Virus record (IMG/VR): IMGVR_UViG_3300032214_000715
Coordinates: 62,001 to 126,000 of that record
Direction: 5' to 3' (one strand)
Length of the DNA: 64,000 nucleotides
Under the pieces are notes generated by a model. The model made no database searches. It had not been told where the DNA came from and saw only the letters and a list, made by a program, of their open reading frames with translations. Shown piece by piece: positions 1-64,000 of the stretch. Positions within the stretch are counted from its first letter, which is position 1; each line of letters opens with the position of its first letter. The translations under genes and the position numbers were made by a program.

Positions 1-339
1 GAAGCACACCATATGAAACAGCCCAAAAATAGACTCAAACATTCTATTCGCCAAAAGTCTTTAGGTAGTAATCATCATTTTAATACTCCAGAGAATCGCG
101 AGCGTATGCGTATCAACAACCCCGGATCATTCCCAGAGAATCGTGCTCGTGCCTCTAAACAACTATTAGAAAACAATCCAATGTATGATCCTGTAGCATT
201 AGCAAAGATAAGCGGTGAAAATCATTGGACAAAAAACAATGCCCACTTAAAAACTTGTGAGCATTGTAGTATTGCCGACATATCCAAATCGAACTACACC
301 CGATGGCACGGTCCCAAATGTAAGTCTATTACATTGTAG
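1..339 (+). CDS. C-terminal part of a probable homing endonuclease (runs off window start)
   Basis: Frame is open from base 1; ends in CxxC...NYTRWHGPKCK, a zinc-finger tail typical of phage homing endonucleases. Confidence 0.55.
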   Translation, partial: EAHHMKQPKNRLKHSIRQKSLGSNHHFNTPENRERMRINNPGSFPENRARASKQLLENNPMYDPVALAKISGENHWTKNNAHLKTCEHCSIADISKSNYTRWHGPKCKSITL

Positions 340-931
340 GACCGTTTCCACTCTTAAAGCCCACAGAGCCACCTTGTTCCGTAATCCTCTTTAAGGCATC
401 CTCAAAAAGGATAGGAGCAAAGTCTGTTTGTTCAACACAGGCACACCAGTATCTTGGATCTATCTCATCGCTGTATAAGATTTCACCAGTTCGGGCATCG
501 ACACCTCTCGCCTTCATAACTCTGTTGGCGTGTAAGTGTCCGTGTATGTTACACGCCATCCTACCAAGGCTTGCTTCGTGGACAGGAATATGACTTAAAA
601 TAAGTCCATTCATCACATGGTAGGCACGTAATTCTCTAAAGTACTGCCTGTACTCGTCATCACGAAAGATGTCGTGATTACCACGAATCAATACCTTGTC
701 GCCGTTTAAGCGGGCTAATGTCTTTAAACTCTTACGATTGATAACCACATCGCCTAGGTGATATACCTTATCACTAGGTTTAACCCGTTCGTTCCAAGCC
801 TTAACCATGTACTCGTCCATTTCTTCAGCGCAACTAAATGGGCGCAGTGAGCTACCATCTTCGCGCTTAAATACGGTACATGTCTTTTCGTGCCCGAAAT
901 GCGTATCACTAATTAACCATACTGCTGGCAT
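329..931 (-). CDS. Calcineurin-like metallophosphoesterase
   Basis: DTHFGH, GD, GNHD and HGHLH motifs. Confidence 0.9.
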   Translation of the reverse strand: MPAVWLISDTHFGHEKTCTVFKREDGSSLRPFSCAEEMDEYMVKAWNERVKPSDKVYHLGDVVINRKSLKTLARLNGDKVLIRGNHDIFRDDEYRQYFRELRAYHVMNGLILSHIPVHEASLGRMACNIHGHLHANRVMKARGVDARTGEILYSDEIDPRYWCACVEQTDFAPILFEDALKRITEQGGSVGFKSGNGPTM

Positions 932-976
932 ATTATTCTCCTAACTTGTTAGAATTCAGTGATATCGGGAATTAAT

Positions 977-1093
977 TTATCGTATAAGAAATTGAAACGA
1001 TAGAATCGCAATCATCATTACCACTAGAATATGACCTACATTCTGCCAGAATGTAAAGTCTTTACTATAAAACCACTCTAAAATAGACTTCAT
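977..1093 (-). CDS. Small membrane protein (38 aa)
   Basis: MKSILEWF...VVMMIAILSFQFLIR, one hydrophobic segment; below ORF-track cutoff. Confidence 0.4.
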   Translation of the reverse strand: MKSILEWFYSKDFTFWQNVGHILVVMMIAILSFQFLIR

Positions 1094-1096
1094 ATT

Positions 1097-1564
1097 TTAC
1101 CTAAAACTCAGTGCTGTAGTACAAATCTTGTGAAAATTTTCTGTATCCTCTTTATACAGATCATGTGCGAATTGAATAAGTTTAAGTTTTTTCTCAATAT
1201 CTTCCTGTTTCTTGTTCTTAGAACGTTCAACGTATGTAGGACTAAGAGTTTCTTTAAAATGCTTCATGTTTCCGGCGTGATTAGTCCACTCTAGATTAGA
1301 AACATCATTATTTGACTTGTTACCATCAATATGATTGACAACATTATATCCTGGCGGGGGCCCCTTCAAAAATGTCATAGCAACGAGACGATGAACTGAA
1401 ATCGTTACTGTTTTGCCGTTTACTGACAGCCCAACTTTGCGATACCCTTGCCAGTAACTGCCATTAATTTCAACTGGTTCGCCTCCTCGTTTAGAGGAAA
1501 ATACTTTTCCACTATTAGTGACAAAGTAACCTGGAAAATTTTTGATTTCTACTGCGTCTTTCAT
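1097..1564 (-). CDS. NUMOD4-HNH homing endonuclease
   Basis: YFVTNSGKV, VHRLVA and VNHIDGNKSNNDVSNLEW motifs. Confidence 0.9.
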   Translation of the reverse strand: MKDAVEIKNFPGYFVTNSGKVFSSKRGGEPVEINGSYWQGYRKVGLSVNGKTVTISVHRLVAMTFLKGPPPGYNVVNHIDGNKSNNDVSNLEWTNHAGNMKHFKETLSPTYVERSKNKKQEDIEKKLKLIQFAHDLYKEDTENFHKICTTALSFR

Positions 1565-1573
1565 TATTGTTCC

Positions 1574-1792
1574 TTAATAAATCCCAAGAATTCGTAGTTC
1601 ATCAGCGGTGAGTAGTGATTGTAGCCTACTTACCAATATCTTACGATTTTCTTTGTATTCTCGCCAATGAGCATCAATTTGAACCCAACGTTTCTTGCTC
1701 ACTGTTTTGTTGTATCGTGCGATCTCCTCATCAATCTCTTGAAGTTTGCGCGTTGCGCCAGACTTTGGAGTGCTTTCGTCATCAGTTGTCAT
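1574..1792 (-). CDS. Hypothetical protein
   Basis: 72-aa ORF in operon context. Confidence 0.6.
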   Translation of the reverse strand: MTTDDESTPKSGATRKLQEIDEEIARYNKTVSKKRWVQIDAHWREYKENRKILVSRLQSLLTADELRILGIY

Positions 1793-1804
1793 GATTTTTC
1801 TTGA

Positions 1805-2233
1805 TTATTTTGTAAGAAGATAGGGCTTGTTCCACTTGCCGACCTTTACATCAACGTAGTAAGCAATGTCAAAGTGATCAACCATAGTATCACTGTTGTC
1901 ATACCAACCAGCCGACTTGAGAGCCCGAAAAGCCTCAGCCAGAAAATTCTTGGCACTGCCAGAAAAATGCTCCTGAAACCAATATGGATTCACATCAATA
2001 TATTGCTTATTACGAACGTAATCAACTTGACTGGCTTCCATCTTGCGACCGCTGTAGCTATCAGCATCGGTCTTGATAAAATTCTCAACAAAATCAATCT
2101 TGCCAGATTTGAGAGTCAGCACGATAGTAGAGTGATTGTCAACAGACAGTGAGCCCTTGATGCCATACTTTTCCATAATGGGCTTGATCTTAGTAGCAAT
2201 TTGCTTCTTCATTTCCTGAGAGACATAAGCCAT
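1805..2233 (-). CDS. Hypothetical early protein
   Basis: 142-aa ORF with AGGAG RBS directly after the promoter at 2269-2297. Confidence 0.75.
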   Translation of the reverse strand: MAYVSQEMKKQIATKIKPIMEKYGIKGSLSVDNHSTIVLTLKSGKIDFVENFIKTDADSYSGRKMEASQVDYVRNKQYIDVNPYWFQEHFSGSAKNFLAEAFRALKSAGWYDNSDTMVDHFDIAYYVDVKVGKWNKPYLLTK

Positions 2234-2268
2234 TTCTTAACTCCTTGTTGCTTTCTGACTATGAATAC

Positions 2269-2297
2269 AGTATATCATCAATCTGATTTATTGTCAA
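2269..2297 (-). promoter_or_regulatory. Sigma70-type early promoter, representative of a family of about 20 copies
   Basis: TTGACA-17-TATACT. Related copies at 3965-3993, 4563-4591, 5668-5696, 5940-5968, 6230-6258, 6562-6590, 7008-7036, 7997-8025, 9301-9329, 15050-15078, 20067-20095, 20711-20739, 21765-21793, 21902-21930, 22098-22126, 22500-22528, 23073-23101, 24625-24653, 25450-25478, 63674-63702. Confidence 0.85.
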
Positions 2298-2328
2298 ATT
2301 TTCTCATTCGACTTAAAAAGACTGTTGA

Positions 2329-3240
2329 TTAGCACTTCCAGATATAAATCTTGTCTTGTTTCTTTTTTCCTGACTGTAGAGAACTTTGTCGTTGACCCAT
2401 TTGCTGTTTCAAATCTTCTTCTTCGTCGCAATCTGGCAATCCAAAGCTTAAAGCATCCTTGTACATTTTTGGAGAAATATTAAAGCAAACGTGACCGCCC
2501 GGCTTAATATTGTCTACGCATTTTTGCCATAGTGGAATAAGAAATTTCTTGTAAAAAATTTCATCAGATTCCCACTTAGACATATGTTCATAGACTTCTA
2601 AGTTTACATATGGCGGACTTGTCAGCACGAAATCATAATCAATTTTAGAAAAGTCAATATCTAAACAACTTGTCCATAGCATTTCTAGTCGCGACTTGTC
2701 ATCATAGTTTTTCAAATATGAGATCATATCGCGATAAGCGGGAATCATTTCTACGTTTGTATCTATTCCGGTGTAGTTTATTCCTAAAGCCCAGGCTCCT
2801 AACATTCTTCCGCCCCACCCAGCAGTGGGATCAAGTACACTGGTAGCTTTGTATTTTTTGTACAAATACTTGGAAGTTGTTGCTTTGAACATAACAACTG
2901 AGCCTAGATTTATACGAAAACACTCAAAGATGTTTCCAGCGGCAGTTCGCCCACCGCGATTTCTGTTTCTAGTATTGCTAATTAATTTAGCACGAGCGAC
3001 CTCATCATTCCATATATCGTAGATTGTTTTATCGCCGCGACGACACTTCAATAAATTTTTCAATTGAAAGTGATACAGAACTGGATTTCCAGCAAAACTA
3101 TTGGAATTAGTCGTAGCTTGAAATTTAATTAAGTTTTCAAGATCACGCACTAACTCCGCGTCGGTAATATTCTTGTGATTTTCTATATCTGTTATAGTAA
3201 CAGACTCTAAATTATTATTGATTGGCTTTATTTTTTTCAT
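2329..3240 (-). CDS. DNA amino-methyltransferase (N4-C/N6-A)
   Basis: Motif I VLDPTAGWGG and catalytic TSPPY. Confidence 0.85.
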   Translation of the reverse strand: MKKIKPINNNLESVTITDIENHKNITDAELVRDLENLIKFQATTNSNSFAGNPVLYHFQLKNLLKCRRGDKTIYDIWNDEVARAKLISNTRNRNRGGRTAAGNIFECFRINLGSVVMFKATTSKYLYKKYKATSVLDPTAGWGGRMLGAWALGINYTGIDTNVEMIPAYRDMISYLKNYDDKSRLEMLWTSCLDIDFSKIDYDFVLTSPPYVNLEVYEHMSKWESDEIFYKKFLIPLWQKCVDNIKPGGHVCFNISPKMYKDALSFGLPDCDEEEDLKQQMGQRQSSLQSGKKKQDKIYIWKC

Positions 3241-3247
3241 TGTTTAT

Positions 3248-3937
3248 TTACTGTAGCAAAGCAAACTTCAATACATTTTGTTCGCATATATTACGATTCT
3301 GATGTGTGAACCAGTTTGTGAGTTCTGAGCCGCCCTGTTGAAAGTTTTGTCTTCTGCTTTTCTGAATCCACCCACGATTATACGTGTCGGCAAGTTTCAT
3401 TCTAGCAGCAAACGTTTTTGCCAGTTCGTTCATTGCTCGTTCTTGTTCTCGTAGAATAAGAATAGCTTCTTTAGAAATAACGTCTTTTCCAAGAAAAACA
3501 GTGGTAGACTGATCATATGTACCGCTACTAAGGACATACACGGCATTTTGTTGCGGAACATTATCATTCCACATCGGAGTTCCGCCTCTTGATACACTTT
3601 TACATTCTAGCGCGATCCAAGAACCAGAAAAATCTCTTACTAGAATATCGGGAAAAGATTGAGTTCCCGCTGGCTGAAGAATGAATGAGCCAGCTGACAT
3701 GTCTTGAAAGGCAACGGAAATCTCACTGCTATTTCCAGTTTCGGCCCATTTCTTCAAAATTTTCTTAGAGCTTTTTACTTTATTCTTCAATGTACATCTG
3801 ACAAATTCAGCTTGCTCAAGTCTAACAGCAACAGCATCTTCGTGTCCGACTTTAAATACACCGGACCTGGCGCTGTCATTCTTGAAATATGGCATCGCAA
3901 GAATGTTCTTAATCGCTTGTTGAAATTGTACAGACAT
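3248..3937 (-). CDS. PD-(D/E)XK restriction-endonuclease-like protein
   Basis: QSFPDIL...LECK motif; directly upstream of the MTase. Confidence 0.55.
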   Translation of the reverse strand: MSVQFQQAIKNILAMPYFKNDSARSGVFKVGHEDAVAVRLEQAEFVRCTLKNKVKSSKKILKKWAETGNSSEISVAFQDMSAGSFILQPAGTQSFPDILVRDFSGSWIALECKSVSRGGTPMWNDNVPQQNAVYVLSSGTYDQSTTVFLGKDVISKEAILILREQERAMNELAKTFAARMKLADTYNRGWIQKSRRQNFQQGGSELTNWFTHQNRNICEQNVLKFALLQ

Positions 3938-3994
3938 TTAAAAGCTTTCTATGTAAGTTTATACAGTATATCACCAACCCGAATTATTTTCAAA

Positions 3995-4126
3995 TTATCG
4001 TGTTCGGAACCATTCACGGATATCGTAGATCAGAGTGTCCAGCAGTGAGATAAGGACAATCAAGAAGGGTGACACAACTACGCCCACGGCAACGATTACC
4101 ACCAGATTTTGAAAGAATTCGTTCAT
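3995..4126 (-). CDS. Small membrane protein (43 aa)
   Basis: MNEFFQNLVVIVAVGVVVSPFLIVLISLL...; AGGAG RBS. Confidence 0.55.
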   Translation of the reverse strand: MNEFFQNLVVIVAVGVVVSPFLIVLISLLDTLIYDIREWFRTR

Positions 4127-4135
4127 TACTACTCC

Positions 4136-4531
4136 TTAGTACTGATGGTAGATAACCATGTGATCCACTCCAGGAACATTTCCTAGAGGACGATAAACAC
4201 ACATCTCACCGTCCCAGCCATCCTGGTCGAACAGACGATCCTCAGGACCAACAGTAACGAAACGCACTTCCTTACCAGTGTGATGACTCTTGACGAAAAA
4301 AGTACGAGGCATACCGAAGTACTCGGACGCCAACTTGAGAACCTTACGGCGCTTGTCGTATTCGCACAGTTGGAGAGAAACGGTGGGAATCTGAGGTTCA
4401 CGATCAGGCACATAGCGACCTTGACGGGCGATTACATTACGGGCATAAGTTCCAAACATTTCATCTTCCTCTTCAAGTGTGGGCAGGGGATAGTGCTGCT
4501 GTTCCCATTCTGCTGACATAAAACCACGCAT
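4136..4531 (-). CDS. Hypothetical early protein
   Basis: ORF after promoter 4563-4591. Confidence 0.7.
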   Translation of the reverse strand: MRGFMSAEWEQQHYPLPTLEEEDEMFGTYARNVIARQGRYVPDREPQIPTVSLQLCEYDKRRKVLKLASEYFGMPRTFFVKSHHTGKEVRFVTVGPEDRLFDQDGWDGEMCVYRPLGNVPGVDHMVIYHQY

Positions 4532-4587
4532 TTCTTGCTCCGTTATCTAACTCAGTGAATACAGTATATCAAGAAATGGATTTATCG

Positions 4588-5127
4588 TCAAATTTTGCGA
4601 TTCAGTGATTTAATGATTATTTGTTTAGGAAGAAAATTCCAGCAAAAATAACTACTACTAAATGTAATCTTGTCGTTAGGACGACCATCCGGAGATATAA
4701 ATCGCATACGCTTATCAAACATCAATAATTGTAATTCGCGATTAGCAAAAAGTTGGGCCGGCGCGGCATCATTCAACCAGGTATTTGACATAATCAGAGC
4801 AAACGGTTTCTGAAAACTCAACGCTCTCTCAAATATCTTTCTTTTGTTAGTAAATGGAGGATTTGAAATCATGACATCCCATCTATCAGGCTCGTATGTG
4901 AAGAAATCTTGACCATTGTCTAGATGAGAATAAATTACTTGATTACTAATGGAGATTTGTTTTACAAACTCGCTTTGTGGCCCATCAAAAGGACACCAAA
5001 CTATTACATCTTTTGGAATGTATTCCAATATTGGCTCCACCCCATAAGATGGCGTATAGCATTCGTCATTGCTTCCAGCACTATACAGTATTTTTCCACT
5101 ATCAATAGATTTTCGTTCCGTATTCAT
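4588..5127 (-). CDS. Small phage DNA adenine methyltransferase-like protein
   Basis: DECYTP, WCPFD, DFF and ISNPPF motifs. Confidence 0.75.
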   Translation of the reverse strand: MNTERKSIDSGKILYSAGSNDECYTPSYGVEPILEYIPKDVIVWCPFDGPQSEFVKQISISNQVIYSHLDNGQDFFTYEPDRWDVMISNPPFTNKRKIFERALSFQKPFALIMSNTWLNDAAPAQLFANRELQLLMFDKRMRFISPDGRPNDKITFSSSYFCWNFLPKQIIIKSLNRKI

Positions 5128-5638
5128 AAATTTCTCCGTGAGTAATGATGGCCGAAAGCCTGGGGTCTTTCTTATTAGAAGAAGAAAGATATGCTTTTTT
5201 AAACTTTGGAATCAAAATCTTGCAAACAGTACTACCCGGGATGCCCCACATTTCAGCAATGCGACCATTCTCATATCTAGCATAGACATGATTATATTTA
5301 CCAAGTTTTTCTTCACGCAAATATTTTTCTTGCTTGTGCCAAGACGATTGAACACTAACTCCTGTGTAGGTGCCTTTGATTTTGTCCGAAATAGTGGACT
5401 TATATTCTTGCTCTTGTCCAGTATTTGGATCTTCGGCATCTTTTCCAGAGTAAGTTTCTCCAACTTTGTGTCCGAGCTTTGCGGCCATATGAATTTCTCT
5501 GGAACGAGCATAGTTGAACGGATCACCCCAACCATTTTCCTCGGAAAGACTATACATAGCTTCAAACAATATTTCGTATTGCTGCTCTGAAGTAAGAAGA
5601 TAAAAACTTGCAGAAAAAAATTGAGAATTAGGGTTCAT
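5102..5638 (-). CDS. Putative PD-(D/E)XK nuclease
   Basis: GKDAED...EYKST; overlaps the MTase start; start moved to MNPN, downstream of the promoter. Confidence 0.45.
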   Translation of the reverse strand: MNPNSQFFSASFYLLTSEQQYEILFEAMYSLSEENGWGDPFNYARSREIHMAAKLGHKVGETYSGKDAEDPNTGQEQEYKSTISDKIKGTYTGVSVQSSWHKQEKYLREEKLGKYNHVYARYENGRIAEMWGIPGSTVCKILIPKFKKAYLSSSNKKDPRLSAIITHGEIYEYGTKIY

Positions 5639-5703
5639 TTCTTGCTTCTGTTTTCTAACTTGAATACAGTATATCACCAAACCGATTTATTGTCAAATTT
5701 TGG

Positions 5704-5913
5704 TTACTCAACACGCTGACGACTGATATGTGCGTCCAAAAACGACATAGCACCTTCGCCAAACTGTTTGATACCAGCCTCGTAGGCATCGTCATAACGC
5801 TCATAGACACCGTAAACTGTGCCACGATAGACAAGAACATTGACCACGCCAGGCTGATCTTCGGGAAGACCCAGTGCCCTACGCAATTCTTCTCGTGTTC
5901 TCTTTGTCATCAT
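5704..5913 (-). CDS. Hypothetical early protein
   Basis: Own promoter and AGGAG RBS. Confidence 0.7.
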   Translation of the reverse strand: MMTKRTREELRRALGLPEDQPGVVNVLVYRGTVYGVYERYDDAYEAGIKQFGEGAMSFLDAHISRQRVE

Positions 5914-5964
5914 CTTCTCCTGTTTTCTAACTTGAATACAGTATAGCAGATACCCGATTTATTG

Positions 5965-6198
5965 TCAAGCGATCACGATCACGCGAGGGAATTCAGGCTT
6001 GTCAAACATATGTTGGCCTTGCTGCGGCGCCGTGAAGAAATCGGTCTTGAACTCGCGATCCTCAACGCCTTCCCAAACACGCTTGATGAACTTTGCGCGA
6101 AAAGTGCCCATTTCATGTACACCGACAACCACACCAACCATGTAGCAGTTGTCAATACCGTTGAAATCCAGACTCTTGACGATATCACCGACTTTCAT
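5965..6198 (-). CDS. Hypothetical early protein (SH3/KOW-like start)
   Basis: MKVGDIV; own promoter and RBS. Confidence 0.7.
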   Translation of the reverse strand: MKVGDIVKSLDFNGIDNCYMVGVVVGVHEMGTFRAKFIKRVWEGVEDREFKTDFFTAPQQGQHMFDKPEFPRVIVIA

Positions 6199-6264
6199 TT
6201 ATTGCTCCGTTGTCTAACTCAGTGAATACAGTATATCAAAAAACGGATTTATTGTCAAATCCGA

Positions 6265-6531
6265 TTACAGGAAATCCTTACGATTGTGACGTTCACGAGC
6301 ACTGCTGGCGAAATCACTGATGTTGCCGCACTTGTCTTCCCAACGAAGCAGACTACGAGCAGTAAACCCAATGTTCAGCTTAGACTCACATGCCGCCTCT
6401 TGATTCACTACACCGTTCAGCAGAACACGAACATGATAACGACCATTGATATTACGAACAGTGACTTCATGCTCACACTCGCCTACTAGACATCGTTGAA
6501 TTTTAACGATTTGAGTATACTTGTCAGTCAC
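6265..6531 (-). CDS. Hypothetical early protein
   Basis: GTG start, AGGAG RBS, own promoter. Confidence 0.65.
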   Translation of the reverse strand: MTDKYTQIVKIQRCLVGECEHEVTVRNINGRYHVRVLLNGVVNQEAACESKLNIGFTARSLLRWEDKCGNISDFASSARERHNRKDFL

Positions 6532-6567
6532 GATTTGCTCCTTGTTTTCTAACTTGAATACAGTATA

Positions 6568-6789
6568 TCAGATACCCAATTTACTGTCAAAAAAGTCTTC
6601 TATGAATTTAGGATCACATCGTTGCTTAAATTCATTCCATAGAGATTGATTCAGTAACGACAGGCGCAAGCTTGTCAATATTCCATTACTTTCACGAAAT
6701 CTCTCAAAATCACTACGCCAACGAACAATATCGCCGTATAGATCAGCAACTTGCTCGGCGATTTCCAATGCTTGACTTAAGCGATTCAC
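6568..6789 (-). CDS. Hypothetical protein
   Basis: 73-aa ORF. Confidence 0.5.
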   Translation of the reverse strand: MNRLSQALEIAEQVADLYGDIVRWRSDFERFRESNGILTSLRLSLLNQSLWNEFKQRCDPKFIEDFFDSKLGI

Positions 6790-6812
6790 TATGAACTCTC
6801 AGTATATTGAAA

Positions 6813-6980
6813 TTACTTTACAATAGAAAGAATGATACGTGCTTGACTAATCAATTCTTCTCTAGTGCTATTTGACAGACTCATTTGAGAGAATTTCCAC
6901 CAATTTTGATTGATAATCTCAACTTGAGCCCCAGTAAAAGTCTCAGAGAAGAATTGAACAAGCCAGAGAGGAATATTCAT
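6813..6980 (-). CDS. Hypothetical protein (55 aa)
   Basis: MNIPLWLV..., after promoter 7008-7036. Confidence 0.5.
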   Translation of the reverse strand: MNIPLWLVQFFSETFTGAQVEIINQNWWKFSQMSLSNSTREELISQARIILSIVK

Positions 6981-7233
6981 AACAAGCCCCTTATCAACAA
7001 CAAATACAGTATATCACCAACTCAATTTATTGTCAAATTTTAGACCCACGTATCTATATTGTATCCAGACACTGAGTTGGAGCGAAATCGCTGATAGCCA
7101 TACAAGTGTATAGCCACAATTTTATATGGAGGGAATATATGAATCGGCTCTATTTCTTTAGGTTTTACATTAAAAATTGGCCAAGTATCACAATGTGGAA
7201 TTGGCCAACCCGTATTTTTAAGTTCTTTTACTA

Positions 7234-7542
7234 TCACGTATGCTCTACAAATTTGATATTGGTGGCATTTATAGCAGACTGACACACATTACAGGGACGA
7301 GCCAGAGCAGGATTACCGTTTCTATCATATCTAACAATTACGAGTTTGTGAGCCCTGCTCAAATCTTTACACTTGGTAATAGCGGAAATTTCCGCGTGTA
7401 AATATACCTTATGTTCTTCTCCCACTTTTATAGCGTGTTTTGCTTGAAGTGGGTGAGTTTTCACATAAGAATTTTGTCCCACAGACAAAACTCTACCGCG
7501 CTTATCATATATGATAGCAGTGATATTTTGCTTCTGCGTCAC
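7234..7542 (-). CDS. Zinc-dependent cytidine/dCMP deaminase-fold protein
   Basis: HAE...PCxxC. Confidence 0.8.
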   Translation of the reverse strand: MTQKQNITAIIYDKRGRVLSVGQNSYVKTHPLQAKHAIKVGEEHKVYLHAEISAITKCKDLSRAHKLVIVRYDRNGNPALARPCNVCQSAINATNIKFVEHT

Positions 7543-7548
7543 TGTATT

Positions 7549-7965
7549 TTAGCCAATTTCGTTTAGTGCGCGACGAAACAAAATTTCTTGCTTGGCAAAG
7601 GCTTGAATTTCCCAGGGACGATTTAGATAATCAGTGTTCTTAGAATATCGCTTACCAGCCCAGCATTGAGCTCCGCGAGTGCTGCCCTTTAGAATTCCCT
7701 TTGTCATCTGAGCTACGTGAACCATTTCGTGTGCCAACGTTATTCCGAGATTTACCGGTGACGCTTTGGAATTCAAGACTACGAAAAACATATTCTTTGC
7801 GCCGGAAATCGGGACCGTGATTCCAGCTTCCGAGCAATCTGCTTTAAGCGTAATCAAAATAGACCCAACATTTCGGTCTATCTTTAGTTGAGACAACAGA
7901 CTTGGCATAATTGCCTCAAGCAACTTGATTTTTTTGCTGGAACGTCCAGAGAATTCGTACTGCAT
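7549..7965 (-). CDS. Zincin-like metallopeptidase
   Basis: AHEMVH...PWEIQA; start taken downstream of the promoter. Confidence 0.65.
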   Translation of the reverse strand: MQYEFSGRSSKKIKLLEAIMPSLLSQLKIDRNVGSILITLKADCSEAGITVPISGAKNMFFVVLNSKASPVNLGITLAHEMVHVAQMTKGILKGSTRGAQCWAGKRYSKNTDYLNRPWEIQAFAKQEILFRRALNEIG

Positions 7966-8021
7966 GTGTATGTTCGCTTTTCTACTCAACAGATACAGTA
8001 TATCATCAATCCTAATTATTG

Positions 8022-8630
8022 TCAAATAATATTGTCATTGTCTAGAATAACTTGCCAGCCCAATCGCAACAAATCAGTGCTAATTTCATCAGTGACTACG
8101 CTCTCGGCCACAAATTTAGCCACTACCATAGCACGGGCGCGTTGCTCTTCCGTCATATCTTCTAATTCGTCGTCTGTGTATTCTCTATTGATACCACTAC
8201 AGTACCAATTAATGTAATCACCTTCCTCACGCATATCAGCAATAATTCCGCCAGCATAGCGCCAGCTACAACTCCAAGTGGTTAGTCCATCTTTCAGAAC
8301 TAGTACAATATTCTCTGGCGTGTCCTCTACTGCGATTTTCTGAAATTCATTGTTACACATAGCCGCATACAAATTCTGTGCGTAGACCTCGCTAGTTCTT
8401 ACTTTTTCTAATACCCAATCAGTGGTTCTTAGATCGTATTCCATATTATTCTGTGTCCAGTCTGGATCTAGTTCTTTGTTATTTTGGTTTATTAACATTT
8501 GATTATAATAATCAACCATAGCTTGAGTTTCCTTATCATTCTCGGGAGTTTTACCATCAGCCGCCTGACGCTCCAAATATTTTTTTTGTTGAAAAGTATA
8601 TCGTTCTGGACTTTTACTAATTTTAGTCAT
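8022..8630 (-). CDS. Hypothetical protein
   Basis: 202-aa ORF, coupled to upstream gene. Confidence 0.75.
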   Translation of the reverse strand: MTKISKSPERYTFQQKKYLERQAADGKTPENDKETQAMVDYYNQMLINQNNKELDPDWTQNNMEYDLRTTDWVLEKVRTSEVYAQNLYAAMCNNEFQKIAVEDTPENIVLVLKDGLTTWSCSWRYAGGIIADMREEGDYINWYCSGINREYTDDELEDMTEEQRARAMVVAKFVAESVVTDEISTDLLRLGWQVILDNDNII

Positions 8631-8815
8631 ATTTCAAATCTTGTTAATTCTACGCCACTAAGAAAATTAGTATTTACCAACTCAGATAAAGCATCAAGTT
8701 TTACTAATATCTGATCGTGGGAAATATAAACCCCGGAAATCATATATTCTTTGTTATTGTAAGTGACTAATTGTCCTGTTTTATATATTGGCAAATAAAA
8801 TACTTTAGTTGGCAT
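8627..8815 (-). CDS. Hypothetical protein
   Basis: MPTKVFY..., overlaps both neighbours. Confidence 0.55.
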   Translation of the reverse strand: MPTKVFYLPIYKTGQLVTYNNKEYMISGVYISHDQILVKLDALSELVNTNFLSGVELTRFEI

Positions 8816-9275
8816 ACCAAATCTCTTTGAAGCCTTCTTCTTCAGTGGGCATTTCAAAATTTTGAATCATAACGCTAACCACATTCCACGGAATAGTTTT
8901 TCCTGGACGATTTGACAATCGTGTCAGTAATTCGCTTTCAGCCGGTGTACGAAACACTACCGCAATCGCATAGTAGTTAGACAGCATGTTGAACTTCTTT
9001 TTTCTGCTAATGACTGACGTAGAAGTTTGATCCCAGATAATATCCTTGCCTTCATCCCGCGCCCGTACTACATCGTCTGCCATTAGTTTTACGGCATACG
9101 GCATGTAGTCTCGAAAGACTTCACTGTAGGTTTGACCCACTGTATTGGCATAGTTTTCTACATGAGCGTCTGTGCTAACAATAGCACAATTTTTAGCCCA
9201 CTCTTGATTTTTGATCCACGTAGATTTACCACTACCTGGAACACCAACTAATACATACAACTTTGGCTGACTCAT
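8805..9275 (-). CDS. P-loop kinase (AAA_33 / polynucleotide kinase-like)
   Basis: GVPGSGKST Walker A; start at MSQPK. Confidence 0.8.
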   Translation of the reverse strand: MSQPKLYVLVGVPGSGKSTWIKNQEWAKNCAIVSTDAHVENYANTVGQTYSEVFRDYMPYAVKLMADDVVRARDEGKDIIWDQTSTSVISRKKKFNMLSNYYAIAVVFRTPAESELLTRLSNRPGKTIPWNVVSVMIQNFEMPTEEEGFKEIWYAN

Positions 9276-9362
9276 TTGTTTTCCATTTAATGATTGATGT
9301 AGTATACTATAGACTGTATTTTTTGTCAAACAAATTCTATGTTATTTATTCACGTGGGAAAT

Positions 9363-9386
9363 AAAAAAGCACCCGAAGGTGCTTTT
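9363..9386 (-). terminator. Intrinsic terminator after tmRNA coding piece
   Basis: AAAAGCACC-TTCG-GGTGCTTTT plus T-run. Confidence 0.85.
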
Positions 9387-9655
9387 AGGTTTTTTCTGTT
9401 GCCCGGTATTTCCTACCGCGATAGCCGGTTTAGGCAGCCATCAGGAATGCTTCATTGTTAGCATTTAAAGGTTTTGCTTCTACAGTCGAGATATCTCAAC
9501 ATTAACGACTTCTGCTTTGCCGATTCTAATCATTTCTTATTAGCTCCGTCGAATCCTTTCATCCCCATAAAAAACATTATATTGCTTTTTATGAAAATGG
9601 TGGAGATGCCGGCATACGATAGCCGGGTCCGCAACTCATCAGATAATGACTTTCA
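9387..9655 (-). ncRNA. ssrA: Two-piece (circularly permuted) tmRNA; tag (A)ANNEAFLMAA
   Basis: Acceptor piece ending CATCTCCACCA (9598) lies upstream of GGGGATGAAAGGATTCGAC (9566); 7-bp acceptor with G3.U; tag frame 9462-9430. Confidence 0.9.
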
Positions 9656-9666
9656 AGGAAAATATC

Positions 9667-10353
9667 CTAGCGAATATTTTTATTTATCTCAATCATTCTG
9701 CCAATTTTTATTAGTTCAGTTTCATATAGCATTCTTCTTTCGTGTGATTTTTTACCTTCGTCAAGATTTACTAAACAACCACTATGAATTATAAGCCCAA
9801 AAATATCAATTAGCTTGGATTCTATCGACAATGCTTCATTTTTTGTCATGTTTTCTTTAAGAATAGATACTGAAATTTCAGAACCAGATTTTTTTATTTT
9901 TTGACGATATTTTCTATGCGAATCATTTCTATCTAAATCGTATGCTCTAGATCCTTGACCCATTCCTATATAAAATGGCTGATGCTGCATTCCAATCGTC
10001 GCCGCAAAAGTAGTGACTCCGTGTTTTCCTATAGCTATTTTTTTAGAAGGATCACAGTGAGCATAAACATAATAAGAATTATCAGTGACGTCTTCGTTAT
10101 ATAAATGAAGAATATCTGTGTTGTAAATGTTGACGCACGACTCAAATACTTCTTTTGAATGCTTATTCTTAGAATAATGACCGTGATTGGATCTCAAATT
10201 ACCTAACATATTTTTTGACCACGTCAGTAATTTTTTTAGTTCTTCTTCTGATTGCGAATCAACTTCTATATTCCATATAGAAGTATTACGTATCTGACCT
10301 TTAGTGTCAGTGACCTGTTTTCTTTTTATTTCCATACTAGTAGTATAAGACAT
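9667..10353 (-). CDS. GIY-YIG (LEM-3-like) homing endonuclease
   Basis: YYVYAHCDP...PFYIGMG...R, plus EALSIESKLI and LVN. Confidence 0.8.
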   Translation of the reverse strand: MSYTTSMEIKRKQVTDTKGQIRNTSIWNIEVDSQSEEELKKLLTWSKNMLGNLRSNHGHYSKNKHSKEVFESCVNIYNTDILHLYNEDVTDNSYYVYAHCDPSKKIAIGKHGVTTFAATIGMQHQPFYIGMGQGSRAYDLDRNDSHRKYRQKIKKSGSEISVSILKENMTKNEALSIESKLIDIFGLIIHSGCLVNLDEGKKSHERRMLYETELIKIGRMIEINKNIR

Positions 10354-10375
10354 TTGAATGATAAGTCAAGTAATT

Positions 10376-10440
10376 TGGCGCAATGCTAGCCGTCCGGAAC
10401 ACTTTTCTCTTTGCTTCTTTCCTTACGGTCTTTACAGCAA
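10376..10440 (-). pseudogene. Possible truncated first copy of the tmRNA acceptor piece
   Basis: Follows TATAAATA (10444-10451); GTTCC-GGAC can pair with GGAGC of the coding piece, but no T-loop or CCA follows. Confidence 0.45.
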
Positions 10441-10466
10441 TAACTTACAATACTATTTATATAGTA

Positions 10467-10658
10467 TTACCAATTCTCCACGCTAGAAATTACAACTTCA
10501 AAGGTGCCTTCAATATCACCAATCTTAGTTTGAACTTTCATAGTAACAGTAGCGCCAATACCGCTGCTATTGTCACTTTCTACTTCAAAAAATTCCACAT
10601 CAGGAAATTTCTTTGACAGTTCAACCATCTTTTCTAAGTCATCACGATGTAGCAACAT
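10467..10658 (-). CDS. Hypothetical protein
   Basis: MLLHRDD..., overlaps upstream gene. Confidence 0.6.
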   Translation of the reverse strand: MLLHRDDLEKMVELSKKFPDVEFFEVESDNSSGIGATVTMKVQTKIGDIEGTFEVVISSVENW

Positions 10659-11130
10659 TTTGCTTACTCTTAACATATTCACGATATTCACGCTGCCAAT
10701 TATGTTCTTCGGGAACATCGTATGGCAATCCTAATTCACCCATCATAAGACGCATTACACGTGTATTTGGACTACGAAATCCTTCTACTAGCATAAAGCC
10801 CATATGTTCACCTACTTGTGCCACTGCGCCACTACGAGCTACTCCTGCGTAACAGTGTACTACAACATTCATATTCTTGTCAAGTGCGTGACGCAATAAA
10901 CCAACCAATTCTTTTGCTTGTGACTCACTGATAAACATTTCAGGATCATCAGCTTCATCGTTGTCATCAATATCAAGAAATTCAAAACGATAAATTTCTT
11001 TGAATTCATGCTTTGGTGTAGGGAACCAGCCTGCTGGATCCATAATTTGAATTAGCATAGAGTTTGATCCAGCTTTGTGATGGTGTCCTATAGGCACATC
11101 GGCAGCGGCTACATTTTCAATCCAGGGCAT
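10642..11130 (-). CDS. Protein tyrosine/dual-specificity phosphatase-like
   Basis: VHCYAGVARS (CX5R). Confidence 0.85.
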   Translation of the reverse strand: MPWIENVAAADVPIGHHHKAGSNSMLIQIMDPAGWFPTPKHEFKEIYRFEFLDIDDNDEADDPEMFISESQAKELVGLLRHALDKNMNVVVHCYAGVARSGAVAQVGEHMGFMLVEGFRSPNTRVMRLMMGELGLPYDVPEEHNWQREYREYVKSKQNVATS

Positions 11131-11141
11131 TATGTTTCAAA

Positions 11142-11423
11142 TTACTGAAGTCTAACTATGATGTGCCAACCAAATTGTGTTTGTACTGGGTTGCTTACTT
11201 GCCCAACAGTCATTGAAAGCACGGCGTCTTCAAACGGTTTTACCATTTGTCCTGGACCGAACATACCCAAGTTGCCTCCATTTTGTCCACTAGGACACTT
11301 TGAATGTTGTTTTGCTAATTCCACGAATGTTTCCATCGTGGAGCTTTCTGTTAGTTTCTGTAGAAGAGATTGTGCCGTGGTTTGATCTTCAACTAAGATA
11401 TGACTTGCTGCTACTTGTGACAT
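11142..11423 (-). CDS. ppiC: Parvulin-type peptidyl-prolyl isomerase
   Basis: ASHILV, SKCPSGQNGGNLG, MVKPFE and TQFGWHII motifs. Confidence 0.92.
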   Translation of the reverse strand: MSQVAASHILVEDQTTAQSLLQKLTESSTMETFVELAKQHSKCPSGQNGGNLGMFGPGQMVKPFEDAVLSMTVGQVSNPVQTQFGWHIIVRLQ

Positions 11424-11439
11424 ATTTTTCCTATATAAA

Positions 11440-11640
11440 ATGTCGTTGCCACCGCTACCACGCGGCCCACCGACTGAGTTGCTTGCCCTGTCACGACAGT
11501 ATTTAGTATGGAAGGTTACTGTTGCCCCCTAAGATATCTCAAGTCGCCCATGTTAGCGGGCCTTGCGGTATGATCCTAAGCACCGTGTAGATATGGTAAC
11601 TACAATACCCACTTTTGTAAAGTCAAAGTGTAAAACTGGT
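11440..11640 (-). ncRNA. Candidate structured ncRNA
   Basis: GC-rich, no credible ORF, several helices, directly 3' of tRNA-Gly. Confidence 0.4.
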
Positions 11641-11643
11641 TTT

Positions 11644-11719
11644 TGGAGCGTCCGCCCGGAAATCGAACCGGGTACTGGAACTTGGAAGGATCCTGTGTTT
11701 CCGCTTACACCACGAACGC
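11644..11719 (-). tRNA. tRNA-Gly(TCC)
   Basis: Cloverleaf with CCA. Confidence 0.9.
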
Positions 11720-11727
11720 ATTTATTT

Positions 11728-11802
11728 TGGAGCAGGATATCGGGTTTGAACCGATGACATTCTCGTTGGCAACGAGACATTCTACCACTGAATTAATCCT
11801 GC
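11728..11802 (-). tRNA. tRNA-Gly(GCC)
   Basis: Cloverleaf with CCA. Confidence 0.93.
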
Positions 11803-12066
11803 GCATTAATCTATTTGTTACTATACTTCCAATCAACTACTTGCCAATACCCTTCACGATATTCTTCAATCTGTCCCATATTATTTATTCGCAACGTTTC
11901 TTGCTGATTAACTTTTCTATCGTCAATTATAGCGTTCTCGTCAAGTTTGTCAAGTACAACATTTTCCATAATACTATTTACACACCGTCTTATCGTGTGA
12001 AAAAATATACTTAAGTACATAACACTGATCAACAGTACTACTTAAATAAGTCATAAGGAGTCTAGC

Positions 12067-12351
12067 ATGAGCAAAGATCGCGAATTATTACAACGATACC
12101 TTCAAGTTATTAACGAAGCCACTACAGTAATCGCAGAGAAGTGGGGCGTAAGCGGAGCAGTAAATCCACGCGAACAGGGTAAATACGCTGGCAAAACAAA
12201 AGAAGAGTTACTGAAATCATATAACGCTCTTAAACGTAGCGGACCACATCCACGTAACAGTCCCGAATACGGTCGCATGCGTGAATTAGCATTTGCTATA
12301 CGTGCCAAGAGTGGATGGGGCAAAGTTGGAGAAGACTATAGCGAAGAGTAA
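12067..12351 (+). CDS. Hypothetical protein (possibly late/virion)
   Basis: TAAATA element and AAGGAG RBS. Confidence 0.75.
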   Translation: MSKDRELLQRYLQVINEATTVIAEKWGVSGAVNPREQGKYAGKTKEELLKSYNALKRSGPHPRNSPEYGRMRELAFAIRAKSGWGKVGEDYSEE

Positions 12352-12354
12352 TAT

Positions 12355-12558
12355 ATGCCGCCGTGCGACTTCATCACTCTGTATGAAATAGGAGTTGGAT
12401 CATTAGCGGTACGACACAGTGAAATTACAACGATTGAACTTACCGCAGAATGCGCTAGTCGCATTACATTAAGCAATGGGTATAGCAAAGTAGTACAAGA
12501 AAATCCAACTAGAATATTGTTCTTAATCAACGCAGCACAAGAATTGTGTAAAGATTAA
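12355..12558 (+). CDS. Hypothetical protein
   Basis: 67-aa ORF following the previous gene. Confidence 0.5.
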   Translation: MPPCDFITLYEIGVGSLAVRHSEITTIELTAECASRITLSNGYSKVVQENPTRILFLINAAQELCKD

Positions 12559-13049
12559 GAATCCCAACTCAATCTAGATGTTTTCATTGCCGGAGCGCCC
12601 GCGTATTTCTTAACAATTTCTTCTCCAGCATCTATAAATCTAAGCGCTCGTAGTCCAACTACATTATTGGTAGTGTCAATGACTTCCTCAGCATTGGGTC
12701 TTTCGCTGTGATTGGATAATAAGAATGAGCTGATATGTATCACTCCAGTACTCTCACTGTATCTCCATCTTTTTGTCTTAGCAAACACAGCAGCATCTTC
12801 TGGTGATAATTTATATTCTATTCTACCAATTGGTATGACATGCTGATTATTGATCCAACGAAGACCCATCATTTTTACGAACCTAGTGTTCTTAATTATC
12901 TGCCAGTCTTCATCATCTATTTTTACAACTGGATCTAGAACAATTAATTCTCCATTCTGAATTGGAACAGAAGCAAATAATCCATTGCCCGCACTCTTAA
13001 TTCGTGACTTGGCCATATAACTCTTTGATGTTACTTCATTAATACGCAT
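12555..13049 (-). CDS. SET-domain protein
   Basis: GNGLFA, NHSERPN and ALRFIDAGEEI...Y motifs. Confidence 0.8.
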   Translation of the reverse strand: MRINEVTSKSYMAKSRIKSAGNGLFASVPIQNGELIVLDPVVKIDDEDWQIIKNTRFVKMMGLRWINNQHVIPIGRIEYKLSPEDAAVFAKTKRWRYSESTGVIHISSFLLSNHSERPNAEEVIDTTNNVVGLRALRFIDAGEEIVKKYAGAPAMKTSRLSWDS

Positions 13050-13075
13050 ATATGTATTTATGTTAGAAATAAACT

Positions 13076-13149
13076 TGGTGCTCCTAGCAAGAATCGAACT
13101 TGCGATTCGGCTTTACCAAAGCCGTAGTATGCCATTTACTTATAGGAGC
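13076..13149 (-). tRNA. tRNA-Thr(GGT)
   Basis: Cloverleaf with CCA. Confidence 0.93.
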
Positions 13150-13151
13150 AG

Positions 13152-13241
13152 TGGCGGGCAAGGTGGGATTCGAACCCACGGAAGAGTTTCCCCTTCGCCA
13201 GTTTTCAAGACTGGAGCCATAATCCACTCGGCCACCTGCCC
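13152..13241 (-). tRNA. tRNA-Ser(TGA)
   Basis: Type II cloverleaf with CCA. Confidence 0.93.
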
Positions 13242-13295
13242 ATATTCTTTAACACACTATTTATCACATTGTACACCGTGTGTTATGGTGAAGTT

Positions 13296-13369
13296 TGGCG
13301 TCCCTCCAGGGAGTCAAACCCCGGCCCTCAGTTTTGGAGACTGATGTGCTATCGTAACACTTGAGAGAC
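13296..13369 (-). tRNA. tRNA-Trp(CCA)
   Basis: Cloverleaf with CCA. Confidence 0.9.
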
Positions 13370-13376
13370 AATAATT

Positions 13377-13466
13377 TGGCGGAGTGACTGGGACTTGAAC
13401 CCAGAAGCCTGCTTTCGCAAACCGACGGATTAGCAATCCGCTCCAATACCATTATGGGACCACTCC
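13377..13466 (-). tRNA. tRNA-Ser(GCT)
   Basis: Type II cloverleaf with CCA. Confidence 0.93.
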
Positions 13467-13471
13467 AATTT

Positions 13472-13556
13472 TGGTGCCCCAGGTCGGACTCGAACCGACA
13501 CGCCTTTCGGCAATGGCTTCTAAGACCATCGTGGCTACCAGTTACACCACCGGGGC
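13472..13556 (-). tRNA. tRNA-Leu(TAG)
   Basis: Type II cloverleaf with CCA. Confidence 0.93.
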
Positions 13557-13567
13557 AATTTAAATTT

Positions 13568-13645
13568 TGGCAGGGGATCCAGGATTTGAACCTGGGAATG
13601 TCGGAATCAAAATCCGATGCCTTAGACCAACTTGGCTAATCCCCT
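13568..13645 (-). tRNA. tRNA-Gln(TTG)
   Basis: Cloverleaf with CCA; 5' end overlapped by the HNH ORF. Confidence 0.92.
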
Positions 13646-14086
13646 TTTGTTGTATTTTCCTCTTTTTTTACCGGATAAAGATGTTGAAATATTCTTTTTG
13701 TGTTCTTCTGATTTTGGTTTTGTGGATCCTTTATTCTTTTTCCCATTTTCAGATAACATATTTTTAGTCTGTTCTTCTCCGTATTTAAGAACAGATCGCT
13801 CGTATGGAGAAAGATGTGTTCCACGGTCTACTTGATCTAAGTGATTATCTTTATATGATCCCCAATAGATATGATTTGGATTTGAACATTTAGGATTATT
13901 ACAGGCATGACACACGATAGCATTGTCTCCCTTTTTAGGGATAGATGTATTAAGAGTGAATGCCAAAAGCCCAGTTAAATGATAAGAATATTTCAATCCT
14001 CTTTCGTCACATTTTTCATATAGTTTAATATGCGTCATTCTTTCATCTTTTGAACTAAACATATATTCTTTAATATCAATTGGCAT
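13622..14086 (-). CDS. HNH-type (zinc-binding loop) homing endonuclease with NUMOD3-like tail
   Basis: VCHACNNPKCSNPNH...N and KSEEHKKNIS; start at MPID after AAGGA RBS. Confidence 0.8.
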   Translation of the reverse strand: MPIDIKEYMFSSKDERMTHIKLYEKCDERGLKYSYHLTGLLAFTLNTSIPKKGDNAIVCHACNNPKCSNPNHIYWGSYKDNHLDQVDRGTHLSPYERSVLKYGEEQTKNMLSENGKKNKGSTKPKSEEHKKNISTSLSGKKRGKYNKRGLAKLV

Positions 14087-14125
14087 AATAATTCCTTTGT
14101 TTTTATTATTTAGTAAAACAACATA

Positions 14126-14158
14126 AATTCTATGCTCTCCCAATTGAGCTAACCCCCA
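14126..14158 (-). pseudogene. Orphan tRNA 5' half
   Basis: TGGGGGTTAGCTCAATTGGGAGAGCA gives acceptor strand plus D-arm, then breaks off before the HNH gene. Confidence 0.65.
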
Positions 14159-14168
14159 TCTGAATAAA

Positions 14169-14230
14169 ACAGGATGCTTTTTACGTTTCAAATTAAAAGT
14201 TTGATGTATAAAGTTTGCTGTACGCATCCT
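14169..14230 (-). ncRNA. Mini-RNA carrying a Lys(TTT)-like anticodon stem-loop
   Basis: AGGATGC/GCATCCT closing stem, TACAGCAAA, TCAAA-CTTTTAA-TTTGA. Confidence 0.55.
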
Positions 14231-14236
14231 AAAATC

Positions 14237-14331
14237 TGGACCGTCGGACAGGATTCGAACCTGCATCAGTATACAGTGATACCACTCCAGTTACCTTTGT
14301 CCGCGTTCGTAGCGCGAGGGGATACCGACGG
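14237..14331 (-). tRNA. Non-canonical tRNA-Arg(ACG) with rewired D-arm
   Basis: 7-bp acceptor, anticodon arm, T-arm and CCA present; only 7 nt where the D-arm belongs. Confidence 0.7.
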
Positions 14332-14341
14332 ATTGTATTCT

Positions 14342-14417
14342 TGGTGCCGCCTCTAGGGATTGAACCTAGTTCTCTGGTGCTTCAAACCAGCGTGAGGACC
14401 ACCTTCACCAAAGCGGC
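14342..14417 (-). tRNA. tRNA-Phe(GAA)
   Basis: Cloverleaf with CCA. Confidence 0.92.
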
Positions 14418-14429
14418 TAAAACTTCTTA

Positions 14430-14504
14430 GGGGTGACCAACGGAATTCGAATCCGTACTATCACGGTCACAGCATGAGGTGCTAACCATTACACTATGGT
14501 CACT
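14430..14504 (-). tRNA. tRNA-His(GTG)
   Basis: Cloverleaf with C discriminator; CCA not fully encoded; -1 base is A. Confidence 0.88.
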
Positions 14505-14519
14505 CCTAAGCAGTCTTTT

Positions 14520-14594
14520 TGGTGGAGGATACCGGGGTCGAACCGGTGACTATGCCTTGCAAGGGCATCGTGTTCCCAACTATACCAATCCCCC
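14520..14594 (-). tRNA. tRNA-Ala(TGC)
   Basis: Cloverleaf, G3.U70, CCA. Confidence 0.94.
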
Positions 14595-14603
14595 AATAAA
14601 ACA

Positions 14604-14661
14604 ACAGGATCCTTATTTTTTCAATTACAAGTTGAATTTTAAAATTTGCTGTAAGGATCCT
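14604..14661 (-). ncRNA. Mini-RNA carrying a Thr(TGT)-like anticodon stem-loop
   Basis: AGGATCCTTA/TAAGGATCCT stem, CAGCAAA, TTCAA-CTTGTAA-TTGAA. Confidence 0.55.
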
Positions 14662-14668
14662 AAAACTT

Positions 14669-14745
14669 TGGCGCACCGTAGGGGACTTGAACCCCTGGCC
14701 TCGGCAGTGACAGTGCCGCGATCTAACCAACTGATCTAACGGTGC
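14669..14745 (-). tRNA. tRNA-Asp(GTC)
   Basis: Cloverleaf with CCA. Confidence 0.94.
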
Positions 14746-14752
14746 GGAAATT

Positions 14753-15029
14753 TGGTGGGACCAGGGGGGTTCGAACCCCCGACCAACGGATTAACCTACC
14801 ACTATAGTTTTCACTACCAGTTTCCTGTTTGTGGTCTGGACTATACCTTCATCGTATCATTTCTGACTTAGATGCCCGCCGTCTAGTCTCTACACGTTCC
14901 CATTACTGGGCTTCGCTCGGTATCGCCATTTTACAGGGTTCACCGAATTTGACGGGTTCTACTTACAAAATTTCTTTTGTAGCACTCCTATTTTAAAGTC
15001 CGCTGCTCTACCGACTGAGCTATAGTCCC
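14753..15029 (-). tRNA. tRNA-Lys(TTT), intron-containing
   Basis: Exons 15029-14996 and 14794-14753 rebuild GCGGA-CTTTTAA-TCCGT. Confidence 0.88.
14795..14995 (-). mobile_element. Group I intron (about 201 nt, no ORF) in the tRNA-Lys anticodon
   Basis: AAATTCGGTGAA, GTAGAGACTAGACGG and AAGGTATAGTCC core elements; terminal G. Confidence 0.88.
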
Positions 15030-15088
15030 TTTATCAATCAACAGAACACAGTGTACTCGTTAGGGTAATTACTGTCAACAACTATCGG

Positions 15089-15164
15089 TGGTCTCCGTGC
15101 CCGGATTTGAACCGGGACCGCTCCGCCCCAAACGGAGTATGCAACCAGGTAACACTTCACAGAG
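15089..15164 (-). tRNA. tRNA-Pro(TGG)
   Basis: Cloverleaf with CCA. Confidence 0.92.
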
Positions 15165-15300
15165 ATAAAATTTCTTTTATTTTACACATTATGTATAAAT
15201 AAACGGTGAATCATAAGATTGTTTGATTAGGGCCAAACAATCAACCACACGAGGAGTGATGGCTGTCTGATTCGCAAGTATTTATAACGAGGAGAATCAA

Positions 15301-16182
15301 ATGAAATATAAATCACCACTGTGTTCATGCATAGTATGTCATGAAACAAAATCAGCAAAAGGCATATTTACCCATTATATAGTAAGTCACACTGAAGAAG
15401 GGTCAAACAGATTACAGCGTGGACAAAAAAATGGCGTCGAAAATGCAAAAAAATCAAACAATAAAAATTTCACTGAGAGAATTAAAAAATATGATCAGTC
15501 TCCAAAACAATGTATAAATTGCAACAAAAAATTAGATTATGACAAAAAATTTAGTAAATTTTGCAATCACTCTTGCTCCGCGTCTTACAACAATAATTTG
15601 CGCAGTGCCGATACAATTAGAAAACAAGGTAATTCTCTGAAAGAAACTCTTAAAAATATTTTTGAGTCAATCTCTAAAATAAAATTTAAAACTTGTACTT
15701 ATTGTTATAAAAATTACACATGGCACAAAGGAATGTCATTTAAATTTTGCTGTATAATCTGCAAAGAAAAGGAACAATTCCATAGATTATCTACTCTTGC
15801 AAAAGATCGTGGTCTTGGAGGGGTCAGACCGTCTAAACGAATACTGTACAAAGGAGTATTGCTTGGGTCCACATATGAAGTTAAATTGGCAGAATCACTT
15901 GATGATAATTGCATCAAATGGATAAAGCCAGCACGATTGAACTACGTGGATCCATTCGGAAAAGAGCGCACCTATGAAGCAGATTTTTATCTGCCAGAAT
16001 ATAATGTTTATCTTGACCCTAAAAATGACTTTTTAATTAATAATATTAATCCAAGATTAGGTTTTAAAGATTCAGAAAAAATTCATTTAGTATGTAAACA
16101 AAATGATGTTCAAATTTTCATACTTGATAAAACGCAATTAACATGGCAGCATGTTAAAAACATTATTGATGGTTCCTCGTGA
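15301..16182 (+). CDS. Zn-finger plus PD-(D/E)XK putative homing endonuclease
   Basis: Several CxxC pairs; STYE...YEADFYLPEYNVYLDPK; TATAAATA at about 15195. Confidence 0.7.
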   Translation: MKYKSPLCSCIVCHETKSAKGIFTHYIVSHTEEGSNRLQRGQKNGVENAKKSNNKNFTERIKKYDQSPKQCINCNKKLDYDKKFSKFCNHSCSASYNNNLRSADTIRKQGNSLKETLKNIFESISKIKFKTCTYCYKNYTWHKGMSFKFCCIICKEKEQFHRLSTLAKDRGLGGVRPSKRILYKGVLLGSTYEVKLAESLDDNCIKWIKPARLNYVDPFGKERTYEADFYLPEYNVYLDPKNDFLINNINPRLGFKDSEKIHLVCKQNDVQIFILDKTQLTWQHVKNIIDGSS

Positions 16183-16243
16183 AGGAATCGAACCTCCGTC
16201 TGTAGAATGTAAATCTACGGCCCTACCATTAGACGAACGAGGA
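16170..16243 (-). tRNA. tRNA-Val(TAC)
   Basis: Cloverleaf with CCA. Confidence 0.88.
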
Positions 16244-16266
16244 AAATTAAAAAAATAAGTATAACA

Positions 16267-16354
16267 GGGTTGCGGAACCTGGATTCGAACCAGAACTTGC
16301 ATTAGATGTCTCAGGGTTATGAGCCCCGCGTTTTGCCAATTAAACTATTCCGCT
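16267..16354 (-). tRNA. tRNA-Met(CAT), initiator-like, with long variable region
   Basis: 1:72 mismatch and GGG/CCC anticodon stem; about 17-nt variable loop. Confidence 0.8.
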
Positions 16355-16363
16355 GTATTCTAT

Positions 16364-16723
16364 TTATAAACCTAACGTCTTGTAACCATATTTCTTTGCT
16401 ACTTTGACAGAAACGCCAAGCGCAGCAGCACATGGAAACCGAACATGTTTCTTGAACCGATATCCATTTAAGGTGAATGGTTTCAACACTGTGTCACAAT
16501 TCCAACAATTTCGTTGACAACTGATGTAACCAAGTTCTTCTAACTGATTACGCAACTTAGCGAACTCATCGTGATCTTTATTGCTATGTGTAATCATTTT
16601 ATGGTGACCACTGAGAATTTTAATCAAATCATCTGGTGTAGGGTTCTCACGATCAGACAACAATGTATATTCTGTCGTGACATGTACATCAGTTAGGTAT
16701 TGTTCATCAATAGTGAAATCCAT
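16364..16723 (-). CDS. Hypothetical protein
   Basis: GAGGT RBS before MDFT. Confidence 0.7.
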   Translation of the reverse strand: MDFTIDEQYLTDVHVTTEYTLLSDRENPTPDDLIKILSGHHKMITHSNKDHDEFAKLRNQLEELGYISCQRNCWNCDTVLKPFTLNGYRFKKHVRFPCAAALGVSVKVAKKYGYKTLGL

Positions 16724-16846
16724 AATTACCTCTAAAAATATTTCTGTATACACCTGCTGACATGGGCACTAAGGTTAATAGTTTGTGCCTAGATTTTTTA
16801 CAGCCGATGAATCATTGTCACGACATAGCTAATAGCGACAACTTTA

Positions 16847-16886
16847 CCTGACGATTTTATAAATATCCTGACGATTTTATAAATAT
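16847..16886. repeat. 20-bp perfect tandem duplication
   Basis: cctgacgattttataaatat x2. Confidence 0.9.
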
Positions 16887-16971
16887 AAAATCAGCATCTA
16901 ACTCATGTGTCTTACCACACTATATATTAAATAATATTTTAACACATCAGCATGTGTATACAGAAACAAAA

Positions 16972-17058
16972 TGGAGTGCCGAGAGGGATTTGAACCCCCG
17001 ATGTCCTTTCGGATAGGGATTTGCAATCCCTCACATTCGACCGCTCTGTCATCGGCAC
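16972..17058 (-). tRNA. tRNA-Cys(GCA) with long variable arm
   Basis: Cloverleaf, U73, TCC-GAAA-GGA extra arm. Confidence 0.88.
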
Positions 17059-17134
17059 ATCGTATTCTTAAGGGGCACAGTGTCTGTCGTTTAAGAGTAG
17101 GCATCCTTCAGCCACTCCCCCAGATAAATCTATT

Positions 17135-17212
17135 TGGTGGTGATGGTTGGAATTGAACCAACCCCATTCTTCCTTATGAGGGAAGCGTACAGACCATCTA
17201 TACTACATCACC
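17135..17212 (-). tRNA. tRNA-Met(CAT)
   Basis: Cloverleaf with CCA. Confidence 0.88.
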
Positions 17213-17219
17213 TATTATT

Positions 17220-17296
17220 TGGTACCCACGGTTGGATTTGAACCAACGACTTTCGCCTTATCAAGACGCTACTCTGACCAACTGAGTTACGCGGGT
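17220..17296 (-). tRNA. tRNA-Ile(GAT)
   Basis: Cloverleaf with CCA. Confidence 0.9.
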
Positions 17297-17370
17297 ATAT
17301 AACCATATTTGAACACACTCAGGAGGTCAAATTCCTTTTACCAACCAGTTATGGTGAATGTGTTCAAATA

Positions 17371-17469
17371 TAGCGACCCTTTGTGGGCAGGATTCGAACC
17401 TGCAAGTGGCTTCTATTTCCACTGGCCCTATTAGAGGCCTATGTTTACCATATTCCATCACCACGGGTC
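17371..17469 (-). ncRNA. tRNA-like RNA (type II body, bulged 9-bp acceptor, abnormal anticodon loop)
   Basis: D-arm, long variable arm and perfect GCAGG-TTCGAAT-CCTGC T-arm. Confidence 0.6.
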
Positions 17470-17812
17470 ATCGGAGTCATGACTTCCGATTATGATCGAG
17501 GTTAATTACTCCTCTCTGTTAGACGCAATTTGAGTACAACTCAAGCGGCTCTTTCTAACATTTACCATAGTTCAGCACACTCAAACGGGTCTTTTCGCCA
17601 TTTCTCTTCCATGCCGTTCCACGTGAGAATGGGTAGAATGCGCTGAACTATGGTTAGTACGAGACACGATGAGCAATCCCAACTCCTCATGACCAATCGG
17701 TCACTTAGGTTAAACCTCATGCCACTTATGTACTACCATATTTGAACACACTCGCTCCCGCAATTAGACGGTTGCATTAACATCAAAAGGATGTGACGAA
17801 TGTGCTCAAATA

Positions 17813-17891
17813 TGGTACCCAGTATGGAATCGAACCGATTTCTCCAGCCGCACTTAAGAGGGTGGCGTCTTAACCAATAGACGAACTGAGT
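17813..17891 (-). ncRNA. tRNA-like RNA with distorted anticodon arm (CTCTTAA loop)
   Basis: Acceptor, D-arm, T-loop and CCA present; anticodon and T stems are bulged. Confidence 0.55.
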
Positions 17892-17981
17892 ATAACCATA
17901 TTTGAACACACTACCCAGCGTATCTAGAAAACTGTTTGTACATTAGCAATGTGCTCAAATATGGTGAAACTACGTTTTCAA

Positions 17982-18191
17982 TTACATCAACCAAATGCCG
18001 TCATAATAATATTGCCAGTGATAAGAAACACTACCAGTATCCCATTTAACCATAATTTCGTTATCATCACGGCGGCTGGCTTGTTCTATTGGAATAAGTT
18101 TATATATCATTCCCTCATTACCAGTATAAGAAGATTTTACTCTATCTCCGATTCTGAGAGACTGAAATGGAACATTCGATAGTTTTTGCAT
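17982..18191 (-). CDS. Hypothetical protein
   Basis: AGGAGG RBS. Confidence 0.7.
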   Translation of the reverse strand: MQKLSNVPFQSLRIGDRVKSSYTGNEGMIYKLIPIEQASRRDDNEIMVKWDTGSVSYHWQYYYDGIWLM

Positions 18192-18833
18192 TATGGCCTC
18201 CTATGCCATATTAAGATCCATTAAAAAATCCAAACAGTAAAATCTTTTGTGATTACTCTCCTACTATATTTGAAGATACTAGTAGACTTGCGGTCGCTTC
18301 ATCGGTGTCGTTGTGCGTCCCACTCGCATCCATTTTGTCGCTCTTTCGAGAACACCAAAACTAATACCTTCAAATATAGGCCCCACCGTTAACTGGTCAT
18401 ATCCCTAGAGTTACTTTTAGAAGGATTGTAGCACGGTGGGCACACCTGTCCTTCTCTACACTGTGTTTACTACTATTGCCTGCCCTAGGGATTAGGTACC
18501 TACCCTAGCGACTCATAGTGGATTTGTAGATAATCCGCTGCTCTTGCTAGTTTACACCATATTTTAGCAGACACGGGCCGATTCCTTATCCGTGTTTATT
18601 CTTCCCTGTGCTGGCCAGTCGGGTCGAGGCAAACTGCTAAAATATGGTGACCTGTGTTCGTATGCGGTATTGATTGACATACGGGAAAGGTCAGCGTTCC
18701 CTCTATCGGCCCTGATTTTACAGCTAGCGCGAAATTGGCGTCGGTGGTCCTAGACCTGAAGTGGTGCGGGGTCATTTCGCACGATTGCCACAAGGCTTTC
18801 GCCATCTTTCACTTACCGACATTGAATTATCAC

Positions 18834-19232
18834 TTATGATAGAAGTAATTTTTTTGATCCTTGCAGGAAATTCTGCAATTCTTTGTTTGTGCAAGCAATA
18901 GGCAAAGGAACTTTTCTCTTAACCTGCTGAACATATTTACTATCTTTGTTATTGGCATACCAATCTAGATTATCTTCCTGCATAGCAAACAAGACTGAAA
19001 TAAAACGATCTTCTTCGCCAGAATTGCTACCCACTAGTTTATATCCAACACCTAAGTTTTTTGGATGAAATTTATCCACCCATGATAAAAATTCGTTTGT
19101 TGTTATTCCTTGTGGGAAGAGATCCAAATTAGCCACACATCGCATGACATAATTTCCATACTGATCGGATTTAATCAGTTTTTTAGTTCCAACTGGAATG
19201 AGATGATCTTTTGATAAATTGAATTGTGTCAT
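18834..19232 (-). CDS. Hypothetical protein
   Basis: AAAGGT RBS before MTQF. Confidence 0.7.
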   Translation of the reverse strand: MTQFNLSKDHLIPVGTKKLIKSDQYGNYVMRCVANLDLFPQGITTNEFLSWVDKFHPKNLGVGYKLVGSNSGEEDRFISVLFAMQEDNLDWYANNKDSKYVQQVKRKVPLPIACTNKELQNFLQGSKKLLLS

Positions 19233-19257
19233 ATTGACCTTTTTAAGATAACTTGTT

Positions 19258-19332
19258 TGGTAGACCACCACGGTATCGAACCATGTTCTGTAGAGTAAGA
19301 GTCTACTGCATCACCATTAATGCTTGTGATCT
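19258..19332 (-). tRNA. tRNA-Lys(CTT)
   Basis: Cloverleaf with CCA. Confidence 0.88.
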
Positions 19333-19338
19333 ATTGAT

Positions 19339-19423
19339 TGGTGGAGTGTACTGGGATCGAACCAGTCGTGCCCGAAGGCGGCGGATTTACAGTCCACTGC
19401 ATCACCATTGATGCTTCCACTCC
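19339..19423 (-). tRNA. tRNA-Tyr(GTA)
   Basis: Type II cloverleaf with CCA. Confidence 0.93.
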
Positions 19424-19935
19424 ATTATTCTTTACCATAGTTCAACACACTACCAGTCCCGGGGACTTGAACCCCTTTGCTCTAGATAGTTTCCTGACAT
19501 TTCGGTCTGGCAAGTAATATGCTGAACTATGGTGCCAATCATTTACATTGGCTTAGGGAATTTCGGTCCTCACGGGTGCTCCGCTACATACCACCCATCT
19601 ACCATACAAATTATCCGGTCTTTGTATGTAGACTTTTTACTCTCATTTACCATATTGAAACACACTACCGCAAACTTTCAATGCACGATGCAGTCTATGG
19701 CATCCGTAATGTGCTTCAATATGGCGGCAAGTTTCGTGATAGTTTGATGACGTTGTAGAGGTTCACTATGGCGTGAACTTACAGAGCGCAATAACTTCTC
19801 CCTATCAAAAACCCACTTGCCTATTACCATAGTTCAACACACTGATGAGAATCACACTCCCCTATTTCTCACAATAGGTTACGCCTAGGAGTCACACACA
19901 GATTCGGCTGTGCTGCGATACAATACGCTGAACTA

Positions 19936-20010
19936 TGGTACCCCTGAACGGTTACGATCCGTCTTCTCAGCCTTGAAAGGGCCGTGTTCTAGCCACTAAA
20001 CTACAGGGGC
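19936..20010 (-). tRNA. tRNA-Glu(TTC)
   Basis: Cloverleaf; CCA overlaps the start of a conserved hairpin. Confidence 0.9.
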
Positions 20011-20026
20011 AAATACTCTATGCTGA

Positions 20027-20057
20027 TTCTTAAAGAACTGTTGCTGAACTCTCAGCG
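20027..20057 (-). promoter_or_regulatory. boxB-like hairpin plus boxA-like antitermination motif
   Basis: GCTGA-GAGT-TCAGC then GTTCTTTAAGAA; also at 21727-21756 and 22060-22087, boxA alone at 22874-22885. Confidence 0.65.
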
Positions 20058-20118
20058 TATGAACATATTATATGCTAACGCTGATTTATTGTCAACAGTC
20101 TTTTGTCAATTTGTTGTT

Positions 20119-20439
20119 TGGTGCCCGGAGCCGGAATCGAACCGGCACGGCCGAAGCCGAGGGATTTTAAGCGTGTTGTCTCAAAGTTTCCAATGAGCAC
20201 GGACTATCTCTTTACCTTCAACATTACTTGTTAAGGCAGTGGGCGTTCTATGCTGGTTATTAAGAGGGCTTTACCTCTCCAGTAGTCTCTACACCTTCAC
20301 TGAATGTATTCAGTGCTTGGCTCGCGATTGCCATTTTACAGGCTCTCCCGAATTAACCCACAGTTTACTCACACATTTCTGTGTGAGGGGGACGGGCTTT
20401 CTGGTCCTCCCTTGTGTCTACCTATTTCACCATCCGGGC
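20119..20439 (-). tRNA. tRNA-Leu(TAA), intron-containing
   Basis: Exons 20439-20408 and 20171-20119 rebuild AGGGA-CTTAAAA-TCCCT. Confidence 0.88.
20172..20407 (-). mobile_element. Group I intron (about 236 nt) at tRNA position 31/32
   Basis: TTAATTCGGGAGA, GTAGAGACTA and AAGAGATAGTCC core elements; terminal G. Confidence 0.85.
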
Positions 20440-20520
20440 GTTTTGTTAACTTTCCATTAATTATGTTTGTAATTTTATAGACAATATAATACATTTTAAT
20501 AACATGGTTAATGAAGTTTG

Positions 20521-20594
20521 CTGGCCTGATTGGGATCGAACCAATGACCTAACGATTAACAGTCGTTTGCTACTACCGTCTGAGCTACAGGCCA
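20521..20594 (-). tRNA. tRNA-Asn(GTT), no encoded CCA
   Basis: Cloverleaf. Confidence 0.9.
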
Positions 20595-20611
20595 GCAAAC
20601 TTCACTAATTT

Positions 20612-20689
20612 TGGTGGGAGCGGTCGGACTCGAACCGACATCTGCGCGATTATGAGTCGCGAGTCATTAACCAATTAGACGACACTCCC
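20612..20689 (-). tRNA. tRNA(CAT), probably Ile2 (lysidine type)
   Basis: Cloverleaf with CCA; third CAT tRNA, identity inferred. Confidence 0.85.
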
Positions 20690-20735
20690 AATCTTTTATC
20701 TAACAAACAAAGTATAACTGTATTATTTACAGTTG

Positions 20736-21521
20736 TCAACTAGTTCTTAGAATTTTTTCTAGTTCATCAACAATCTTATTCAGATCATTTTCTACATTAT
20801 CGCTCCAAATGTATCTTATTTTAAATCCACACATTTGAGCAAGTTGTTCTTTCTTTCTATCCTTCTGCCAGATTTCTTCTCTAGTTCCCATAGATTTATA
20901 TGGTACCTTGAATTCTTCTGTTAAAGTCTTAGGATGATACGCTATTCCTTGATATTCAACAATGTATTTTATATCTAGAAACACCAAATCATAAAAAAAT
21001 ATTTGAGAATCATCCCTTAAAAAGTATTCTCTTCCATTTTTATGAAAGAAAACATTAGTGACTTTTGGAATCTGTTCTAGAAGACGCTCAATTACAACTT
21101 GACTTTCAACCGAGGCATATGAAGTCCTCGGATTTCTCAGATTTCCCTCGCGTATCAATTGTCGAGTGTGCGCGGAAACTTCTGGTTTGTCTAAGCCCAA
21201 TTCTGCTGCCTTTGAGAACTTATTACGCCCGATCCCTAATCCTTTTTTACCCTTCATTCCATAAGAAGGGTTCTTAGTCTTTTTTTCGGGATTTTTCTTA
21301 CATAATGATTCGTGCTGAGAAATGCTATTTGAATTTTTTCCTACGAAATCACAAAACTTACATTTGTATTCAGCAAGCTTAAACTGGTCTGCTTTTTCTC
21401 TAACTAGAGAAGAGAACAATTTTCCAGTTTTACATTGCTTGGATCCATAATGGATCTTTAGATTATTAGACGTTATCTCATTTTTACATGAGATACAAGA
21501 ACATAAATATTTTGCTACCAT
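20736..21521 (-). CDS. Vsr/EDxHD-like putative homing endonuclease with Zn fingers
   Basis: YDLVF...VEYQGIAYH...KDRKK...GFKIRYIW. Confidence 0.7.
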   Translation of the reverse strand: MVAKYLCSCISCKNEITSNNLKIHYGSKQCKTGKLFSSLVREKADQFKLAEYKCKFCDFVGKNSNSISQHESLCKKNPEKKTKNPSYGMKGKKGLGIGRNKFSKAAELGLDKPEVSAHTRQLIREGNLRNPRTSYASVESQVVIERLLEQIPKVTNVFFHKNGREYFLRDDSQIFFYDLVFLDIKYIVEYQGIAYHPKTLTEEFKVPYKSMGTREEIWQKDRKKEQLAQMCGFKIRYIWSDNVENDLNKIVDELEKILRTS

Positions 21522-22137
21522 ACATCTATTTATGCTTTGACCTATTGTTCTATGTTTTTACTATATTTGAACACACTGCCAGTCCCGGGGACTTGAACCC
21601 CTTTGCTCTTGATAGTTTCCCGACATTTCGGTCCGGCAAGCAATGCGCTCAAATATAGTATCACGCTACGTCAACAGTGCTAGTATTTAGCACCTCAGTT
21701 GGCGTGATACAAAAACTCTATGCTAATTTTTAAAGATCATCGCTGATTTCTCAGCGTTGAAGACAGTATATCAGAGTTCTGATTTATTGTCAAGAAACTG
21801 CCAGGTAGCTTAATGTGTGATTTCCACTACCCTGTTACTCTGTATCAGTCTAGATTGCTCTAGCATCAACCTGCGTCACACTGTGTGCAGACAGTATCAT
21901 AACTATATCAGGACTCCCATTTATTGTCAACAACTCTCAATGATTAGATCGAAATGCACTCGCATCTGCTTTTTGAGCCGCGTGTTCTACACCCTTGATT
22001 CCTAGACTAGTACTAGAGGCGTGTGCCCATTTACACTAGCACTTCGATCTAATCACTGATTGTTAAAGAACTTGTTGATTTCTCAACTGTTAGAGACAGT
22101 ATATCAGGGTTCTGATTTATTGTCAAATTTTTGGTTA

Positions 22138-22470
22138 TCACTCCGTAGGCACAATACCAACTGCGCCACCGTGCGCCTCAATGTATGCCTCTACCAGTTC
22201 AACTGGAACATATGCAAACACGGTTTGGCTATCATCAATCGAGTCGCCACCCTCTTTGTACTCGGCCGCCTCAGGCCAAGGTGCAGACGGAAAGCCAACC
22301 TCTACAGCAGTGTAGGGACCCTCACTATCGCGTGGAGTGCAATAATGCCCCGCACTCGCCTGTACCGACAGTGTAGTACCGTCAGTGCACACAATGCCTG
22401 GGCGAACTCTTACCATGAGTCCTTCATGCGCTTCATGCGTAACCGTAGGCAGTACCAATTTGTAGCTCAT
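22138..22470 (-). CDS. Hypothetical early protein
   Basis: Own promoter 22500-22528 and RBS. Confidence 0.75.
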   Translation of the reverse strand: MSYKLVLPTVTHEAHEGLMVRVRPGIVCTDGTTLSVQASAGHYCTPRDSEGPYTAVEVGFPSAPWPEAAEYKEGGDSIDDSQTVFAYVPVELVEAYIEAHGGAVGIVPTE

Positions 22471-22710
22471 TTCTTGTTCCTTTTTTCTAACTTGAATACA
22501 GTATATCAGTTACCTGATTTATTGTCAACTGTTATCTGTAGTGTGCTTATCAGCCCATCCTGTTAATTCAAGCTATACACCCTTACCAGATGTTCACACC
22601 GTTACATGCGGGGGTTATTTCCCCTATCGTATGCCCCCGTAACGAGAGGCATATGGGCTGATAAACACACTATAGATATCTGTAATGCGTTTTAGGCTGA
22701 AGACTTCATA

Positions 22711-22780
22711 AACTCTAGAGGGATTCGAACCCTCGTCACCGACCGATGGGCCAGTGTCTTATCCGCTAGACGATAGAGAC
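22711..22780 (-). pseudogene. tRNA-like element with short anticodon loop and no CCA
   Basis: D-arm and GAGGG-TTCGAAT-CCCTC T-arm, inside long hairpin 22678-22874. Confidence 0.6.
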
Positions 22781-23108
22781 TCCCTCCTTTTTCGCTCGGC
22801 AAAGCTACTCTGATCGGGGTGAAGTAACAGACCTTCTGACGATTGCCGCCATCAGCCTAAAACACACTACAGATTGTTAAAGAACTGGACAGTTTACGCT
22901 ACTGTCAAACGAAGACCTGTAGGCTATCAGGCTGCCACGCTGATGTTAACACCGATCAACGGGATTGTGCTTCCCGAAACTTCTAGACAGTGACGGTGGG
23001 AGTTTGTTGTCCCGCTTATGTCAACAGTCTCAGAGACCCTGTTTTTTGATCAGTTCTTCAGCGTATGAATACATTATAGTTGAAGACACATTTATTGTCA
23101 AATTTTGG

Positions 23109-23339
23109 TCAATCAACTCCGAAATGTTGCTTGATTTTATCTGCATTAGTGCCACCGATCTGAAGTTGGTATTCAGCATAGTCGGCACATTTCCGAACAG
23201 TGTCTTCTATAAGCAACTCGGCGAACTTTTTTCGGTCAAATACTGTCCGGATAGTGCTCAATCCACCAGCATTCATATCAAAGTCGCAAGGCACCTTTAC
23301 CCAGCATTGATCTTCAAGTTCAAGAATTCGTTCGTTCAT
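23109..23339 (-). CDS. MNERI-family small protein, copy 3
   Basis: MNERI...KFAELL...HFGVD. Confidence 0.75.
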   Translation of the reverse strand: MNERILELEDQCWVKVPCDFDMNAGGLSTIRTVFDRKKFAELLIEDTVRKCADYAEYQLQIGGTNADKIKQHFGVD

Positions 23340-23644
23340 TTTTGTGTATCTAGATAAAAAGTGGCCACACGCAACATCGCCATTGCCTGTTCACGGTTTG
23401 TGGGGAGAGGAACCTGATCTTGTTCGATAGTTTGTTCTTCAACTCCGAAATGTTGTTCGATCCGCATAGCAATGATTAGACCAGGACCGCCAAGTTTAGA
23501 ACCATCATATTCTTGGGCAATGGACATACATTCCGCCACAATCAACTCGGCGAACTTTTCTAAATCTTGCTCAATACCAAATCGTACCATTGATACCGCA
23601 TCAAAACCAGCCTGTAGAGCAAGGTCTTTAATTCGTTCGTTCAT
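23336..23644 (-). CDS. MNERI-family small protein, copy 2
   Basis: MNERI...KFAELIVAEC...HFGVEE. Confidence 0.75.
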   Translation of the reverse strand: MNERIKDLALQAGFDAVSMVRFGIEQDLEKFAELIVAECMSIAQEYDGSKLGGPGLIIAMRIEQHFGVEEQTIEQDQVPLPTNREQAMAMLRVATFYLDTQK

Positions 23645-23895
23645 TCTTCAACTCCGTTTTTCATAAAGTCGTGTGCCCAGTCTTGAGTGTAGTCGCAGAA
23701 TGGACAGATCCATCCACGAACAGTGGGAACCAATACGCCACGATCACCAGCGACAACGGGATGATCACTACGGTTAGCACGACAAGTAAAAGGGTGCATT
23801 CTGTGTGGTAATGTAGAGTCAGTGTCGCCAAATTTTCGCCACGGTCCAAACTGATGCTGCCATAGTTTCTCTACTTCTTGTGGAGTAAAAGTCAT
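23641..23895 (-). CDS. Hypothetical Zn-binding protein
   Basis: HPFTC...WICPFC; ends GVEE. Confidence 0.7.
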   Translation of the reverse strand: MTFTPQEVEKLWQHQFGPWRKFGDTDSTLPHRMHPFTCRANRSDHPVVAGDRGVLVPTVRGWICPFCDYTQDWAHDFMKNGVEE

Positions 23896-24149
23896 TCTTC
23901 AACTCCGAAATGTCGTTTGATCTTATTTCCAACATATATCAATGCCTCGTTGAAGCCTTCATAATACTCACTTTTGGTATTGGCATATCGGCTATTCACA
24001 GATAACTCCGCACACTCTTCCACAATGAGTTCGGCAAACTTTTTTACAAACTTTTCACTATTGACTGACAATGCGATATTTGACACTGGATGCCGTGTAG
24101 TAGCATATTCATTAGCCTGTTGGGCAAGTTCAAAGATTCGTTCGTTCAT
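23892..24149 (-). CDS. MNERI-family small protein, copy 1
   Basis: MNERI...KFAELIVEEC...HFGVEE. Confidence 0.75.
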   Translation of the reverse strand: MNERIFELAQQANEYATTRHPVSNIALSVNSEKFVKKFAELIVEECAELSVNSRYANTKSEYYEGFNEALIYVGNKIKRHFGVEE

Positions 24150-24186
24150 TTTGATAGTCCTTCCGCCACACCTTGCTCATCTAGTT

Positions 24187-24402
24187 TCAAAGTTTCAAGT
24201 TTAATTGTTTCTGTGCTTTCTTTAGCGTTGATGCAGGAACATCGGTACCTACCTCATTCCAGTGTGTTGAAACATGATAAGTTCCATCGGAATTCTTTCT
24301 GTCTACTTTAACCGTTTTATTATGAAAAATATGACGAGGATTAGGATGCGTCACTACTACCCTATCACCTGGGCGATACTGGACACGAAAATCATCCATC
24401 AT
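24187..24402 (-). CDS. Hypothetical SH3/KOW-like protein
   Basis: YRPGDRVVV; ATGA-coupled start. Confidence 0.6.
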   Translation of the reverse strand: MMDDFRVQYRPGDRVVVTHPNPRHIFHNKTVKVDRKNSDGTYHVSTHWNEVGTDVPASTLKKAQKQLNLKL

Positions 24403-24593
24403 TCTTCTGACTCCCAAACAATTTCATCAGTCTCACCAAGCGGCTCGACACGAACAATCTTGGCACCGTAAATCAGGTTCTTGTTCCAGTAATTGGTCAC
24501 AGACTTCTTGACGCCGGAAACAGAATCATGACCGTAAGTGGTCCAAGACTCTACCTTACCTTCAAAGAGTGCAGTGACATGGTATGCTTTCAT
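24399..24593 (-). CDS. Hypothetical early protein
   Basis: Own promoter and AGGAG RBS. Confidence 0.7.
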   Translation of the reverse strand: MKAYHVTALFEGKVESWTTYGHDSVSGVKKSVTNYWNKNLIYGAKIVRVEPLGETDEIVWESEE

Positions 24594-24658
24594 TTCGCTT
24601 GCTCCTGTTTTCTAACTTGAATACAGTATAACAGATACCCGATTTATTGTCAAATTTG

Positions 24659-24687
24659 TGGCACCCCGGAGAGGATTCGAACCTCCA
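24659..24687 (-). pseudogene. 3' half of a split non-canonical tRNA-Arg(TCT)
   Basis: GGAGG-TTCGAAT-CCTCT-CCGGGGT-G-CCA. Confidence 0.75.
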
Positions 24688-24721
24688 TTGAGATAAATAA
24701 AATATCACGGAGAATAAATCA

Positions 24722-25318
24722 ATGTTTCACTATGTCTATAGAATTACTAATATAAAAAACAATAAACACTATTATGGCAAAAGATCATCTAAAGTTACTC
24801 CATTTGAAGATTTAGGCAAAAAATATTTCAGTTCCTGTAAAGATAAGTTATTTATTAATGAGCAAAAAAAATTTCCCCAAAATTTCAAATATAAAGTAAT
24901 AAGATGCTTCAATAGCTCAACTAGTGCTATAAATTTTGAAATAAAATTACACAATAAATTTCAAGTAGATATCTCACCTCATTTTTATAATAGGGCAAAA
25001 CAAACATCTAATAAATTTCAGACATCTTACGTTTCTATCGATACTAGAAAAAAATTATCAGATGCGACCAGAAAGACTAATATAGGTGCTATAACGTCTA
25101 AAAAAAGAGCGGAATCTAATAGAAAAAATGGAGACGTTAAATGGCAAAAATATATAGAAATAGTAAACGCTTCCACTATTGATTTTACCAAATATGGGTG
25201 GGCTAAATTATTGGCCGACCTACTAGGAATATCTCATCAACAATCGTCCAAATGGCTCAAAAGGCATTGCCCTGAAATTTATTCAACGTGTTTCAAACGA
25301 AAAAATGGTCCCGCGTAG
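24722..25318 (+). CDS. GIY-YIG homing endonuclease (Seg-like)
   Basis: HYVYRITNIKNNKHYYGKR...YFSS...E...FYN. Confidence 0.88.
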   Translation: MFHYVYRITNIKNNKHYYGKRSSKVTPFEDLGKKYFSSCKDKLFINEQKKFPQNFKYKVIRCFNSSTSAINFEIKLHNKFQVDISPHFYNRAKQTSNKFQTSYVSIDTRKKLSDATRKTNIGAITSKKRAESNRKNGDVKWQKYIEIVNASTIDFTKYGWAKLLADLLGISHQQSSKWLKRHCPEIYSTCFKRKNGPA

Positions 25319-25380
25319 TTGAATCGAACAACTATTCCAAATTTAGAAGATTTGTATATTTTCCATTATATGAACGCGAG
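25306..25380 (-). tRNA. tRNA-Arg(TCT), canonical, nested
   Basis: Cloverleaf with CCA. Confidence 0.88.
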
Positions 25381-25388
25381 AAATTCTT

Positions 25389-25439
25389 ATCACTCCAATT
25401 ACACTGCTACGCTTTAGAAGAGCGTTGTGGTACCGAGGT
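25389..25439 (-). pseudogene. 5' half of a split non-canonical tRNA-Arg(TCT)
   Basis: ACCTCGG-TACCACA-ACGCT-CTTCTAA-AGCGT-AGCAGTGTAATTGGAG. Confidence 0.75.
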
Positions 25440-25492
25440 ATAGATTCAAAGTATATCTGGTGTTTGATTATTTGTCAAGTGTTTGTGTTGAT

Positions 25493-25575
25493 TGGTGCTG
25501 AAGGTGAGACTCGAACTCACGTAGGTTTCCCGACGGCTTACAAAACCGTTGCAATTGCCGCTATGCGACTCCAGC
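25493..25575 (-). tRNA. tRNA-Thr(TGT) with long variable arm
   Basis: Cloverleaf, GG-GAAA-CC extra arm, CCA. Confidence 0.88.
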
Positions 25576-25799
25576 GTTACTATCTTTATTTAGTCTCTAT
25601 TATAGGCGCAATAATTTTTTTGTCAAACACTGTGTTGTCCGAAACTGCTTTAGTGTCATGATCGTCAATAAAGACGGCTCCGATATTGTTGACACAATTT
25701 GTTCCATTCATTAATTACGCGTTCGTTTATCGTACATGAGATTTCCCAATTACTCATTTTTAATCCTTTCAGTTGATAAATATATTTAAGGAGAATAGT

Positions 25800-25913
25800 A
25801 TGTTAGAAACATTATTATATCTATTGATTGGCGCATTCATTGGTTGGAATATTCCTCAACCAGAATTTGCTAAAAATTTACAAGCAAAAGTTATAGCATT
25901 ATTCAAAAAATAA
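25800..25913 (+). CDS. Small membrane protein (37 aa)
   Basis: MLETLLYLLIGAFIGWNIPQP...; ATAAATA and AAGGAG RBS. Confidence 0.65.
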   Translation: MLETLLYLLIGAFIGWNIPQPEFAKNLQAKVIALFKK

Positions 25914-26104
25914 CACACTCAACATTAAGTGTGTATATTAAAGAGCACTAGTTAATGCTCTTTAATATAGTATGCCCGTCGCATACATGTCTATTGAACT
26001 GCGTAGTTATAAATAACCAACACGGTTCTCCAGAACCCCCCGTTTTAATTAAGCAGATTAAGGCTGCCGACGCCCGGGTACGCCACACACTTTACTACAT
26101 AAAC

Positions 26105-26135
26105 AAAAAACCCTAGAATTTTTGGTTCTAGGGTT
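26105..26135 (-). terminator. Intrinsic terminator of putative attenuator
   Basis: AACCCTAGAA-CCAAAAA-TTCTAGGGTT-TTTT. Confidence 0.8.
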
Positions 26136-26176
26136 CAAGTATTTGTGTAGTATTATCTAGTTCTATACTTGAACCC
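26131..26176 (-). promoter_or_regulatory. Antiterminator helix (12 bp), mutually exclusive with the terminator
   Basis: GGGTTCAAGTAT (26176-26165) pairs with ATACTTGAACCC (26142-26131). Confidence 0.7.
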
Positions 26177-26270
26177 CTGTTAGACCATCATTATAGGCAC
26201 GGCTAAAGCAGGGCATTGACCATAATGTCTGCTCTGCTTTATGTACAATAATGACTCTGAGTGAATTCAT
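26163..26270 (-). CDS. Putative leader peptide containing all 20 amino acids (35 aa)
   Basis: MNSLRVIIVHKAEQTLWSMPCFSRAYNDGLTGVQV; AAGAG RBS; ATAAATA at about 26291-26297. Confidence 0.7.
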   Translation of the reverse strand: MNSLRVIIVHKAEQTLWSMPCFSRAYNDGLTGVQV

Positions 26271-26403
26271 AGTATTTCTCTTTTGTAGTATATTTATCAG
26301 AACTTATTAAACTCGCTAGAAAATCGCAAAATTTTGATGTTTTTGTTTTTTGCTAGTGTTGTTGATTAACAGTTCACTAACTTTATTTAGTGTTAATAAA
26401 AAA

Positions 26404-26988
26404 TTACTGCTTATTATCGCGTTTTTTTGAATAAAAAGTGTGATTGCCTACTGTCATAACTGGATCGTAATTCCATTTTGGTTTTACGGTATGATTATGA
26501 AAGAACAATACATTTGTTGGCACAATATCACTCCAGGCGTTTTCTGTTAATACTTTACGCGCTATATCTTCTGCTTGACTATATTTGACATTTTTAACGG
26601 GAGTTTCTTTTCCTTCGCATACCCAACTAAATTGACAAGTTACTCGTTCTTGTTCATCAATGATTACTGAGTTTTTAGCGTAAATTACAGCACATGGATT
26701 TTTTTCGAATCCGTGTTTAATACGATTCATTACTACACGAGCAACCAGTACTTGACCCATAAATGGTTCAGAACCAGCTTCGTGATATATATTAGTTGCC
26801 ATACATCTTAGATATTCTTTATTTAACACCGTTATATTATGCTTGCCGCTGGGTGAAGTAGCATAATGCTGTTCGTGTATTAGCTTATTGTTGTATTTAA
26901 TTCCAATATTGAATGCCACTAGTGCCACCATCACTAGCAAAATTAAATAAAAAAGATAAGTCACTATCTTAGAGATAGAATTTTTCAT
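26404..26988 (-). CDS. SleB/CwlJ-like cell wall hydrolase with N-terminal TM segment
   Basis: CMATNIYHEA, VVMNR, CQFSW and GNHTFY motifs. Confidence 0.9.
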   Translation of the reverse strand: MKNSISKIVTYLFYLILLVMVALVAFNIGIKYNNKLIHEQHYATSPSGKHNITVLNKEYLRCMATNIYHEAGSEPFMGQVLVARVVMNRIKHGFEKNPCAVIYAKNSVIIDEQERVTCQFSWVCEGKETPVKNVKYSQAEDIARKVLTENAWSDIVPTNVLFFHNHTVKPKWNYDPVMTVGNHTFYSKKRDNKQ

Positions 26989-26999
26989 AGTAAAACTCC

Positions 27000-29918
27000 T
27001 TAGTTATTCCAGCAGTCGCAATTACATTGCGTAACGTTTTCTATTGCTTCTTCTACAGTGTAACTACTGTCGTCAGTGGTGACTAAGTGATCGGGAACTG
27101 GATCGTTTCCAGTCCACGGCGACCCGGCAAAACTTCCAGGAACTGTGGTGTCTCCTAATCTAGCTGATACAGGGGGTGGATCAATAATAACTGGAATACA
27201 TCCATTAGCAGTACTGTAACCACCTCCACCGTTAACTACGTTAATCTTAGTTACTCTGCTCCCTTCAACCACTGCCTCTGCTATTGCCCCACTTCCAGCG
27301 CCACCAAAAACTCCACCATATGGTCCTATTCTTACTGCGGGTGGTTGTTGATCACTATACCCACTACCGGCTGAAGTTACTGTAATTGATGATATTCCAC
27401 CTGATTCATTAAGTTGACAGGCCTCGGCAGTAGCATTATTTAAGTTTAGACTATCTGGTATATCATTATCTAACTCTCCGCCCACATTTAGTATGCGATT
27501 TGCGTTGCGAGTTTCTCGCATCATAGCTACTAATGACTGACCGCCAAGCGTTGAGGTATCTGCTATTGCTTCCAGTACACTGACCGCTTCTCCGTATTCT
27601 GTTTGAGTTGCGTAATCATACACTGACTTGACAAAAGTTTCAAACTCAGTACCATCTATAGTTCCAAATACTTCATCATTATTAGGTATAGCGATTGCTA
27701 GTGCTCTCTGCTCAGCAGATAGTTGTTCACCTATTTTATTCCAGTAGTAATTTAACTTATCAATTGTATCAACGTTTAACGTGCTTATTTTTAGAATTTC
27801 TAAATTGGCAGCATCTATTAAATTCTGTACACTAATTTCGTATTCTGTTTCTTCTACGTAGACTAAGGAAGAATTGTTTATTTTTTCAGTGAGTTGAGTT
27901 GTAAGTGTAACTACGGTATTCAGCCCATCAAAATTGGTATTCAATACAGTATATGCGTTGTACCCATTAAAATTGAATGAAATTTTTGTTCCGTTGGGCA
28001 AAATTTGTCTAAGATCGTGTTTCAATAGAATTGAATTTTCACCTGCTTCGTGTGTGTTTACTGTAGAAAATAGAGTGTACGTATATTTTGAGTCCCACTG
28101 AGTGGATGGATTAATTACTGTGTCCAAGTATCCGCGACCACGACTAATGAGAGCCCAACCATTATTCAATGATTTTTGATAAATTTTCTCGTATACATTC
28201 TTTAACGATTCTGTACTAACTGCTTTCAACGACTCTATTATTTTTTGATAGTAATCTTCATATGGAACTGCGCTAACAGCTCCAAAAAAATCAGTTTGCT
28301 TGTATGTTCCATTACTTCCGCTACCAAGAGCTATTTTTGACAAATTTTCATTGACGTCACTGATGTTAACAGTACTTCCGTCCGCGCTGTTTATTAATGG
28401 CAAAGCTTTGTCTACTACTTCTAGATTTGCTATTGTTTGTGCCAGCTTTTCTGTATTCATTAGCCGAATGTTTTTTATTTGATTCATAGTCATCATAAAT
28501 GCTCCACAAGCTAATGACAAATCGTCGGCTACTATTCCAGATAGATATTCTCCCCAATTTTGTATTCTAGTGTTTACACTATCTTCTATGTAAATAAAAT
28601 CATAAATCTTACTTGTTCCCGGATTATTGATGTCATATTTTGGTATAGTAAGAGTTTTATAGCTAGTGGGGAACATTTTTTTAGGATTCATTAAATCAAC
28701 TAGCGAAGTTAAATTTTCGGTAGTACAATTTAAAATTAGCTTCACGGCGTTCAAATCGTTGCCGCGTATTAAATCCAACGCAGTCCATATTTTCTTTTCT
28801 TGATCCACAGTTGGAGTGTATGACGCTCCAAATATTTTATCAAGTTCTATTGTTGTTAGATCCGTGTATAGCAATGCCAACTTGATACTGTCTGTTATGG
28901 CTTTGTTTGATTGAAGATTTAACAAAAACTTACTTGGAAGACCAAATTTGTGAATGTTTGACATATCCAGAGATTTGCCTAGTCTTATCATGTCGTTTCC
29001 AAACAACTTGAACGACAGTGTAACTCCTGCTATATCACTGGTAGTCAAGTCATTCATATTGCTATAGTTGCCTCTTAAAAAACTCTTGCTGTTCACGAGC
29101 GAGGAAATGCTACTATTTTTAGACTGTTTCCATATATGAGTTTGCTGAAAGCTTTTTACTATTTCAGCATATTGATTAATTCTTCTAGCAGTATGATCCG
29201 ACCACAGTTCGTAGTAGGCTTGTCTAGCTATCGTGGCTATAAACCCATTCTTAAAATATTCATCGTACTCTATTAAATTTTGATCACGCTGTCTTATGTC
29301 CGGGCGTGGGAAATAAGCAATGCTATAACTATCTAGCTCTTTTTGAAACGTATTTCTAGCAGGCCATCCAGTTATCCATCCATATGGATGATTCCATTGA
29401 TGTTCATGTTGATATGATCCTGCCTCCGTAGAGCCCCACAAATTGTAGACGTAGCTATGTTTGCCGCTTGATGGATATCCAACTGGAGGATACGTATCAT
29501 TTACAATATTTAATGTGTTGGATACTACTGTAGTATTTCCAAATTCATCCACGACTTTGTAATCCCAAGTTCCATATCCAGCATAGGTTGTCTTGAACGA
29601 GTCGGGTCTACAGTTTCCAAGAGCGGGACAATTTATTCTATCGTCGGATTGAATGTTAATTGGTCTACCAATTTTAATAAGATTTCTGTATAAATTTACA
29701 CTTGTGATTTGATTGCTGGCTAACTCATAGAAATTTTTTATTGCTAGAGTTATCTTATTAAGTACAGTCTGAGTTACTATCTCGCCCTGTATATATGATG
29801 ATGGAGCCCAAGTGCCCTGAAATTTTTTAGCAGACAGTGCTAGTGAAAATACACTATTTTTTTCTAATTGTGTAAGTACATTTATACCAAGAGGGGTTAG
29901 TTTTCCGCTATAACTCAT
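27000..29918 (-). CDS. Large hypothetical, probably structural protein
   Basis: 972 aa; GSGY/GGGY beta repeats near the C-terminus; follows PAAR gene. Confidence 0.7.
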   Translation of the reverse strand: MSYSGKLTPLGINVLTQLEKNSVFSLALSAKKFQGTWAPSSYIQGEIVTQTVLNKITLAIKNFYELASNQITSVNLYRNLIKIGRPINIQSDDRINCPALGNCRPDSFKTTYAGYGTWDYKVVDEFGNTTVVSNTLNIVNDTYPPVGYPSSGKHSYVYNLWGSTEAGSYQHEHQWNHPYGWITGWPARNTFQKELDSYSIAYFPRPDIRQRDQNLIEYDEYFKNGFIATIARQAYYELWSDHTARRINQYAEIVKSFQQTHIWKQSKNSSISSLVNSKSFLRGNYSNMNDLTTSDIAGVTLSFKLFGNDMIRLGKSLDMSNIHKFGLPSKFLLNLQSNKAITDSIKLALLYTDLTTIELDKIFGASYTPTVDQEKKIWTALDLIRGNDLNAVKLILNCTTENLTSLVDLMNPKKMFPTSYKTLTIPKYDINNPGTSKIYDFIYIEDSVNTRIQNWGEYLSGIVADDLSLACGAFMMTMNQIKNIRLMNTEKLAQTIANLEVVDKALPLINSADGSTVNISDVNENLSKIALGSGSNGTYKQTDFFGAVSAVPYEDYYQKIIESLKAVSTESLKNVYEKIYQKSLNNGWALISRGRGYLDTVINPSTQWDSKYTYTLFSTVNTHEAGENSILLKHDLRQILPNGTKISFNFNGYNAYTVLNTNFDGLNTVVTLTTQLTEKINNSSLVYVEETEYEISVQNLIDAANLEILKISTLNVDTIDKLNYYWNKIGEQLSAEQRALAIAIPNNDEVFGTIDGTEFETFVKSVYDYATQTEYGEAVSVLEAIADTSTLGGQSLVAMMRETRNANRILNVGGELDNDIPDSLNLNNATAEACQLNESGGISSITVTSAGSGYSDQQPPAVRIGPYGGVFGGAGSGAIAEAVVEGSRVTKINVVNGGGGYSTANGCIPVIIDPPPVSARLGDTTVPGSFAGSPWTGNDPVPDHLVTTDDSSYTVEEAIENVTQCNCDCWNN

Positions 29919-30193
29919 GATACTATTACGTCTTCGCTACCTTCTACTATACTGTGTCCGCAACTATTACCACTGGTAACACGAAGAACTTTCGCGCCCT
30001 CGCAAATAACGTCTTCACTGGCGCTAGTAGTAACCGCTCTTTTATGTTTACTTTTTCTAGAGGGTCTATGAGCAGATATAGGACTAACGTGTAAACCCAC
30101 TGGCTTTCCGTTGCAGACTACTTCGCTAGCGCCTCGCTCTATAGCGCCGCCCTCTTGATTTTTATCGCCCTTTCTGCTCAGTTTATTACCCAT
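29915..30193 (-). CDS. PAAR-like spike tip protein
   Basis: RKGD, H...H, SCGHSIVEGSEDV. Confidence 0.75.
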   Translation of the reverse strand: MGNKLSRKGDKNQEGGAIERGASEVVCNGKPVGLHVSPISAHRPSRKSKHKRAVTTSASEDVICEGAKVLRVTSGNSCGHSIVEGSEDVIVS

Positions 30194-30194
30194 C

Positions 30195-30497
30195 TTATCC
30201 CATAATAATTTTTTTACTAGTTGTTGCTATACCAGTGGTAGCCTCAATATACTTCATACGTACTTGATCAGCAGTAACACAATACATAGTGACACTATTA
30301 GTATTTAGCACTACGTTTTTGTCTTGTTCGGCCGTAAACATACTGGGAATTAATCCCATACCTTGATGATTAGGTGCTACGCTTAGTGGCTCAGCAAGCT
30401 CAATATAATGATCATCTATTGCCACTACTTTGCCAATGACTTCTTCGCCAGAATTTAGCTTGAAGGTCACAACCTCGTTTAATTCAACGTTCTTCAT
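30195..30497 (-). CDS. Hypothetical Sm-like protein
   Basis: KLNSGEEVIG. Confidence 0.7.
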   Translation of the reverse strand: MKNVELNEVVTFKLNSGEEVIGKVVAIDDHYIELAEPLSVAPNHQGMGLIPSMFTAEQDKNVVLNTNSVTMYCVTADQVRMKYIEATTGIATTSKKIIMG

Positions 30498-30715
30498 TGT
30501 AATCTTTCTTTTAATTCATTAAACCCACCGATACAAGTCTCACCAAAAAATATCTGTGGCACTGATCTTGCTGTTGGTGCTGATTCTAATAATTGTTCTT
30601 TAGTCCATCCATCGCCGATCTTGCGCTCTTCAAACTCTACTCCCTTAAGTTTGAGTAAATTTTTTGCTGATTCACAATTTGGACAGTTATCTTTGCTCCA
30701 TACTATTACATTCAT
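30494..30715 (-). CDS. Glutaredoxin
   Basis: CPNC, SVPQIF and IGGF motifs. Confidence 0.92.
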   Translation of the reverse strand: MNVIVWSKDNCPNCESAKNLLKLKGVEFEERKIGDGWTKEQLLESAPTARSVPQIFFGETCIGGFNELKERLQ

Positions 30716-30717
30716 AA

Positions 30718-31065
30718 TTACTCCTTTACTGGAAATTTCATTAGTTTCTTCTCTACCCTAAATCCGCTGAGTGCTTGTAAGTCTTCTTCAGTTGTCTTAG
30801 TACTAATTGCTATCTGACCATATGGATCCGCTGCCCAGTCCATTTCTTCTGTTGTCATCAGTGGTTGGTCGTTCTCTTTCAACATAGCATTGATGTTGTT
30901 TATGATAGTGCGTTGTGCCTCGGTATATTTACTCAAAGGATCTGACTCAACGGTCAGAGTCTTTTTATATACTATTTTAGTACCATCTTCATTCTTCACT
31001 ACTATTGATAACGTTGGCTCAAAAGTATCTGGCTTAAGTGCATGTTGTAATAGTATCTTTCTCAT
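30718..31065 (-). CDS. Hypothetical protein
   Basis: AGGAG RBS. Confidence 0.7.
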   Translation of the reverse strand: MRKILLQHALKPDTFEPTLSIVVKNEDGTKIVYKKTLTVESDPLSKYTEAQRTIINNINAMLKENDQPLMTTEEMDWAADPYGQIAISTKTTEEDLQALSGFRVEKKLMKFPVKE

Positions 31066-31091
31066 TCTGCTCTCCTTGTATGTACTTATGA

Positions 31092-32192
31092 TTATAAGTC
31101 AGGTAGCAAAACTTTATCAACAGTATCGGACATTACACCTATAATATAATTTGTGGATTCTGTTTCTTGTAGTGCTGCTTGCTTCTTGTTGATGTTGATA
31201 TGCTTTGTAAACCAAGGTATCGGAGTACTCTTGGGATGAGAGCCTTGATACTTGATACCAATATCCTTCAAGCGATTGAAGGCCGTCCAATCTACAAAGT
31301 CTTTAAGAATCTCAGCATTTAGACCAATAACTGGGCCCTTCTTGAACAGATAATCAGCCCACGCCTTTTCTTCTGCAATTACTTCTTCGTATAGTTGATA
31401 TACTTCTTGCTCACAAACAAGTGCCACTCTAGCAAAACGTGGATCATCTTTTACTACTTGATTGATGATCCAAGCAGTCCATTCTGTGTGTAATAGTTCA
31501 TCTTGTAGAATTAGACTAATGATGTTGCCATTGCCGATGTAGATTTTGTTTTCTACCATAGCAAGACTGGTGGCAAAACTTACCATGAAGCGAAATGCTT
31601 CTAGTGCGTAGCTGGCATGTAATGCCATCCATATTGCCATAATGTGCTTGTCTTCGTTCACCTCATATCCCAATTCTTTATTACAATTGAGTTGATGTAA
31701 TTGCTCGTAGTATCTACCAACACTACTAGCCATGTCAATGATTTCTTGCGTGTCATGAATGGTATTGAAAACATCTTTTGGTACACCATAAATGTTACGA
31801 ATGATGTGACTATAACTCTTACTGTGAATATTGGTTTCAAAAAATGACCAGTTATTAACCAGTGCCTCTAACTCTGGAATGCTAATTACTGGATTGAATA
31901 CTTGCGCTGGAGCGCGACCTTGAATACTGTCTAGTGCTGTTTGACGTAGTAAGTTACTAGTAAAAATATGTTTGATAGCTTCACTAGAGTCTTTATGATC
32001 AATTTTGTCTTTAGTCAGTGATACTTCTTCTGGGACCCAAAAAAATCCCCTTGCCGTATCTTCAAATTTTTGAATTTTTGGATACTTAACCTCTTCAAAT
32101 CTTTGAACGGTTACTGGCCCAGCTGGATCCAGAAACATTGTACGATTTAGATAGTTTGTTTTTGTTGATAGATTATATTGTAAGTTACTCAT
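31092..32192 (-). CDS. nrdB: Ribonucleotide reductase class Ia beta subunit
   Basis: FFWVPEE, ETNIHSKSY, LEAFRF and DELLH motifs. Confidence 0.95.
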   Translation of the reverse strand: MSNLQYNLSTKTNYLNRTMFLDPAGPVTVQRFEEVKYPKIQKFEDTARGFFWVPEEVSLTKDKIDHKDSSEAIKHIFTSNLLRQTALDSIQGRAPAQVFNPVISIPELEALVNNWSFFETNIHSKSYSHIIRNIYGVPKDVFNTIHDTQEIIDMASSVGRYYEQLHQLNCNKELGYEVNEDKHIMAIWMALHASYALEAFRFMVSFATSLAMVENKIYIGNGNIISLILQDELLHTEWTAWIINQVVKDDPRFARVALVCEQEVYQLYEEVIAEEKAWADYLFKKGPVIGLNAEILKDFVDWTAFNRLKDIGIKYQGSHPKSTPIPWFTKHININKKQAALQETESTNYIIGVMSDTVDKVLLPDL

Positions 32193-32201
32193 ATGTTTCC
32201 C

Positions 32202-32807
32202 TCATAATTTCTTACTTGCTAACACGATCTGACAAATATGTTCCAAACGTTCCACATGTTCAAAAGCACGCCACGGACTAGTATCAACCGCAACCACTCC
32301 ATGACGATCAATCCCTACAATATGATTGTCTACAAACCCATTACTCTTCAAGCCCAACGCAGGTATAGTAGCATCTGCTAATTTCTGACTGATGGGCGGA
32401 ACGTCTGTAACATTTGAGCCTACCCTTGTATATCTGCCCAATTCTGGGAATTCTTTAACCAATTCATTTAACTTTATACCAGCGTACATAGCAGCCACTG
32501 TGTAGGTGGGATGTAGATGTAATACTATTCTGACCTCTGTGTCAGTGTGCTTTTGAAGCCCGTAATGTAATGGAATTTCTCCTGACGGTTTTAACGCACT
32601 ACTTAGATCAGTGTAGGGTAGTGCTCTATTTTCGGATATACTCCATTTTATAAACATTTCTGGCTGTAGCGTTTGCTTTCTAATACCACTTGGCGTGATG
32701 TACATATGATCACGATCATGCCAACGAATGCTGGCATTGCCATCTCTGGCAGTAATCCAGTTTCGCTTATATGCTTCTACAAATATTTCGCTAATAGTTT
32801 CTAACAT
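32202..32807 (-). CDS. Class II aldolase/adducin family protein
   Basis: DGNAS, ITPSG, PSGEIPLH, HLH and HG motifs. Confidence 0.88.
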   Translation of the reverse strand: MLETISEIFVEAYKRNWITARDGNASIRWHDRDHMYITPSGIRKQTLQPEMFIKWSISENRALPYTDLSSALKPSGEIPLHYGLQKHTDTEVRIVLHLHPTYTVAAMYAGIKLNELVKEFPELGRYTRVGSNVTDVPPISQKLADATIPALGLKSNGFVDNHIVGIDRHGVVAVDTSPWRAFEHVERLEHICQIVLASKKL

Positions 32808-32816
32808 AATTCTTTC

Positions 32817-34652
32817 TTAAAGTTTGCATGCGATGCAATCCGCATCTTCCTCTTCAACCGGAGGAGTAAATTGTATGACATTCTCTGTCTTGTCTGCCAG
32901 AGCGGCTTTTGCGCCCATCTTGTTGATCAAGCTGTAGTACAGACTCTTACCGCCCCAATGATTGTACAACATTAAGTTCTTAGCAATCAAGGTAGCTGGT
33001 ATCTTGCCGCCTTCAAAATGAGCCGGATTATAGAATGTGTTTGTACTGATACTTTGATCCACGTATGCTGCCAATACTGCTGCTGTTTTTAGATAGTCTA
33101 CACAATCGGTTTGGTCCCACATTAGTTGATAGCGATTCTTTAGACGCTTATAGTCAGGCACTACTTGAACAAATGACCCCGCTTTACTTTCTTTGACACT
33201 GATCAATTCCATTGGCAACTCAATCCCGTTAGTACTGTTCAACACTACTGAACTACTTTCTACCGGAGCGATAGCCATTAATGTGGCGTTACGAATGCCA
33301 CTCTTGAGTAGTCGTGCGCGTAGTGATTCCCAATCTAGCGATGGTGTGAAGTCTGTCAACTCATTGACACCCACTGCGCGGCGCTCCCATGGGAATACAC
33401 CCTTACCATACCACGTATGTTCACTGCGACCACAACTGCCACGTTCCTCCGCCAGTTCAATGCTGGCCTCAGTGAGATAATATGCTTGATGCTCCATCCA
33501 ACGCTTGACTTCAGCAAGTGCTTCTGGTGAACCATACTTCAGACCCCGCTTGGCATGCCAGTATGCTAGATTAGTAATTCCTATGCCTAGCGGTTCAAAA
33601 TCACTGTTAGCTAGTTTACTCTGTACACTCAGGAAATCTTGATAACTCAGTAGACTGCTCAGACTACGAACCAGTGTGCGACAACTCTTACGCATGTCTT
33701 GTGGATTACGGAACGCGCCCCAGTTCTGGCTGCCCAGTGTACATAACGAGATACGCCCATTTTCATCTTCTAGTCTCTGAAATGGTTTTGTTGGAAGAAG
33801 AATCTCAGCACATAGATTTGACATATAAATTGGATCAACCTCTGTGTCAAATGATCCTTGATTGATAACATTGTCAATGTTGACCATATAGATACGACCA
33901 GTGTCTGTGCGCTCTTTTAGTATTCCGTTCTTGAAGATTTCTTCTGCTGATAACACTTTACGTTTCTTTGTAGCATCAGCCTCATACTTAACATAGAGTT
34001 CTTCAAATCGCTGTGTGTTACGATAGTATGCTTCGTACAGGTCTGGCACCTCATGCGGATCAAATAGGGTAATGTTTTCACTGTTCTTATATCTGCGCCA
34101 GAATAACTTGCTAACTACAACACCATAGTCTAACTGTCGGACACGCGTTTCTTCTGTGCCTTGGTTGTTCTTGAGTACAATAAAGTCTTCGAACTGGTAG
34201 TGCCAAATAGGTAGATACACAGTGCAGCTAGCATTCCGAATGCCGCCCTGGCTATTGTGCGTCAATACCATAGGACCATTTTCACAATCGGATGCGAAAA
34301 AAGTATGCTCATCTTCTACTGTTATATCTATATAATTAGTAGAATTTTTTTGGCCCACATCACATGCAAGCAATCTTGTAAAACCATGCTCAGTCAAAAT
34401 TCTATCATTAATAGTCAACTCTTTTGGCTTCTTTTGAGAAAAACCATTTTCCCATACCATAAAAGGATGATTTGTCGAACAATTAATTACCGTACCATTT
34501 TCCAATTCAACCCTCACCTGGTCATGTTCTGGAACAATAGTATTCCATTTATCAGTTACTGTTTTAAAAACGATGTTTCTATTTTCGTCCAGTGTTTTGA
34601 TTTTCATGCCTACTTGGAGGTCTTTTATTTGAATTTTTTTAGTAATCGCCAT
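32817..34652 (-). CDS. nrdA: NrdA C-terminal fragment fused to the C-part of a split intein
   Basis: 133-aa IntC ending THN, then SQGGIR; SNLCAE, LCTL and C-terminal CIAC. Confidence 0.92.
   Translation of the reverse strand: MAITKKIQIKDLQVGMKIKTLDENRNIVFKTVTDKWNTIVPEHDQVRVELENGTVINCSTNHPFMVWENGFSQKKPKELTINDRILTEHGFTRLLACDVGQKNSTNYIDITVEDEHTFFASDCENGPMVLTHNSQGGIRNASCTVYLPIWHYQFEDFIVLKNNQGTEETRVRQLDYGVVVSKLFWRRYKNSENITLFDPHEVPDLYEAYYRNTQRFEELYVKYEADATKKRKVLSAEEIFKNGILKERTDTGRIYMVNIDNVINQGSFDTEVDPIYMSNLCAEILLPTKPFQRLEDENGRISLCTLGSQNWGAFRNPQDMRKSCRTLVRSLSSLLSYQDFLSVQSKLANSDFEPLGIGITNLAYWHAKRGLKYGSPEALAEVKRWMEHQAYYLTEASIELAEERGSCGRSEHTWYGKGVFPWERRAVGVNELTDFTPSLDWESLRARLLKSGIRNATLMAIAPVESSSVVLNSTNGIELPMELISVKESKAGSFVQVVPDYKRLKNRYQLMWDQTDCVDYLKTAAVLAAYVDQSISTNTFYNPAHFEGGKIPATLIAKNLMLYNHWGGKSLYYSLINKMGAKAALADKTENVIQFTPPVEEEDADCIACKL
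34254..34652 (-). mobile_element. Split intein C-fragment (133 aa)
   Basis: IKDLQVG, CSTNHPF, YIDITV...HTFF and THN/S. Confidence 0.9.
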
Positions 34653-35739
34653 TTTGATGTTGTTCCTTTGTTATCACTTTAATGTCTGGAAATTTTTTTG
34701 ACATATCATGTTGCTTTGCTTTTAATACTGTTTTGCCATTTCTGGTTTTTCTATAATAGATATCCAATAAGTTCTTTGATTTAAAGAATAAATCATCAAC
34801 TATGTAGAAACACTTGGTGGATAAGTTTGCGTAACTTTCGCTATTGGCATAATACTCTTCTGATGAAATTTGCATATTTTTTCTGTGTAGTAATGAATAT
34901 ACCGCAATTCGCTCTTCATTGGGATGTTTGTAAATCGTTGAATCATACTCATCTTTGGATATCATCCGCTTTTCGCCTGTTCTTCTATCAATGGCTTTAA
35001 ATTCACCATGTGTTACTCCCACGTACTCGCTGTCCTCTTTGTAAAATTCTGAAGCATCAACTATAGAAATTTCGCCAGTCTTTTTATTCTTGGCCGAAAC
35101 TTTGCCCGTAGTAATACCAATATATCTCTCGTTTGAATAGAACTCGTCTTTTGGTATTCTTTTGGATTTCCCGGTTATGCTATCAATGCACATCACATAA
35201 TCTTTGAATTCAGTGGTGTGAAGCATGGGATCATAGTCAACGACTTTAATTTTTTTAATTTCTCCTGACTCGGTTCTTATGTTCATCATACCGCTTGATA
35301 TATGTTTGTGATTTCCAGTTGAATATTCTTCAACCGAAACTCTATAAATTGTACCATCATCCGATCTACATAAAGTAGAACCAGCTCCGCAGTTAGTACC
35401 GCCAGCATTTATCACATTGTAAAATAATGGGTTTTTGCCAACATTAAATTTTTCGTGATACGCCTTTTCTGCATCAAAAGCGTCTGCTCTCGTAGAGAAG
35501 TATTCTACATAAATTTTAAATAATTCTGGATTGGTTTTCATTCGATCAACAAAATCAACAACAGTTGAACTAGAAAAATATCTAGAAAGTAAATCATGGG
35601 CATTAGTGCCCTCAACGCCCCTAGATCCAGAATAATATTTACCGTGTATTGTATCATACACTGTATAACAATAATAAATCGAATTTAGCAACATGTTTGT
35701 TTTTTGTCCGCCGTATGTTTCATATAGATATTTTGTCAT
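34639..35739 (-). CDS. Free-standing GIY-YIG-like homing endonuclease between the nrdA halves
   Basis: YCYTV...YYSGSR, YFSSS, E, FYN and repeated C-terminal modules; start at MTKY after the GAGGGAG RBS. Confidence 0.75.
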   Translation of the reverse strand: MTKYLYETYGGQKTNMLLNSIYYCYTVYDTIHGKYYSGSRGVEGTNAHDLLSRYFSSSTVVDFVDRMKTNPELFKIYVEYFSTRADAFDAEKAYHEKFNVGKNPLFYNVINAGGTNCGAGSTLCRSDDGTIYRVSVEEYSTGNHKHISSGMMNIRTESGEIKKIKVVDYDPMLHTTEFKDYVMCIDSITGKSKRIPKDEFYSNERYIGITTGKVSAKNKKTGEISIVDASEFYKEDSEYVGVTHGEFKAIDRRTGEKRMISKDEYDSTIYKHPNEERIAVYSLLHRKNMQISSEEYYANSESYANLSTKCFYIVDDLFFKSKNLLDIYYRKTRNGKTVLKAKQHDMSKKFPDIKVITKEQHQNGDY

Positions 35740-35778
35740 TTCGTACTCCCTCATAGTTATTTATGAAGGGGTACGAAA
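35739..35778 (-). promoter_or_regulatory. RBS-sequestering hairpin containing a late-promoter-like ATAAATA
   Basis: TTTCGTACCCCTTCATA-AATAAC-TATGAGGGAGTACGAAA. Confidence 0.7.
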
Positions 35779-35783
35779 AACAC

Positions 35784-36737
35784 TCAGATATCGTTGTTTT
35801 TTTTATCTTCTTCGACTAAAACTTCGACCCACGTATCTGGAGTAACACAACAACTACGTAGATCGCCGTACCACTTCTTTAGGAACGGAATCAATCCAGT
35901 GTGCTTTATTTCACCGTTACGAATTGGTGCGCCGACTGGACGAATTCGTCCAATTTCCAATCCGATGCCAGCACGTTTACTAGCATACTTTGCCATCATT
36001 TCACCAGCCGCGAAAATGCTGTCGAGAGTATCGTCTGCGCTAATAAGTACACAACTACTAAACTGCTTAGTAGTAGTGCCAAGACCAGCCAACACAGGTG
36101 TAGCCAGTGTAAAGTGCCCTTCACTAGCACATTCATAATATTCTTTAACATATTTCAATCTTTTTTCTTTTGGTTCCGAGTGAAATGCGGTTGCGGCGGC
36201 GATAGCGTATCGTACTTGCGGAGTTTCGTAGATTTGACCCGTGCTACGATTTTGAACAAGATATTTTTCGCATAGTTGAGCAATTGCCGCATATGTATAC
36301 TTTTCATCTTTACTATGATCAATGAATAGATCAATGATATTCCATTCATCTTGAGTGTACCAATCAAGCAATTCAGGAGTGTATAGTCCCGCTTCTACAT
36401 TTCGTTTAACTATATCATATAGTTTTGGAGGATCATAGTCGTTATACACTTCTTTACGCAACATGCTTACACGCTGTCTGCCGGCCACATATTGATAATT
36501 TACGTTGTTGATTTCTGGATTTTCAGTCTCGTCAATCAAATCCACCATTGCGTTTAATAGCAATTGATCAATTGTTGATGTTTTGATCCCGTCGTGAAAT
36601 TGAATCTGCGCACGTATTTCAATCATACTGGCACTTACACCATCTACCCCGCGACAGGCATGCGCTACTTGTCGTTGAATTTTGGAAATGTCCAACGGAA
36701 CTCTAGCTCCGTCTCGCTTGATAACGTGTATAGTCAT
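35784..36737 (-). CDS. nrdA: NrdA N-terminal fragment (ATP cone) fused to a 21-aa split intein N-part
   Basis: VIKRDG, ATPVLAG, FSSCVL; ...LRSC followed by CVTPDTWVEV. Confidence 0.92.
   Translation of the reverse strand: MTIHVIKRDGARVPLDISKIQRQVAHACRGVDGVSASMIEIRAQIQFHDGIKTSTIDQLLLNAMVDLIDETENPEINNVNYQYVAGRQRVSMLRKEVYNDYDPPKLYDIVKRNVEAGLYTPELLDWYTQDEWNIIDLFIDHSKDEKYTYAAIAQLCEKYLVQNRSTGQIYETPQVRYAIAAATAFHSEPKEKRLKYVKEYYECASEGHFTLATPVLAGLGTTTKQFSSCVLISADDTLDSIFAAGEMMAKYASKRAGIGLEIGRIRPVGAPIRNGEIKHTGLIPFLKKWYGDLRSCCVTPDTWVEVLVEEDKKNNDI
35787..35849 (-). mobile_element. Split intein N-fragment (21 aa)
   Basis: Block A CVTPDTWVEV followed by a short charged tail and stop. Confidence 0.85.
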
Positions 36738-36866
36738 ATTATTTTATCCTAATAATTATGTAACATTTTATACTTATAAAAGTGCTATGTCAATTTATTT
36801 GAGTAAACATTGTGCTCCGAAACTGAACGTACAATTTCGTATTACAGTGCGAATGTTATAGCTTAT

Positions 36867-38477
36867 TTATGTAACTCTAATGCTCAGACTAGTTTTAGTT
36901 TTAACGCTAGCAAAACACGTATTGGTATTGTTATAGGGAGTAACCCCTACAGCGTAAAATCCAGTTTTAGTGGGGGTTCCAGTAATAGTTACTCTTATAG
37001 ATGGTGGTAAATTTGAAGAAGTCGGAATAGCAGTTACTGTAGCAGTGAGTCCACTAGAGATTAAACGTGTTGTGTCTAAATCAGCCGTGGTTGCGTTTCT
37101 TATATTTACTATTGTATTAAGCGGTACATTGACTCGCGCTTGTATAAGCGTGGCGGACGTATATTGGGGGGCGGGGCAATCGGGTGGAGCTACAACTCCG
37201 CTTCCGGCACTTACATTTGTAACGTTGGCTACTGCTCCTCCGTTTCCTAGATTATTAGTAGCATTGACTAGCACATTCCAAGCCTGATTCGTAGTAGTTG
37301 GAGTTCCAGTTATTGTTAGCACATAATCAGTTGCTTTAATCTTGCTTTTTGCGCCACTAAACGTCATAGTAGAGGGCAGACCAGACGCTATAGTAGCGCT
37401 AGTGGCATTTTGTATAGTGATAGTTCCGGTATAGGGATAGTTTCTTTGAAACACCGAGTTTGTATCACTTTGAGTTTTGCTGTTCTTTGATATTTGTCCT
37501 ACCACTGGGTTTGGAGCCGGAGCGGGCAATACAGTGCCAGCACCCGCTGATTTAGTAGTACTAACAGAGGTACAAGTGGTTAGCGCATTAGTGGCTACAA
37601 TGTTAACATTGTAGCTATTAGAACTTGACAGTCGTGGCATTCCACTAATCGTAAGCAAATAATTAAACCCACTTTTTACTCCAGAATGCGTTATTCCTGA
37701 TGGCCAAGTTGTAGTTCCGGATGAACTTAATACTGGAGTGGCGTTAGTGGCATTTTCAATAATTAAAGTTTCCGAGTACGGAACTCCAACAGTAAAACTG
37801 TTGGTCTGTAAGTTTGGAATAACAGGGGCGATACAACTAACGGGAGTAACCTTACCAGTGTTGATAGATACGTCATCTGTGGCAAAGCCCCCTAGATACT
37901 GCTCCAAACAGCCTGTTCCAGTATTAGTGGCCCTTACTTTGATATTGTAGGATTGATTTCCAGTAGTTGGAACTCCAGCTATTAAAAACGTATAATTTCC
38001 AGAGATGGCAGATTGTGACTGAACCTCAATGCCAGTTGGAAGTCCACTTATAGCTGCGCTAGTAGCATTATTAATTGTAATGCTACTACTAAATTGAGTT
38101 CCAACTGTAAAGACCAGAGTTTTTGTAATAGTTCCAATAGTTGGTCTAGTACATGATGGATAATTAACTGATATACTTCCTGTCCTAGTTGAGCTACATA
38201 AACTAACACTACTTATCGTACAGCCTCGTGGGAAATTACAAGCACTTCCCGTCCAAGTGAAACTACTAGGATTTGCCGGGGCAACTCCAGTGAGCATGTA
38301 CCCCGTTTGCGCGGTCCATTCGAATTTAGCACCAGGAAGAGTAGTATTAAACTGAATTTGAGTTGAAGGGTTAGCTACTACAGGTATACTATATGGCTGA
38401 CCCGGAGTTAGCGGGCCGACTAGTCTAAGACTAACTTGGCCGGCACGAATACAAGGATTATTATTAGAGATAATCAT
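36867..38477 (-). CDS. Ig-like (He_PIG-type) repeat protein, about 5 domains
   Basis: LPxG...GTPT repeats. Confidence 0.75.
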   Translation of the reverse strand: MIISNNNPCIRAGQVSLRLVGPLTPGQPYSIPVVANPSTQIQFNTTLPGAKFEWTAQTGYMLTGVAPANPSSFTWTGSACNFPRGCTISSVSLCSSTRTGSISVNYPSCTRPTIGTITKTLVFTVGTQFSSSITINNATSAAISGLPTGIEVQSQSAISGNYTFLIAGVPTTGNQSYNIKVRATNTGTGCLEQYLGGFATDDVSINTGKVTPVSCIAPVIPNLQTNSFTVGVPYSETLIIENATNATPVLSSSGTTTWPSGITHSGVKSGFNYLLTISGMPRLSSSNSYNVNIVATNALTTCTSVSTTKSAGAGTVLPAPAPNPVVGQISKNSKTQSDTNSVFQRNYPYTGTITIQNATSATIASGLPSTMTFSGAKSKIKATDYVLTITGTPTTTNQAWNVLVNATNNLGNGGAVANVTNVSAGSGVVAPPDCPAPQYTSATLIQARVNVPLNTIVNIRNATTADLDTTRLISSGLTATVTAIPTSSNLPPSIRVTITGTPTKTGFYAVGVTPYNNTNTCFASVKTKTSLSIRVT

Positions 38478-38497
38478 TAGTTTCCTATAAATGTTAT

Positions 38498-41400
38498 TTA
38501 TGCGCCACCAACTTTACCACTTCCGGCTGGAGCTTCTTCCACAATTGCTGTAGTACAAGTGCTACTAAAGTTACTTGCTTTTACTATTAACGAATATGAC
38601 TGTCCGCTGACGGTGGGAGTTCCAGTTAAGGTGATAACATAATTATTGCCTGATTTTGCGCCTGTAGCTTTTATTCCACTAGGGAGTCTATTCTTTAAAA
38701 ATACAAATGACGCTAAGGTGGCATTTGTTACCGTTATACTTCCGTTATATGGAACTCCTTTTACAAACACGTTCGGCGCGACAGTTCCTACTACGGGCGT
38801 AGTACACGCAGGCTGTTTTGCTACAACTCCTGCTCCTACACTGAATTCTGTTATTTGTGCTGCGGCTTTTCCTCCGCCACAAGCATTGGTAGCATTCACA
38901 GTTGCGCCCCACGGTTGATCCTCTGTTGTAGGAGTTCCGCTGAGAGTTAGAACATAATTAGCTCCACTTGGAGCCCCAGTTACTGTTATTCCAGTTGGCA
39001 GTCCGCTTATGGTAGCCACTGTTGCTTTGCTTACGGTTATAGTTACGGGACCGTAAGCCACATTTCGCTGAAAAGCTGACTGCGTTGTAGTCATTTTTGA
39101 CACAGACGGAGTATCACATACTGGGGCAGAGGCAACGATACCGTTTCCTATCTTAACGTCTTTTATTTCTGTGGTGGTTTTTCCACTGCCACAGGCGTTA
39201 GTAGCACTAACTGTAGCACTCCATACTTCAGCAGCATCGGTAGGTGTGCCGCTGATTGTAATTACATAATTACCAGCATTAACAGCTCCAGTCTGCGTGA
39301 TTCCTTTAGGAAGACCAGTGATTGTAGCTGCGGTCGCTTTGCTTACTGTTAGCGTTGCGGGGCCGTATGCTACATTCTTTTGAAACTGAGTGGATGTTAA
39401 CTGGGCAGCAATCGGAGTATCACATTCTGGTGCCGCCGCAACTGTTCCACTTCCAATTTGTATGTCTGATACTTCAGCATCGTCATTTCCGCCTTCACAA
39501 ACATTGGCGGCGCTAGCTTTAATTGTCCAAGAACCAGCAGTAGTTGGAGTGCCACTGATTGTGAGTACATAATTAGAACCGCTAATTGCCCCAGTGGCAG
39601 TAATTCCAGCCGGCATTCCACTTAGTGTGGCAATGGTTGCGTTAGCTATAGTTAGCGTTGTTGTTGTATATGCTACGTTTCTTTGAAATACTGTGTTAGA
39701 CAGTAACGGAATATCTGGAGCAGCGCAGCGCGGTGCCCCGAGTACAGTTCCACTAGCGATTTGTTTATTCAAAAGTTGACCAACAATTCCTCCGCACTCA
39801 TTCTTGGCGCTGATTATAATTGAGTATGTACCCACTGTTGTAGGAGTACCACTCAACGTGTAAGTAACACTTGAAGAAGTAGACGTGACGGTTCCATTAA
39901 TCCCCGGCAATCCATTTATTGTTATTGAAGCGTCCCCGTCCGTTACCGGAGAAATTAATATAGTTACTGGACCGTATGGCACGTTCTTTTGAAATTGTGT
40001 TTGAGCCAGAGTGGTTGTTACTGTTGGAGTGTCACATTGTGGCGCTGCTGCCACTGTTCCATTTCCAATTGATATGTCTTTTACTTCAGCGGTTGTTTTT
40101 CCTTCGCCGCAAGCGTTGGCCGCACTAACCTTTGCCGCCCAAGTACCAGCAGTAGTTGGAGTGCCACTGATTGTGAATACATAATTAGCTCCACTGATTG
40201 CTCCCTCGGCAGTAATGCCAGCTGGTAATCCGGTAACTGTAGCAGTGGTGGCGTTAGTGATGGTTAGAGTTGTTGGTCCATAAGCAGTGCTAACTTGTAG
40301 TGCGGTAGACTGTAGTGTTGGCACCGTTGGAGCAACGCAGAGAGGGGCATCCAAAACTACTCCACTGGAAACCTCAAAATTGTTGATAACCGTTTTTAAT
40401 TTACCAGAGCCGCAATCATTTGTAGCAGTGACTAATATCTTCCAACTTTGCGCTGCGTCAGTTGGCGTGCCGCTGACAGTGAATACATAATTGAGTCCAC
40501 TAACAGCACCCACAGCAGTAACTCCACTGGGTAGCCCACTTAAAGTAGCAGTGGTGGCGTTGTTTATAGTTAGAGTTGTCGGACCATACGCTACATTCTT
40601 TTGAAAAATTGGAGTAGCAAACGCGCTTATTGTTGGGGTAGTACATAGTGGGGCTGGATCTACTTTTCCGCTGCCGGCATTCAAATTACTGACGACGGAA
40701 GTAGTTTTTCCTCCACCACAAGCATTTTCTGCTGCTATCACCATAGCGTATACTTGTCCACTAGTAGTGGGAGTTCCACTTAAGTTAATAACATAGTCAG
40801 CTCCATCAACCGCTCCAGTTTGATTTATACCAGTCGGAATAGTTCCTGTTAATGTTGCTTTTGTGGCATTTTTAACTGTGATTTTTCCCGTATACGCTAT
40901 TTGTTCCACGAACGTATTTGGATCTACTAATATAACTAGTGGGCTAGTACAAATTGGAGCTGCGGTTACAGTTCCAGTTCCCACACTTGACCCTATTATT
41001 GAAGACTTGGTTTTTCCACCGCCGCAATCATTATCGGCACTTACTAATACTTCCCATTTTTGATCGGCAGTTGTAGGGGTACCGCTAACGGTAAATTTGT
41101 AATTGACTCCATCTTGTTGTCCAGTGGCTGCTACTCCAGTTGGAAGTCCACTAATAGTGGCGCCCGTGGCATTAGTGATCGTAATTGTGCCACTATACGC
41201 TACATTTCTTTGAAATGCGGTTGCTCCAAAAGTTAGTGATACACTTGGAACAACACAAAGTGGAGCCGCAGATACCGTACCAGTAAGAACAGTTCTTCTT
41301 GAGGTATTAGTACTACAAGTAGAACCACTATTGGTGGCATCCACTAGTATAGTATATGACTCTATGCTAATAGTAGGTGTACCCGATAACGTTAGTATGT

Positions 41401-44400
41401 AATTAGCTCCGTTAGCAGCACCCGTACTGGTAATACCAGTTGGGAGCCCAGTTATAGTAGCGCTAGTAGCATTAGTTATCGTAACAGACCCACTATAAGC
41501 AACGCTTTTTTGAAATTGAGTTGAACTCAGTGTTCCTATAGATGGAGCGGCACATGGTGGGGCTGCTGCCACTGTTCCTTTACCAATGGGAATATTAGTT
41601 ATCTCACTAGTAGTTTTTCCTCCACCACACGCATTAGTACCGCTTATTGTAGCAGCCCAGGTCTGTGATGCGACCGTAGGAGTTCCACTTAGTGTAAGAA
41701 CGTAACCATTGTCACTGGCCGCACCGGTTACGGTAATGCCAGTTGGAAGTCCGCTGATGGTGGCGATAGTTGCGTTAGGTATCGTTAACGTCGCAGAGTA
41801 TGCTACCGCTGCTTGAAAATTTGTAGAAGAAAGTTGTGAAACAGTTGGTTTAGTACATAGCGGAGCTGGTCGTACTGTTCCGGAACCAGCCGCTAATGTA
41901 GCCGTGGAAGTAGTTTTCCCACCACCACAAGCATTAGTAGCACTTACAGATGCTGTCCACGCCTCTTCTGTTGTAGGAGTTCCGCTGAGTGTTAGTACAT
42001 AATTAGCTCCGCTGACTGCGCCTGTACTAGTAACTCCAGTTGGAAGTCCAGTTATAGTAGCGCTAGTTGCGTTTGATACAGTGATTGTCTCACCAGTCGC
42101 TACATTTTTTTGAAACACTGCTGTCCCTAAACTTGTAGTAGTAGGGGTTGTACAAGCTGGTGGAGGAGCTACTGTCCCAGATCCCAAATAATTATTAGGG
42201 AAAGACAGACTGCTTGACGAATCAACGCAGTTTTTCCCCGAATTTATTGCTTGAATTTTTATGTCGTATGCTTGACCGCTTACCGTAGGAGTTCCACTAA
42301 TAGTGAATACATAGCTGGTTCCACTAGCTGCGCCAGTAGCTGTTATTCCAGTTGGTAGTCCAGTTATAGTAGCTGTAGTTGTGTTTTGTAAACCAATGTA
42401 ACTTGTAAACGCAACGTTGGCTTGAAACTTAAAGACGGTGTAAGTAGATAATGCTGAACTGGAGCAACCAAATCCTGGGGCGGTTCTAGAAACACCTGTT
42501 GATATCGCTTGATCGTTCAGGAAAATAGCATTATCTGGAAAACTGTAGACTTCTACACCGGTGTAGGTCTCCGCAGCGCGACATATCCCAAATTTAGCTG
42601 GAGCGTTGATAGTCATCAATATAGGACCAAATTTTTGATAGGGTAACGTTGGGGTTCCTTGAATACTGAATGCTATATGTTCAGGATAACTAGAATTAGC
42701 TGGCGCCGGACTGATGGTTATTCCCGTTGGTAGCATAGGTATTCCGGCTGCGACACTTGCGGAGCTAGTACTAAATATAGCAGACTCGCCATTAATGTAA
42801 AAAGTATGATTGTACTCAAATTTTTCTCTAAACATTGGCAGCGGGGTGGGCTGAGATTTAATGGGGACACAGGGCGATAAATTAGTCACAGTTCCGCTAC
42901 CAGCACTGATATTGGCAACCGATGATGAAAATTCTTTATCAGCGAGATTATTTTCAGCACTCACCGCTATATTATAGGGTTGACTAGTGGAGGTAGGAGT
43001 TCCACTAAGTGTAAAAATATAATCGCTGCCACTTGCCGCACCTACAGCAGTTATTCCAGCAGGAAGCCCGCTTATAGTAGCACTAGTAGCATTGGTGACT
43101 TTAACAGTTCCTGTATATTTGGTCTCAATTTTAAAAGAATTAGAAGAAATGAAGCCGACCGATGGTTTGGGACTAGTTCGTTCCGCTAACGATTTAGTAA
43201 CAGTACCAGTTCCCGCACTTACGTTAACCAGATTTCTAGGCGGTTCCTGAGTACAAAACTGAGAGGAAGCATTAACTTTAATATCGTATACTTGACCCCC
43301 TTTATTCGGTGTACCAGATAACGTTAGAAGATAATCACGCCCAAATGCCTGACCAGTTACAGTAATTCCACTAGGTAAATTGGCTAAATTTTCTTTTGCT
43401 ATGCCTGCCGTTTGAGCCTGTTTAACAGTAATGCTTCCAGTATACGCAACACCAGAGGCAAAAGCATTTGGACTTACTGTTTGTACATCTGGATCTATAC
43501 ATTTAATATATCCAGTGGCAATTTGAATGGCAGTCGCAGTATTAGTAAAACAAGTGCTACCAGTATTAGTTGCGTCAAATCTAATGTTATACGTGGCTCC
43601 AGGGGGTCCAGAAGCAGTTCCACTAATTGTTATGCGATATCCAGTTCCGAACGGTGTTGAACTTGTTGCTGTAATTCCAATTGGAAGACCATATATTTTT
43701 GGAGCAGAGGTACAGTTGAATACGTCTATCGTGCCTGTATAAGCATCAAATATTCTAAAGTTATTTTCACTTGTAAGAGTCGCAGTTGGTAGTACGCACG
43801 AATCGTACTGAACTGTACCGCTACCCGCTGAGCCACTAATAGTATTAGTTTCAACCCCAGAAACTTCGTTAGTAGCAGTGACTGTAGCTGCCCACGACTC
43901 TCCACCGACTGTGGGTTTTCCAGTAATAGTGAATATGTAACTTGTGCCGCTTCTAACTCCGGTAGCAGTTATTCCAGCTGGGAGTCCAGTTATAGTAGCG
44001 CTAGTAGCATTAGATATCGTCAATGTACTATTGTAGTTAAAATTTGCCTGAAATATAGAGTTGATTTTATCTGGTTGTGATAGTGAGTTAGTCGCTATTT
44101 TTCTTATAGTGGGCGCGGTTGCTTTTTCTTTATTCACAGTCCCAGTTGCCACAGATGTTAATCCGGTACTTGCTTGACCGCATCCACCAGGATTATTAAT
44201 GGCGTTTATTTTAAAATCAAATATTTGTCCACTAGTAGTTGGAGTTCCAAGAAATCTAGCTGTAAAAGTAGTGCCAACTTTTGAGTTGGAACTGTATACA
44301 ACACCAGTTGGTAGTCCAGTAACTGTAATGCCAGTGGCATTTTCTATAGTAACATTTCCAGTGTAATACACACCTTTTTGAAATGTAGTATTATCAAGTG

Positions 44401-45034
44401 TTCCAATTGTTGGAGTGGTACATGGAGTTAGTCCTACCTTGCCCGACACCACTAACGTTGGAGACATACCAGAGGCAGCACATCCGCCTGGGCTATTCCC
44501 GCCAGTTACTGAAATATTGTATGACTGATTAACAGTTGGAGTTCCAGATAGAGTCCAAACATAATTACTTCCGCTTGTCGCTCCAGTTCTATTAATACCA
44601 GTAGGCAGCCCTGAAATTCCACTACTAGTGGCGTTATTTATGGTGATTGTTCCATTAAATGCTTGTCCTAGTATAAAATTTAGCGGAGGACTAACTGTTC
44701 CAATTGATGGAGTCGCGCATGCTGGCGCTCCTACCGTGCCCGAAACTGTTGTTCCTATTTTTCTGTTACACCCAACAGCATCAGCGTTGGTGGCTTCAAA
44801 ATACATTTTGTATTTTTCACCAGAGGTAGTGGGAGTTCCAGCTAATGATATACTTGATCCACTAGTTTGTCTAGTGACTCCAGATACACTTATTCCCGAT
44901 GGCAGCCCTGTCACTGTTATACTAGTCGCGTTACTGAAATAATATGAGCCGGACATATATACGCCCTGTCGCATATTGGTAAATACTCCAGGAACAGTAG
45001 TAGCTGGTGCTGGGTTAACGCATGGAAATGGCAT
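38498..45034 (-). CDS. Giant Ig-like repeat protein, about 21 domains
   Basis: About 100-aa repeats GLPTGI...LSGTPT...N-C. Confidence 0.8.
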   Translation of the reverse strand: MPFPCVNPAPATTVPGVFTNMRQGVYMSGSYYFSNATSITVTGLPSGISVSGVTRQTSGSSISLAGTPTTSGEKYKMYFEATNADAVGCNRKIGTTVSGTVGAPACATPSIGTVSPPLNFILGQAFNGTITINNATSSGISGLPTGINRTGATSGSNYVWTLSGTPTVNQSYNISVTGGNSPGGCAASGMSPTLVVSGKVGLTPCTTPTIGTLDNTTFQKGVYYTGNVTIENATGITVTGLPTGVVYSSNSKVGTTFTARFLGTPTTSGQIFDFKINAINNPGGCGQASTGLTSVATGTVNKEKATAPTIRKIATNSLSQPDKINSIFQANFNYNSTLTISNATSATITGLPAGITATGVRSGTSYIFTITGKPTVGGESWAATVTATNEVSGVETNTISGSAGSGTVQYDSCVLPTATLTSENNFRIFDAYTGTIDVFNCTSAPKIYGLPIGITATSSTPFGTGYRITISGTASGPPGATYNIRFDATNTGSTCFTNTATAIQIATGYIKCIDPDVQTVSPNAFASGVAYTGSITVKQAQTAGIAKENLANLPSGITVTGQAFGRDYLLTLSGTPNKGGQVYDIKVNASSQFCTQEPPRNLVNVSAGTGTVTKSLAERTSPKPSVGFISSNSFKIETKYTGTVKVTNATSATISGLPAGITAVGAASGSDYIFTLSGTPTSTSQPYNIAVSAENNLADKEFSSSVANISAGSGTVTNLSPCVPIKSQPTPLPMFREKFEYNHTFYINGESAIFSTSSASVAAGIPMLPTGITISPAPANSSYPEHIAFSIQGTPTLPYQKFGPILMTINAPAKFGICRAAETYTGVEVYSFPDNAIFLNDQAISTGVSRTAPGFGCSSSALSTYTVFKFQANVAFTSYIGLQNTTTATITGLPTGITATGAASGTSYVFTISGTPTVSGQAYDIKIQAINSGKNCVDSSSSLSFPNNYLGSGTVAPPPACTTPTTTSLGTAVFQKNVATGETITVSNATSATITGLPTGVTSTGAVSGANYVLTLSGTPTTEEAWTASVSATNACGGGKTTSTATLAAGSGTVRPAPLCTKPTVSQLSSTNFQAAVAYSATLTIPNATIATISGLPTGITVTGAASDNGYVLTLSGTPTVASQTWAATISGTNACGGGKTTSEITNIPIGKGTVAAAPPCAAPSIGTLSSTQFQKSVAYSGSVTITNATSATITGLPTGITSTGAANGANYILTLSGTPTISIESYTILVDATNSGSTCSTNTSRRTVLTGTVSAAPLCVVPSVSLTFGATAFQRNVAYSGTITITNATGATISGLPTGVAATGQQDGVNYKFTVSGTPTTADQKWEVLVSADNDCGGGKTKSSIIGSSVGTGTVTAAPICTSPLVILVDPNTFVEQIAYTGKITVKNATKATLTGTIPTGINQTGAVDGADYVINLSGTPTTSGQVYAMVIAAENACGGGKTTSVVSNLNAGSGKVDPAPLCTTPTISAFATPIFQKNVAYGPTTLTINNATTATLSGLPSGVTAVGAVSGLNYVFTVSGTPTDAAQSWKILVTATNDCGSGKLKTVINNFEVSSGVVLDAPLCVAPTVPTLQSTALQVSTAYGPTTLTITNATTATVTGLPAGITAEGAISGANYVFTISGTPTTAGTWAAKVSAANACGEGKTTAEVKDISIGNGTVAAAPQCDTPTVTTTLAQTQFQKNVPYGPVTILISPVTDGDASITINGLPGINGTVTSTSSSVTYTLSGTPTTVGTYSIIISAKNECGGIVGQLLNKQIASGTVLGAPRCAAPDIPLLSNTVFQRNVAYTTTTLTIANATIATLSGMPAGITATGAISGSNYVLTISGTPTTAGSWTIKASAANVCEGGNDDAEVSDIQIGSGTVAAAPECDTPIAAQLTSTQFQKNVAYGPATLTVSKATAATITGLPKGITQTGAVNAGNYVITISGTPTDAAEVWSATVSATNACGSGKTTTEIKDVKIGNGIVASAPVCDTPSVSKMTTTQSAFQRNVAYGPVTITVSKATVATISGLPTGITVTGAPSGANYVLTLSGTPTTEDQPWGATVNATNACGGGKAAAQITEFSVGAGVVAKQPACTTPVVGTVAPNVFVKGVPYNGSITVTNATLASFVFLKNRLPSGIKATGAKSGNNYVITLTGTPTVSGQSYSLIVKASNFSSTCTTAIVEEAPAGSGKVGGA

Positions 45035-45036
45035 AA

Positions 45037-45474
45037 TTATTTAATGTTGTTCTTTAAAGTATCTAAGTTCATTTGTCTTAGTATGGTAAAATCGTTTATA
45101 CTAGTATTTAGCACAGATTTTGGATAATAGTTCAACACATACTTAGCGTGACCCACAATTACTAAATAATGTTCTTCGGCCTGAGTATCGTTTGCTGCTA
45201 CTAAATTTACTTCAGTAATATCACTGAGCATAAGCGTATAGCAAATGCCCATAGCTCTAGTTAGAGTACAATAAGTATTGTCCGATAACATAGTCCAGGG
45301 ATCAGGCCACGATTCACTATCAGCCCAGTGTAAATGATGATTTATTAATGGGGCTCTTTGCCACCAATCATCAACCGCTACACAAACTTTATCCAAAGAC
45401 ATACCACGAATTTCAATACGAAGACTTTTCCACTCTCTTATTCTATAGTTATAGTCTGCCTGAAAAACGTTCAT
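45037..45474 (-). CDS. Hypothetical protein
   Basis: 145-aa ORF in the structural operon. Confidence 0.75.
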   Translation of the reverse strand: MNVFQADYNYRIREWKSLRIEIRGMSLDKVCVAVDDWWQRAPLINHHLHWADSESWPDPWTMLSDNTYCTLTRAMGICYTLMLSDITEVNLVAANDTQAEEHYLVIVGHAKYVLNYYPKSVLNTSINDFTILRQMNLDTLKNNIK

Positions 45475-45475
45475 A

Positions 45476-47539
45476 TTAGCTGAGTATTGTTTTCTTTAAG
45501 GATACAGTGCTATCGTTAACATCAGAAGATGATACTGCTGATGGACGAATACTCCACGTATCAGTAGTAGGATCAAACTGATAGGTAAAACTTCTATCAA
45601 CTATAAATCTATCAACGGCAAAATGTATATCGTGTAATTTATATTGCCACATTGTGTTTATATTATTTTTAATAGTTTCGCTGCGCCCTGGGTTTGTATA
45701 GCAAATAACAAATGCCGAAACAAATCCCAAAGTATTACCATCAGGCTGTACACTTCTCATCCATAATGGTAAAATTTCGTTTTTATTAATGCTTCCAAGC
45801 TGAGCAACTATCTGTTTTCTCATATTCACCAGACTAGCGGGATATACCACTGTAACAGTGTTATTTATTTTTTCTGGCCACAATAATTCTTTGCTTACAG
45901 ATGTATTATTGTCGTTTATTAAGTCATCAATTACTTTACTATATACCACTTCATAAATTACTTTACCAGTAGAATCTTTTGCTACTGCGGTTTTTAATTC
46001 GCCCAAAACAACATTGCGCTTGTAGTGATTTCTATTGGCGGCTGTTACATAGTCATTGGTAACAGAAGACGGTACTCCAAATAAATGATGAAATAGTATT
46101 TTTGACGCTTTTCCGTAGTACGGATCCGAAAGTCTGTAAATGTACTCATCAGGAAATATTTGATCGTTAGTAATCAAATCATCATACAATTCTCTTTGTT
46201 TTTCAGTGACGAATGCCTGTATGTACAAATTATCATAGGGAGTACTATATGTATAGTTTACTGTTAAGTTAAAAGTTTTAGTTGAGGAAATAAAAGAGTA
46301 ATCAGCATTCTGCGCTCTAACAGTAAACGTATAAACAGTTTTATTATTAATATTCTGTGTAGTTGATAGAGTTTCAAAGGCAACTCGCCCAGAAATTTCT
46401 CCAGTTGAAAGCAAAGATAATCCGGGCGGTAAAGTTCCCGAGATTAAAGTATAAGTTAATGGTTCATTTGCTGTTGATTTTGCCAACACACTTGCCCTGC
46501 TTATCTCGGTGTTGCTAATTATTTCAAGATTTGATTCAGTGCTCCATATTACTTCTGGATTTATATTGCCCTGAATTTTAAAATTCAATGACAGCGGAGC
46601 GCTTATTAAAGAACCTTTACTAACAGATACACTAATAACTACAGTAGTTAAGTTATCTCCAATAGTTGGAAGTAATAGAGTAATCCATCCTGAATCAGCA
46701 TCGCATAGTATAGTGGCTACACCACTCATAATAGTAGCACTATATATTAGCGGAGTTGTTGACACCGTATCAAAGTCGTGTCCTAAAATTTTAAACTTAA
46801 ACTGTGTTCCTTGAGCAAATGTTCCCATTGAGTCACTGCTTAAGTAATAAGAATAATATTCGTCTGTTTTTGAGATAGTAGCAGTAGGATGATTTACATT
46901 AAATATTGCCGGTGTTCTACCAACAAATCCAGCAATTGTTTCCTGATTAATTATTGTGATGGAAAACGCGGCAGTTGAAAACTGTTCACCATTTGAAATT
47001 TTCAAAACAAACTCATATGTCTTAGACGTAGGACTTCCATTCGCGGTGTATTGAGCGCTTGGATAACCCTTTAACGCAGAATCTATTAATTCAAGTCCGT
47101 CTGGAAGTTCACCGTCTATAAATTCAATAGTTACTGTAGTATTTTCTAGTGGGTTTATATATGGCAAGTCAATTACGGTCCATACACTATCATTGTAACT
47201 ACCTAAATTTGAATTAGTTGATGTAAATCTAGGAACTGATTCACTACTAATAGTGAGGGAAAATGTTCTGTCTTTAATGGCAATTACAGTAGCAGATGAT
47301 AACTCAGTTACTCTAACAGTAAATGATGTGGTATATGTAGTGTTTGTCGTGATTGGAGTTCCTGATAATACTCCAGATTGACTTAATGTTAATCCAGCAG
47401 GTAATACTCCATTTAGTAATACATATTTTAGTGTATTTGATGAGTTACCTTTAGTAGCACTAAAAGAAAACGACATAGCTTTATTTTCTATGTACGCTCC
47501 TATATTTCCAGCCGAAGTATTCCAAGTTAATTGTGACAT
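45476..47539 (-). CDS. Structural protein with Ig-like domains (possibly baseplate)
   Basis: GxLPxGL...G(V/E)(L/I)SG repeats. Confidence 0.65.
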   Translation of the reverse strand: MSQLTWNTSAGNIGAYIENKAMSFSFSATKGNSSNTLKYVLLNGVLPAGLTLSQSGVLSGTPITTNTTYTTSFTVRVTELSSATVIAIKDRTFSLTISSESVPRFTSTNSNLGSYNDSVWTVIDLPYINPLENTTVTIEFIDGELPDGLELIDSALKGYPSAQYTANGSPTSKTYEFVLKISNGEQFSTAAFSITIINQETIAGFVGRTPAIFNVNHPTATISKTDEYYSYYLSSDSMGTFAQGTQFKFKILGHDFDTVSTTPLIYSATIMSGVATILCDADSGWITLLLPTIGDNLTTVVISVSVSKGSLISAPLSLNFKIQGNINPEVIWSTESNLEIISNTEISRASVLAKSTANEPLTYTLISGTLPPGLSLLSTGEISGRVAFETLSTTQNINNKTVYTFTVRAQNADYSFISSTKTFNLTVNYTYSTPYDNLYIQAFVTEKQRELYDDLITNDQIFPDEYIYRLSDPYYGKASKILFHHLFGVPSSVTNDYVTAANRNHYKRNVVLGELKTAVAKDSTGKVIYEVVYSKVIDDLINDNNTSVSKELLWPEKINNTVTVVYPASLVNMRKQIVAQLGSINKNEILPLWMRSVQPDGNTLGFVSAFVICYTNPGRSETIKNNINTMWQYKLHDIHFAVDRFIVDRSFTYQFDPTTDTWSIRPSAVSSSDVNDSTVSLKKTILS

Positions 47540-47540
47540 T

Positions 47541-48155
47541 TTATAATAATTTCATTGCCAATTCATAATGATGTATACGATCTTCCAGTCCGTTTGTGCC
47601 ACCATTAATTCGTTTTGTTAATCCAACAAAGTCTTTTCTATCACAGTAGCCGTTCAAATCATTATTGTCCCAGAACCAACCACTACTACTTACAGCACCC
47701 TCTGGAGTTTCCATATATGTCACGCACTCATCCACTGATATACCTAAACCATCGGCAAACTTAGTATAATTATCTCTGCCCGTAAGTTGTATTAAACCAC
47801 GACCGCGAAACTTCCAACCATCACCGCTATTTTCTGATCCATTTTTCATTCTATTAGCATATACACGATTAGCTATCTTTTCTGGCTTACGCTCATATTG
47901 TTTTGCCAACTCTTCTGTTGGGAAGTATTTTTTGAATACAGTCATTAAACCCTGAGCACTGTAATTTAAATTTTCTTTTACAAAATTAAATCCACCGCTT
48001 TCGTGAATGATTTGAGCAAGATAACAAGCCAATCTTTCATTTGTATTTGATATCTCATAGTAATCAACTACATCATTTAACGCATCTACGTATGATTCTA
48101 ATATTGCTGGTTTTGTTTTTGGGCATAATTTTTTAAGTAGCGCTGCGGTAATCAT
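47541..48155 (-). CDS. Glycoside hydrolase family 19 endolysin
   Basis: AQIIHESG, ENLNY, FRGRGLIQLTG and INGG motifs. Confidence 0.92.
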   Translation of the reverse strand: MITAALLKKLCPKTKPAILESYVDALNDVVDYYEISNTNERLACYLAQIIHESGGFNFVKENLNYSAQGLMTVFKKYFPTEELAKQYERKPEKIANRVYANRMKNGSENSGDGWKFRGRGLIQLTGRDNYTKFADGLGISVDECVTYMETPEGAVSSSGWFWDNNDLNGYCDRKDFVGLTKRINGGTNGLEDRIHHYELAMKLL

Positions 48156-48192
48156 ATTACATCCTCGTTGTATGTATTTATGACTAGTAAAT

Positions 48193-48223
48193 AAAAAATC
48201 CCAGTCAAAAAATTGACTGGGAT
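48193..48223 (-). terminator. Intrinsic terminator
   Basis: ATCCCAGTCAA-TTTT-TTGACTGGGAT plus T-run. Confidence 0.8.
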
Positions 48224-48246
48224 GTTAAGAGCATCTTGTAAGCAGA

Positions 48247-51200
48247 TTACTTGATGCCGGCTAATTTTTTCATCGTTTTGGAAATATTTTCAGAAAGATT
48301 TTCCTTAACAATTTCTGCTTTCACCTTTGTGTGTGGTAGTGTTGTCTGGTCACGATTCTGACGATTCAAACCACCACTTATTAAATGAGTCATGTAATTT
48401 AATTCAGTTTGGAACTGTTCATCTTTACTGAGTTCGCCGCGACTGTTAGCCCACTCGTTCAACTGCTCATCGCAACCGCACTTACCTTCGTAAACGCCTT
48501 GTCCGCATTCGTTACATGATTCTGTTGATTCGTCAGTCTTTTCTTTGTCTTCGGACTCATCAGAATCTTCGTCTTCGTCTTCGTCTTCCTCTTCGTCGTC
48601 ATCAGAAGAATCTTCTTTGCCTGACTTGACTGGGTATTCTTTTCCATCTACTTTCATTGTTTCGCCCGGCTGAACTCCATCAGCGCGATGTTTTTCTAAT
48701 TCACCGGTGAATTTATTTCCCTCTTTAACATCGTCATCCTCTTCTTCATGATCCGCGTGATCAGGCTCTTCAGAAGCTTCGGGTTCTTCACGAGAGCCAA
48801 GCATGCGCTTTAAGAAATCAAATTCTTGATCACCGTTATCACCATCTTGTGGTTCTAATGTTCCCATTATCTCATCATGCGCTAGTGGCTCTACTTCAAT
48901 AGCAGTGCCGCTGGTGTCGTCTGCGTGACTCATTCCTGCTCCACCGCCCATGCCAGCACCCATGCCGATTCCAGCTTGTGATAGTATCTTCATCAGTGCT
49001 TGTGCGTCTTCGTCAGTGGCACTAACACTTACGCTGTCGCCCATGCCGTTTTGTCCAGTAGAAGTAGTTACAGTCATACCCTCATTTAGTAATGCGTGTA
49101 ATTGACGATCCCATGCTTCCATTTGTGCGTCTTTAACTTTTTTCATTTCTAATTTTTCCTTTTTATTCTTGCCTTCCGCCACATCTTTCTTTTTATGATC
49201 TTTGTCCGGATATCTTTCTCCGGGGAACGGACCCTCCCTATCAGGGTGTCTCTCACCAGGCCACTTACTCTTACGATTCGGATACTTGTCACCTTCCGCC
49301 ACACCTTGCTTAGCGTTGATTGACTTTTCCAATTCTTCCGGACTCGGAACTCCTTTAAGTTGCCTCACGGTTTGATTTAGTCTAGCAAGTGACACCTTGC
49401 CGTCTTTTCTTACTGGCAATATGCGCGGCAGTCCAATTCTACCACTAAAACTAAATCCTATTATGTATGGATTCGCCTCTGATCGAAAGACTTTCTCAGC
49501 ACCTGCTTTTTTCAGTGCCTCAATTGCTCTCTCTACACTAACACCAGCATCAGATAATATGTTGCCTTCCGCCACACCTTGCTCGCTTTCGTACATAGCT
49601 TCGTTGGGAAATGGAAACTCAGCGTCATCTGACATTTCATCTTCAGTAGCGAACATGTCATCTACTCGTGATCCCAAATTTCTATCAATACTTCCCTCGG
49701 CAGCGTCTTCTATGTCGGCTCCTAATCCTTCGTCTGTCATGCTAGAAGTAGGACCAGCACCCAGTGCGCCGCCGATAAAGGTTTCGTCTAAATCTTCTTC
49801 TCCTAGCAGTGGCTTGGAATCTTTCATATAGCAGTCAAGTACATGTTCGCGACATTCTTCTTTGTCTCCGTACATAATTTTGTTTGGAATGAATCCGTTT
49901 TCAAAATAGTAATGTCTTAGTGCTTCGTATAGACCTTCATCTAACACCCAACCTTCTTCGCACATTTTGATTTCGTGAGGGAATCGTTGCTTAATTTCTT
50001 CTAGAGAATATCCCTCTGAAATTGACTTCTTAGATTCACCCATAGCTTGCTTGCGTATAGTTGAGAAATAAACATCTTCGCCCTTTTCTGGACCGTACTG
50101 ATCTATCATAGATGCTTTCATCTCGGATTTATCGTACTTGCTCTTTAGACGCGCTTCTTTTGCCTTGTGAGCGGCGGACATAGATACTTCGTCAACTTCT
50201 TCTTCTGACATTGGTTGACTCTGCTGTTGTTGTCCTTGAGTCATTGCCTGAACTGCGCCCTGTGCTGGCTTTGTTTGTTGTCCAGATTGTGCTGTGCTAG
50301 TCTGTGCTGGAAGAGTTGCTCCAGGCACTGCTGTTATTTTTCCACTCTCTATGCCCTGTTGTATTGTTTTCTGTAGAGTAGCGTCAGTGGTACTCAGCGC
50401 AGAAATTGGCTGGCCAGGACGAGGTTGTGGCTGTCCTGCTTTTGGAGGCACAACCATAGTTCCCGGAGGTAATTGCGTTGCCTCAGCTAACATAGTCGCT
50501 TCAACATGCTCCATCCAGTCTTTTAGTTTGTGTTTTACACTTGCTTTGCCTGGTAGTGTCTTTGGTTTGCTTCCCACGATCCAGCGTGATAGTTCATCAG
50601 TGTCCCATTTTTTAACTTCGCCGGTATCGCTATCACTATCCTTCTTTGGACGACCGCGTCCTTTTTTCACTGCTGGCTTGACCTTCTTTCCATCCTCGTC
50701 ATCGTCATTTTTACGACCATAACCACCGGGTTCTGCTTTATGAATTTTACCAGTTTTGGTTTCTTTTGTGCCTTCCGCCACACCTTGCGGTGCAGGTATT
50801 ATAGACCAACCGCGCATATTTGCTGACTTACTGATTTCACCTTTGCTCTTGAATACCGTTGCTTTTGCTTTGTCTGTTACCCAAGTCATTTGGCCGCCAC
50901 CTGCAGGATGTCCTCTTAGATACTTTGATCCATTTTTAACGATATAACCCTCATTCAAGGAGCCTTCCGCCACACCTTGATTTTTTGTAGAACTTTCGTC
51001 TTTTAGTTTATGCTTAACACTTGCTTTACCAGGTAGAGTCTTTGGCTTGCTTCCAACAATCCAACGAGCCAACTCATCTGTGTCCCACTTCTTTACTTCA
51101 CCAGTATCGCTATCACTGTCTTTCTTAGGGCGTCCGCGACCCTTTTTTACAGCAGGCTTTACTTTCTTGCCGTCTTCGTCGTCATCGTTCTTGCGACCGT

Positions 51201-51399
51201 ATCCGCCTGGTTCTGCTTTATGAATTTTACCAGTCTTGGTTTCTTTAGTGCCTTCATTTACACTCAATCTAGCATCTTCGTTTAAAGTTTTGCGGCCGTC
51301 GGCATACTGACTAGCAACTTTTTTAGCAGCATCATCTACTTTATTAGATGTTACTTCGCTAAGACTATCCATTTTAGAAATTAATGATTTGAAATCCAT
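48247..51399 (-). CDS. Large acidic modular protein (probable internal head/scaffold-type)
   Basis: Low complexity, duplicated AT-hook module, five VAEG motifs. Confidence 0.7.
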   Translation of the reverse strand: MDFKSLISKMDSLSEVTSNKVDDAAKKVASQYADGRKTLNEDARLSVNEGTKETKTGKIHKAEPGGYGRKNDDDEDGKKVKPAVKKGRGRPKKDSDSDTGEVKKWDTDELARWIVGSKPKTLPGKASVKHKLKDESSTKNQGVAEGSLNEGYIVKNGSKYLRGHPAGGGQMTWVTDKAKATVFKSKGEISKSANMRGWSIIPAPQGVAEGTKETKTGKIHKAEPGGYGRKNDDDEDGKKVKPAVKKGRGRPKKDSDSDTGEVKKWDTDELSRWIVGSKPKTLPGKASVKHKLKDWMEHVEATMLAEATQLPPGTMVVPPKAGQPQPRPGQPISALSTTDATLQKTIQQGIESGKITAVPGATLPAQTSTAQSGQQTKPAQGAVQAMTQGQQQQSQPMSEEEVDEVSMSAAHKAKEARLKSKYDKSEMKASMIDQYGPEKGEDVYFSTIRKQAMGESKKSISEGYSLEEIKQRFPHEIKMCEEGWVLDEGLYEALRHYYFENGFIPNKIMYGDKEECREHVLDCYMKDSKPLLGEEDLDETFIGGALGAGPTSSMTDEGLGADIEDAAEGSIDRNLGSRVDDMFATEDEMSDDAEFPFPNEAMYESEQGVAEGNILSDAGVSVERAIEALKKAGAEKVFRSEANPYIIGFSFSGRIGLPRILPVRKDGKVSLARLNQTVRQLKGVPSPEELEKSINAKQGVAEGDKYPNRKSKWPGERHPDREGPFPGERYPDKDHKKKDVAEGKNKKEKLEMKKVKDAQMEAWDRQLHALLNEGMTVTTSTGQNGMGDSVSVSATDEDAQALMKILSQAGIGMGAGMGGGAGMSHADDTSGTAIEVEPLAHDEIMGTLEPQDGDNGDQEFDFLKRMLGSREEPEASEEPDHADHEEEDDDVKEGNKFTGELEKHRADGVQPGETMKVDGKEYPVKSGKEDSSDDDEEEDEDEDEDSDESEDKEKTDESTESCNECGQGVYEGKCGCDEQLNEWANSRGELSKDEQFQTELNYMTHLISGGLNRQNRDQTTLPHTKVKAEIVKENLSENISKTMKKLAGIK
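49172..50979 (-). repeat. 17-bp repeat CAAGGTGTGGCGGAAGG (QGVAEG)
   Basis: Exact at 50963-50979, 50771-50787, 49565-49581 and 49292-49308; variant at 49172-49188; exact orphan at 24159-24175. Confidence 0.9.
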
Positions 51400-51403
51400 T
51401 TTA

Positions 51404-52021
51404 TTAACCCTTAGATTTTGATGCGCCAGTTTCTGGACGAGGCATACGAGTCACTTTCGTCATTGGACTATTGTTGTTGCCCTCTAATTTACGCATATCT
51501 TCTGCCGCTTTTGTTTTTGGAGCAGCAAATGACATATCCATTTTGTCTTTTTCGTGAGCAGCACGAATTCTACTCATATACTGCTCTCCGTATTCTTTGT
51601 TAGCCTTCTCAGCATTTTTTTCGCTTTCTAACTCTGCTGTAAGAATTGGACTAGCTTGATTGGCATATTGTTCTTCTTCTTGCTCAACGCCATCAACATA
51701 ATCTGCTTGATACATACGAACAAGATTCTCGTCATAGTTTAATAAACGAGCAATTTGCTTTACCATTGGTTCTGTACAAGGATACTTAAACTCAACGTCA
51801 ATTATTATTAATGGTTGATTTTCGGCGCCAGACACATTCTTAAAACCCATATGTTGTTTTTGAATAGGCTTAGTAACTGGAGTTCCTATTTTTACTGGAT
51901 CAAATTTTTGAAGATTCATAGCAAACATATCCATCCAATTTTTTGGAGGCTCGCCACAAATATAAATTTTGTGCTTGTACGATCTAACCGATTCCATTAA
52001 AAAATGCTTAAACGTCTTCAT
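51404..52021 (-). CDS. Hypothetical protein
   Basis: 205-aa ORF. Confidence 0.75.
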   Translation of the reverse strand: MKTFKHFLMESVRSYKHKIYICGEPPKNWMDMFAMNLQKFDPVKIGTPVTKPIQKQHMGFKNVSGAENQPLIIIDVEFKYPCTEPMVKQIARLLNYDENLVRMYQADYVDGVEQEEEQYANQASPILTAELESEKNAEKANKEYGEQYMSRIRAAHEKDKMDMSFAAPKTKAAEDMRKLEGNNNSPMTKVTRMPRPETGASKSKG

Positions 52022-52045
52022 TATAGTATTCCTATACTTTATATA

Positions 52046-52555
52046 TTATTTATCTTTTTGAGTCTTTTTGGCAGCTTCGGCAAGAAATGATTTTATCAAT
52101 TCATTTCTATCAACTACTTTACCAGTGCCCTCGGTTGAAGCCGGCAATTCATCCTTTTTAGCGTTGTCCAGTTTTCTTTCAAGCTCTGCCTTCTTAAGTT
52201 GTAGATCAATCATCTTTAACTTTTTGTTTATCTTGGCAGTTTTCGCTGTGATGGCGTGGCCTAACATGCTACTGGCACTATTGAATATTTCAGCACTGAA
52301 TCTGGAATCCACCTGCATGCCAAGATCCATCAGATTATTAAAAGCATCTTTAGCTAATGATGCCATCTCATCCATCTCGGAATCGCTAGCCTCTAAGTCT
52401 TTTACCGCTGGTAGCGCTGATTCTATTTTATCTATAGTGTTCAGAGTTTCAGTTGAGACAAATGTCTGCGGAAGAGTAGCAATCGCAGTATCTACAACAT
52501 CAGCGTCAATCTCATCTGATTCTATGTTAAAAAGTGATTCCAATTTTTTGGTCAT
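52046..52555 (-). CDS. Hypothetical coiled-coil protein (possible small terminase-like)
   Basis: Helical and acidic, ends DRNELIK; functional guess is weak. Confidence 0.5.
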   Translation of the reverse strand: MTKKLESLFNIESDEIDADVVDTAIATLPQTFVSTETLNTIDKIESALPAVKDLEASDSEMDEMASLAKDAFNNLMDLGMQVDSRFSAEIFNSASSMLGHAITAKTAKINKKLKMIDLQLKKAELERKLDNAKKDELPASTEGTGKVVDRNELIKSFLAEAAKKTQKDK

Positions 52556-52569
52556 AATATATGTATTTA

Positions 52570-53004
52570 TTACTTGCGACCGTTATGAAAAATTTGGTCT
52601 TCATTTATGACCCGAAAGCCGATACCATTTTGCTTACACCAAGCAGAGGCTGCCGCCCACTTTGCGTGATTAAGAACTACTGCTGCTCTATCTCGTGCGT
52701 TGGTTACTTTTTCTTCTATGATAGATTGTTTTTTTGGTTTTATCTCTATCATCTCTGCTAGCTTACGTCCGTTTTTGTCTTGATACACTATAAAAAAATC
52801 AGGGACATAGATTGTTTGTTTTCCAGTTAATGGATTACGATATGGTACGTGTATTGATTCGCTGGCCCACTGTAGTATTTTGTCGTTGTTATCGCAAAAA
52901 TTCATAAACGTCAATTCCCATCCAGAACGATATCGTATCTTTCCCTTTCCTATATATTTCTGAGGGTTTTTAGGTGTATAAAATCCTTGAGCCCAACGTG
53001 CCAT
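52570..53004 (-). CDS. gp4: Head completion nuclease (T4 gp4-like)
   Basis: PKNPQKY, YRSGWE, WASE, YVPDF, EIKP and KWAAA motifs. Confidence 0.88.
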   Translation of the reverse strand: MARWAQGFYTPKNPQKYIGKGKIRYRSGWELTFMNFCDNNDKILQWASESIHVPYRNPLTGKQTIYVPDFFIVYQDKNGRKLAEMIEIKPKKQSIIEEKVTNARDRAAVVLNHAKWAAASAWCKQNGIGFRVINEDQIFHNGRK

Positions 53005-53010
53005 AATTTA

Positions 53011-53367
53011 TCATCCCGCAACTGGATTATCTTGTATAATATTGCGTTGAACTTTTTCGTTAGGCACGATTACATTGTTTACTCCATACAGAACGGTTTT
53101 GTTTTCGCTCAAGGTGTTCAAGTAATATGCTAATGTAAGTGCTATTTTCATACTGTCGGTCCCACGAAACTGATCTAAAAGTTGAAGAACATTGGTATCG
53201 GTTTCGGAACTTACTCTAAACAGTATTTCTGTAAATGTTTTCGCAATATTTGTATTTTTAGTGTATTCAGCGAAGAATGAATACACCAGGTCATACTCGT
53301 TTGCTGAAACTACTAAATTTACATTGTAGAAATTATTAAATATAGCTACGGTGTTATCTAAATTCAT
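53011..53367 (-). CDS. Hypothetical protein
   Basis: 118-aa ORF. Confidence 0.7.
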   Translation of the reverse strand: MNLDNTVAIFNNFYNVNLVVSANEYDLVYSFFAEYTKNTNIAKTFTEILFRVSSETDTNVLQLLDQFRGTDSMKIALTLAYYLNTLSENKTVLYGVNNVIVPNEKVQRNIIQDNPVAG

Positions 53368-53368
53368 A

Positions 53369-54574
53369 TCAAGGCTTAGGTTCTGATCGTCCAGTTATTG
53401 GATTGATATCTTTATTTATTACCGGAACTGATTCAATAGTTCTTGCGTTTTTAGCAAGTGAGTCCTGAGAACCAGTCCTTGTAGTGGCACCAGCGGCAGG
53501 AAAGTTGAAGAGACCACGCGCTGCGCCAGACGCCACAGAATTGATCACTCCGCCTACTACCTCAGACTTTGCCGCTTGAAGAATTTGAGAAGAATTCTTC
53601 CAAGTTTTACCTAGACGACCAGCAGTTTGAACTGCTCTCAGCGCTCGTATTGGGTCTCCACTGGACAAATCTTCTAGTATACCTAGTCCGCCATCTACAA
53701 GTCCACCCTTACCAAGTATACTTCTATTAGTTCCCTGTAGATTTAGTGGACTCAATTCAGTGTCGTATGTTTCCTTTTCTCCAAATCTATCCACTACACT
53801 ATTGGGAGTCTCTCCATTAAGAGCTCCTTCTAAGTACTTTACAGTTTCATAGCGAATGGTCATAGTGTTTTCCATTATGCCCTTTGTATCATAGTAGTTA
53901 TAGGTGTCATGATTGAAGTTTTCAATCATTGGATTAATTAATTCATACAGAGCAAAACTATGCTGATTGAAACCATAAATTTTTATTGATCTAAAAAACT
54001 TAGCTTTATTGCGTATTGATATCTCATCACTGGAAGTAATATTTCCTTTAAGTCCCCAATCTTGATTCTTAGAAATATCAGGATCGTATGTATTGATTCT
54101 GTTTAATTCCGGCGCTGCTACCCCAGACTTGCTGTTGGCAGTACTAACATAGTTAGGCTGACTTGGATCACTATAATAGTAATTAAAGTAAGCATGCCAC
54201 ATATGTCGCACTTGATTGGCGTTATCATCGTGAAATGTTACTCTTAGTGGGTCATAAGAAATCTTAGATTGAACCAGCTTTTTACGATTATATTGATTCA
54301 TTTCACTAAGTTGAATGCTGAATTTTGGTAACTCAATACTCTTTACTAATAACCCTAGATTAGTATCTTTTGGAAATATCTTTTCATACAGGTCTCCAGC
54401 AACGGCAGTTTTATTGATTTCAAAATAAACGTGAAACAGCCATTTAAGTTTTGGAGAATTAGAGTATTGCGCCTGTACAAATGTTTTGCTGGCGTGTTTA
54501 TAATCTCTTAAGTAAGGAGAGCCGAAGAATCCATCCCCGGCCCCTTTTAAGAACTGCTGGAAAAAACCAGCCAT
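53369..54574 (-). CDS. Tail tube-like / baseplate tube initiator protein
   Basis: VKSIELPKF...YDPLRVTFHDD tube-fold pattern; follows the tube gene. Confidence 0.65.
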   Translation of the reverse strand: MAGFFQQFLKGAGDGFFGSPYLRDYKHASKTFVQAQYSNSPKLKWLFHVYFEINKTAVAGDLYEKIFPKDTNLGLLVKSIELPKFSIQLSEMNQYNRKKLVQSKISYDPLRVTFHDDNANQVRHMWHAYFNYYYSDPSQPNYVSTANSKSGVAAPELNRINTYDPDISKNQDWGLKGNITSSDEISIRNKAKFFRSIKIYGFNQHSFALYELINPMIENFNHDTYNYYDTKGIMENTMTIRYETVKYLEGALNGETPNSVVDRFGEKETYDTELSPLNLQGTNRSILGKGGLVDGGLGILEDLSSGDPIRALRAVQTAGRLGKTWKNSSQILQAAKSEVVGGVINSVASGAARGLFNFPAAGATTRTGSQDSLAKNARTIESVPVINKDINPITGRSEPKP

Positions 54575-54577
54575 AAA

Positions 54578-55219
54578 TTAACTACCTATTCCGCTTACGT
54601 TTGTGCCAATGGTTCGTCCAACCGCGGCACCAATGCCATAAGCAGGACCATCGCCATCCAATGGAGTTTGTGTCGCGTTATCAAAACGAATACTTAGTGT
54701 AATAGTTACAGGCTCGTTTGTACCGTAATTTAAGCTATTGTAATTAGCACTGGAAATATAGCATCCATAAAGTTCCCAACTCTCTAGAATATTAGGGGTT
54801 GCTACACCGCGAGCACCATCAAGTACTTGGCACACCAATTTGAATTTATAATCGCTGCCACTTGCCGCACTAGCTTGTTCCTGGAAGTCAAATTGCTTTT
54901 GAATTTGTTCTCCAACTCGTTTTGCCACTTCACCAGTAGCGTCATCACGTAGATTAACAGTAACTGCTTGCCAGGTTGGTTTACCAGCTAGATAAACTCT
55001 GCTGTTGTAGAGTTCAATTGGAATTTCTCCAAATTCTACGTTAGGACGAGTAAAGTCAATTACTTGCTTAGTTAATTCAGTCGTGGGCTTGCTAACTCCA
55101 AAATTTTCAAACAATATACGAAATCTATATTGTAATTTTGGCATCAATAAACCTTGAGCATCTCCAGTTCCATCACTGCTTACTGGTACCGTCATTCTTG
55201 CTATTGAGCTAAAAGCCAT
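54578..55219 (-). CDS. gp19: Tail tube protein
   Basis: YLAGKPTWQAVTVNLRDD, WELYGC and IRFDNA; follows the sheath gene. Confidence 0.85.
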   Translation of the reverse strand: MAFSSIARMTVPVSSDGTGDAQGLLMPKLQYRFRILFENFGVSKPTTELTKQVIDFTRPNVEFGEIPIELYNSRVYLAGKPTWQAVTVNLRDDATGEVAKRVGEQIQKQFDFQEQASAASGSDYKFKLVCQVLDGARGVATPNILESWELYGCYISSANYNSLNYGTNEPVTITLSIRFDNATQTPLDGDGPAYGIGAAVGRTIGTNVSGIGS

Positions 55220-55277
55220 AGTTTGTATCTCCTTAATGTTATTTATCTTGGTCAGGAATTGCTTCCTGACCAATTAA

Positions 55278-58200
55278 TTATGCTCCGCCTATCTCTCCAG
55301 TGTTGAGCAGACGAACCGGAACGTAGATGAATTCAACTGCCTTAGCTGGCTCAATTGCTATATCAATCCACAATTCATTTCTATCTATGCGTGCGGGAGT
55401 ATTATTACTCTCATCACATACCACTACGTAGTCATAGATTCCTCGTTTAGACAATATGTCGGCCATTAATGTCTGTACTACGCCGCGTGCTTCGTTACGA
55501 GTGATAGTATCATTCGGCTCAAATATAAACGGACGTAATGCTCGCTGTAACTGATAACGAATATAGCACACTAATCTAGCCACGTTTGTTCTATCAAGTG
55601 AACTTTGACTATCAAAGCTGTTTTTATTACCGTAGTTTAATATTCCTAGATTGGTGAAATAAGAAATTGGGTTGATAAAGTTTGTATATTCAATATCACG
55701 TAGAGCAACACGATTCTTTGTTACCGTAAACTCACCTGTAGCGGCATCAATATAACCGATGTTACTTGCGTTATCAACTATACCACGACGCTGACCAGCG
55801 GGCGCAAACCAAGGATAAGCAACATTATCGCTGTAAATCATAGTACGTAGTATCATATGACTAGCAGGAACAGTTACTTCAGCCCCAGTTAAGTCGGTTG
55901 TGATTCCACTTGGGTAGTATAGACCCATATAAGTGTTACGAGTTACTAGACCGTCTTCGCCTGTGCCACTAGCGTTAGAGGCGTTTGTAGCCCAGTTGAC
56001 TATTGCGTTGGCATCAGCGGGTAATCTTAATGGAGTGTCGCCTATTACATAAGCAGTTTGTCCACGATCATTATTTAATGTTACCATATCTGGCTGTAGC
56101 TCAGGGTATCCGCAAGCAGCTATTAGATTAATAAATGTGTCTTCTTCACGTATTTGTGTGTTAACATTTATTGCGTTCTTTAGCGCTTGTACTACCATAT
56201 GTCTTTGCGCCTTACGACCCATATATGGAGATCCATTATTTTTCAATCCACTTACCGACACCCAAGTATTTCGTTGAGCTGGAATTGTTCCAGAAAAATC
56301 AGCACTATTAAAGTAGTTAGTGCGATATTCCTTTACATTGTATCCACTACGACGAGTGTTAAACAGTAGTGTTCCACGTGGGTATAGTGTTGGATCTGGA
56401 GCGTCCAAGTCTACGTAGTCACTTAATAATAGACCAGCGATTGACGGGAAGGCACTAGTAACTGGATCTGTGCTTCCGTTAGAAGCCCAACGTGCGTCCG
56501 CGAATACTACACCGTTTTCGCTTGTTTGATCGGTGTTATCAATACGAACCCATTGATTTACTTGACCAACTGCTTGCCAGCGATTTATTACAGGATAATT
56601 TTCCAAATCACTAGTATCAATCCATAAATCTCCAAATTGTAATGGCAGACCAGCGGAATTTGTGGTCGGAGCAATCGGAGAAATAAGCGGACCGCTAGTA
56701 TCAGTTTGTGGAGTGCCAGTTGATTTTGGAAGTCCGTTAGCTGCGTAAGCAACGTTACGATATCCGCGCCACTGTCCGCCAACGTTAGTCATGATATCAA
56801 CTTGATTTACGCTACTGTAATACCACTGAGTTCCATTTAGTGGGTATTGAGTAGGAACTATTTCGTTAGGGATATAAGCTACTATTCTCCAATCACTTAG
56901 TTGTACCGTATACTGTGGAGTTGCGAATCCGCTTAGCCATCTTACTTGTTCAATACCACCGTCATCATCAACCGCAGTAACTTCTATTTGATATGAACCG
57001 TTTAGTGGGGAGGCTTCAGTAATAGTAAGAGCGGCACCGACTACGTATCCGTCTCCAGGGGCTGTTACTGTAAAAGAGGGTATATATCCAGTAGTTTGTA
57101 CTTGAAATAGTGCCTCGCCTGAATTTACCTCTATGTCGGAGTATGTAACAGTCTTATAAGGACCCCATTTTGCGCCCGGAGTAACTTCGCTTACAAAACC
57201 AAGCTGAGTTAGTAAAGAGCTTTGCCCGTCAAGTATAATAACTCCACCCTCGGTATGCTCTAGCACAATTGCTCCAGCAGTAGATACAGATGCCTTTGTG
57301 TAATCAATATTGGCAGCAGTCCAAGCGGCCACAAAAGCACTAGCATCTTGTGTTGCTGGACTACTTGGCATAACTATTTCGTATTCATCACTTAGTGCGT
57401 TGCTACTTGGAAAGCTAACTCTAACCTTAAGAGTTGCACCCGCTGATATTGCGGGACTAGCTACTGTGCCGACAAACAGTGATGAGCCGCTTGAGAATCT
57501 GCGATACACTTGAAGTGGTCCTACAAAGTTGGTAGGATTAGTGTTGTACTGAGCGTAAAGTGAACCCTCTGTAATATTTCTTCCACCAGAACTGTCTAAT
57601 GTACTGTTAATAGTCCAATCGTTAGTACTCATCGGAGCGGATACTGATACGAATGACCCTAATGCCGCACTGTATTGATTGAATACTAGATTTGTTCCGG
57701 CATTGGCTGAGTTGGTTTTAATCCAAACACTGCCTGTTGGGCGAGGCTGACTGTCCGAACTTCTCCATAGTGGTTGTTGAGCGTTAGTTCCAAATAGCAC
57801 CTGTGGTGAATTGTAAGTGCCGCTTCCAATTCCTATTTCTGTAAGAACAGTATTTGAACCAACAGGAGCAATTATTATGGCTTGATCCACTTCACTGTAA
57901 ATCTCCAATCTTCCACCAACAGCAGCAGCAGAAACAAATGGAACGTTTGCCTCTTCAATCAAGTCAACAAGTTCACCTAGTGTGTTAGCTGGAGCAGCTG
58001 GAATAGTAATGGTGGTACCATTTATAGAGAACGCAGCTCCAGCTGTTAATGAAGTCACTACCTGTGATCCTTGAATGGTAGGCCAATTATTTCTCCACTC
58101 GGAACCACCTACGGAAACCCACTGATTATTTTTTGCTTTATACCAGTATGTGTGATATGTGTCTGGATTATCAGCTAGTGTAAGATTAGCTGTATTGGTC

Positions 58201-58778
58201 TTCATAGAAATAGCGTAGTCACCAATATTTCCAATAGCAGAAGATGGGCGACCAGATGGGGCATCAGCCATATCACTAGTTTCCATTACAATTAGTGGAG
58301 TCTTGTTAATGAAGTTTCCAGTTACCTGATCAAATTCAAAAATTCCCCAAGTAGTATTTGTTGTATCTAGCCAGTATGTTCCGTCGCTTACGTCAGCCGC
58401 GGGTCTGGTAGTTCTACCCACTAATGATGCCAAATCAATATCGGCACGTAGCACATAGCATAAATTGGTAAGACCCAATACGCTATAGGCGGCCATTAAA
58501 CCGTATTCATTTAACTCATAACCTTGAATGGGTGTACCATTTGTGGTCTTGTAAAAGAATGGATTTCCAAATAGAGTAGTCAAGTCTCGCTGACTAGTTA
58601 CTCTGTATAACTTGTTGGCATTAGCAGCAATAGTGCCAGTCGCTACTCCCGTTCCCGCCGCATTTGATTTATTTTGAGCAGTTGCTAAAACAATAAGAGG
58701 AACTGATGCCGGTGCTGCCGGTAAATATTGACTCTCGTCAACTATGCTTACTTGTACGCCTGGACTGTTTAGTGCCAT
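55278..58778 (-). CDS. gp18: Contractile tail sheath protein
   Basis: SPGV N-terminus; PWFAPAG, RG, INPI, FEPND and CDESNNT motifs. Confidence 0.93.
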   Translation of the reverse strand: MALNSPGVQVSIVDESQYLPAAPASVPLIVLATAQNKSNAAGTGVATGTIAANANKLYRVTSQRDLTTLFGNPFFYKTTNGTPIQGYELNEYGLMAAYSVLGLTNLCYVLRADIDLASLVGRTTRPAADVSDGTYWLDTTNTTWGIFEFDQVTGNFINKTPLIVMETSDMADAPSGRPSSAIGNIGDYAISMKTNTANLTLADNPDTYHTYWYKAKNNQWVSVGGSEWRNNWPTIQGSQVVTSLTAGAAFSINGTTITIPAAPANTLGELVDLIEEANVPFVSAAAVGGRLEIYSEVDQAIIIAPVGSNTVLTEIGIGSGTYNSPQVLFGTNAQQPLWRSSDSQPRPTGSVWIKTNSANAGTNLVFNQYSAALGSFVSVSAPMSTNDWTINSTLDSSGGRNITEGSLYAQYNTNPTNFVGPLQVYRRFSSGSSLFVGTVASPAISAGATLKVRVSFPSSNALSDEYEIVMPSSPATQDASAFVAAWTAANIDYTKASVSTAGAIVLEHTEGGVIILDGQSSLLTQLGFVSEVTPGAKWGPYKTVTYSDIEVNSGEALFQVQTTGYIPSFTVTAPGDGYVVGAALTITEASPLNGSYQIEVTAVDDDGGIEQVRWLSGFATPQYTVQLSDWRIVAYIPNEIVPTQYPLNGTQWYYSSVNQVDIMTNVGGQWRGYRNVAYAANGLPKSTGTPQTDTSGPLISPIAPTTNSAGLPLQFGDLWIDTSDLENYPVINRWQAVGQVNQWVRIDNTDQTSENGVVFADARWASNGSTDPVTSAFPSIAGLLLSDYVDLDAPDPTLYPRGTLLFNTRRSGYNVKEYRTNYFNSADFSGTIPAQRNTWVSVSGLKNNGSPYMGRKAQRHMVVQALKNAINVNTQIREEDTFINLIAACGYPELQPDMVTLNNDRGQTAYVIGDTPLRLPADANAIVNWATNASNASGTGEDGLVTRNTYMGLYYPSGITTDLTGAEVTVPASHMILRTMIYSDNVAYPWFAPAGQRRGIVDNASNIGYIDAATGEFTVTKNRVALRDIEYTNFINPISYFTNLGILNYGNKNSFDSQSSLDRTNVARLVCYIRYQLQRALRPFIFEPNDTITRNEARGVVQTLMADILSKRGIYDYVVVCDESNNTPARIDRNELWIDIAIEPAKAVEFIYVPVRLLNTGEIGGA

Positions 58779-58907
58779 ATTATTTTCCTTTATCTAAATA
58801 ATTACTGTGATTATAGAATTTCTTTTATCACTAAATTTATTTATGATAAATTTCAAAAAAACGCTACTTAAAAACTCTTCGCAAAGAGTTGATATCTAAA
58901 TATAGAT

Positions 58908-59255
58908 ATGAGTAGACCAATATGCCCGGCATGTGGCAAGCACTATGTAGCCCCAAACTACTACAAGAACGAAGTAAGACACTATCGCAGTCGCTGTAGT
59001 ACTTGTATTAAAGGTAACAAAAGAATAAAAGAACCAGAGCCGCGATGGAAAATAAGCGGGTACAAGAAAAAAGCCACATGTGACTTATGTGGCTTCAAAG
59101 CAAGTTATAGTAGTCAAATTACTGTGTTTCACATAGATGGAAATCTCAATAATTCTGCGTTATCAAATCTACGTAGCGTGTGTTTATGCTGCGTAGAAGT
59201 TGTAAAACGTAAAAACGTTAACTGGATTCGTGGAGATTTAGAAGTAGATTTTTAA
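58908..59255 (+). CDS. Zn-finger/HNH-like protein
   Basis: CxxC pairs; HIDGNLNN...NL. Confidence 0.7.
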   Translation: MSRPICPACGKHYVAPNYYKNEVRHYRSRCSTCIKGNKRIKEPEPRWKISGYKKKATCDLCGFKASYSSQITVFHIDGNLNNSALSNLRSVCLCCVEVVKRKNVNWIRGDLEVDF

Positions 59256-59841
59256 CCGACTCATAAGTGAGCGCTAATGGTCCATTATTATCTATTACAC
59301 AATCATAATCCCATTCAATGCTGCTGTATTCACTAGCGTGTATGTTTTTGTACTTCTTAGCAAACTGAAGTGTACGACCAGTACGTTTGTACTCATCTAG
59401 CCACTCGGGATCATCACCGCGAACTACACGTGCGGTAATTCCACCAAGTCTCTTGACGCACTGTAGCTCATTGATAAACCGACAATCAGTGATTACAATA
59501 TTTTCGCTGGCAGATAGCAACTTACGTTCTAGACTGGCAATCCATATTTCACTGTGAAAGTTGTCTCGCATAATCTCAGTAGCATACTCCTGTAATACAA
59601 GACGAGGAGTTAAATTTGATATACTCAATCTCTCTGCCCACCAGATATCTACAGTTTCTCGCCAGGCACGAGATTTTAGTGTGCGACCTTCCAGTAGCTC
59701 GCGATCCCAACCAAAAATAACAGACACAGAATCTTTTACAGAATCGGCCCAACTAGCGCGAACAAAATTATGCTCGTTTACCAAATAGTCAGCAACTGAG
59801 TCCTTGCCCGAATTTATAAAACCACTAATACTAATTATCAT
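59218..59841 (-). CDS. Deoxynucleoside monophosphate kinase
   Basis: GFINSGKD, TPRLVLQ, ITDCRFINE and HASE motifs (T4 gp1-like). Confidence 0.88.
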   Translation of the reverse strand: MIISISGFINSGKDSVADYLVNEHNFVRASWADSVKDSVSVIFGWDRELLEGRTLKSRAWRETVDIWWAERLSISNLTPRLVLQEYATEIMRDNFHSEIWIASLERKLLSASENIVITDCRFINELQCVKRLGGITARVVRGDDPEWLDEYKRTGRTLQFAKKYKNIHASEYSSIEWDYDCVIDNNGPLALTYESVKNLLLNLHESS

Positions 59842-59883
59842 CGTAGCAGTATAACTGCTAACTCACGAATAGTCAAACGTGAG

Positions 59884-60639
59884 TTATCCAATCACCCATG
59901 TAAGAGGGGCGCTGCCGTCAATGTATCGCTTCAAGTCTTCTAGCAAGTCTTCCTGCATCTTGGTGCCCTCGGCCTTCATAGCAGAACCGTTTAGACTAGT
60001 TCCACCACCAGGACCAACGATAGTACCAAATTTCTCACGTGCTTCGCCCATTATGATTTTACACTGCGCTACTGTCCAACTAGTAATCCAGTTGCCAGTT
60101 TGATAGTTTTGTAATAGAGTAATCTCGGGTTTAAGATTATCAGTCCATAGCAATAATTGCTCGCCGCTGCCCTTGAAAGTTCTAACAAAGTGTATTACTT
60201 TAGTAACTGGATTGAATGTGAAAATTACGTAGCCACCAAACATACGCGCTGCCAATTCAATGTACCCAGCATAGAAATCATAAGTAGCCAATCCACCAGC
60301 ATAGTTGTAGTTCAACAAGTATGTGTTTAATATGGCACTGCTGAATGGGTCAAAACTGCTAGAACTGGGACCAGTTTCTAAACCCACTGTTCTACGAAAT
60401 ACTTGTCTCACATTGATAACTTCATGTGGCAACGTGTAAGTATTTTGATCCTTCTCTATAGTTAACAGACTATAGGACTCTTCATAAGCATTTTGCGCTC
60501 GTTGTCTGTACGTAGCTATGGCATACTGATAAGCAGCCTCATAGTGTTCTGGGTCTAATTCCAAATCAATAATGTTTTTTCCTAAACGAAAGCCAACATT
60601 ATCAAATATCTTTTGTTTCATTTCTGCTAGATCGGCCAT
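59884..60639 (-). CDS. gp13: Neck protein (T4 gp13-like)
   Basis: RLG...IDLEL; KF...GPGGGTSLNG. Confidence 0.8.
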   Translation of the reverse strand: MADLAEMKQKIFDNVGFRLGKNIIDLELDPEHYEAAYQYAIATYRQRAQNAYEESYSLLTIEKDQNTYTLPHEVINVRQVFRRTVGLETGPSSSSFDPFSSAILNTYLLNYNYAGGLATYDFYAGYIELAARMFGGYVIFTFNPVTKVIHFVRTFKGSGEQLLLWTDNLKPEITLLQNYQTGNWITSWTVAQCKIIMGEAREKFGTIVGPGGGTSLNGSAMKAEGTKMQEDLLEDLKRYIDGSAPLTWVIG

Positions 60640-60661
60640 ATATTCACCTCTGTGAATATAT

Positions 60662-61147
60662 TTATGTTTTTGGCTCTATCGTAATAGAAATGGACGGAGA
60701 TTTGCCACTGTAAGTAGTAGGCTCTCCTACAATGTATTTGTTTTCATTACCACGTATCAATCTGTTTATTATTCTTTGATAGACGGGCAACATGCCGCTC
60801 TTATCAGTGACAATCAATCTGATTTTTTCACCGCGATCTAATTTGTCTTTATACAACTGAATAGCAGTAGTAAGATACTTGGTTGCTTTTGATGTGCTTG
60901 GTTGTGTGCCTACATCTTTTACTCTTGAACCGCTATAGTGTTTTCCTTTAACTACAGTAGTGTGATGTACTTCCCAATACCCATCTGGTTGTTTTAGTTC
61001 TACGAATATCTGTGATGAATCAGTACTACTTACATAAACATGTAGTTCTTCATCTATATTTTTATCAGCTAGCCATTTTTCTAGTCTTCGTGTGTACTCA
61101 TTAGATATTAATTCGTGTTGAGTATCAAATATTTCCAATATACGCAT
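60662..61147 (-). CDS. Hypothetical protein
   Basis: ATAAATA upstream. Confidence 0.7.
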   Translation of the reverse strand: MRILEIFDTQHELISNEYTRRLEKWLADKNIDEELHVYVSSTDSSQIFVELKQPDGYWEVHHTTVVKGKHYSGSRVKDVGTQPSTSKATKYLTTAIQLYKDKLDRGEKIRLIVTDKSGMLPVYQRIINRLIRGNENKYIVGEPTTYSGKSPSISITIEPKT

Positions 61148-61163
61148 GCGTATATTTATCAGT

Positions 61164-61605
61164 AATCAATAATTGTTTTGATTGAAACTTATTGTATGCA
61201 GCAGAATATGCGAGTAGATACATGCTACCCGCAAAATCGTATGCTCGTCACACGCGACGATGAATTATACAATTACGGTGGGGGATTGTCTATGTCTCAC
61301 CAATCTACTAGAGTAGAAAGTATCTATATTCGCTGTTATCGCCGGAACATTATTCATCGAGTAGTCCCAACCAGCCCACGCCCTCTATCGCTATTACTAT
61401 GACGCGGCACACTTTAAGGCGCATTACTGCGCTCACAACCATTACGACACAGAAAACGCTGCTGCCAGAGGGCAGCCGTTTGTGGCATCCTATTAGGGTA
61501 GTTCTGTGAAGCTGTCTGACCGGACAACTACCGTCCAATAAAAATTAACGGATTTTCGGCATACTTCCGGGTGATGCTAACCCATGCGGTCAATAATTAT
61601 TGATT
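61164..61605. ncRNA. Candidate large structured ncRNA (about 440 nt)
   Basis: 11-bp terminal inverted repeat, many internal hairpins, no credible ORF. Confidence 0.45.
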
Positions 61606-61622
61606 GCTTGTTACGCTAATCA

Positions 61623-62060
61623 TTAGTTAGCTACAATACGATTTACTCTTACGTAAGTAGCATCAAAAATATCGGTCTTAACCACGCCGTAATCGTTCGC
61701 TTCATGACGAACGATATAATCGTTAGCGGTGGTGTAGTAGAGATTCTGTGGACCACTGCCCCAGTTAACTACTACATGCCCGTCGTGATCGGCTAGTTTA
61801 GCTAGCTTGACGATCTTTACTGGACGACATTCTCCATTACCCAAGTCTTCTTTTGTATTCTTAAAAGTTTCTGGGCTCACGATCCAACGTTCGTTCTTAA
61901 CTCCAGTAAGAATATAATCACCTACACCATACGGCACTGGATTTGGATTTTCAAGCGATACTAATGTTCCAGCTTCAGTTGCGATTTCATATCGCTCAAC
62001 ACGATCTTGCCTTTTATAACACTCAAAAGAATTTGAGTCAAACCACGATTCATCAATCAT
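61623..62060 (-). CDS. Hypothetical protein (PGDYG-like)
   Basis: SLE...GDYILTG...ERW...F; two-repeat layout. Confidence 0.7.
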   Translation of the reverse strand: MIDESWFDSNSFECYKRQDRVERYEIATEAGTLVSLENPNPVPYGVGDYILTGVKNERWIVSPETFKNTKEDLGNGECRPVKIVKLAKLADHDGHVVVNWGSGPQNLYYTTANDYIVRHEANDYGVVKTDIFDATYVRVNRIVAN

Positions 62061-62066
62061 TTTACT

Positions 62067-62432
62067 TTACTCCTTAACAAATAATTTAAGATTGGGTGGA
62101 GTCCAACCTTCGGGCTTTAATACTTTGCCGTCATCACGCTTACGAACTTTTCCGGTGACGCTATCAATCTTGGCAAAGTTTGTACGCATTACTTCATTCC
62201 ACGCACCATCTCCGTCTGCTCCAAGACTGTGAATAGCACCAGCAGTTACCACCATGATATCAATCAGTGCGTCTAAACACTCAACGCGATCACCGGCAGA
62301 ATTTGCTTCCCACAATTCATCTACTTCTTCAGCAATCAACTTTGTATAAAGATTGAATTGACTCTCATTAAACGTGCCCACTGATTGGTCACACGCCGAC
62401 ATAAATTTTTCTTGGTCTTTAAATACACTCAT
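62067..62432 (-). CDS. MazG-like NTP pyrophosphohydrolase
   Basis: EEVDEL, DALID and DGKVLKPEGW motifs. Confidence 0.88.
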   Translation of the reverse strand: MSVFKDQEKFMSACDQSVGTFNESQFNLYTKLIAEEVDELWEANSAGDRVECLDALIDIMVVTAGAIHSLGADGDGAWNEVMRTNFAKIDSVTGKVRKRDDGKVLKPEGWTPPNLKLFVKE

Positions 62433-62466
62433 TTGGGTTCTTTCTTTGACTTAGTGTAGTACACTA

Positions 62467-63648
62467 TTAATTCGCTCGCAAGATGATTAGGTCATCATTG
62501 GTCCGACCCTTAACTTGTGCCTGCACTGCGTTGATTTCCTTGAACAGCTTACGAGCAGCCGGCTTACCTACACCAAGCAACTTCTTAAGTTGGTCCCCAG
62601 GCTTCCGAAGTGTCTTCATTCCACTTTGAGTAGAATCAAAGCCCACAATCGTAGTGCCCTTAACAGACAGAGTTCCAACATGCGAGTCGGCAATGTAGTA
62701 GTGAAGCTTACGCTTGGCACTATCGTATGCCCACACTTCAGTGGCACCAACAATCTTGCTAGGATGAATGCTAACCAAATCAATCTTGGCAGCGTCATCC
62801 TTAAATTGGCGCATGTACTTGATTTTGGAAACTTGCTTCTCAACGGGGACAGGCTTACGCTTGCGAACCGTTTTGGTTTGCTTCTTTACGCTTACATAGG
62901 ATCCAACTGCGGCCAACACCGAATCGCAAAACTTAATCATATTGCGAATGGCAATTTTTCCGTACTGAGCATGGCCTTCCTTAAGATCGGCGTCACTGCC
63001 CTGTTGTACTTCTTCCAGTTCAGCGCGACGACGCTTCCACACTTCAACAATAATGCTGGTGTGTTGAGGAAGAATGTTGCGCTCGGAAAGAATACCAACC
63101 ACGTTTACATCGGCGGGTTGAGGTTCGCCATTCAACAGATATGAGTCAAAAAGACCCTCAATGTCGCCAGCAGCTTCACGTGCCTTGTCGCGCATAATCT
63201 CCTGAACGTTTGGGCGAGTAGAAATCTTTTCTACTTCAGGCTCAACTTCTTCTTGCTTAGCGGTTTTAGTCAACAGAGCCTTGAGATGATCGCCGATGCG
63301 AGCCAATTCTTGTTCGGTTAGAACAAGACCGCGCATTCCCATACGAGCAATCCATCCAAGAGAAATGTTATATTCACGCTCGTGTACACCGCGCAGACGC
63401 TTGATATCAGCAGCAGTGACTCCGCGATGAGCAGCAAATTCCAGAATCAATTCTTTGCTCATCTTACGATCAAAAAAGCGAGAGTACCAGTTCAGTGATT
63501 GAACCAGAATTCCCTTGCGAGACTCAGTGTCAGGCTGCTCAAAAAATACTGGTTCGGAACCAGCAAACTTTGTATCAGCGTCACGAGGATTCAATTCGGG
63601 TGCGATAACAACGTCACCGACCACTGTATTGCGAGATTTGCGAGCCAT
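62467..63648 (-). CDS. Hypothetical early protein
   Basis: 393 aa, promoter 63674-63702. Confidence 0.8.
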   Translation of the reverse strand: MARKSRNTVVGDVVIAPELNPRDADTKFAGSEPVFFEQPDTESRKGILVQSLNWYSRFFDRKMSKELILEFAAHRGVTAADIKRLRGVHEREYNISLGWIARMGMRGLVLTEQELARIGDHLKALLTKTAKQEEVEPEVEKISTRPNVQEIMRDKAREAAGDIEGLFDSYLLNGEPQPADVNVVGILSERNILPQHTSIIVEVWKRRRAELEEVQQGSDADLKEGHAQYGKIAIRNMIKFCDSVLAAVGSYVSVKKQTKTVRKRKPVPVEKQVSKIKYMRQFKDDAAKIDLVSIHPSKIVGATEVWAYDSAKRKLHYYIADSHVGTLSVKGTTIVGFDSTQSGMKTLRKPGDQLKKLLGVGKPAARKLFKEINAVQAQVKGRTNDDLIILRAN

Positions 63649-63781
63649 GTGTATTTCCTACTGAACAGACTATAGTATAGCACTGTATTGATTTATTGTC
63701 AAATTTTTGGTTAATCAAAAATATCGTTTATTGGTGCTAACACAGACTCTATTTATTGTCAAGTTTTTTGATAAATACAAT

Positions 63782-64000
63782 ATGCCACGTTTATCGCTAT
63801 ATCGCTCGGAAAAATCCAAAGACTATAAATTCTTTGACAGAATAATCAGTCAAATGTTTACTGCTGGGGCAACTGATTTGTATATTCACAAGTATATTGG
63901 AGTTAACAATAGCTCGACAAGTAAGGACTTAACTCAACCTCATTATGATAAGACAGACGTAACTAATATACAAGATTTGGTGTTTATGGAAAATCGGGAT
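63782..64000 (+). CDS. Neck protein (T4 gp14-like), N-terminal part
   Basis: MPRLSLYRSEKSKDYKFFD...IQDLVFMENRD, open to window end; ATAAATA upstream. Confidence 0.65.
   Translation, partial: MPRLSLYRSEKSKDYKFFDRIISQMFTAGATDLYIHKYIGVNNSSTSKDLTQPHYDKTDVTNIQDLVFMENRD

What the first reader, a model, noticed from the sequence alone, without database searches (positions are those of the whole stretch)
17651..19821. Non-tRNA RNAs that end in an acceptor-like stem plus CCA
Seen, directly 5' of the conserved hairpins: 19722-19821 (GGCAAGT/ACTTGCC-G-CCA, a 7-bp stem around a non-tRNA body); 17651-17735 (TAGTAC/GTACTA-A-CCA enclosing three hairpins); 18645-18693 (TGACCT/AGGTCA-CCA); and microhelices 19530-19552 (GCCAAT/ATTGGC-A-CCA) and 17962-17980. 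CTA-ended analogues are at 18377-18441 and 21657-21710. Inference: tRNA-end mimics that could be charged, or act as decoys for CCA-targeting toxins or sensors.
Basis: partly seen in the sequence, partly recalled or inferred. Interest (0 to 1): 0.72.

Follow-up and report, generated by a model that had tools for sequence, protein, structure and literature searches.

The report
Phage tRNA-array RNAs with tRNA-like ends
In the tRNA gene array of a 239 kb freshwater phage, small non-tRNA RNAs end like tRNAs (closing helix, one purine, CCA), and that CCA is also the first three bases of a conserved 17-base-pair hairpin carrying swappable inserts, an arrangement I found no description of and whose function is unknown.

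Summary
Six of the seven listed structures fold as described; the 17962-17980 microhelix does not.

Ten conserved hairpins (17303-21658) lie in a minus-strand tRNA array driven by consensus sigma-70 promoters. Each begins with C(C/U)A. The same hairpin family occurs in 24 other viral contigs, always inside tRNA arrays and on the tRNA strand.

Twenty-two ARAGORN-called tRNAs share their encoded CCA with the hairpin. In 34 independent non-tRNA families, a helix ends one base before the CCA far more often than at control positions. That base is a purine in 32 of 34.

The 19722-19821 RNA has three compensatory double changes in its 7-bp closing helix against its one relative. Relatives of several units keep R-CCA even where no hairpin follows, so the CCA is not merely hairpin sequence.

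Best reading: tRNA-end mimics serve as processing and stability handles in a polycistronic RNA array, alternating with stem-framed RNA cassettes whose inserts are exchanged between phages.

Charging is not supported: no G3.U70, and CUA variants occur. The decoy idea is untested. No RNA ends could be mapped.

The parts
19722..19821 (-). 100-nt rod-shaped non-tRNA RNA (here U8): 7-bp closing helix GGCAAGU/ACUUGCC, G, CCA
   Evidence: Fold z -2.3. Against its one relative (L028:13172-13280), 9 of 32 pairs changed on both sides and none broke, including 3 of the 7 closing pairs. G-CCA is kept. No Rfam match.
17651..17735 (-). 85-nt non-tRNA RNA (U2): 6-bp closing helix UAGUAC/GUACUA, A, CCA
   Evidence: Fold z -2.0. 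The core is 85-90% conserved in L009 and L018. There it ends GCUA-CCA and GCGA-CCA although no conserved hairpin follows.
18645..18693 (-). 49-nt unit (U6): UGACCU/AGGUCA closing helix around an inner hairpin, then CCA
   Evidence: Fold z -4.2. The only copy elsewhere is the 100%-identical contig L016, so there is no comparative test.
19530..19649 (-). 120-nt unit (U7) of three hairpins. The last (19530-19552) is the microhelix GCCAAU/AUUGGC-A-CCA
   Evidence: Folds of the whole unit and of the microhelix, z -2.3 and -2.4. No relative found. Similar G-start microhelix-A-CCA ends occur in many other families.
17962..17980 (-). Claimed microhelix; not supported
   Evidence: -1.2 kcal/mol, z -0.6. 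It lies directly after the stop codon of ORF 17982-18191.
18377..18556 (-). About 180-nt unit (U5). Its 3' part 18377-18441 has an 8-bp helix CCCACCGU/ACGGUGGG, then GC, then CUA
   Evidence: 79% identical over about 170 nt in L006, L017 and L031. L017 and L031 end in GU-CCA instead of GC-CUA. Fold z -1.7.
21657..21710 (-). 54-nt unit (U10): AUCACGC/GCGUGAU closing helix, A, CUA. First RNA after the promoter at 21793
   Evidence: Fold z -5.8. In the six-sequence family alignment, 5 of 20 pairs changed on both sides. L017, L031, L032 and L035 have AUUACGU/ACGUGAU-A-CCA. In those four the helix can also extend over A and CC through a 5' GG.
17303..17373 (-). Conserved frame hairpin 1 (CUA start), between pseudo-tRNA 17371-17467 and tRNA-Ile
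17565..17653 (-). Frame hairpin 2. Its insert belongs to an 89-nt family with covarying inner helices
17736..17815 (-). Frame hairpin 3. Shares its CCA with the tRNA-like gene 17816-17891
   Evidence: Rfam tRNA match at 29 bits.
17896..17964 (-). Frame hairpin 4, directly after ORF 17982-18191
18264..18379 (-). Frame hairpin 5 (CUA...UAG variant, both sides changed)
18557..18648 (-). Frame hairpin 6 (variant stem CCAUAUUUUAGCAG/CUGCUAAAAUAUGG)
19435..19532 (-). Frame hairpin 7. Its insert carries a T-arm identical over 16 nt to that of the phage tRNA-Asp
19650..19724 (-). Frame hairpin 8
19827..19938 (-). Frame hairpin 9. Its first three bases are the CCA of tRNA-Glu(UUC) 19936-20010
21561..21658 (-). 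Frame hairpin 10 (CUA...UAG). Insert is 95% identical to that of hairpin 7
17371..17467 (-). Pseudo-tRNA: T-arm, long extra arm, 5+3/4-bp interrupted closing helix (GACCC/GGGUC plus GUG(G)/(C)CAC), G, CUA. The 'anticodon' loop is not conserved among relatives
   Evidence: ARAGORN tRNA-???. Rfam 23.9 bits, below cut-off. Relatives. Fold.
20067..20095 (-). 12/12 sigma-70 promoter in front of tRNA-Glu. Further 11/12 promoters lie at 22528, 22126, 21930, 21793 and 20739

Best explanation
The region is a polycistronic small-RNA array of a tailed jumbo phage. It is probably transcribed on the minus strand by host RNA polymerase from consensus sigma-70 promoters, and it is built from two kinds of module.

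(1) tRNAs, pseudo-tRNAs and unrelated small RNAs. Their two ends are closed by an acceptor-like helix that usually starts with G, followed by one purine and a gene-encoded CCA.

(2) 'Frame' hairpins. These have a 17-bp stem of conserved sequence (CCAUA...CAUU / AGUG...UAUGG) enclosing an insert of 31-122 nt.

A frame always starts on the CCA of a type-1 module. It usually also pairs the purine with the U that follows UGG, so it can stack directly on the acceptor-like helix.

I infer that the tRNA-like ends are processing and stability handles. RNase P would cut in front of the closing helix. An endonuclease would cut at the CCA/frame boundary, for example RNase E-like at CCA|UAUUU, RNase Z-like after the purine, or RNase III in the stacked helix of about 25 bp. 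Exonucleases and the CCA-adding enzyme would then trim or repair to a tRNA-like end. By this route, RNAs that are not tRNAs are excised and kept stable by the host's tRNA machinery.

This is how plant-mitochondrial t-elements and mascRNA work. It may also apply to the T4 stable RNAs rnaC and rnaD.

Shown here: the strand, the structures, the covariation, the shared CCA and the modular exchange of inserts.
Inferred: which enzymes cut, where the RNAs end, and what the cargo RNAs do.
For: Strand: in all 25 loci, the strand on which the stems pair (with G.U rather than A.C) is the tRNA strand. Six 11-12/12 sigma-70 promoters lie on that strand.

Frame: the stem is 17 bp with invariant base and top. 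Positions 6-9 and 11-15 covary, and U16.G occurs in 56 of 70. Pairing runs on over the purine in most cases.

Junction: 22 ARAGORN tRNAs (Glu, Lys, Leu, Thr, Gln) end in a CCA that is frame nt 1-3, with offset 0. Of 263 array tRNAs without a frame, 240 also encode CCA.

Non-tRNA units: helix-purine-CCA is enriched in 34 independent families; none of 2000 resamplings reached the observed value. Covariation is seen in U8 and U10. R-CCA is kept in relatives without a frame.

The flanks after CCA are A/U-rich both with and without a frame.

The phage genome (68% complete) has none of the Pfam families searched: RNase III domain PF14622, CCA-adding PF01743, RtcB, RNA ligase PF09414. Processing would therefore fall to the host.

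Analogues: in T4, rnaD ends in ...GCGCACC followed by A in the genome, and rnaC has a T-arm next to a closing helix. Both sit in the T4 tRNA cluster. Their function is still called unknown (PMC9697503).
Against: No RNA 5' or 3' end was observed. The public runs held only fragments of relatives, mostly DNA-like.

In the precursor the R-CCA is base-paired (CCA with UGG, R with U). RNase P recognition of a free RCCA would therefore need prior cleavage or breathing of the stem.

The purine preference could be due to pairing with the U of the frame rather than to tRNA mimicry.

Nine of 70 distinct frames start with CUA, with the partner changed to A in four. At that position the frame's pairing, not CCA identity, is what is kept.

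In four relatives of U10, the CC can pair with a 5' GG.

Many units are only microhelices. A pure 'handle' reading does not explain why frame inserts are near-identical between phages whose tRNA-like units have diverged by about 15%.
Confidence: 0.5

Rival explanations
1. Anti-defence decoys. The CCA-ended helices, and perhaps the framed inserts, soak up host factors that attack or sense tRNA 3' ends or other tRNA parts. This protects the phage's own tRNAs.
For: The setting suggests conflict over tRNAs. The array holds 26 or more tRNAs and a permuted tmRNA. A P-loop kinase and a dual-specificity phosphatase next to the array are conserved in three related contigs, and could be RNA end-healing enzymes. 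Frame inserts are swapped between phages while the slots stay put, e.g. tRNA-Glu is followed by five different inserts across six loci in five phages. That pattern is typical of fast-evolving conflict loci. Many units are minimal G-start helix-A-CCA ends.
Against: No toxin, sensor or target was identified. CUA variants exist in families whose relatives have CCA. Nothing distinguishes a decoy from a processing handle at the sequence level.
Confidence: 0.15
2. The units are aminoacylated tRNA-end mimics that are charged by a synthetase, like tmRNA or plant-virus tRNA-like structures.
For: Helix-purine-CCA is the minimal form of an aminoacylatable minihelix. The array also encodes a tmRNA.
Against: None of 31 closing helices has G3.U70, the identity element that lets AlaRS charge minihelices. 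The units have no anticodon arm. C73 occurs once, and there is no extra G-1 design for HisRS. Some relatives have CUA ends. Helix length varies from 5 to 10 bp.
Confidence: 0.05
3. The hairpins are DNA-level elements: recombination sites or miniature mobile elements that target the 3' end of tRNA genes. The CCA is just their target or terminal sequence, and the upstream helices are incidental.
For: The same insert sits behind four different upstream units in different phages, with different downstream flanks. Contigs from other samples join arms of different hairpins, e.g. 17798 to 19708 and 17964 to 19433. The architecture gene-hairpin-gene-hairpin recalls integron cassettes. CCAUAUGG is a palindrome.
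Against: The genome has no tyrosine recombinase, Y1 transposase or reverse transcriptase. The stems are perfect, without the extrahelical bases of attC. There are 51 unrelated insert families, unlike a MITE. Wobble pairs are consistently G.U on the tRNA strand in 25 of 25 loci. R-CCA is kept without a hairpin. Helix enrichment upstream is not explained. Ordinary homologous recombination between 17-nt arms is enough to explain the shuffling.
Confidence: 0.1
4. The frames are plain RNase III (or other) punctuation hairpins between cistrons, as in T7 early transcripts. The 'acceptor-like' helices upstream are ordinary terminal helices of unrelated small RNAs with no tRNA mimicry.
For: Frames also flank an mRNA: ORF 17982-18191 lies between hairpins 5 and 4. 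Stem length is fixed at 17-19 bp. Inserts are on average no more stable than shuffled sequence, mean z -0.2 over 51 families.
Against: It does not explain why the frame always begins on CCA, why real tRNAs donate that CCA, why R-CCA persists without a frame, or why the helix ends exactly one base before it.
Confidence: 0.15

Closest known systems
Bacteriophage T4 stable RNAs rnaC (species 1) and rnaD (species 2) in the T4 tRNA cluster
   Same: Non-tRNA small RNAs lying among phage tRNA genes on the same strand. rnaC carries a T-arm next to a closing helix. rnaD ends ...GCGCACC followed by A. Their function is still unknown (PMC9697503). A homing-endonuclease gene sits inside the array in both phages.
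   Different: T4 has two such RNAs and no conserved frame hairpin. Here there are many families, and each is fused through its CCA to a 17-bp frame. No sequence similarity. That T4 rnaC and rnaD are RNase P substrates is my recollection and was not tested here.
t-elements of plant mitochondria and mascRNA of MALAT1 (tRNA-like processing signals)
   Same: Acceptor-like or tRNA-like structures that are not decoding tRNAs. They are used so that RNase P and RNase Z define the ends of neighbouring RNAs (t-elements: PMC1920247).
   Different: Those are eukaryotic or organellar and flank mRNAs or long RNAs. Here the setting is a phage tRNA array with gene-encoded CCA, and many units are only microhelices. 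Processing was not shown here.
Bacterial Y RNAs (YrlA) with a tRNA-like domain
   Same: Small RNAs closed by a long terminal stem. YrlA has a T-arm. M. smegmatis YrlA is cut by RNase P and receives CCA (PMC4201824). Hairpins 7 and 10 enclose a T-arm.
   Different: No Ro60/TROVE gene in the genome. No Rfam YrlA or Y RNA match at E up to 1. The frame stem is a perfect helix without the bulged Ro-binding site. Most inserts have no T-arm.
RNase III processing hairpins of phage T7 early transcripts and rRNA processing stalks
   Same: Conserved double-stranded stems that punctuate a polycistronic transcript made by host polymerase from strong promoters. Stems enclose and release an RNA, as the 16S and 23S stalks do.
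   Different: Those stems are not fused to a tRNA CCA and do not carry a library of exchangeable inserts. Cleavage was not tested here.
GOLLD RNA and other large RNAs of phage tRNA arrays
   Same: A structured RNA of unknown function embedded in tRNA arrays of lake phages. A relative of this phage (L017) carries GOLLD at 225 bits in the same array as eight frames.
   Different: GOLLD has about 400-800 nt and its own conserved fold. The window has no GOLLD. The units here have 23-180 nt and belong to many families.

Membership tests
tRNA (Rfam RF00005 / ARAGORN) | Cloverleaf with D-, anticodon- and T-arms scoring above the family cut-off | tested here: not met
   None of 19722-19821, 17651-17735, 18645-18693, 19530-19649, 18377-18556 or 21657-21710 is found by ARAGORN or by Rfam, even at E up to 1. 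Neighbours 17816-17891 (29 bits) and 19342-19423 (34 bits; tRNA-Tyr by anticodon and by 85% identity to an annotated phage tRNA-Tyr) are tRNAs.
tRNA-end mimic (minihelix type) | Helix formed by the two ends, one unpaired base (usually a purine), then CCA | tested here: met
   Covariation.
tRNA-end mimic (minihelix type) | The RNA really ends at the CCA in the cell | tested here: inconclusive
   Read laying on four runs gave no read ends, only contig fragments of relatives.
Aminoacylatable tRNA-like structure (tmRNA or TLS type) | Synthetase identity elements in the acceptor helix (G3.U70 for AlaRS; G-1/C73 for HisRS) | tested here: not met
   3:70 pairs are CG 13, UG 10, GC 5, UA 2, AU 1, and never G.U. 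C73 occurs once in 34.
Bacterial Y RNA / YrlA | Encoded next to a Ro60 (TROVE) gene | tested here: not met
   No TROVE match in the 239 kb genome; controls positive.
Bacterial Y RNA / YrlA | Match to the Rfam models | tested here: not met
   No match at E up to 1 in 17200-22200.
Integron attC recombination site | Integron integrase (tyrosine recombinase) in the element | tested here: not met
   No PF00589 match in the genome. The genome is only 68% complete.
Integron attC recombination site | Imperfect stem with extrahelical bases and an unpaired central spacer | tested here: not met
   Stems are 96-100% paired at positions 1-16, with no bulges.
MITE / Correia-like repeat | One or a few related internal sequences between terminal inverted repeats | tested here: not met
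   51 unrelated insert families among 72 distinct hairpins.
Retron non-coding RNA | Adjacent reverse transcriptase | tested here: not met
   No PF00078 match in the genome.
RNase III processing site | Cleavage by RNase III | not testable with these tools
   Only geometry can be stated: a 17-19 bp stem stackable on a 7-bp helix. No phage RNase III gene.
RNase P substrate | Cleavage 5' of the closing helix by RNase P | not testable with these tools
   The substrate features G+1, helix and RCCA are present, but the RCCA is paired in the precursor.

The most novel reading that the evidence does not exclude
The CCA-fused 17-bp frame is a phage RNA-cassette platform. A conserved stem docks on the 3' end of a tRNA or tRNA-end mimic and displays one of dozens of interchangeable 31-122-nt RNAs. 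Phages exchange these by recombination in the arms, and the host tRNA-processing machinery releases them. On this reading, the tRNA-end mimics and the cargo RNAs would be a diversifying arsenal against host tRNA-directed or RNA-directed defences, not mere processing signals.
Probability: 0.15. Interest if true: 0.85.

Novelty: new variant of a known kind. Interest (0 to 1): 0.62.

Why it matters
Phage tRNA arrays are usually annotated as tRNAs plus 'spacers'. Here the spacers are a dense set of conserved small RNAs built on two repeated designs.

One design borrows the tRNA 3' end. This gives a simple and testable rule for how a phage can have arbitrary RNAs excised and stabilised by host tRNA enzymes.

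The other design is a sequence-conserved stem fused to the CCA with exchangeable inserts. I found no description of it in Rfam or in the papers searched.

It occurs in at least 25 lake-phage contigs, next to GOLLD and tmRNA genes. It could therefore open a route to the function of the enigmatic RNAs of phage tRNA islands, and it may be useful as a natural multi-RNA expression scaffold.

Tried and rejected
- Rfam at gathering and at E up to 1: nothing but tRNAs, tmRNA and group I introns in the window.
- Public RNA runs: no run holds the stretch. Laying four runs gave only short fragments of relatives, mostly DNA-like, and no ends.
- Searches for more relatives: the U8 core matched only L028 in viral contigs, and gave 12 chance hits in metagenome contigs. 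The U2 core gave 15 chance hits plus the three real ones already known.
- GenBank phages: no relative of the region, only tRNA matches. Limnohabitans phage DC31 has a similar tRNA-Tyr but no frames.
- Bacterial genomes: the frame pattern hits only five places on four contigs of four MAGs (1.5-44 kb), probably mis-binned phage DNA, so it is not a host feature.
- Enzymes sought in the phage genome and not found: Ro60/TROVE, RNase III, CCA-adding enzyme, RtcB, RNA ligase PF09414, tyrosine recombinase, Y1 transposase, reverse transcriptase.
- ORFs inside the array gave only weak homing-endonuclease or zinc-finger hints. None is conserved across frame-bearing contigs.
- Antisense or decoy targets: inserts and units have no significant match elsewhere in the phage genome, apart from the T-arm of tRNA-Asp. 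They have none in 151 genomes drawn from the family of G001, the MAG titled Polynucleobacter, apart from tRNA-Tyr and one phage-like contig.
- Insert stability: mean z -0.2 over 51 families, so the inserts are not as a class unusually well folded.
- L016 is 100% identical to the window and was not counted as independent.
Full report
**What the region is.** The window lies in a 239,163-bp virus record with 39.8% G+C, estimated 68% complete. The record encodes a tail sheath, a tail tube and ribonucleotide reductase.

Between about 9.4 and 25.6 kb of the window, the minus strand carries:
- 26 ARAGORN tRNAs;
- a permuted tmRNA (9385-9708);
- two group I introns.

Six promoters matching 11 or 12 of 12 sigma-70 consensus positions lie on the same strand, at 22528, 22126, 21930, 21793, 20739 and 20095. 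The finding must therefore be read on the minus strand.

**The hairpins.** Ten hairpins of 69-116 nt lie between 17303 and 21658:
- 17303-17373
- 17565-17653
- 17736-17815
- 17896-17964
- 18264-18379
- 18557-18648
- 19435-19532
- 19650-19724
- 19827-19938
- 21561-21658

There are none elsewhere in the genome.

A scan of viral contigs with the 3'-arm motif brought in L001-L038. Twenty-four of these loci carry the same hairpin, giving 93 copies including the window, 72 of them distinct. In all 25 loci, the strand on which the arms pair best is the strand of the tRNAs, and the hairpins always sit inside tRNA arrays.

The stem has 17 bp:
- Pairs 1, 3, 4 and 5 (C-G, A-U, U-A, A-U) are the same in all 70 distinct stems and pair 10 (A-U) in 69. 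Pairs 1-5 were set by the search pattern. Pair 17 is U-A in 62 of 70 and unpaired in 7.
- Pair 16 is U.G in 56 of 70.
- Pairs 6-9 and 11-15 vary while staying paired.

The wobble pairs would be A.C mismatches on the other strand. This is therefore an RNA structure of the tRNA strand.

A search that did not require CCA or UGG at the ends showed that pairing usually continues for one or two more pairs. The base before CCA pairs with the U after UGG, giving 18 bp in 28 and 19 bp in 19 of 68 stems.

**The junction with real tRNAs.** In 22 cases, an ARAGORN tRNA ends exactly on the first three bases of the hairpin. The tRNAs are Glu-UUC, Lys-UUU, Gln-UUG, Thr-UGU, Leu-UAA and Leu-UAG. One case is the window's tRNA-Glu 19936-20010 with hairpin 9.

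Of the 263 array tRNAs that are not followed by a hairpin, 240 also encode CCA. In these phages, CCA is thus a gene-encoded part of the tRNA, and the hairpin is built onto it.

**The non-tRNA units.** The other 53 distinct upstream contexts are not tRNAs by ARAGORN. They fall into 34 families. Taking one representative per family:
- The longest helix whose 3' strand ends exactly one base before CCA averages 6.26 bp, against 4.98 bp at control positions 8-70 nt further upstream. None of 2000 resamplings reached the observed value.
- Helices of 7 bp or more occur in 44% against 15%.
- The single unpaired base is A in 22, G in 10, C in 1 and U in 1.
- The helix starts with G in 18 of 31.

The units span 17 to 127 nt. 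They range from bare microhelices (for example GGGGG...CCCCC-A-CCA, GCCAAU...AUUGGC-A-CCA) to RNAs of about 100 nt.

That one is marginal (-1.2 kcal/mol) and is the 3' UTR of a 69-codon ORF.

**Comparative support for single units.**
- *U8 (19722-19821)* has one relative, in L028. There the closing helix reads GACUAGA/UCUAGUC instead of GGCAAGU/ACUUGCC, which is three double changes in seven pairs. G-CCA and the following hairpin are kept. Overall, 9 of 32 predicted pairs changed on both sides and none is broken. The RNA is an elongated rod, not a cloverleaf.
- *U10 (21657-21710)* belongs to a six-member family with 5 of 20 pairs changed on both sides. Two members end A-CUA and four end A-CCA. 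In the latter four, a 5' GG could pair with the CC.
- *U5 (18377-18556)* is 79% conserved over about 170 nt. It ends GC-CUA in the window but GU-CCA in L017 and L031.
- *U2 (17651-17735)* has relatives in L009 and L018 that end GCUA-CCA and GCGA-CCA although no conserved hairpin follows.

The same retention of R-CCA without a hairpin is seen in three further families. So the CCA is part of the hairpin, but not only that.

**The inserts.** The 72 distinct hairpins hold 51 unrelated insert families. Inserts are nearly identical between contigs whose tRNA-like units differ by about 15%. Yet the same insert sits behind four different upstream units, in front of different downstream units, and inside different stem variants.

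tRNA-Glu is followed by a hairpin in six loci from five phages, with five different inserts.

Contigs from other samples join arms of different hairpins of the window.

Some inserts have covarying helices, such as the 89-nt family of hairpin 2. The inserts of hairpins 7 and 10 carry a T-arm identical over 16 nt to that of tRNA-Asp. As a class, however, the inserts are not more stable than shuffled sequence: mean z is -0.2.

The inserts have no significant complement elsewhere in the phage genome or in 151 bacterial genomes drawn from the family of G001, the MAG titled Polynucleobacter.

**What it most likely is.** The array is a string of independently folding modules whose 5' and 3' ends are paired. 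They are closed either by an acceptor-like helix followed by R-CCA, or by the conserved frame.

The first design carries the substrate features that bacterial tRNA-processing enzymes read. This rests on established knowledge of RNase P (helix, G+1, 3' RCCA), of exonucleolytic trimming to CCA, and of CCA repair.

The phage genome encodes no RNase III (PF14622), CCA-adding enzyme, RtcB or PF09414-type ligase.

I therefore read the tRNA-like ends as handles that let the host machinery excise and stabilise non-tRNA RNAs. This is how t-elements work in plant mitochondria (PMC1920247).

T4 offers the nearest phage precedent. rnaC and rnaD lie in its tRNA cluster. rnaC has a T-arm next to a closing helix, and rnaD ends ...GCGCACC followed by A. 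Their function is still unknown (PMC9697503).

The enzyme that cuts at the CCA/frame boundary is not identified. The boundary reads CCA|UAUUU, and tRNAs without a frame are likewise followed by A/U-rich sequence. That would fit an RNase E-type cut followed by trimming. A cut after the purine (RNase Z type), or within the stacked helix of about 25 bp (RNase III), is equally possible.

**What speaks against it, and the rivals.**
- No RNA ends were seen.
- The R-CCA is paired in the precursor.
- The purine may be kept for the frame's sake.
- CUA variants with a compensating change in the frame show that pairing, not CCA identity, is conserved at that position.

Charging is unlikely: there is no G3.U70, no anticodon arm, and CUA ends occur.

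A decoy role against tRNA-directed host defences remains open. It fits the swapping of inserts and the neighbouring kinase and phosphatase genes, but nothing tests it.

A DNA-level mobile or recombination element is unlikely. No recombinase, transposase or reverse transcriptase was found, the stems are perfect, the wobble pairs are strand-specific, and there are 51 unrelated insert families. Homologous recombination between the 17-nt arms is enough to explain the shuffling.

**Known or new.** Non-tRNA RNAs with tRNA-like ends in a tRNA cluster are a known kind: T4 rnaC and rnaD, t-elements, mascRNA and YrlA.

YrlA membership fails. There is no Ro60 gene and no Rfam match, and the stem has no bulged binding site (PMC4201824).

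The fusion of a sequence-conserved 17-bp frame to the CCA, with a library of exchangeable inserts, has no counterpart in Rfam. I did not find it in four literature searches (one search failed).

One relative (L017) carries GOLLD RNA in the same array. This places these elements among the unexplained RNAs of lake-phage tRNA islands.

Noticed in passing
window 22528-22874 and 21932-22064, minus strand: A second kind of long stem. Arms of 23-31 nt (AUCUGUAGUGUGUUU... / ...ACGCAUUACAGAU) enclose 94 nt (22528-22683) and 151 nt (22678-22874); the latter includes the tRNA-like gene 22709-22781. A 26-bp stem at 21932-22064 encloses 81 nt right after the promoter at 22126. The arms contain the AGUGUGUU / GCACAUU duplex of the main frame in the opposite orientation.
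   Followed up: partly
window 8805-9329 and 10642-11130, minus strand: A P-loop kinase (AAA_33/Zeta-toxin-like, E 9e-16) and a dual-specificity-phosphatase-like protein flank the tmRNA. Both are conserved in L014 and L009, and the phosphatase-like one also in L002. They could be an RNA end-healing pair, but no RNA ligase was found.
   Followed up: partly
window 9385-9708, minus strand; also L008 101-374 and L012 770-1060: Permuted (two-piece) tmRNA genes at the edge of the phage tRNA arrays (82.7, 110 and 97 bits).
   Followed up: no
L017 2411-2870: GOLLD RNA (225 bits), with an embedded tRNA, in the same array as eight frame hairpins. None in the window.
   Followed up: no
window 20120-20445 and 14814-15005, minus strand: Group I introns (56 and 69 bits). 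The first interrupts a tRNA-Leu(UAA)-like gene. Contigs of other samples carry an intron-less tRNA-Leu at this place, with their own anticodon-arm letters (joints 20147-20153 to 20408-20415).
   Followed up: partly
all loci, tRNAs directly followed by a frame: Every tRNA that donates its CCA to a frame has U at position 34: Glu-UUC, Lys-UUU, Gln-UUG, Thr-UGU, Leu-UAA, Leu-UAG. Three of them are the 2-thio-U34 tRNAs that several anticodon nucleases target. With six identities, this could still be chance.
   Followed up: no
window 17371-17467, minus strand, and relatives in L006, L017, L031, L037: A pseudo-tRNA with a T-arm, a long extra arm and an interrupted closing helix. Its 'anticodon' loop differs in every relative, and it always ends in CUA rather than CCA.
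   Followed up: partly
window 19342-19423, minus strand: A tRNA-Tyr(GUA) with a long extra arm, missed by ARAGORN. Rfam gives 34 bits, and it is 85% identical to the annotated tRNA-Tyr of Limnohabitans phage DC31.
   Followed up: yes
window 12555-13049 and 11142-11423, minus strand: A SET-domain protein (E 3e-10) and a parvulin-type peptidyl-prolyl isomerase (E 6e-22) are encoded inside the tRNA array.
   Followed up: no
window 21741-21756 and the stretches after the other promoters: The promoters at 22126, 21793 and 20095 are followed by similar short stem-loops (e.g. CGCUGAGAAAUCAGCG) at the start of the transcripts. The promoter modules themselves are repeated.
   Followed up: no
L037 near oriented position 5800-5890; L017_2917 family: One relative has only the 3' end of a frame (…GGACA|ACUAUGG). 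The two arms appear to have recombined and deleted the insert together with the CCA.
   Followed up: no

Follow-up and report, generated by a model that had tools for sequence, protein, structure and literature searches.

The only tRNA-Leu(UAA) gene of the jumbo phage described here probably carries a functional self-splicing, IC3-like group I intron, belonging to an old, diverse and mostly phage-borne family that is inserted at tRNA position 31/32 and has an A31:U pair at its splice site. The anatomy of the gene, its junction, the P1 register, and the conservation and covariation of both tRNA and ribozyme are established here from the window (the whole stretch of 64,000 nucleotides that was analysed) and from its relatives.

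Results

Split tRNA-Leu(UAA) gene and its junction

The gene is composed of three parts:

20439-20408, minus strand: tRNA-Leu(UAA) exon 1, 32 nt, with the acceptor 5' strand, D-arm and anticodon-stem 5' strand (standard positions 1-31)
20407-20172, minus strand: group I intron, 236 nt, with 5' end GGACCAG and 3' end ACACG
20171-20119, minus strand: tRNA-Leu(UAA) exon 2, with 5' end CTTAAAATCCCT, first base C32 and an encoded CCA at the 3' end

Exon 1 ends in CACAAGGGA, its last nucleotide, A31, being the -1 nucleotide, and no U is present in its last 10 nt. The insertion lies between A31 and C32, which is the boundary of anticodon stem and loop, and the whole anticodon loop CUUAAAA is found in exon 2, followed by the anticodon-stem 3' strand, a long variable arm, the T-arm and the acceptor 3' strand. 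Rfam model RF00028 matched positions 20180-20414 of the minus strand with 56.1 bits, against a gathering score of 50 (E = 1e-13 locally). The split gene was not called by ARAGORN with default settings, and with introns allowed it was reported as tRNA-Leu(taa) i(33,236), with the intron of 236 nt following raw nucleotide 32 (standard position 31). This is exactly the junction proposed in the earlier note, in which exon 1 ends in AGGGA, the intron ends in G and the whole loop belongs to exon 2. A 5-bp anticodon stem, a 7-nt loop and a G at the intron 3' end are given together by no alternative junction.

The tRNA array of the phage

The source IMG/VR record has 239,163 bp, a CheckV completeness of 68% and a GC content of 39.8%, and carries 29 tRNA genes in an array on one strand. 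Among the Leu codons in the long ORFs of the record, UUA is the most frequent (34%), and no second tRNA-Leu(UAA) was found in the 239-kb record, the split gene being the only one. A second split tRNA gene was found in the window:

Exon 1 15029-14996, intron 14995-14795, exon 2 14794-14753, minus strand: tRNA-Lys(UUU) with a 201-nt group I intron

The intron of tRNA-Lys(UUU) scored 69.3 bits in Rfam, sits at 34/35 and forms a canonical ACUU/GAGU P1 with U.G, so that the phage also has a conventional group I intron, which is a useful internal control. The tRNA-Lys(UUU) gene was missed by default ARAGORN and mislabelled Leu(taa) when introns were allowed.

In addition, a phage-encoded, permuted two-piece tmRNA is located upstream of the tRNA array at 9385-9708 (minus strand; Rfam tmRNA_permuted 82.7 bits, alpha_tmRNA 62.5 bits). 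Three further tRNA-like loci at 17379-17467, 22709-22781 and 19342-19423 (minus strand), namely two ARAGORN 'tRNA-???' calls with 2-nt anticodons (aa, at) and one Rfam match of 34.4 bits with no ARAGORN call, may be tRNAs with odd anticodon loops.

A family of 31/32 introns

Relatives were collected with a search pattern anchored on J8/7-P7 and the 3' junction, in which P1 was left unconstrained and omega-G and CTTAAAATCC were fixed, the invariance of these two elements being built in by design. Matches were obtained at 16 viral and 73 metagenome loci, representing 80 unique sequences, 53 of them complete enough for a tRNA call. The family thus comprises at least 53 distinct phage or metagenome sequences, all with A at -1, and the ARAGORN junction was the same as that of the window in the 52 others. 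Median pairwise identity among 50 aligned introns was 67%, the lowest value being 53%, and the contigs hosting family members, up to 321 kb long, come from very different phages and environments. Both features singled out in the earlier note, the unusual insertion position and the absence of U.G, were upheld and extend to the whole conserved family, and the A(-1) site is apparently not a defect but a conserved type of splice site that had not been described before.

The 27 pattern matches without a tRNA call are truncated contigs or non-tRNA contexts; of the two loci that were inspected, L097 and L130, neither contradicts the family pattern. An exact 17-mer across the 5' junction, used as a probe, recovered one true relative and one chance match in GC-rich coding DNA (L003). 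No full-length family member was found among the INPHARED phage genomes, where only core-level matches to crAss-like and other introns were seen, and a match in Synechococcus phage S-SRM01 was its psbA intron.

Several individual loci differ from the common arrangement. Read by hand, L097 (about 1660-2330, minus strand, contig Ga0247611_10002699) is a tRNA-Leu(UAA) gene seemingly with two group I introns, neither of which was reported by Rfam at the gathering score. The first follows the U of GAACGGU in the D-loop and has a CGGU/GCCG P1 containing U.G and a 3' end in CCUG before AGACGCG, and the second lies at the 31/32 site with C at +1. In L130 (contig Ga0154020_10344520), the family intron and exon 2 are present, and what stands before the guide is not exon 1 but the 3' end of a different tRNA, an arrangement that may reflect a remnant, a rearranged locus or a split gene. 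The pairs L099/L113, L110/L119 and L124/L139 and other pattern loci have a group-I-like P7 3' strand followed by G and CTTAAAATCC with a downstream sequence that is not tRNA-like, and are either chance matches or introns in other genes. The sole member in the genome collection (L078) lies on a 1.7-kb contig in a betaproteobacterial MAG and is a very near relative of the window's clade; phage DNA has probably been placed in a bacterial bin here.

Covariation of the spliced tRNA

When the relatives were spliced in silico, all 53 products were called tRNA-Leu(taa), and 52 of the sequences were different. Among these 52, compensatory changes were observed in the acceptor, D, anticodon, variable and T stems, with up to six pair types per acceptor pair, and the anticodon-stem pairs 27-43 and 28-42, which span the intron, covary. 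P9.0, with 3 bp and three to five pair types, ends directly at the invariant G that terminates the intron. At the other end, the +1 nucleotide is free to vary (A in 23 members, G in 17, U in 13, and one C in L097) as would be expected of an intron base, and does not belong to the mature tRNA. Some intronless phage tRNA-Leu genes agree with the spliced product of the window at 82-83 of 85 positions, the differences being confined to the D-loop and variable arm, and the exact ligated 27-mer at the junction occurs uninterrupted in at least 118 viral contigs. The 31/32 junction is supported by four independent lines, namely ARAGORN, cloverleaf covariation, P9.0 at omega-G and the intronless phage genes.

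Judged from these sequence patterns, tRNA and ribozyme are both under purifying selection for structure, with which a dead tRNA gene, whose intron landed at or slid to a site where splicing is impossible, is hard to reconcile. The lack of a U.G pair, of spliced phage RNA in the four metatranscriptome runs described below and of a call by default gene finders would all fit a dead gene. Against this, compensatory changes spanning the intron preserve a perfect cloverleaf in 52 distinct versions, every core helix of the intron is kept in the same way at a median family identity of only 67%, and the gene is the phage's only decoder of its commonest Leu codon. We regard a dead tRNA as highly improbable.

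P1 register at the 5' splice site

The elements around the 5' splice site are as follows:

20408-20411, minus strand: P1 5' strand, exon positions -4 to -1 (GGGA, tRNA positions 28-31), paired in 50 of 50 sequences by RNAalifold without constraints
20394-20407, minus strand: intron 5' segment, the L1 or P1-extension hairpin region, in which GGAC at +1 to +4 can pair with GUCC of the guide
20388-20393, minus strand: internal guide sequence GUCCCC, with exon GGGA paired to UCCC (20392-20389) and A(-1) facing U20392

As in other group I introns, an internal guide pairs with the end of the 5' exon, but the U at -1 in a U.G wobble, near-universal though not absolute in such introns, is found in none of the 53 members. 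Every member has exactly one ATCC or GTCC in its first 50 intron nucleotides, and the guide of the family is a fixed six-nucleotide element, G-U-C-C-S-C, that abuts P2 and pairs through UCCN with exon positions -4 to -1. The -1 nucleotide is A opposite U, and -2 and -3 form G:C pairs, in all 53 members. Position -4 is also paired in all 53, as G:C in 41, C:G in 11 and A:U in one; position -5 is paired in only 14. In the window, where -5 is an A/C mismatch, P1 has 4 bp. When guides were shuffled among sequences, the observed pairing at -4 to -6 was reached in 0 of 2000 shuffles, and on a tree built without the P1 columns the pair type at -4 changed seven times by parsimony, at least four to five of these changes being forced by well-supported branches.

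P1 registers shifted by one nucleotide in either direction fail in all 12 members in which -4 is not G, and A(-1) thereby comes to face U. Because the three splice-site bases (A, U and G) never vary, the A:U assignment is supported by the register of the neighbouring pairs and not by covariation of its own, and most simply the comparative data would be read as a Watson-Crick A:U pair ending a P1 of 4-6 bp. P1 is a copy of the anticodon stem, since UCCNN of the guide mimics tRNA positions 39-43. A junction with U at -1 was also considered, 13 members having U at +1 so that GGAU/GUCC with U.G is possible; it was rejected because an 8-nt loop results and because +1 is A or G in the remaining members.

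The earlier note had suspected unusual splice-site recognition, which was right in substance with regard to the missing U.G and the A at -1. It had also drawn P1 as AGGG(A)GGAC with GTCCCCCT, the splice-site A being bulged, and this mechanism is probably wrong. For the window, the proposal would have exon (A)GGG/CCC(U) stacked on intron GGAC/GUCC with the A bulged between them. As drawn, it reaches -17.1 kcal/mol on the window sequence, against -14.4 to -16.8 for the comparative P1, and the MFE structure of the window, its lowest-energy local fold, uses GGG/CCC, the bulged A and GGAC/GUCC. GGAC at +1 to +4 is restricted to the window's own clade of about 10 sequences, all of which keep GGACC at +1. 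In the other members, about 40, the helix cannot form (+1 to +4 being UCAG, AAGC, GAAU and others), and in the members with C or A at -4 the register is fixed with A(-1) opposite U, so the bulged helix is not supported as the P1 of the family. Moreover, the CT of its CCCT strand belongs to the covarying P2 of 7-8 bp (CTCACAC/GTGTGAG), so that the bulged helix borrows one or two bases from P2. GGAC/GUCC better fits a helix formed within the intron after exon release: an Azoarcus pre-tRNA structure paper reports that, once the exon has been released, the guide is taken up in a shifted register by the 5' end of the intron, and by analogy GGAC/GUCC may be such an intron-only, post-splicing pairing. 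A bulged A at the splice site is therefore quite unlikely even in the window, and the A(-1):U register is retained below.

Possible pairing of the guide with C32

The G on the 5' side of the guide U (20393 in the window) is G in 52 of 53 members and can pair with C32 of exon 2; its near-invariance can thus be explained, from sequence, by a role as P10 partner of C32. The triplet ending in this G is GAG in 25 of 53 members, and a 3-bp P10 (CUU/GAG or CUU/AAG) is possible in 27 of 53, the exon side being invariant so that covariation cannot show in this helix. In the window the triplet is CCG, and P10 has only 1 bp. GAG-UCC is the complement of the ligated junction GGA-CUU, with U34.G.

Ribozyme core and remodelled P4/J4-5

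The remaining elements of the intron, all on the minus strand, were assigned as follows:

20368-20387: P2 hairpin (CTCACAC/GTGTGAG) with a GAAA-type loop, six pairs having 4-6 pair types each
20322-20361: P3 5' strand, J3/4, P4, J4/5 (GA), P5, J5/4 (AA) and P4 3' strand, from the family alignment
20293-20321: P6 stem-loop, all pairs in 50 of 50 sequences with up to six pair types
20283-20292: J6/7 and P7 5' strand (GACTA), from the Rfam alignment, complementary to TAGTC at 20206-20202
20253-20282: extra hairpin between P7 and the P3 3' strand (J7/3 insertion), nine covarying pairs, paired in 49-50 of 50
20202-20243: P3 3' strand (CCCAC), P8 hairpin, J8/7 (AAAGAGA) and P7 3' strand (TAGTC), from the Rfam and family alignments
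20172-20200: P9.0 (GTG/CAC, covarying, 3-5 types), P9 hairpin and omega-G at 20172

The window intron has the complete group I core, with P3-P8, the P7 pseudoknot and J8/7, and it has omega-G and P9.0, of which only P9.0 is independent evidence, the G having been fixed by the search pattern. Unconstrained RNAalifold on 50 relatives recovered P1 (with A-1:U in 50 of 50), P2, P3, P4, P5, P6, the extra P7-P3 hairpin, P8 and P9.0; nearly every core pair was kept in 46-50 of 50 sequences, with many compensatory changes. The P7 pairing GACTA/TAGTC was read by hand, as this pseudoknot is not modelled by the folding tools.

The family departs from its relatives in P4 and J4/5. A G.G opposition in P4 (in the 20322-20351 region of the window), flanked by covarying pairs, was found in 49 of 50 members, and J4/5-J5/4 forms a 2x2 loop, with GA (47 of 50) opposite GA or AA (49 of 50). 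The relatives with U(-1) that were examined, comprising classical Leu, Asn, Arg, fMet and Ile2 introns, the Lys intron of the window and about 40 phage protein-gene introns, all have a regular P4, with J4/5 being AAA, GAA or AAG opposite CAA, UAA or CGA. The phage protein-gene introns have the same P6-P7 block as the 31/32 family. In group I introns the U.G pair docks on the A-rich J4/5-J5/4 loop, for example in the Azoarcus crystal structures. Loss of the wobble coincides with the remodelled P4/J4-5 receptor, and this coincidence in the alignment suggests a functional link between the two.

RNA data and proposed splicing pathway

Four metatranscriptome runs were compared with the locus. The assembled contigs include unspliced genes of close relatives, one of which spans 20204-20422 with seven differences. 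Contiguous AAGGGA-CTTAAAATCCC tRNA-Leu contigs were also present; their short exons, closely resembling intronless genes, do not allow them to be assigned to the phage, and these apparent joints, considered as spliced phage product, come from other, intronless tRNA-Leu genes. The phage-specific parts of the 85-nt spliced sequence are the D-loop AAATAGGTAGA and the variable arm CGGCTTCGGCCG, and no spliced read attributable to the phage was found in the four runs.

From the conserved structures we infer self-catalysed splicing at 31/32, with site selection along the following lines. UCCN of the guide would pair with the anticodon-stem 5' strand (28-31) to give a short P1 with the terminal pair A31:U at the splice site, and exogenous G would attack after A31. 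The G on the 5' side of the guide U would then pair with C32 (P10, CUU/GAG in about half of the members), so that the guide reads the ligated GGA-CUU. Omega-G, positioned by the 3-bp P9.0, would be displaced and the exons ligated, whereupon strand 28-31 would exchange the guide for exon 2 positions 39-42 and form the anticodon stem. With the wobble pair missing, geometry probably determines where cleavage occurs: a P1 of constant 4-bp length, ending at the splice site and at a constant spacing from P2, would act in concert with the remodelled P4/J4-5 receptor.

Three points were counted against this explanation, namely the report, cited in Williams 2020 (10.1101/2020.01.27.920355), that Watson-Crick replacement of U.G inactivates the Tetrahymena intron, the 4-bp P1 of the window and the slightly lower energy of the bulged-A fold. 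The first two would equally fit an intact core with an intrinsically weak, wobble-less 5' site, which would need a helper (a phage or host protein, or an RNA chaperone) or act as a slow or conditional timer on tRNA-Leu(UAA) supply during infection, and so would the unspliced copies readily visible in the metatranscriptome assemblies, although such contigs could stem from DNA carry-over. The 236-nt intron contains no maturase or other ORF, a single protein partner shared by such different phages and environments is not obvious, and the conserved changes in P4/J4-5 suggest adaptation at the RNA level. We consider a weak site of this kind unlikely, and self-splicing through the A31:U site is the preferred explanation.

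Comparison with known introns

A first comparison is with the classical tRNA-Leu(UAA) intron, which shares with the family the host tRNA, a compact tRNA-type core with omega-G, a P2 with GAAA-type loop directly after the guide, and a guide GAG reading CUU. The statement in the earlier note that classical introns insert after U34 with U.G was checked on about 20 cyanobacterial genes, all of which have exon 1 ending in GGACTT, an intron with TTGAGCC before P2 and a terminal G, and exon 2 beginning with AAAATCC. The window intron has the classical host tRNA, but neither the insertion between U34 and A35 nor the CUU/GAG P1 with U34.G: the classical site is 34/35 with U34.G, whereas that of the family is 31/32 with A31:U, and CUU lies in exon 1 and P1 in the former and in exon 2 and P10 in the latter. 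The P1 of the family uses an anticodon-stem strand, so that P1 and the anticodon stem are mutually exclusive, and its guide has an extra U (GAG-U-CC against GAG-CC). The J7/3 hairpin, the P4 G.G and the GA/GA or GA/AA J4/5 loop are family features, although the J7/3 hairpin, absent from classical cyanobacterial tRNA-Leu introns, also occurs in the related phage protein-gene introns. The classical introns are chromosomal, whereas the family is phage-borne.

In a core tree, the family and the classical introns came out together, apart from the phage protein-gene introns (96/94 support), and monophyly of the family was not rejected on this short alignment (p-AU 0.12 and 0.46). In a second tree with other tRNA introns, in which most classical sequences were lost to trimming, an Asn intron grouped there too and the sister group was unresolved. 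A hypothetical slide of both splice sites by 3 nt from a classical intron, moving CUU from P1 to P10, would be compatible with the trees; direct descent from the classical intron is not established by them.

The Leu.3Cg introns of proteobacterial tRNA-Leu (10.1101/2020.01.27.920355) also have a Watson-Crick pair at the 5' splice site; they carry a pyrimidine at -1 (C:G) at the classical 34/35 site, whereas the family has a purine (A:U) at a new site. The tRNA-Lys(UUU) intron, from the same phage and tRNA array and also a compact tRNA-type group I intron, differs in its 34/35 site, its ACUU/GAGU P1 with U.G, its regular P4 (UUCGGU/ACCGAG) and its J4/5 GAA. The Azoarcus tRNA-Ile(CAU) intron ('Ile2.5Ug') has a similarly minimal IC3 architecture, a short P1 and an intron 5' end that re-pairs with the guide, but its type is inserted after U36 with CAU/GUG and U.G. 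Archaeal and eukaryal bulge-helix-bulge tRNA introns are alike only in interrupting tRNAs outside position 37/38; they are spliced by proteins and have no ribozyme core, whereas the family has a full group I core.

An example of the tRNA-Ile(CAU) type was re-read by hand in L072/L160, an Omnitrophota MAG. ARAGORN in intron mode misplaces some junctions, and 'Arg(tcg)' in L072 is better read as a tRNA with CAU anticodon, an intron after U36 and a CAU/GUG P1. Several classical tRNA-Leu(UAA) genes were labelled 'Ser(aga)' (cyanobacterial loci L171, L173, L175-L177 and L181 are among those misread).

In the survey of about 80,000 bacterial genomes in Williams 2020 (bioRxiv 10.1101/2020.01.27.920355), which covered all eight anticodon-loop positions including 31/32, 5,292 tRNA group I introns of 21 types were found, with a U/G pair in 98.5% of raw calls. 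Leu.3Cg was the sole non-U type; reasoning from Tetrahymena, that paper expects it to be inactive and calls for a test. The A(-1) type is absent from the types described in its text (10.1101/2020.01.27.920355), and under its nomenclature the 31/32 type would be named 'Leu.0Ag'. Beyond Williams 2020, the searchable literature, in which coverage of subscription journals is incomplete, yielded no precedent for a -1 purine or for phage tRNA introns inserted at 31/32.

Discussion

We tentatively propose, as a possibility that falls short of probable, that the 31/32 family is a lineage of natural group I ribozymes that choose the 5' site without a wobble or a pyrimidine at -1. Such ribozymes would use a 4-bp copy of the anticodon stem as P1, ending in A:U, and a co-evolved receptor made of the P4 G.G and the tandem GA-type J4/5, and would be derived from an ancient tRNA-Leu(UAA) intron by the 3-nt slide. 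The U.G pair at the 5' splice site is among the most conserved group I features, and textbook accounts of cleavage-site choice rest on it. If the proposal is true, U.G would be one of at least two natural solutions and not a mechanistic requirement of group I catalysis.

Dozens of natural A:U variants with altered P4/J4-5 provide ready material for experiments on the contribution of the wobble and on its possible substitutes. More speculatively, where a U at the junction is to be avoided, these introns might be used as a different scaffold for RNA circularization or trans-splicing by ribozymes.

The range of bacterial-type tRNA intron sites is extended to the stem-loop boundary and, in one relative (L097), to the D-loop. 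Genes of this kind are missed by default tRNA finders, so that the tRNA complements of phages are under-annotated, including, in the present case, the decoder of a major Leu codon.

Follow-up and report, generated by a model that had tools for sequence, protein, structure and literature searches.

A mobile endonuclease-tRNA-Arg cassette splits an unusual tRNA-Arg(UCU)-like gene in a phage genome

A cassette of 701 bases, composed of a homing-endonuclease gene of the GIY-YIG type and an ordinary tRNA-Arg(UCU) gene, has inserted into an unusual and unannotated phage tRNA-Arg(UCU)-like gene (hereafter R-TCT) that is unbroken in related phages. The element thus cuts one arginine tRNA gene in two while bringing a standard one with it. 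The locus lies within the window analyzed here, a stretch of 64,000 nucleotides from IMG/VR record IMGVR_UViG_3300032214_000715, in which all 26 tRNA genes called by ARAGORN are found on the minus strand between 11.6 and 25.6 kb. We favor with reasonable confidence the reading that a SegB-like free-standing homing element inserted into R-TCT and most likely inactivated it, and that its cargo tRNA now uses the R-TCT promoter, although the specificity of cleavage and the loss of function of R-TCT are inferred.

The split gene and its unbroken counterparts

A preliminary description of this region proposed that two tRNA halves about 700 nt apart, pairing across a 7-bp acceptor stem, are separated by a complete tRNA-Arg(TCT) and an antisense GIY-YIG gene. 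Every element is where this description placed it (Table 1). The insert forms a compact AT-rich block, with a GC content of 0.24–0.36 over 24700–25400 against 0.42–0.49 in the flanks, and consists of just the tRNA, the nuclease ORF, 12 nt beyond the tRNA and 30 nt beyond the ORF. ARAGORN places the inner tRNA at 25306–25380, and the stop codon of the ORF (25316–25318) lies within the 3′ end of this tRNA.

Table 1. Features of the split R-TCT locus and related elements of the window.
Positions	Strand	Feature	Details
25450–25478	−	Sigma-70-type promoter of the split gene	TTGACA, 17 nt, TATACT; 11/12 match in a promoter scan
25393–25439	−	5′ part of R-TCT (47 nt)	Acceptor strand ACCTCGG; T8 A9; strand x (CAC); anticodon arm with a 5-bp stem and loop CTTCTAA (anticodon TCT); linker; strand y (GTG); D-loop-like TAATTGGAG
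24692–25392		Inserted cassette, 701 nt	Boundary ambiguous by 1 nt
25306–25381	−	Canonical tRNA-Arg(TCT), cargo of the cassette	7-bp acceptor stem; 4-bp D stem; D loop with GGA; C35; A73; encoded CCA; GC 35%; Rfam RF00005 48.9 bits (gathering score 29)
24722–25318	+	GIY-YIG (Seg-like) homing-endonuclease ORF, 198 aa	Antisense to the tRNAs; last 13 nt overlap the 3′ end of the inner tRNA
24659–24691	−	3′ part of R-TCT (33 nt)	Variable loop TCAAT; T arm (GGAGG / TTCGAAT / CCTCT); acceptor strand CCGGGGT; discriminator G; CCA
14237–14331	−	Unbroken paralogue, rewired tRNA-Arg(ACG)-like gene	20-nt variable arm at the position of the cassette in R-TCT
14814–15005		Group I intron in a tRNA anticodon loop	
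20180–20414		Group I intron in a tRNA anticodon loop	

The acceptor pairing on which the preliminary description relied is weak evidence by itself. Indeed, with G-U pairs allowed, four different heptamers within 1.3 kb upstream pair 7/7 with CCGGGGT, and joining the halves at about 1000 break-point combinations gave no tRNA called by ARAGORN. The latter result is explained by the absence of a D arm at the usual place, as only 5 nt lie between T8 A9 and the anticodon stem, and not by the halves being unrelated. What settles the matter is homology to unbroken genes. When contigs of public sequencing runs were aligned to the region, one contig of a DNA run (X2) was found to join 24691 to 25398 with only CTCC between them, skipping 706 nt, at a depth of 76, in a near-identical relative whose flanks are 89–99% identical to the window. 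No depth was observed over 24812–25316 in three DNA runs (X2, X4, and X5), next to none (2.74) over 24711–24811 in X2, and only 1.48 over 24812–24912 in a fourth run (X19), which is labelled RNA but looks like DNA and gave no expression information.

A pattern built from the X2 junction retrieved an IMG/VR contig (L055) from a related phage with 65–91% nucleotide identity in syntenic blocks. In L055, the gene is unbroken, has 76 nt plus CCA, and is preceded by its own TTGACA/TATAAT promoter. Positions 3854–3881 of L055 match 24664–24691 of the window (28/28 nt), and positions 3881–3929 match 25392–25441 (94%). Both halves are collinear with unbroken genes elsewhere, with BLAST E-values of 5e-14 and 1.7e-7. 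Notably, pair 1:72 is A:T in the window and G:C in L055, a change on both sides. Unbroken versions also occur in two otherwise unrelated phages (contigs L066 and L126), to which the 5′ part is 92–94% identical. The tRNA model of Rfam scores the unbroken L055 gene at 37.6 bits, above the gathering score of 29, by deleting the 15 D-arm positions and treating 17 nt as a variable-region insertion, whereas ARAGORN calls none. Furthermore, the split allele itself is 100% identical in several independent assemblies (JGI 3300032214, 3300034198/ERZ21844626, and Logan ERR2848492). An assembly chimera, or two unrelated tRNA-like fragments that merely happen to pair, is excluded by these data although the acceptor pairing by itself is not significant.

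Exact-pattern scans for each half in IMG/VR and a protein-seeded locus search returned only the same phage. Megablast and blastn searches of INPHARED found no close relative, the tail sheath being only 38–48% identical to those of jumbo phages of the Atu_ph07 and PA5oct kinds. A syntenic relative at 62% amino-acid identity (L007) has a canonical tRNA-Arg(TCT) at this place instead of the rewired gene, and was not informative about the insertion.

A nuclease travelling with a tRNA-Arg gene

The assignment of the ORF as a GIY-YIG endonuclease is moderately firm. It matches PHROG 314, "homing endonuclease," with E = 2e-21, while the Pfam SegE_GIY-YIG match is only weak (E = 0.016) and a PDB sequence search with the nuclease profile found nothing relevant. 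The motif residues (YVYR with Y4/Y6, Y17-Y18-G19, R21, E73, and N90) are invariant in the alignment of 8 homologs, and the ORF shares 35% identity over 74 aa with the N terminus of T4 SegB. The best fold match of the predicted model, whose N-terminal 80 residues have a pLDDT of 65–89, is the catalytic domain of I-TevI (1mk0, probability 1.00, E = 0.012, TM 0.59 on the target). I-TevI is encoded in the T4 td intron, whereas the present gene is free-standing and has a different DNA-binding domain.

Strikingly, the closest full-length homolog (P0122, 54% identity), which lies in an unrelated contig of 123 kb (L015), also overlaps an antisense tRNA-Arg(TCT) at its 3′ end. The junction is at the same residues, with the CFKRxxG codons running into the TGG complementary to the CCA end, and the two tRNAs differ in their stems by paired changes but share the anticodon loop and the T loop. 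Only these two of the homologs aligned share the C-terminal domain. Nuclease plus tRNA-Arg(UCU) is therefore a conserved unit, and the tRNA is cargo of the element. More distant relatives of the C-terminal DNA-binding domain sit in phage tRNA clusters in 23 of the 24 metagenome loci examined, often within 25 nt of a tRNA gene. This is in line with what is published for SegB, a free-standing homing endonuclease of the T4 tRNA gene cluster that recognizes GGTTCRANTCC and tends to cut after CCAR (PMC2330249), that is absent from related phages and carries the linked tRNA genes along, and whose association with tRNA genes is general (PMC13096335). In T4, segB lies 5 nt from tRNA-Arg. However, SegB lies between tRNA genes on the same strand, whereas here the gene is antisense, overlaps its tRNA, and the pair lies inside another tRNA-like gene.

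The L015 pair sits in an intergenic region and is not inside any recognizable tRNA-like gene. The cargo tRNA is thus the habitual neighbor of the nuclease and was not acquired for this insertion, which tempers the proposal of the preliminary description that the cassette supplies a substitute for its target. The primary target of the nuclease may accordingly be the 3′ flank of canonical tRNA-Arg(UCU) genes, the block having reached R-TCT once, by illegitimate recombination or repair of an off-target cut, and being now inherited vertically. This accidental landing is possible but less likely. It is consistent with the relaxed specificity of SegB, which cuts many tRNA genes (PMC2330249), with two contigs (L141 and L142) carrying a similar canonical tRNA-Arg(TCT) without the nuclease, and with the fact that only the window's copy is split among 88 rewired 5′ parts in all loci fetched, a set obtained with a pattern that requires contiguity. 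On the other hand, once the cassette sits between two halves homologous to unbroken alleles, any cut in those alleles would be repaired from it, so that homing would follow automatically, and the presence/absence polymorphism among near-identical phages is the usual signature of an active homing element.

The rewired tRNA-Arg family

The odd layout of R-TCT also occurs unbroken in the same window in a gene with anticodon ACG (Table 1), which is 91% identical to its L055 copy with changes on both sides in one acceptor pair and two T-stem pairs. A scan of IMG/VR with a degenerate pattern returned 87 stretches; 72 of the matches were not called by ARAGORN. In total, 53 distinct sequences parse into one architecture, defined here, that comprises in order a 7-bp acceptor stem, T8 A9 plus 1–2 nt, a 3-nt strand x, one nucleotide, a 5-bp anticodon stem with a 7-nt loop, a linker of 3–10 nt, a 3-nt strand y, TAAY(N)GGAG, a variable region of 3–20 nt, the T arm, and the acceptor 3′ strand. 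The two parts of R-TCT fit every segment. All anticodons are arginine (TCT 40, TCG 7, and ACG 6). Strands x and y pair, with pair 1 being C:G in 53/53 sequences and pair 2 being paired in 53/53 with four Watson-Crick types. Overall, 145/159 cells are paired against at most 60/159 in slid registers, and 0 of 2000 shuffles reach the observed value.

This layout is what one obtains if the two D-stem strands are swapped. The 22–25-like strand leads into position 26 and the anticodon arm, while the 10–13-like strand follows that arm and leads into a D-loop-like A-A-Y-(N)-G-G-A that keeps the G18 G19 A20 motif, A20 being, it would appear, the main ArgRS determinant in E. coli. In 51 loci carrying such genes, a canonical tRNA-Arg with the same anticodon is present nearby in only 6. 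The preliminary description argued from the insertion that the rewired RNA normally works as tRNA-Arg; this view is strengthened more by the family-level evidence, namely the exclusive Arg anticodons, the G18-G19-A20-like motif, and the complementary isoacceptor sets. The genes are present without annotation in cultured phages (PAK_P2, phiPsa397, several P. putida phages, Limnohabitans phage DC31, and Streptomyces phage Francob), and we found no description of a D-stem-swapped or D-armless phage tRNA-Arg, at least in the collection of literature searched.

Homing, replacement, and the fate of the two halves

The cassette sits between the D-loop-like GGAG and the variable loop TCAAT, about 5 nt upstream of the T arm, precisely where family members carry long variable arms of 17–20 nt. 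A CNNNG motif (CATTG on the plus strand), as for I-TevI, ends exactly at the insertion point, but this is weak evidence since it is expected about 1 in 4 times by chance within 2 nt. The most economical interpretation is that the nuclease makes a double-strand break in unbroken R-TCT alleles of co-infecting relatives and that repair copies the cassette in. By analogy with T4 SegB, it probably recognizes the conserved T-arm box GGTTCGAATCC, yet this remains only an analogy because the DNA-binding domain is unrelated to that of SegB. The T arm of the cargo tRNA (T52...A62 in place of G52...C62) may make it immune to its own nuclease. Only 12 nt separate the cargo tRNA from the 5′ part, and the R-TCT promoter is the only one placed to drive it. 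We infer that the cargo tRNA has no promoter of its own, is transcribed from this promoter, cut out by RNase P and 3′ processing, and takes over AGA/AGG decoding, the phage therefore tolerating the loss and the element persisting. In the window, the cargo tRNA is the only canonical tRNA-Arg, the other Arg decoder being the rewired ACG gene. A candidate T4-type late promoter upstream of the nuclease gene (GATAAATA) is unsupported, as TATAAATA is not enriched in the window (7 found, 6.4 expected).

The alternative raised in the preliminary description, that the halves reassemble after processing, found no support, although a two-piece or religated R-TCT functioning alongside the cargo tRNA is not excluded and is regarded as unlikely. 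In its favor, both halves are still pristine at every family-conserved position, the insertion is at a tolerant site, no terminator-like site was found between the inner tRNA and the 3′ part, and nucleotides 1–7 pair with 771–777 in the minimum-free-energy fold of the 781-nt transcript. There is also a protein precedent in Aeromonas phage Aeh1, in which the NrdA gene split by the free-standing homing-endonuclease gene mobE stays functional through reassembly of the two protein fragments (PMC3045599). However, pairing between the two ends of the insert, including a closing helix (GATAAG/TTTATC), is no better than chance (−2.7 kcal/mol against a null mean of −4.0, with 80% of shuffles doing as well or better), and the 3′ piece would carry roughly 610 nt of antisense nuclease RNA with no evident processing site. 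The intactness of the halves is explained equally by a recent insertion, since near-identical cassette-free relatives exist. The split and permuted tRNA genes of Nanoarchaeum and Cyanidioschyzon likewise encode a tRNA body as separate 5′ and 3′ pieces, but rely on complementary leader sequences or bulge-helix-bulge motifs and on the archaeal/eukaryal splicing endonuclease and ligase, and neither such an endonuclease nor such a motif is expected in a bacterial host. Group I introns, two of which interrupt tRNA genes of this window, are also polymorphic between relatives, as illustrated by tRNA-Leu(TAA), which has no intron in L055. However, Rfam detects no ribozyme in the cassette, with no match at E ≤ 1 in 24000–26000 apart from the inner tRNA and the upstream tRNA-Thr, and the insertion is not in the anticodon loop.

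More speculatively, and with little weight at present, the cassette could be a dedicated "break-and-replace" element whose nuclease recognizes rewired tRNA-Arg genes and converts them to a locus expressing a canonical tRNA-Arg from the victim's own promoter. In a more radical version, the inner tRNA would act as a protein-free "intron," removed by RNase P and RNase Z-type processing to leave a working two-piece rewired tRNA.

While homing endonucleases that live among phage tRNA genes are known, as exemplified by SegB, we found no description of one that is fused to a tRNA gene as fixed cargo or of one nested inside another tRNA-like gene. Here, the element apparently avoids harming its carrier neither by splicing, as introns and inteins do, nor by fragment reassembly, but by bringing a functional equivalent of the gene it breaks. 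The more surprising object is the target family itself, which is present in many metagenomic phages and, unannotated, in cultured ones. For this family, the case is a natural knock-out-and-complement experiment, since a phage that has most likely lost R-TCT carries a standard tRNA-Arg(UCU) in exactly its place and under its promoter, which makes the question of whether these permuted RNAs act as tRNA-Arg directly testable.

A family of tRNA-Arg-like genes with swapped D-stem strands

The split gene and a second gene of the window belong, together with loci L055-L139, to a widespread phage family of tRNA-Arg-like genes whose D-stem strands stand in swapped order. The 53 distinct members parsed all have Arg anticodons, and covariation supports the helix between the two strands (x:y). 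These genes are missed by ARAGORN and are unannotated in cultured phages, namely PAK_P2, Limnohabitans phage DC31, phiPsa397, and Streptomyces phage Francob, while the tRNA model of Rfam hits the short-variable form at 37.6 bits by deleting the D arm.

Locations of the features noticed in the window, in other contigs, and in a cultured phage
Sequence	Positions	Strand	Feature
Window	14237-14331	-	tRNA-Arg-like gene
Window	24659-25439		Split gene
PAK_P2 (NC_022967)	89788-89845		tRNA-Arg-like gene, unannotated
Window	14753-15029 and 20119-20439	-	Two interrupted tRNA genes
Window	14814-15005 and 20180-20414		Group I introns
L015	6001-6672 and 6591-6665	+ and -	Endonuclease ORF and antisense tRNA-Arg(TCT)
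Window	19440-19540 and 21566-21666	-	Two copies of a ~100-nt element
Window	19339-19424	-	tRNA-Tyr(GTA)-like gene
Window	17379-17467 and 22709-22781	-	Two "tRNA-???" calls
Window	15301-16182	+	293-aa ORF
Window	24598-24653 and 5914-5968		Promoter-containing stretch
L007	1-4454		Ribonucleotide reductase large-subunit gene, broken up
L007	11338-11937		HNH-type gene

Atypical tRNA-like sequences and repeats

A class II tRNA-Tyr(GTA)-like gene is not called by ARAGORN; Rfam scores it best as tRNA-Sec (36.6 bits, below threshold), and position 7:66 is mismatched. Furthermore, two calls of undefined identity made by ARAGORN have odd anticodon loops, and neither has a CCA end at the called 3' end. 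The ~100-nt element, of unknown function, contains the T-arm-like GGGGTTCAAGTCCCC preceded by GACCGAAATGTC(A/G)GGAAACTATC. ARAGORN and Rfam call nothing there; similar repeats recur at 21.7-22.1 kb and in L055, a contig from a related phage. In addition, a 56-nt stretch containing a promoter (TTGACA, 17 nt, TATACT with TG) lies directly after the CCA of the split gene and recurs at 96% identity 19 kb away. One Logan contig of this phage ends here.

Introns and mobile nuclease genes

Two tRNA genes, a tRNA-Asn(GTT) and a tRNA-Leu(TAA), are interrupted in the anticodon loop by group I introns (Rfam 69.3 and 56.1 bits, in the order of the table). In L055, ARAGORN calls the tRNA-Leu(TAA) as an 85-nt gene without an intron, so this intron is polymorphic as well. 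In the homologous cassette of contig L015, the endonuclease ORF reads through the whole antisense tRNA-Arg(TCT), and its last ~27 codons are therefore encoded by the complement of a tRNA gene. The 293-aa ORF, located on the opposite strand inside the tRNA cluster, has only weak PHROG hits, to families of unknown function and to a Holliday-junction resolvase family, and may be another mobile nuclease gene. In the syntenic relative L007, the gene encoding the large subunit of ribonucleotide reductase is broken up by intein and LAGLIDADG-type insertions, and an HNH-type gene also sits between tRNA genes. The tRNA and nucleotide-metabolism region of this phage group is a hot spot for mobile nucleases.

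Follow-up and report, generated by a model that had tools for sequence, protein, structure and literature searches.

A reading frame holding all 20 amino acids, with a predicted transcriptional switch, at the head of phage tRNA gene arrays

Why large phages carry near-complete sets of tRNA genes is still debated, with codon compensation, host tRNA decay, and escape from tRNA-cleaving defences all having been proposed, and how phages control their tRNA arrays is essentially unknown. The locus described here raises the question of whether a short ORF that contains every amino acid, and that ends inside a predicted antiterminator/terminator switch, might serve to couple slow translation of any codon to more transcription towards such an array. 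An earlier note, made from the sequence alone, had proposed that this ORF is the leader peptide of an attenuator that senses the general tRNA pool. The sequence observation is confirmed by our analysis of the window (i.e., the whole stretch of DNA analysed, 64,000 nucleotides in length), and the core of the interpretation is supported by comparative evidence, although the regulation itself is inferred from sequence. The features of the locus are the following.

26289 to 26300, minus strand: the CTGATAAATATA motif, a possible phage promoter element 19 nt upstream of the ATG.
26163 to 26270, minus strand: the leader ORF, 35 codons plus TAG, holding all 20 amino acids, with no canonical Shine-Dalgarno sequence.
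26184 to 26249, minus strand: codons 8-29, the shortest span (22 residues) that holds all 20 amino acids.
26187 to 26255, minus strand: a hairpin inside the ORF (codons 6-28), a possible pause or structural element.
26165 to 26176, minus strand: the 5' arm of the antiterminator, GGGTTCAAGTAT, covering codons 32-35 and the first base of the stop codon.
26131 to 26142, minus strand: the 3' arm of the antiterminator, ATACTTGAACCC, whose last 6 nt are also the start of the 5' arm of the terminator.
26101 to 26136, minus strand: an intrinsic terminator with an 11-bp stem, a 7-nt loop and a T tract.
25913 to 25986: three hairpins between the proposed attenuator and the convergent ORF, one of them terminator-like on the minus strand.
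25800 to 25913, plus strand: a convergent small ORF (37 codons from its ATG, with an AAGGAG Shine-Dalgarno sequence).
25599 to 25626, minus strand: a consensus sigma-70-type promoter (TTGACA-16-TATAAT, 12/12) directly upstream of tRNA-Thr.
11644 to 25575, minus strand: a tRNA array of about 29 genes covering all 20 amino acids.

The ORF begins with ATG, and all 20 amino acids are present by codon 29. The codon choices cited in the note as being spread across isoacceptors (Arg AGA/CGT, Ser TCA/AGC, Leu CTC/TTA/CTA, and Ala GCA/GCC) are correct. The 5' arm GGGTTCAAGTAT ends on the T of the TAG stop and pairs perfectly over 12 bp with ATACTTGAACCC, which shares GAACCC (26136-26131) with the 5' arm of the terminator stem-loop (26136-26108, 11 pairs), itself followed by a T tract to 26101. 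The duplex energy of the antiterminator is -20.8 kcal/mol, and that of the terminator is -13.4 kcal/mol. In the tRNA array, which lies on the same strand as the ORF, ARAGORN assigns 19 amino acids, while tRNA-Tyr(GTA) at 19342-19423 is found only by Rfam and brings the total to 20. Two tRNA-Leu(TAA) genes in the array carry group I introns. The sequence described in the note as a late-promoter-like ATAAATA is present (CTGATAAATATA), and the CTGATAAATATA motif has 4 matches at 1 mismatch or fewer in the window against 0.86 expected, 3 of them just upstream of ORF starts. However, in the related loci L002 and L003 the same bases lie in the spacer of a sigma-70-type TTGACA-17-TATAnT promoter, so that the promoter class is not established; its assignment as a late promoter remains conjecture. 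By our alignment the -35 and -10 hexamers of the window itself are degenerate (TTAATA and TACAAA).

The possibility that this is a chance ORF inside a structured non-coding RNA or a plain operon terminator was considered. A span of 22 residues or fewer holding all 20 amino acids arose in 1 of 300 Markov-2 random 64-kb sequences and in 1 of 1000 shuffles of the proteome of the window, and is therefore rare but not impossible for a single window. Within the six frames of the window, the next-shortest such span is 28 residues. Other spans of 28-29 residues occur at 23372, 19151, 52905 and 45715; the two that we located, at 23372 and 19151, lie inside longer ORFs of 102 and 145 residues. In addition, the 206-nt unit is strongly structured (-60.4 kcal/mol, z = -6.0) and there is no canonical Shine-Dalgarno sequence before the ATG, either here or in any subgroup. 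However, no Rfam family, including the Trp, His, Thr, Leu and Phe leaders and the T-box, matches this locus in the window or in 8 related loci at gathering thresholds. At E-values up to 1 on the related locus L042 (8250-9010), the only match is one far below the gathering score of its family (24.2 against 48.5 bits), to a plastid 3'-UTR family over the terminator region on the opposite strand.

Chance is removed as an explanation by the comparative data. About 100 homologous ORFs of 35-59 codons were found in IMG/VR phage contigs and in a library of 1.84 billion cluster representatives, the homologues in L002, L003 and L004 having 35-37 codons. Among the fetched loci, 93 of 99 instances and 62 of 67 unique peptides hold all 20 amino acids, as do 46 of the 58 hits (clusters at 50% identity) in the independent search of the protein library, whereas the random expectation is 0.14% at 35 residues, 1.5% at 45 and 7% at 58. 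These counts include related sequences and are not independent events. The property is specific to the reading frame, since across 82 unique family ORFs all 20 amino acids are present in frame 0 in 75, against 3-7 in each of the other five frames, which also carry stops. The frame and the coverage are kept despite identities down to about 15-30%; loss of either among homologues, which the note had named as grounds for rejecting its reading, was tested for and did not occur. A chance ORF is thus contradicted, and we regard this alternative as very unlikely.

Presence rather than position is selected. Cys averages 1.01 copies per peptide and is single in 71 of 74, yet it sits in 9 alignment columns; Trp is single in 70 of 74 and sits in 5 columns; and His is single in 66 of 74 and sits in 8 columns. 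Amino acids present in a single copy thus relocate rather than disappear. Moreover, both Arg codon boxes are used in 69 of 71 members (49 expected), both Leu boxes in 77 of 78 (53 expected), and both Ser boxes in 80 of 82 (72 expected), while distinct codons average 36.4 against 32.9 expected, with 79 of 82 members above expectation. The retention of every amino acid, with the rare ones present exactly once and their positions free to move, is unusual in its own right as evidence for selection on composition rather than on sequence. In contrast, the codons of the leader are no more often readable by the tRNAs of the window than are the codons of the phage genes (28 of 35 against 81%).

These observations bear on the alternative that the ORF is an ordinary small phage gene encoding a functional micropeptide with its own promoter and terminator, the amino acid content being a side effect of its sequence and the helix serving mRNA stability. 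Purifying selection acts on the frame (pN/pS of 0.40), conserved motifs exist (M-N-K-x-C, K-H, W, and S-I-R-G), and members are listed in public databases as 'hypothetical protein'. Both the pN/pS value and a nucleotide-conserved block (AGTATTCGCGG, encoding S-I-R-G) show constraints beyond mere composition. However, coverage is kept across clusters below 50% identity and across lengths of 35-59 residues, the single-copy residues move, synonymous codons are spread over both boxes, and the C-terminal conservation coincides with the RNA arm. Furthermore, no folded-protein signal was obtained (AlphaFold2 mean pLDDT 57.9, pTM 0.12, no secondary structure), and no Pfam or PHROG family matches. We therefore consider the micropeptide reading improbable.

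The anatomy of the switch is also conserved. Terminators lie 17-36 nt after the stop codon across the family and show compensatory changes, and in folds of the nascent RNA the 5' arm of the terminator pairs with the ORF tail. In all 79 family sequences examined this pairing is present (overlap 6-16 nt), with a mean duplex energy of -21.7 kcal/mol against -11.3 kcal/mol for shuffled tails. The 5' arm spans about -14 to +3 relative to the stop in the short forms and about -36 to -5 in the long forms, while the 3' arm always lies after the stop. There are 67 distinct arm pairs, examples being GGGTTCAGGTAA/TTACCTGAACCC in L004, GGGTTCACGG/CTGTGAACCC in L003, and CAGGGTTCTTAG/CTAAGAACCCTG in the family member L061. 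RNAalifold on full-length leaders returns only the terminator, so the antiterminator had to be tested with a named structure; on one alignment (A3), 83% of cells are paired against 34-68% when the partner is slid, 5 pairs have changes on both sides, and 0 of 500 shuffles reach the observed score. The set of 20 amino acids is complete before the arm starts in 68 of 69 members, a median of 3 codons before, although a ribosome stalled at these last amino acids would cover part of the arm. No anti-antiterminator was detected, as the best upstream partner of the 5' arm has -12.8 kcal/mol against -13.1 kcal/mol for shuffled upstream sequence, and the internal hairpin of the window does not involve the arm.

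All 52 of 52 distinct members with at least 1.5 kb of downstream sequence have a same-strand tRNA within 1.5 kb (median 538 nt) and none on the other strand, and 81 of 89 have a consensus promoter within 330 nt upstream. In L061 and in another member, L046, we found no other promoter of at least 10/12 and no other same-strand terminator before the first tRNA. However, in 41 of 52 members, and in this window, at least one consensus promoter lies between the terminator and the first tRNA, usually 80-95 nt after the stop, so that read-through can then only supplement tRNA transcription and not gate it. The placement at the head of the array is true by position, but in this window the read-through path also contains the convergent ORF and the hairpins (minus strand 25934-25913 with a T run; plus strand 25970-25986), and tRNA-Arg, like tRNA-Thr, has its own strong promoter (11/12, at 25478-25450). 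The convergent ORF has a weak PHROG match and is conserved in L003 on the opposite strand to the leader, and the AAAGAGCA...TGCTCTTT hairpin is conserved in L002 and L003.

Given this arrangement, the unit might be a sensor whose output is not read-through into the tRNAs. In one version the completed peptide, which can only be made when all 20 aminoacyl-tRNAs are available, would act as a checkpoint signal; in another the released leader RNA of about 170-200 nt would act in trans, as rnTrpL does in Sinorhizobium (PMC6614838), with the alternative helices tuning how much of either is made. The strong and often tandem upstream promoters, the dedicated terminator, and the new promoter just after it in 41 of 52 members make the unit look self-contained, and the obstacles in the read-through path of the window together with the S-I-R-G block and the pN/pS value are compatible with this view. 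However, it does not explain why the helix competing with the terminator is kept and covaries in every lineage, why the set of 20 is completed just before the arm, or why the unit always sits on the same strand directly upstream of tRNA arrays, and no fold is predicted for the peptide. We consider it possible but unlikely.

The explanation that we favour, with reasonable but not strong confidence and without any expression, ribosome-profiling or termination data, is a ribosome-mediated transcription attenuator whose leader ORF is a pangram, containing every amino acid, most of the rare ones exactly once, and spreading the six-codon amino acids over both codon boxes. Transcription would start upstream of the ORF, from strong sigma-70-type promoters in most relatives and from a weaker or phage-specific promoter in this window. 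Pairing of the last codons with the segment that contains the 5' half of the terminator stem would prevent termination. A ribosome that translates the ORF without delay would cover the arm in time, the terminator would form, and the leader RNA would be released. If the ribosome is held up at any codon upstream of the arm by a scarce, uncharged or cleaved tRNA of any specificity, or never starts, the antiterminator would form and polymerase would read through towards the tRNA array. In the absence of an anti-antiterminator, loss of translation should raise read-through rather than abolish it, and a start-codon mutant is predicted to be constitutively ON. That termination is modulated by ribosome position, the sign of the response, and the tRNAs as the regulated output are all inferred, single codons give less leverage than the codon runs of classical attenuators, and the link to anticodon nucleases suggested in the note remains conjecture.

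Compared with the leader-peptide attenuators of enterobacterial amino-acid operons (trpL, hisL, pheL, thrL, leuL, and the multivalent ilvL), the element shares a short ORF in a leader followed by an intrinsic terminator, an alternative helix sharing bases with the 5' arm of the terminator, and an ORF end overlapping the upstream arm. The classical leaders, however, carry runs of one to three amino acids, possess an anti-antiterminator (1:2 pairing) that gives termination when translation is absent, and control biosynthetic enzymes in cells, whereas here no codon run exists, the predicted default state is read-through, and tRNA genes in a phage follow. T-box riboswitches report, as is proposed here, on tRNA aminoacylation through an antiterminator/terminator choice and control genes of the translation apparatus, but a T-box binds one specific uncharged tRNA directly, without translation, and senses one amino acid per element, while here the proposed readout is through the ribosome and covers all amino acids. 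In pyrBI (pyrL) and similar coupling-dependent attenuators the outcome depends, as is proposed here, on how closely the ribosome follows RNA polymerase; in pyrL, however, the closely following ribosome prevents the terminator hairpin and the signal is UTP-dependent pausing of the polymerase, whereas here the stop codon precedes the terminator stem by 17-36 nt, so the ribosome would act on the antiterminator and should favour termination. Phage tRNA arrays have been studied as a counter to tRNA-targeting defences and host tRNA loss (PMC10264068; PMC11464382), but those studies concern the tRNAs themselves; PMC10264068 does not mention leaders, attenuators, promoters or terminators, and no prior description of a control element of this sort turned up in our searches. 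We think it somewhat more likely than not that a class of huge phages carries a universal translation-capacity sensor of this kind, turning a shortage of any single aminoacyl-tRNA, whether from starvation, codon mismatch or tRNA-cleaving defence, into increased transcription of the phage's own tRNA array. If so, it would be the first leader-peptide attenuator known to sense all 20 amino acids and the first known to control tRNA genes, extending attenuation from metabolic operons to the translation apparatus itself and giving the debate on phage tRNAs a testable mechanism of supply on demand. Because the element is short and uses sigma-70-type promoters and an intrinsic terminator, it may work in E. 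coli, which would also make it a candidate general reporter of translation stress, codon by codon.

The family is so far metagenomic only. Megablast and blastn of the locus, and blastn of a leader from the larger subgroup, against 50,697 phage records found no homologue. In the tRNA region (40 kb) of Vibrio phage 2.275.O no comparable short ORF was found, the few ORFs there with all 20 amino acids being 56-65 residues long and, by their coordinates, mostly lying inside annotated genes; the element is therefore not universal among tRNA-rich phages. A metagenome scan with the terminator pattern returned 120 mostly chance hits and only two copies identical to L002, while the viral scan with the same pattern added only the contig of the window; the subgroup of the window still has just 4 distinct sequences.

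The element is more conserved than its neighbour, with 83, 75 and 72% nucleotide identity where the adjacent endolysin protein is 61, 47 and 56% identical. The G+C-rich segment just after the terminator (26100-25995), and its counterpart in L003, does not fold better than shuffles. The hairpin inside the ORF has a predicted energy of -25.6 kcal/mol (RNAfold) and is seen only in the subgroup of the window, no counterpart being predicted in the larger subgroup; its inner helix is 85% paired with 3 compensatory pairs across 4 sequences, whereas the outer helix is poorly kept.

On the minus strand of the window there is an ATG-initiated ORF of 35 codons which uses all 20 amino acids by codon 29. 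The synonymous codons cited in the earlier note as examples of spread across isoacceptors are correct, i.e., Arg AGA/CGT, Ser TCA/AGC, Leu CTC/TTA/CTA, and Ala GCA/GCC. The ORF, its associated structures, and the downstream tRNA array are arranged on this strand as follows.

26270-26163, minus strand: leader ORF of 35 codons
26249-26184, minus strand: codons 8-29 of the ORF, which alone already hold all 20 amino acids
26176-26165, minus strand: last codons of the ORF, GGGTTCAAGTAT, ending on the first base of the TAG and forming the 5' arm of the antiterminator
26142-26131, minus strand: segment ATACTTGAACCC, which pairs perfectly with the 5' arm
26136-26108, minus strand: stem-loop of an intrinsic terminator, with a T tract to 26101
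25575-11644, minus strand: tRNA array
19342-19423, minus strand: tRNA with a long variable arm, whose anticodon loop reads GTA (Tyr)

The last six bases of the 26142-26131 segment are also the first six of the 5' arm of the terminator. The antiterminator duplex is calculated at -20.8 kcal/mol and the terminator at -13.4 kcal/mol, while the whole 206-nt unit folds far better than shuffled sequences (-60.4 kcal/mol, z = -6.0). In the tRNA array, ARAGORN assigns 19 amino acids, and the tRNA at 19342-19423, which was missed by ARAGORN on the whole window, was found by Rfam; thus all 20 amino acids are covered. Two further tRNA-like genes (17379-17467 and 22709-22781) have odd anticodon loops and no assignment. 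Other features of the array were also evident.

9385-9708, minus strand: permuted (two-piece) tmRNA gene at the far end of the array (Rfam RF04321, 82.7 bits; also matched by the alpha-tmRNA model)
14753-15029 and 20119-20439, minus strand: two tRNA-Leu(TAA) genes, each interrupted in the anticodon loop by a group I intron of 199 and 236 nt (ARAGORN with introns; Rfam RF00028)
24722-25318, plus strand: homing-endonuclease-like ORF (PHROG 314, E = 2e-21) inside the array, ending within tRNA-Arg 25306-25380

When judged from the window alone, a span of 22 residues or fewer holding all 20 amino acids appeared in 1 of 300 Markov-2 random 64-kb sequences analyzed in six frames, and in 1 of 1000 shuffles of the proteome of the window. 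The next-best span in the real window is 28 residues. This is rare, but a large scan would meet such a span now and then, and we therefore turned to relatives.

The phage has no close relative among 50,697 phage records. The neighbouring cell-wall hydrolase (26988-26404) was used to fetch 80 IMG/VR loci. The leader region is conserved in three of these loci, L002, L004, and L003, at 83, 75, and 72% nucleotide identity, respectively, while the hydrolase protein is only 61, 47, and 56% identical. The corresponding ORFs have 35, 36, and 37 codons, and each holds all 20 amino acids; when Cys, Phe or Asp is lost at one position it reappears at another. L002 and L003 also carry group I introns in their tRNA arrays. 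A blind scan of every ORF of 20-45 codons in the 80 loci (15,700 start/stop combinations) found 23 with all 20 amino acids, including recognisably related ORFs of 43-45 codons in loci L014, L042, L046, and L065. A profile search then added loci L049 and L056, and reading upstream of the tRNA array in locus L061 added a 59-codon member. All seven of the 80 loci that contain a tRNA array have such an ORF just upstream on the same strand. Furthermore, a 15-nt motif that precedes the ATG in this larger subgroup retrieved 120 more viral loci, about 95 of which carry a homologous ORF. The subgroup of the window has only four distinct sequences.

In the fetched loci, 93 of 99 instances and 62 of 67 unique peptides hold all 20 amino acids, and the rest hold 19. 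In an independent sample, a profile of 56 members was searched against 1.84 billion cluster representatives at 50% identity and gave 58 hits, of which 46 hold all 20; one hit is a spurious repeat protein and one is a fragment. Random peptides with the amino-acid composition of the phage reach 20 with a probability of 0.0014 at 35 residues, 0.015 at 45, and 0.07 at 58. The property belongs to one frame only, as it is found in 75 of 82 unique ORFs in frame 0, against 3-7 of 82 in each of the other five frames, which also carry stops. Rare residues are present almost exactly once but not at fixed sites. Cys averages 1.01 copies, is single in 71 of 74 peptides, and occupies 9 alignment columns, while Trp is single in 70 and occupies 5 columns, and His is single in 66 and occupies 8 columns. 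Although these counts, like those on codon choice below, include related sequences and are not independent events, the relocations, together with the retention across clusters below 50% identity, are not explained by descent alone.

Codon choice points the same way. Both codon boxes are used for Arg in 69 of 71 members (49 expected), for Leu in 77 of 78 (53 expected), and for Ser in 80 of 82 (72 expected), and the ORFs use 36.4 distinct codons against 32.9 expected. The pN/pS ratio is 0.40, and the frame is therefore under selection, although perhaps less tightly than might be anticipated for typical proteins. AlphaFold2 with the family alignment gives no fold (pLDDT 57.9, pTM 0.12). Moreover, no Pfam or PHROG family matches, and the members are listed in databases as hypothetical proteins.

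Nearly every member has a strong terminator 17-36 nt after the stop codon, and when the nascent RNA is folded without the 3' arm of the terminator, the 5' arm pairs with the ORF tail. Across 79 distinct sequences there are 67 different arm pairs, with a mean duplex energy of -21.7 kcal/mol, against -11.3 kcal/mol for shuffled tails and -8.7 kcal/mol for the ORF head. The duplex overlaps the 5' arm of the terminator by 6-16 nt. Compensatory changes are plain, for example AAGTAT/ATACTT, AGGTAA/TTACCT, and CACGG/CTGTG in the subgroup of the window. On a 28-sequence alignment, the named helix has 83% of cells paired, against 34-68% when the partner is slid; five pairs changed on both sides, and 0 of 500 shuffles reach the observed score. 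There are two layouts, in that the stop codon lies inside the 5' arm in the short forms, while in the long forms the arm lies 5-7 codons before the stop. In 68 of 69 members the set of 20 amino acids is complete before the arm begins, a median of three codons earlier. We were unable to find any upstream partner for the 5' arm better than chance (-12.8 against -13.1 kcal/mol). Thus, there is no detectable anti-antiterminator, and an untranslated leader should read through.

Of 52 distinct members with at least 1.5 kb downstream, all have a same-strand tRNA within 1.5 kb (median 538 nt, range 223-1436) and none has one on the other strand. Based on consensus matches only, 81 of 89 have a promoter matching at least 10 of 12 positions within 330 nt upstream, often two or three in tandem about 100 nt apart. 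In loci L096, L157, and L061, two or three such near-consensus TTGACA-17-TAnAAT promoters, up to 420 nt upstream of the leader ATG, feed the leader. However, 41 of 52 members also have a consensus promoter between the stop and the first tRNA, usually just past the terminator, while 11 have none. L061 and L046 show a clear path of promoters, leader, terminator, and tRNAs, with no other consensus promoter and no other same-strand terminator. In the window itself the path is not clear, since the following features lie in the way, and tRNA-Thr and tRNA-Arg each have a near-consensus promoter of their own.

25800-25913, plus strand: small hydrophobic ORF convergent to the leader, with a good Shine-Dalgarno sequence (AAGGAG), conserved in L003
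25913-25986: three hairpins, one of them terminator-like on the minus strand

The upstream promoter of the window is degenerate by sigma-70 rules. It keeps a TGATAAATATA motif that recurs four times in the window against 0.86 expected, and a motif of the same type precedes the convergent ORF. A similar xTAAATA element lies upstream of the ATG in all subgroups, and this motif may or may not represent a phage-specific (late-type) promoter.

In the proposed mechanism, a ribosome that runs the ORF without delay would cover the 5' arm while the polymerase makes the terminator, and transcription would stop. A ribosome held at any earlier codon, or absent, would leave the arm free, so that the antiterminator forms and the polymerase continues towards the tRNA genes. 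Because every amino acid and both boxes of the six-codon amino acids are sampled upstream of the arm, a shortage of any aminoacyl-tRNA could be registered. The effect would be a boost on top of constitutive promoters in most members. While the anatomy, conservation, covariation, frame-specific selection, and synteny rest on the sequences, the response itself, its sign, and its target are inferred without experimental evidence, and we consider this mechanism more likely than not. The main alternative keeps the sensor but places the output elsewhere, in the finished peptide or the released leader RNA. It fits the self-contained look of the unit but not the conserved competition between the helices.

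As proposed, the element would work like the leader-peptide attenuators of amino-acid operons, and it has their structural characteristics. It differs from them in two defining respects, as there are no runs of regulatory codons and no detectable anti-antiterminator, and it matches no Rfam leader or T-box model. We therefore regard it as a variant of these attenuators and not as a member of any named family. In the literature searched, in which absence is not proof of novelty, including one paper on phage tRNAs, we found no description of an all-amino-acid leader or of any attenuator in front of phage tRNA genes.

In the larger subgroup, a conserved structured RNA containing GGGCGGACAG lies between the attenuator and the first tRNA (L042 8757-8926, L061 9152-9321, and 43 other distinct sequences), and 12 of 19 predicted pairs show compensatory changes. 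No credible Rfam match was found in L042 8250-9010, which contains it, and it is absent from the window. It would be the first RNA made on read-through. A conserved ORF of about 51 codons (motif D-W ... K-E-Q-V-x-Q-L-I) lies directly after the promoter that follows the terminator in L331 (4259-4414), L042 (about 8630-8780), and L096, with no obvious ATG in some members. One family member, L330 (CANEUJ010000032.1), is present with its tRNA array on a 13.5-kb contig binned in a Neisseriaceae MAG, which is a possible but weak hint about the host. In L003, the first tRNA-like gene after the leader (7240-7326) scores as tRNA-Sec in Rfam, just at threshold (47.3 against 47 bits).
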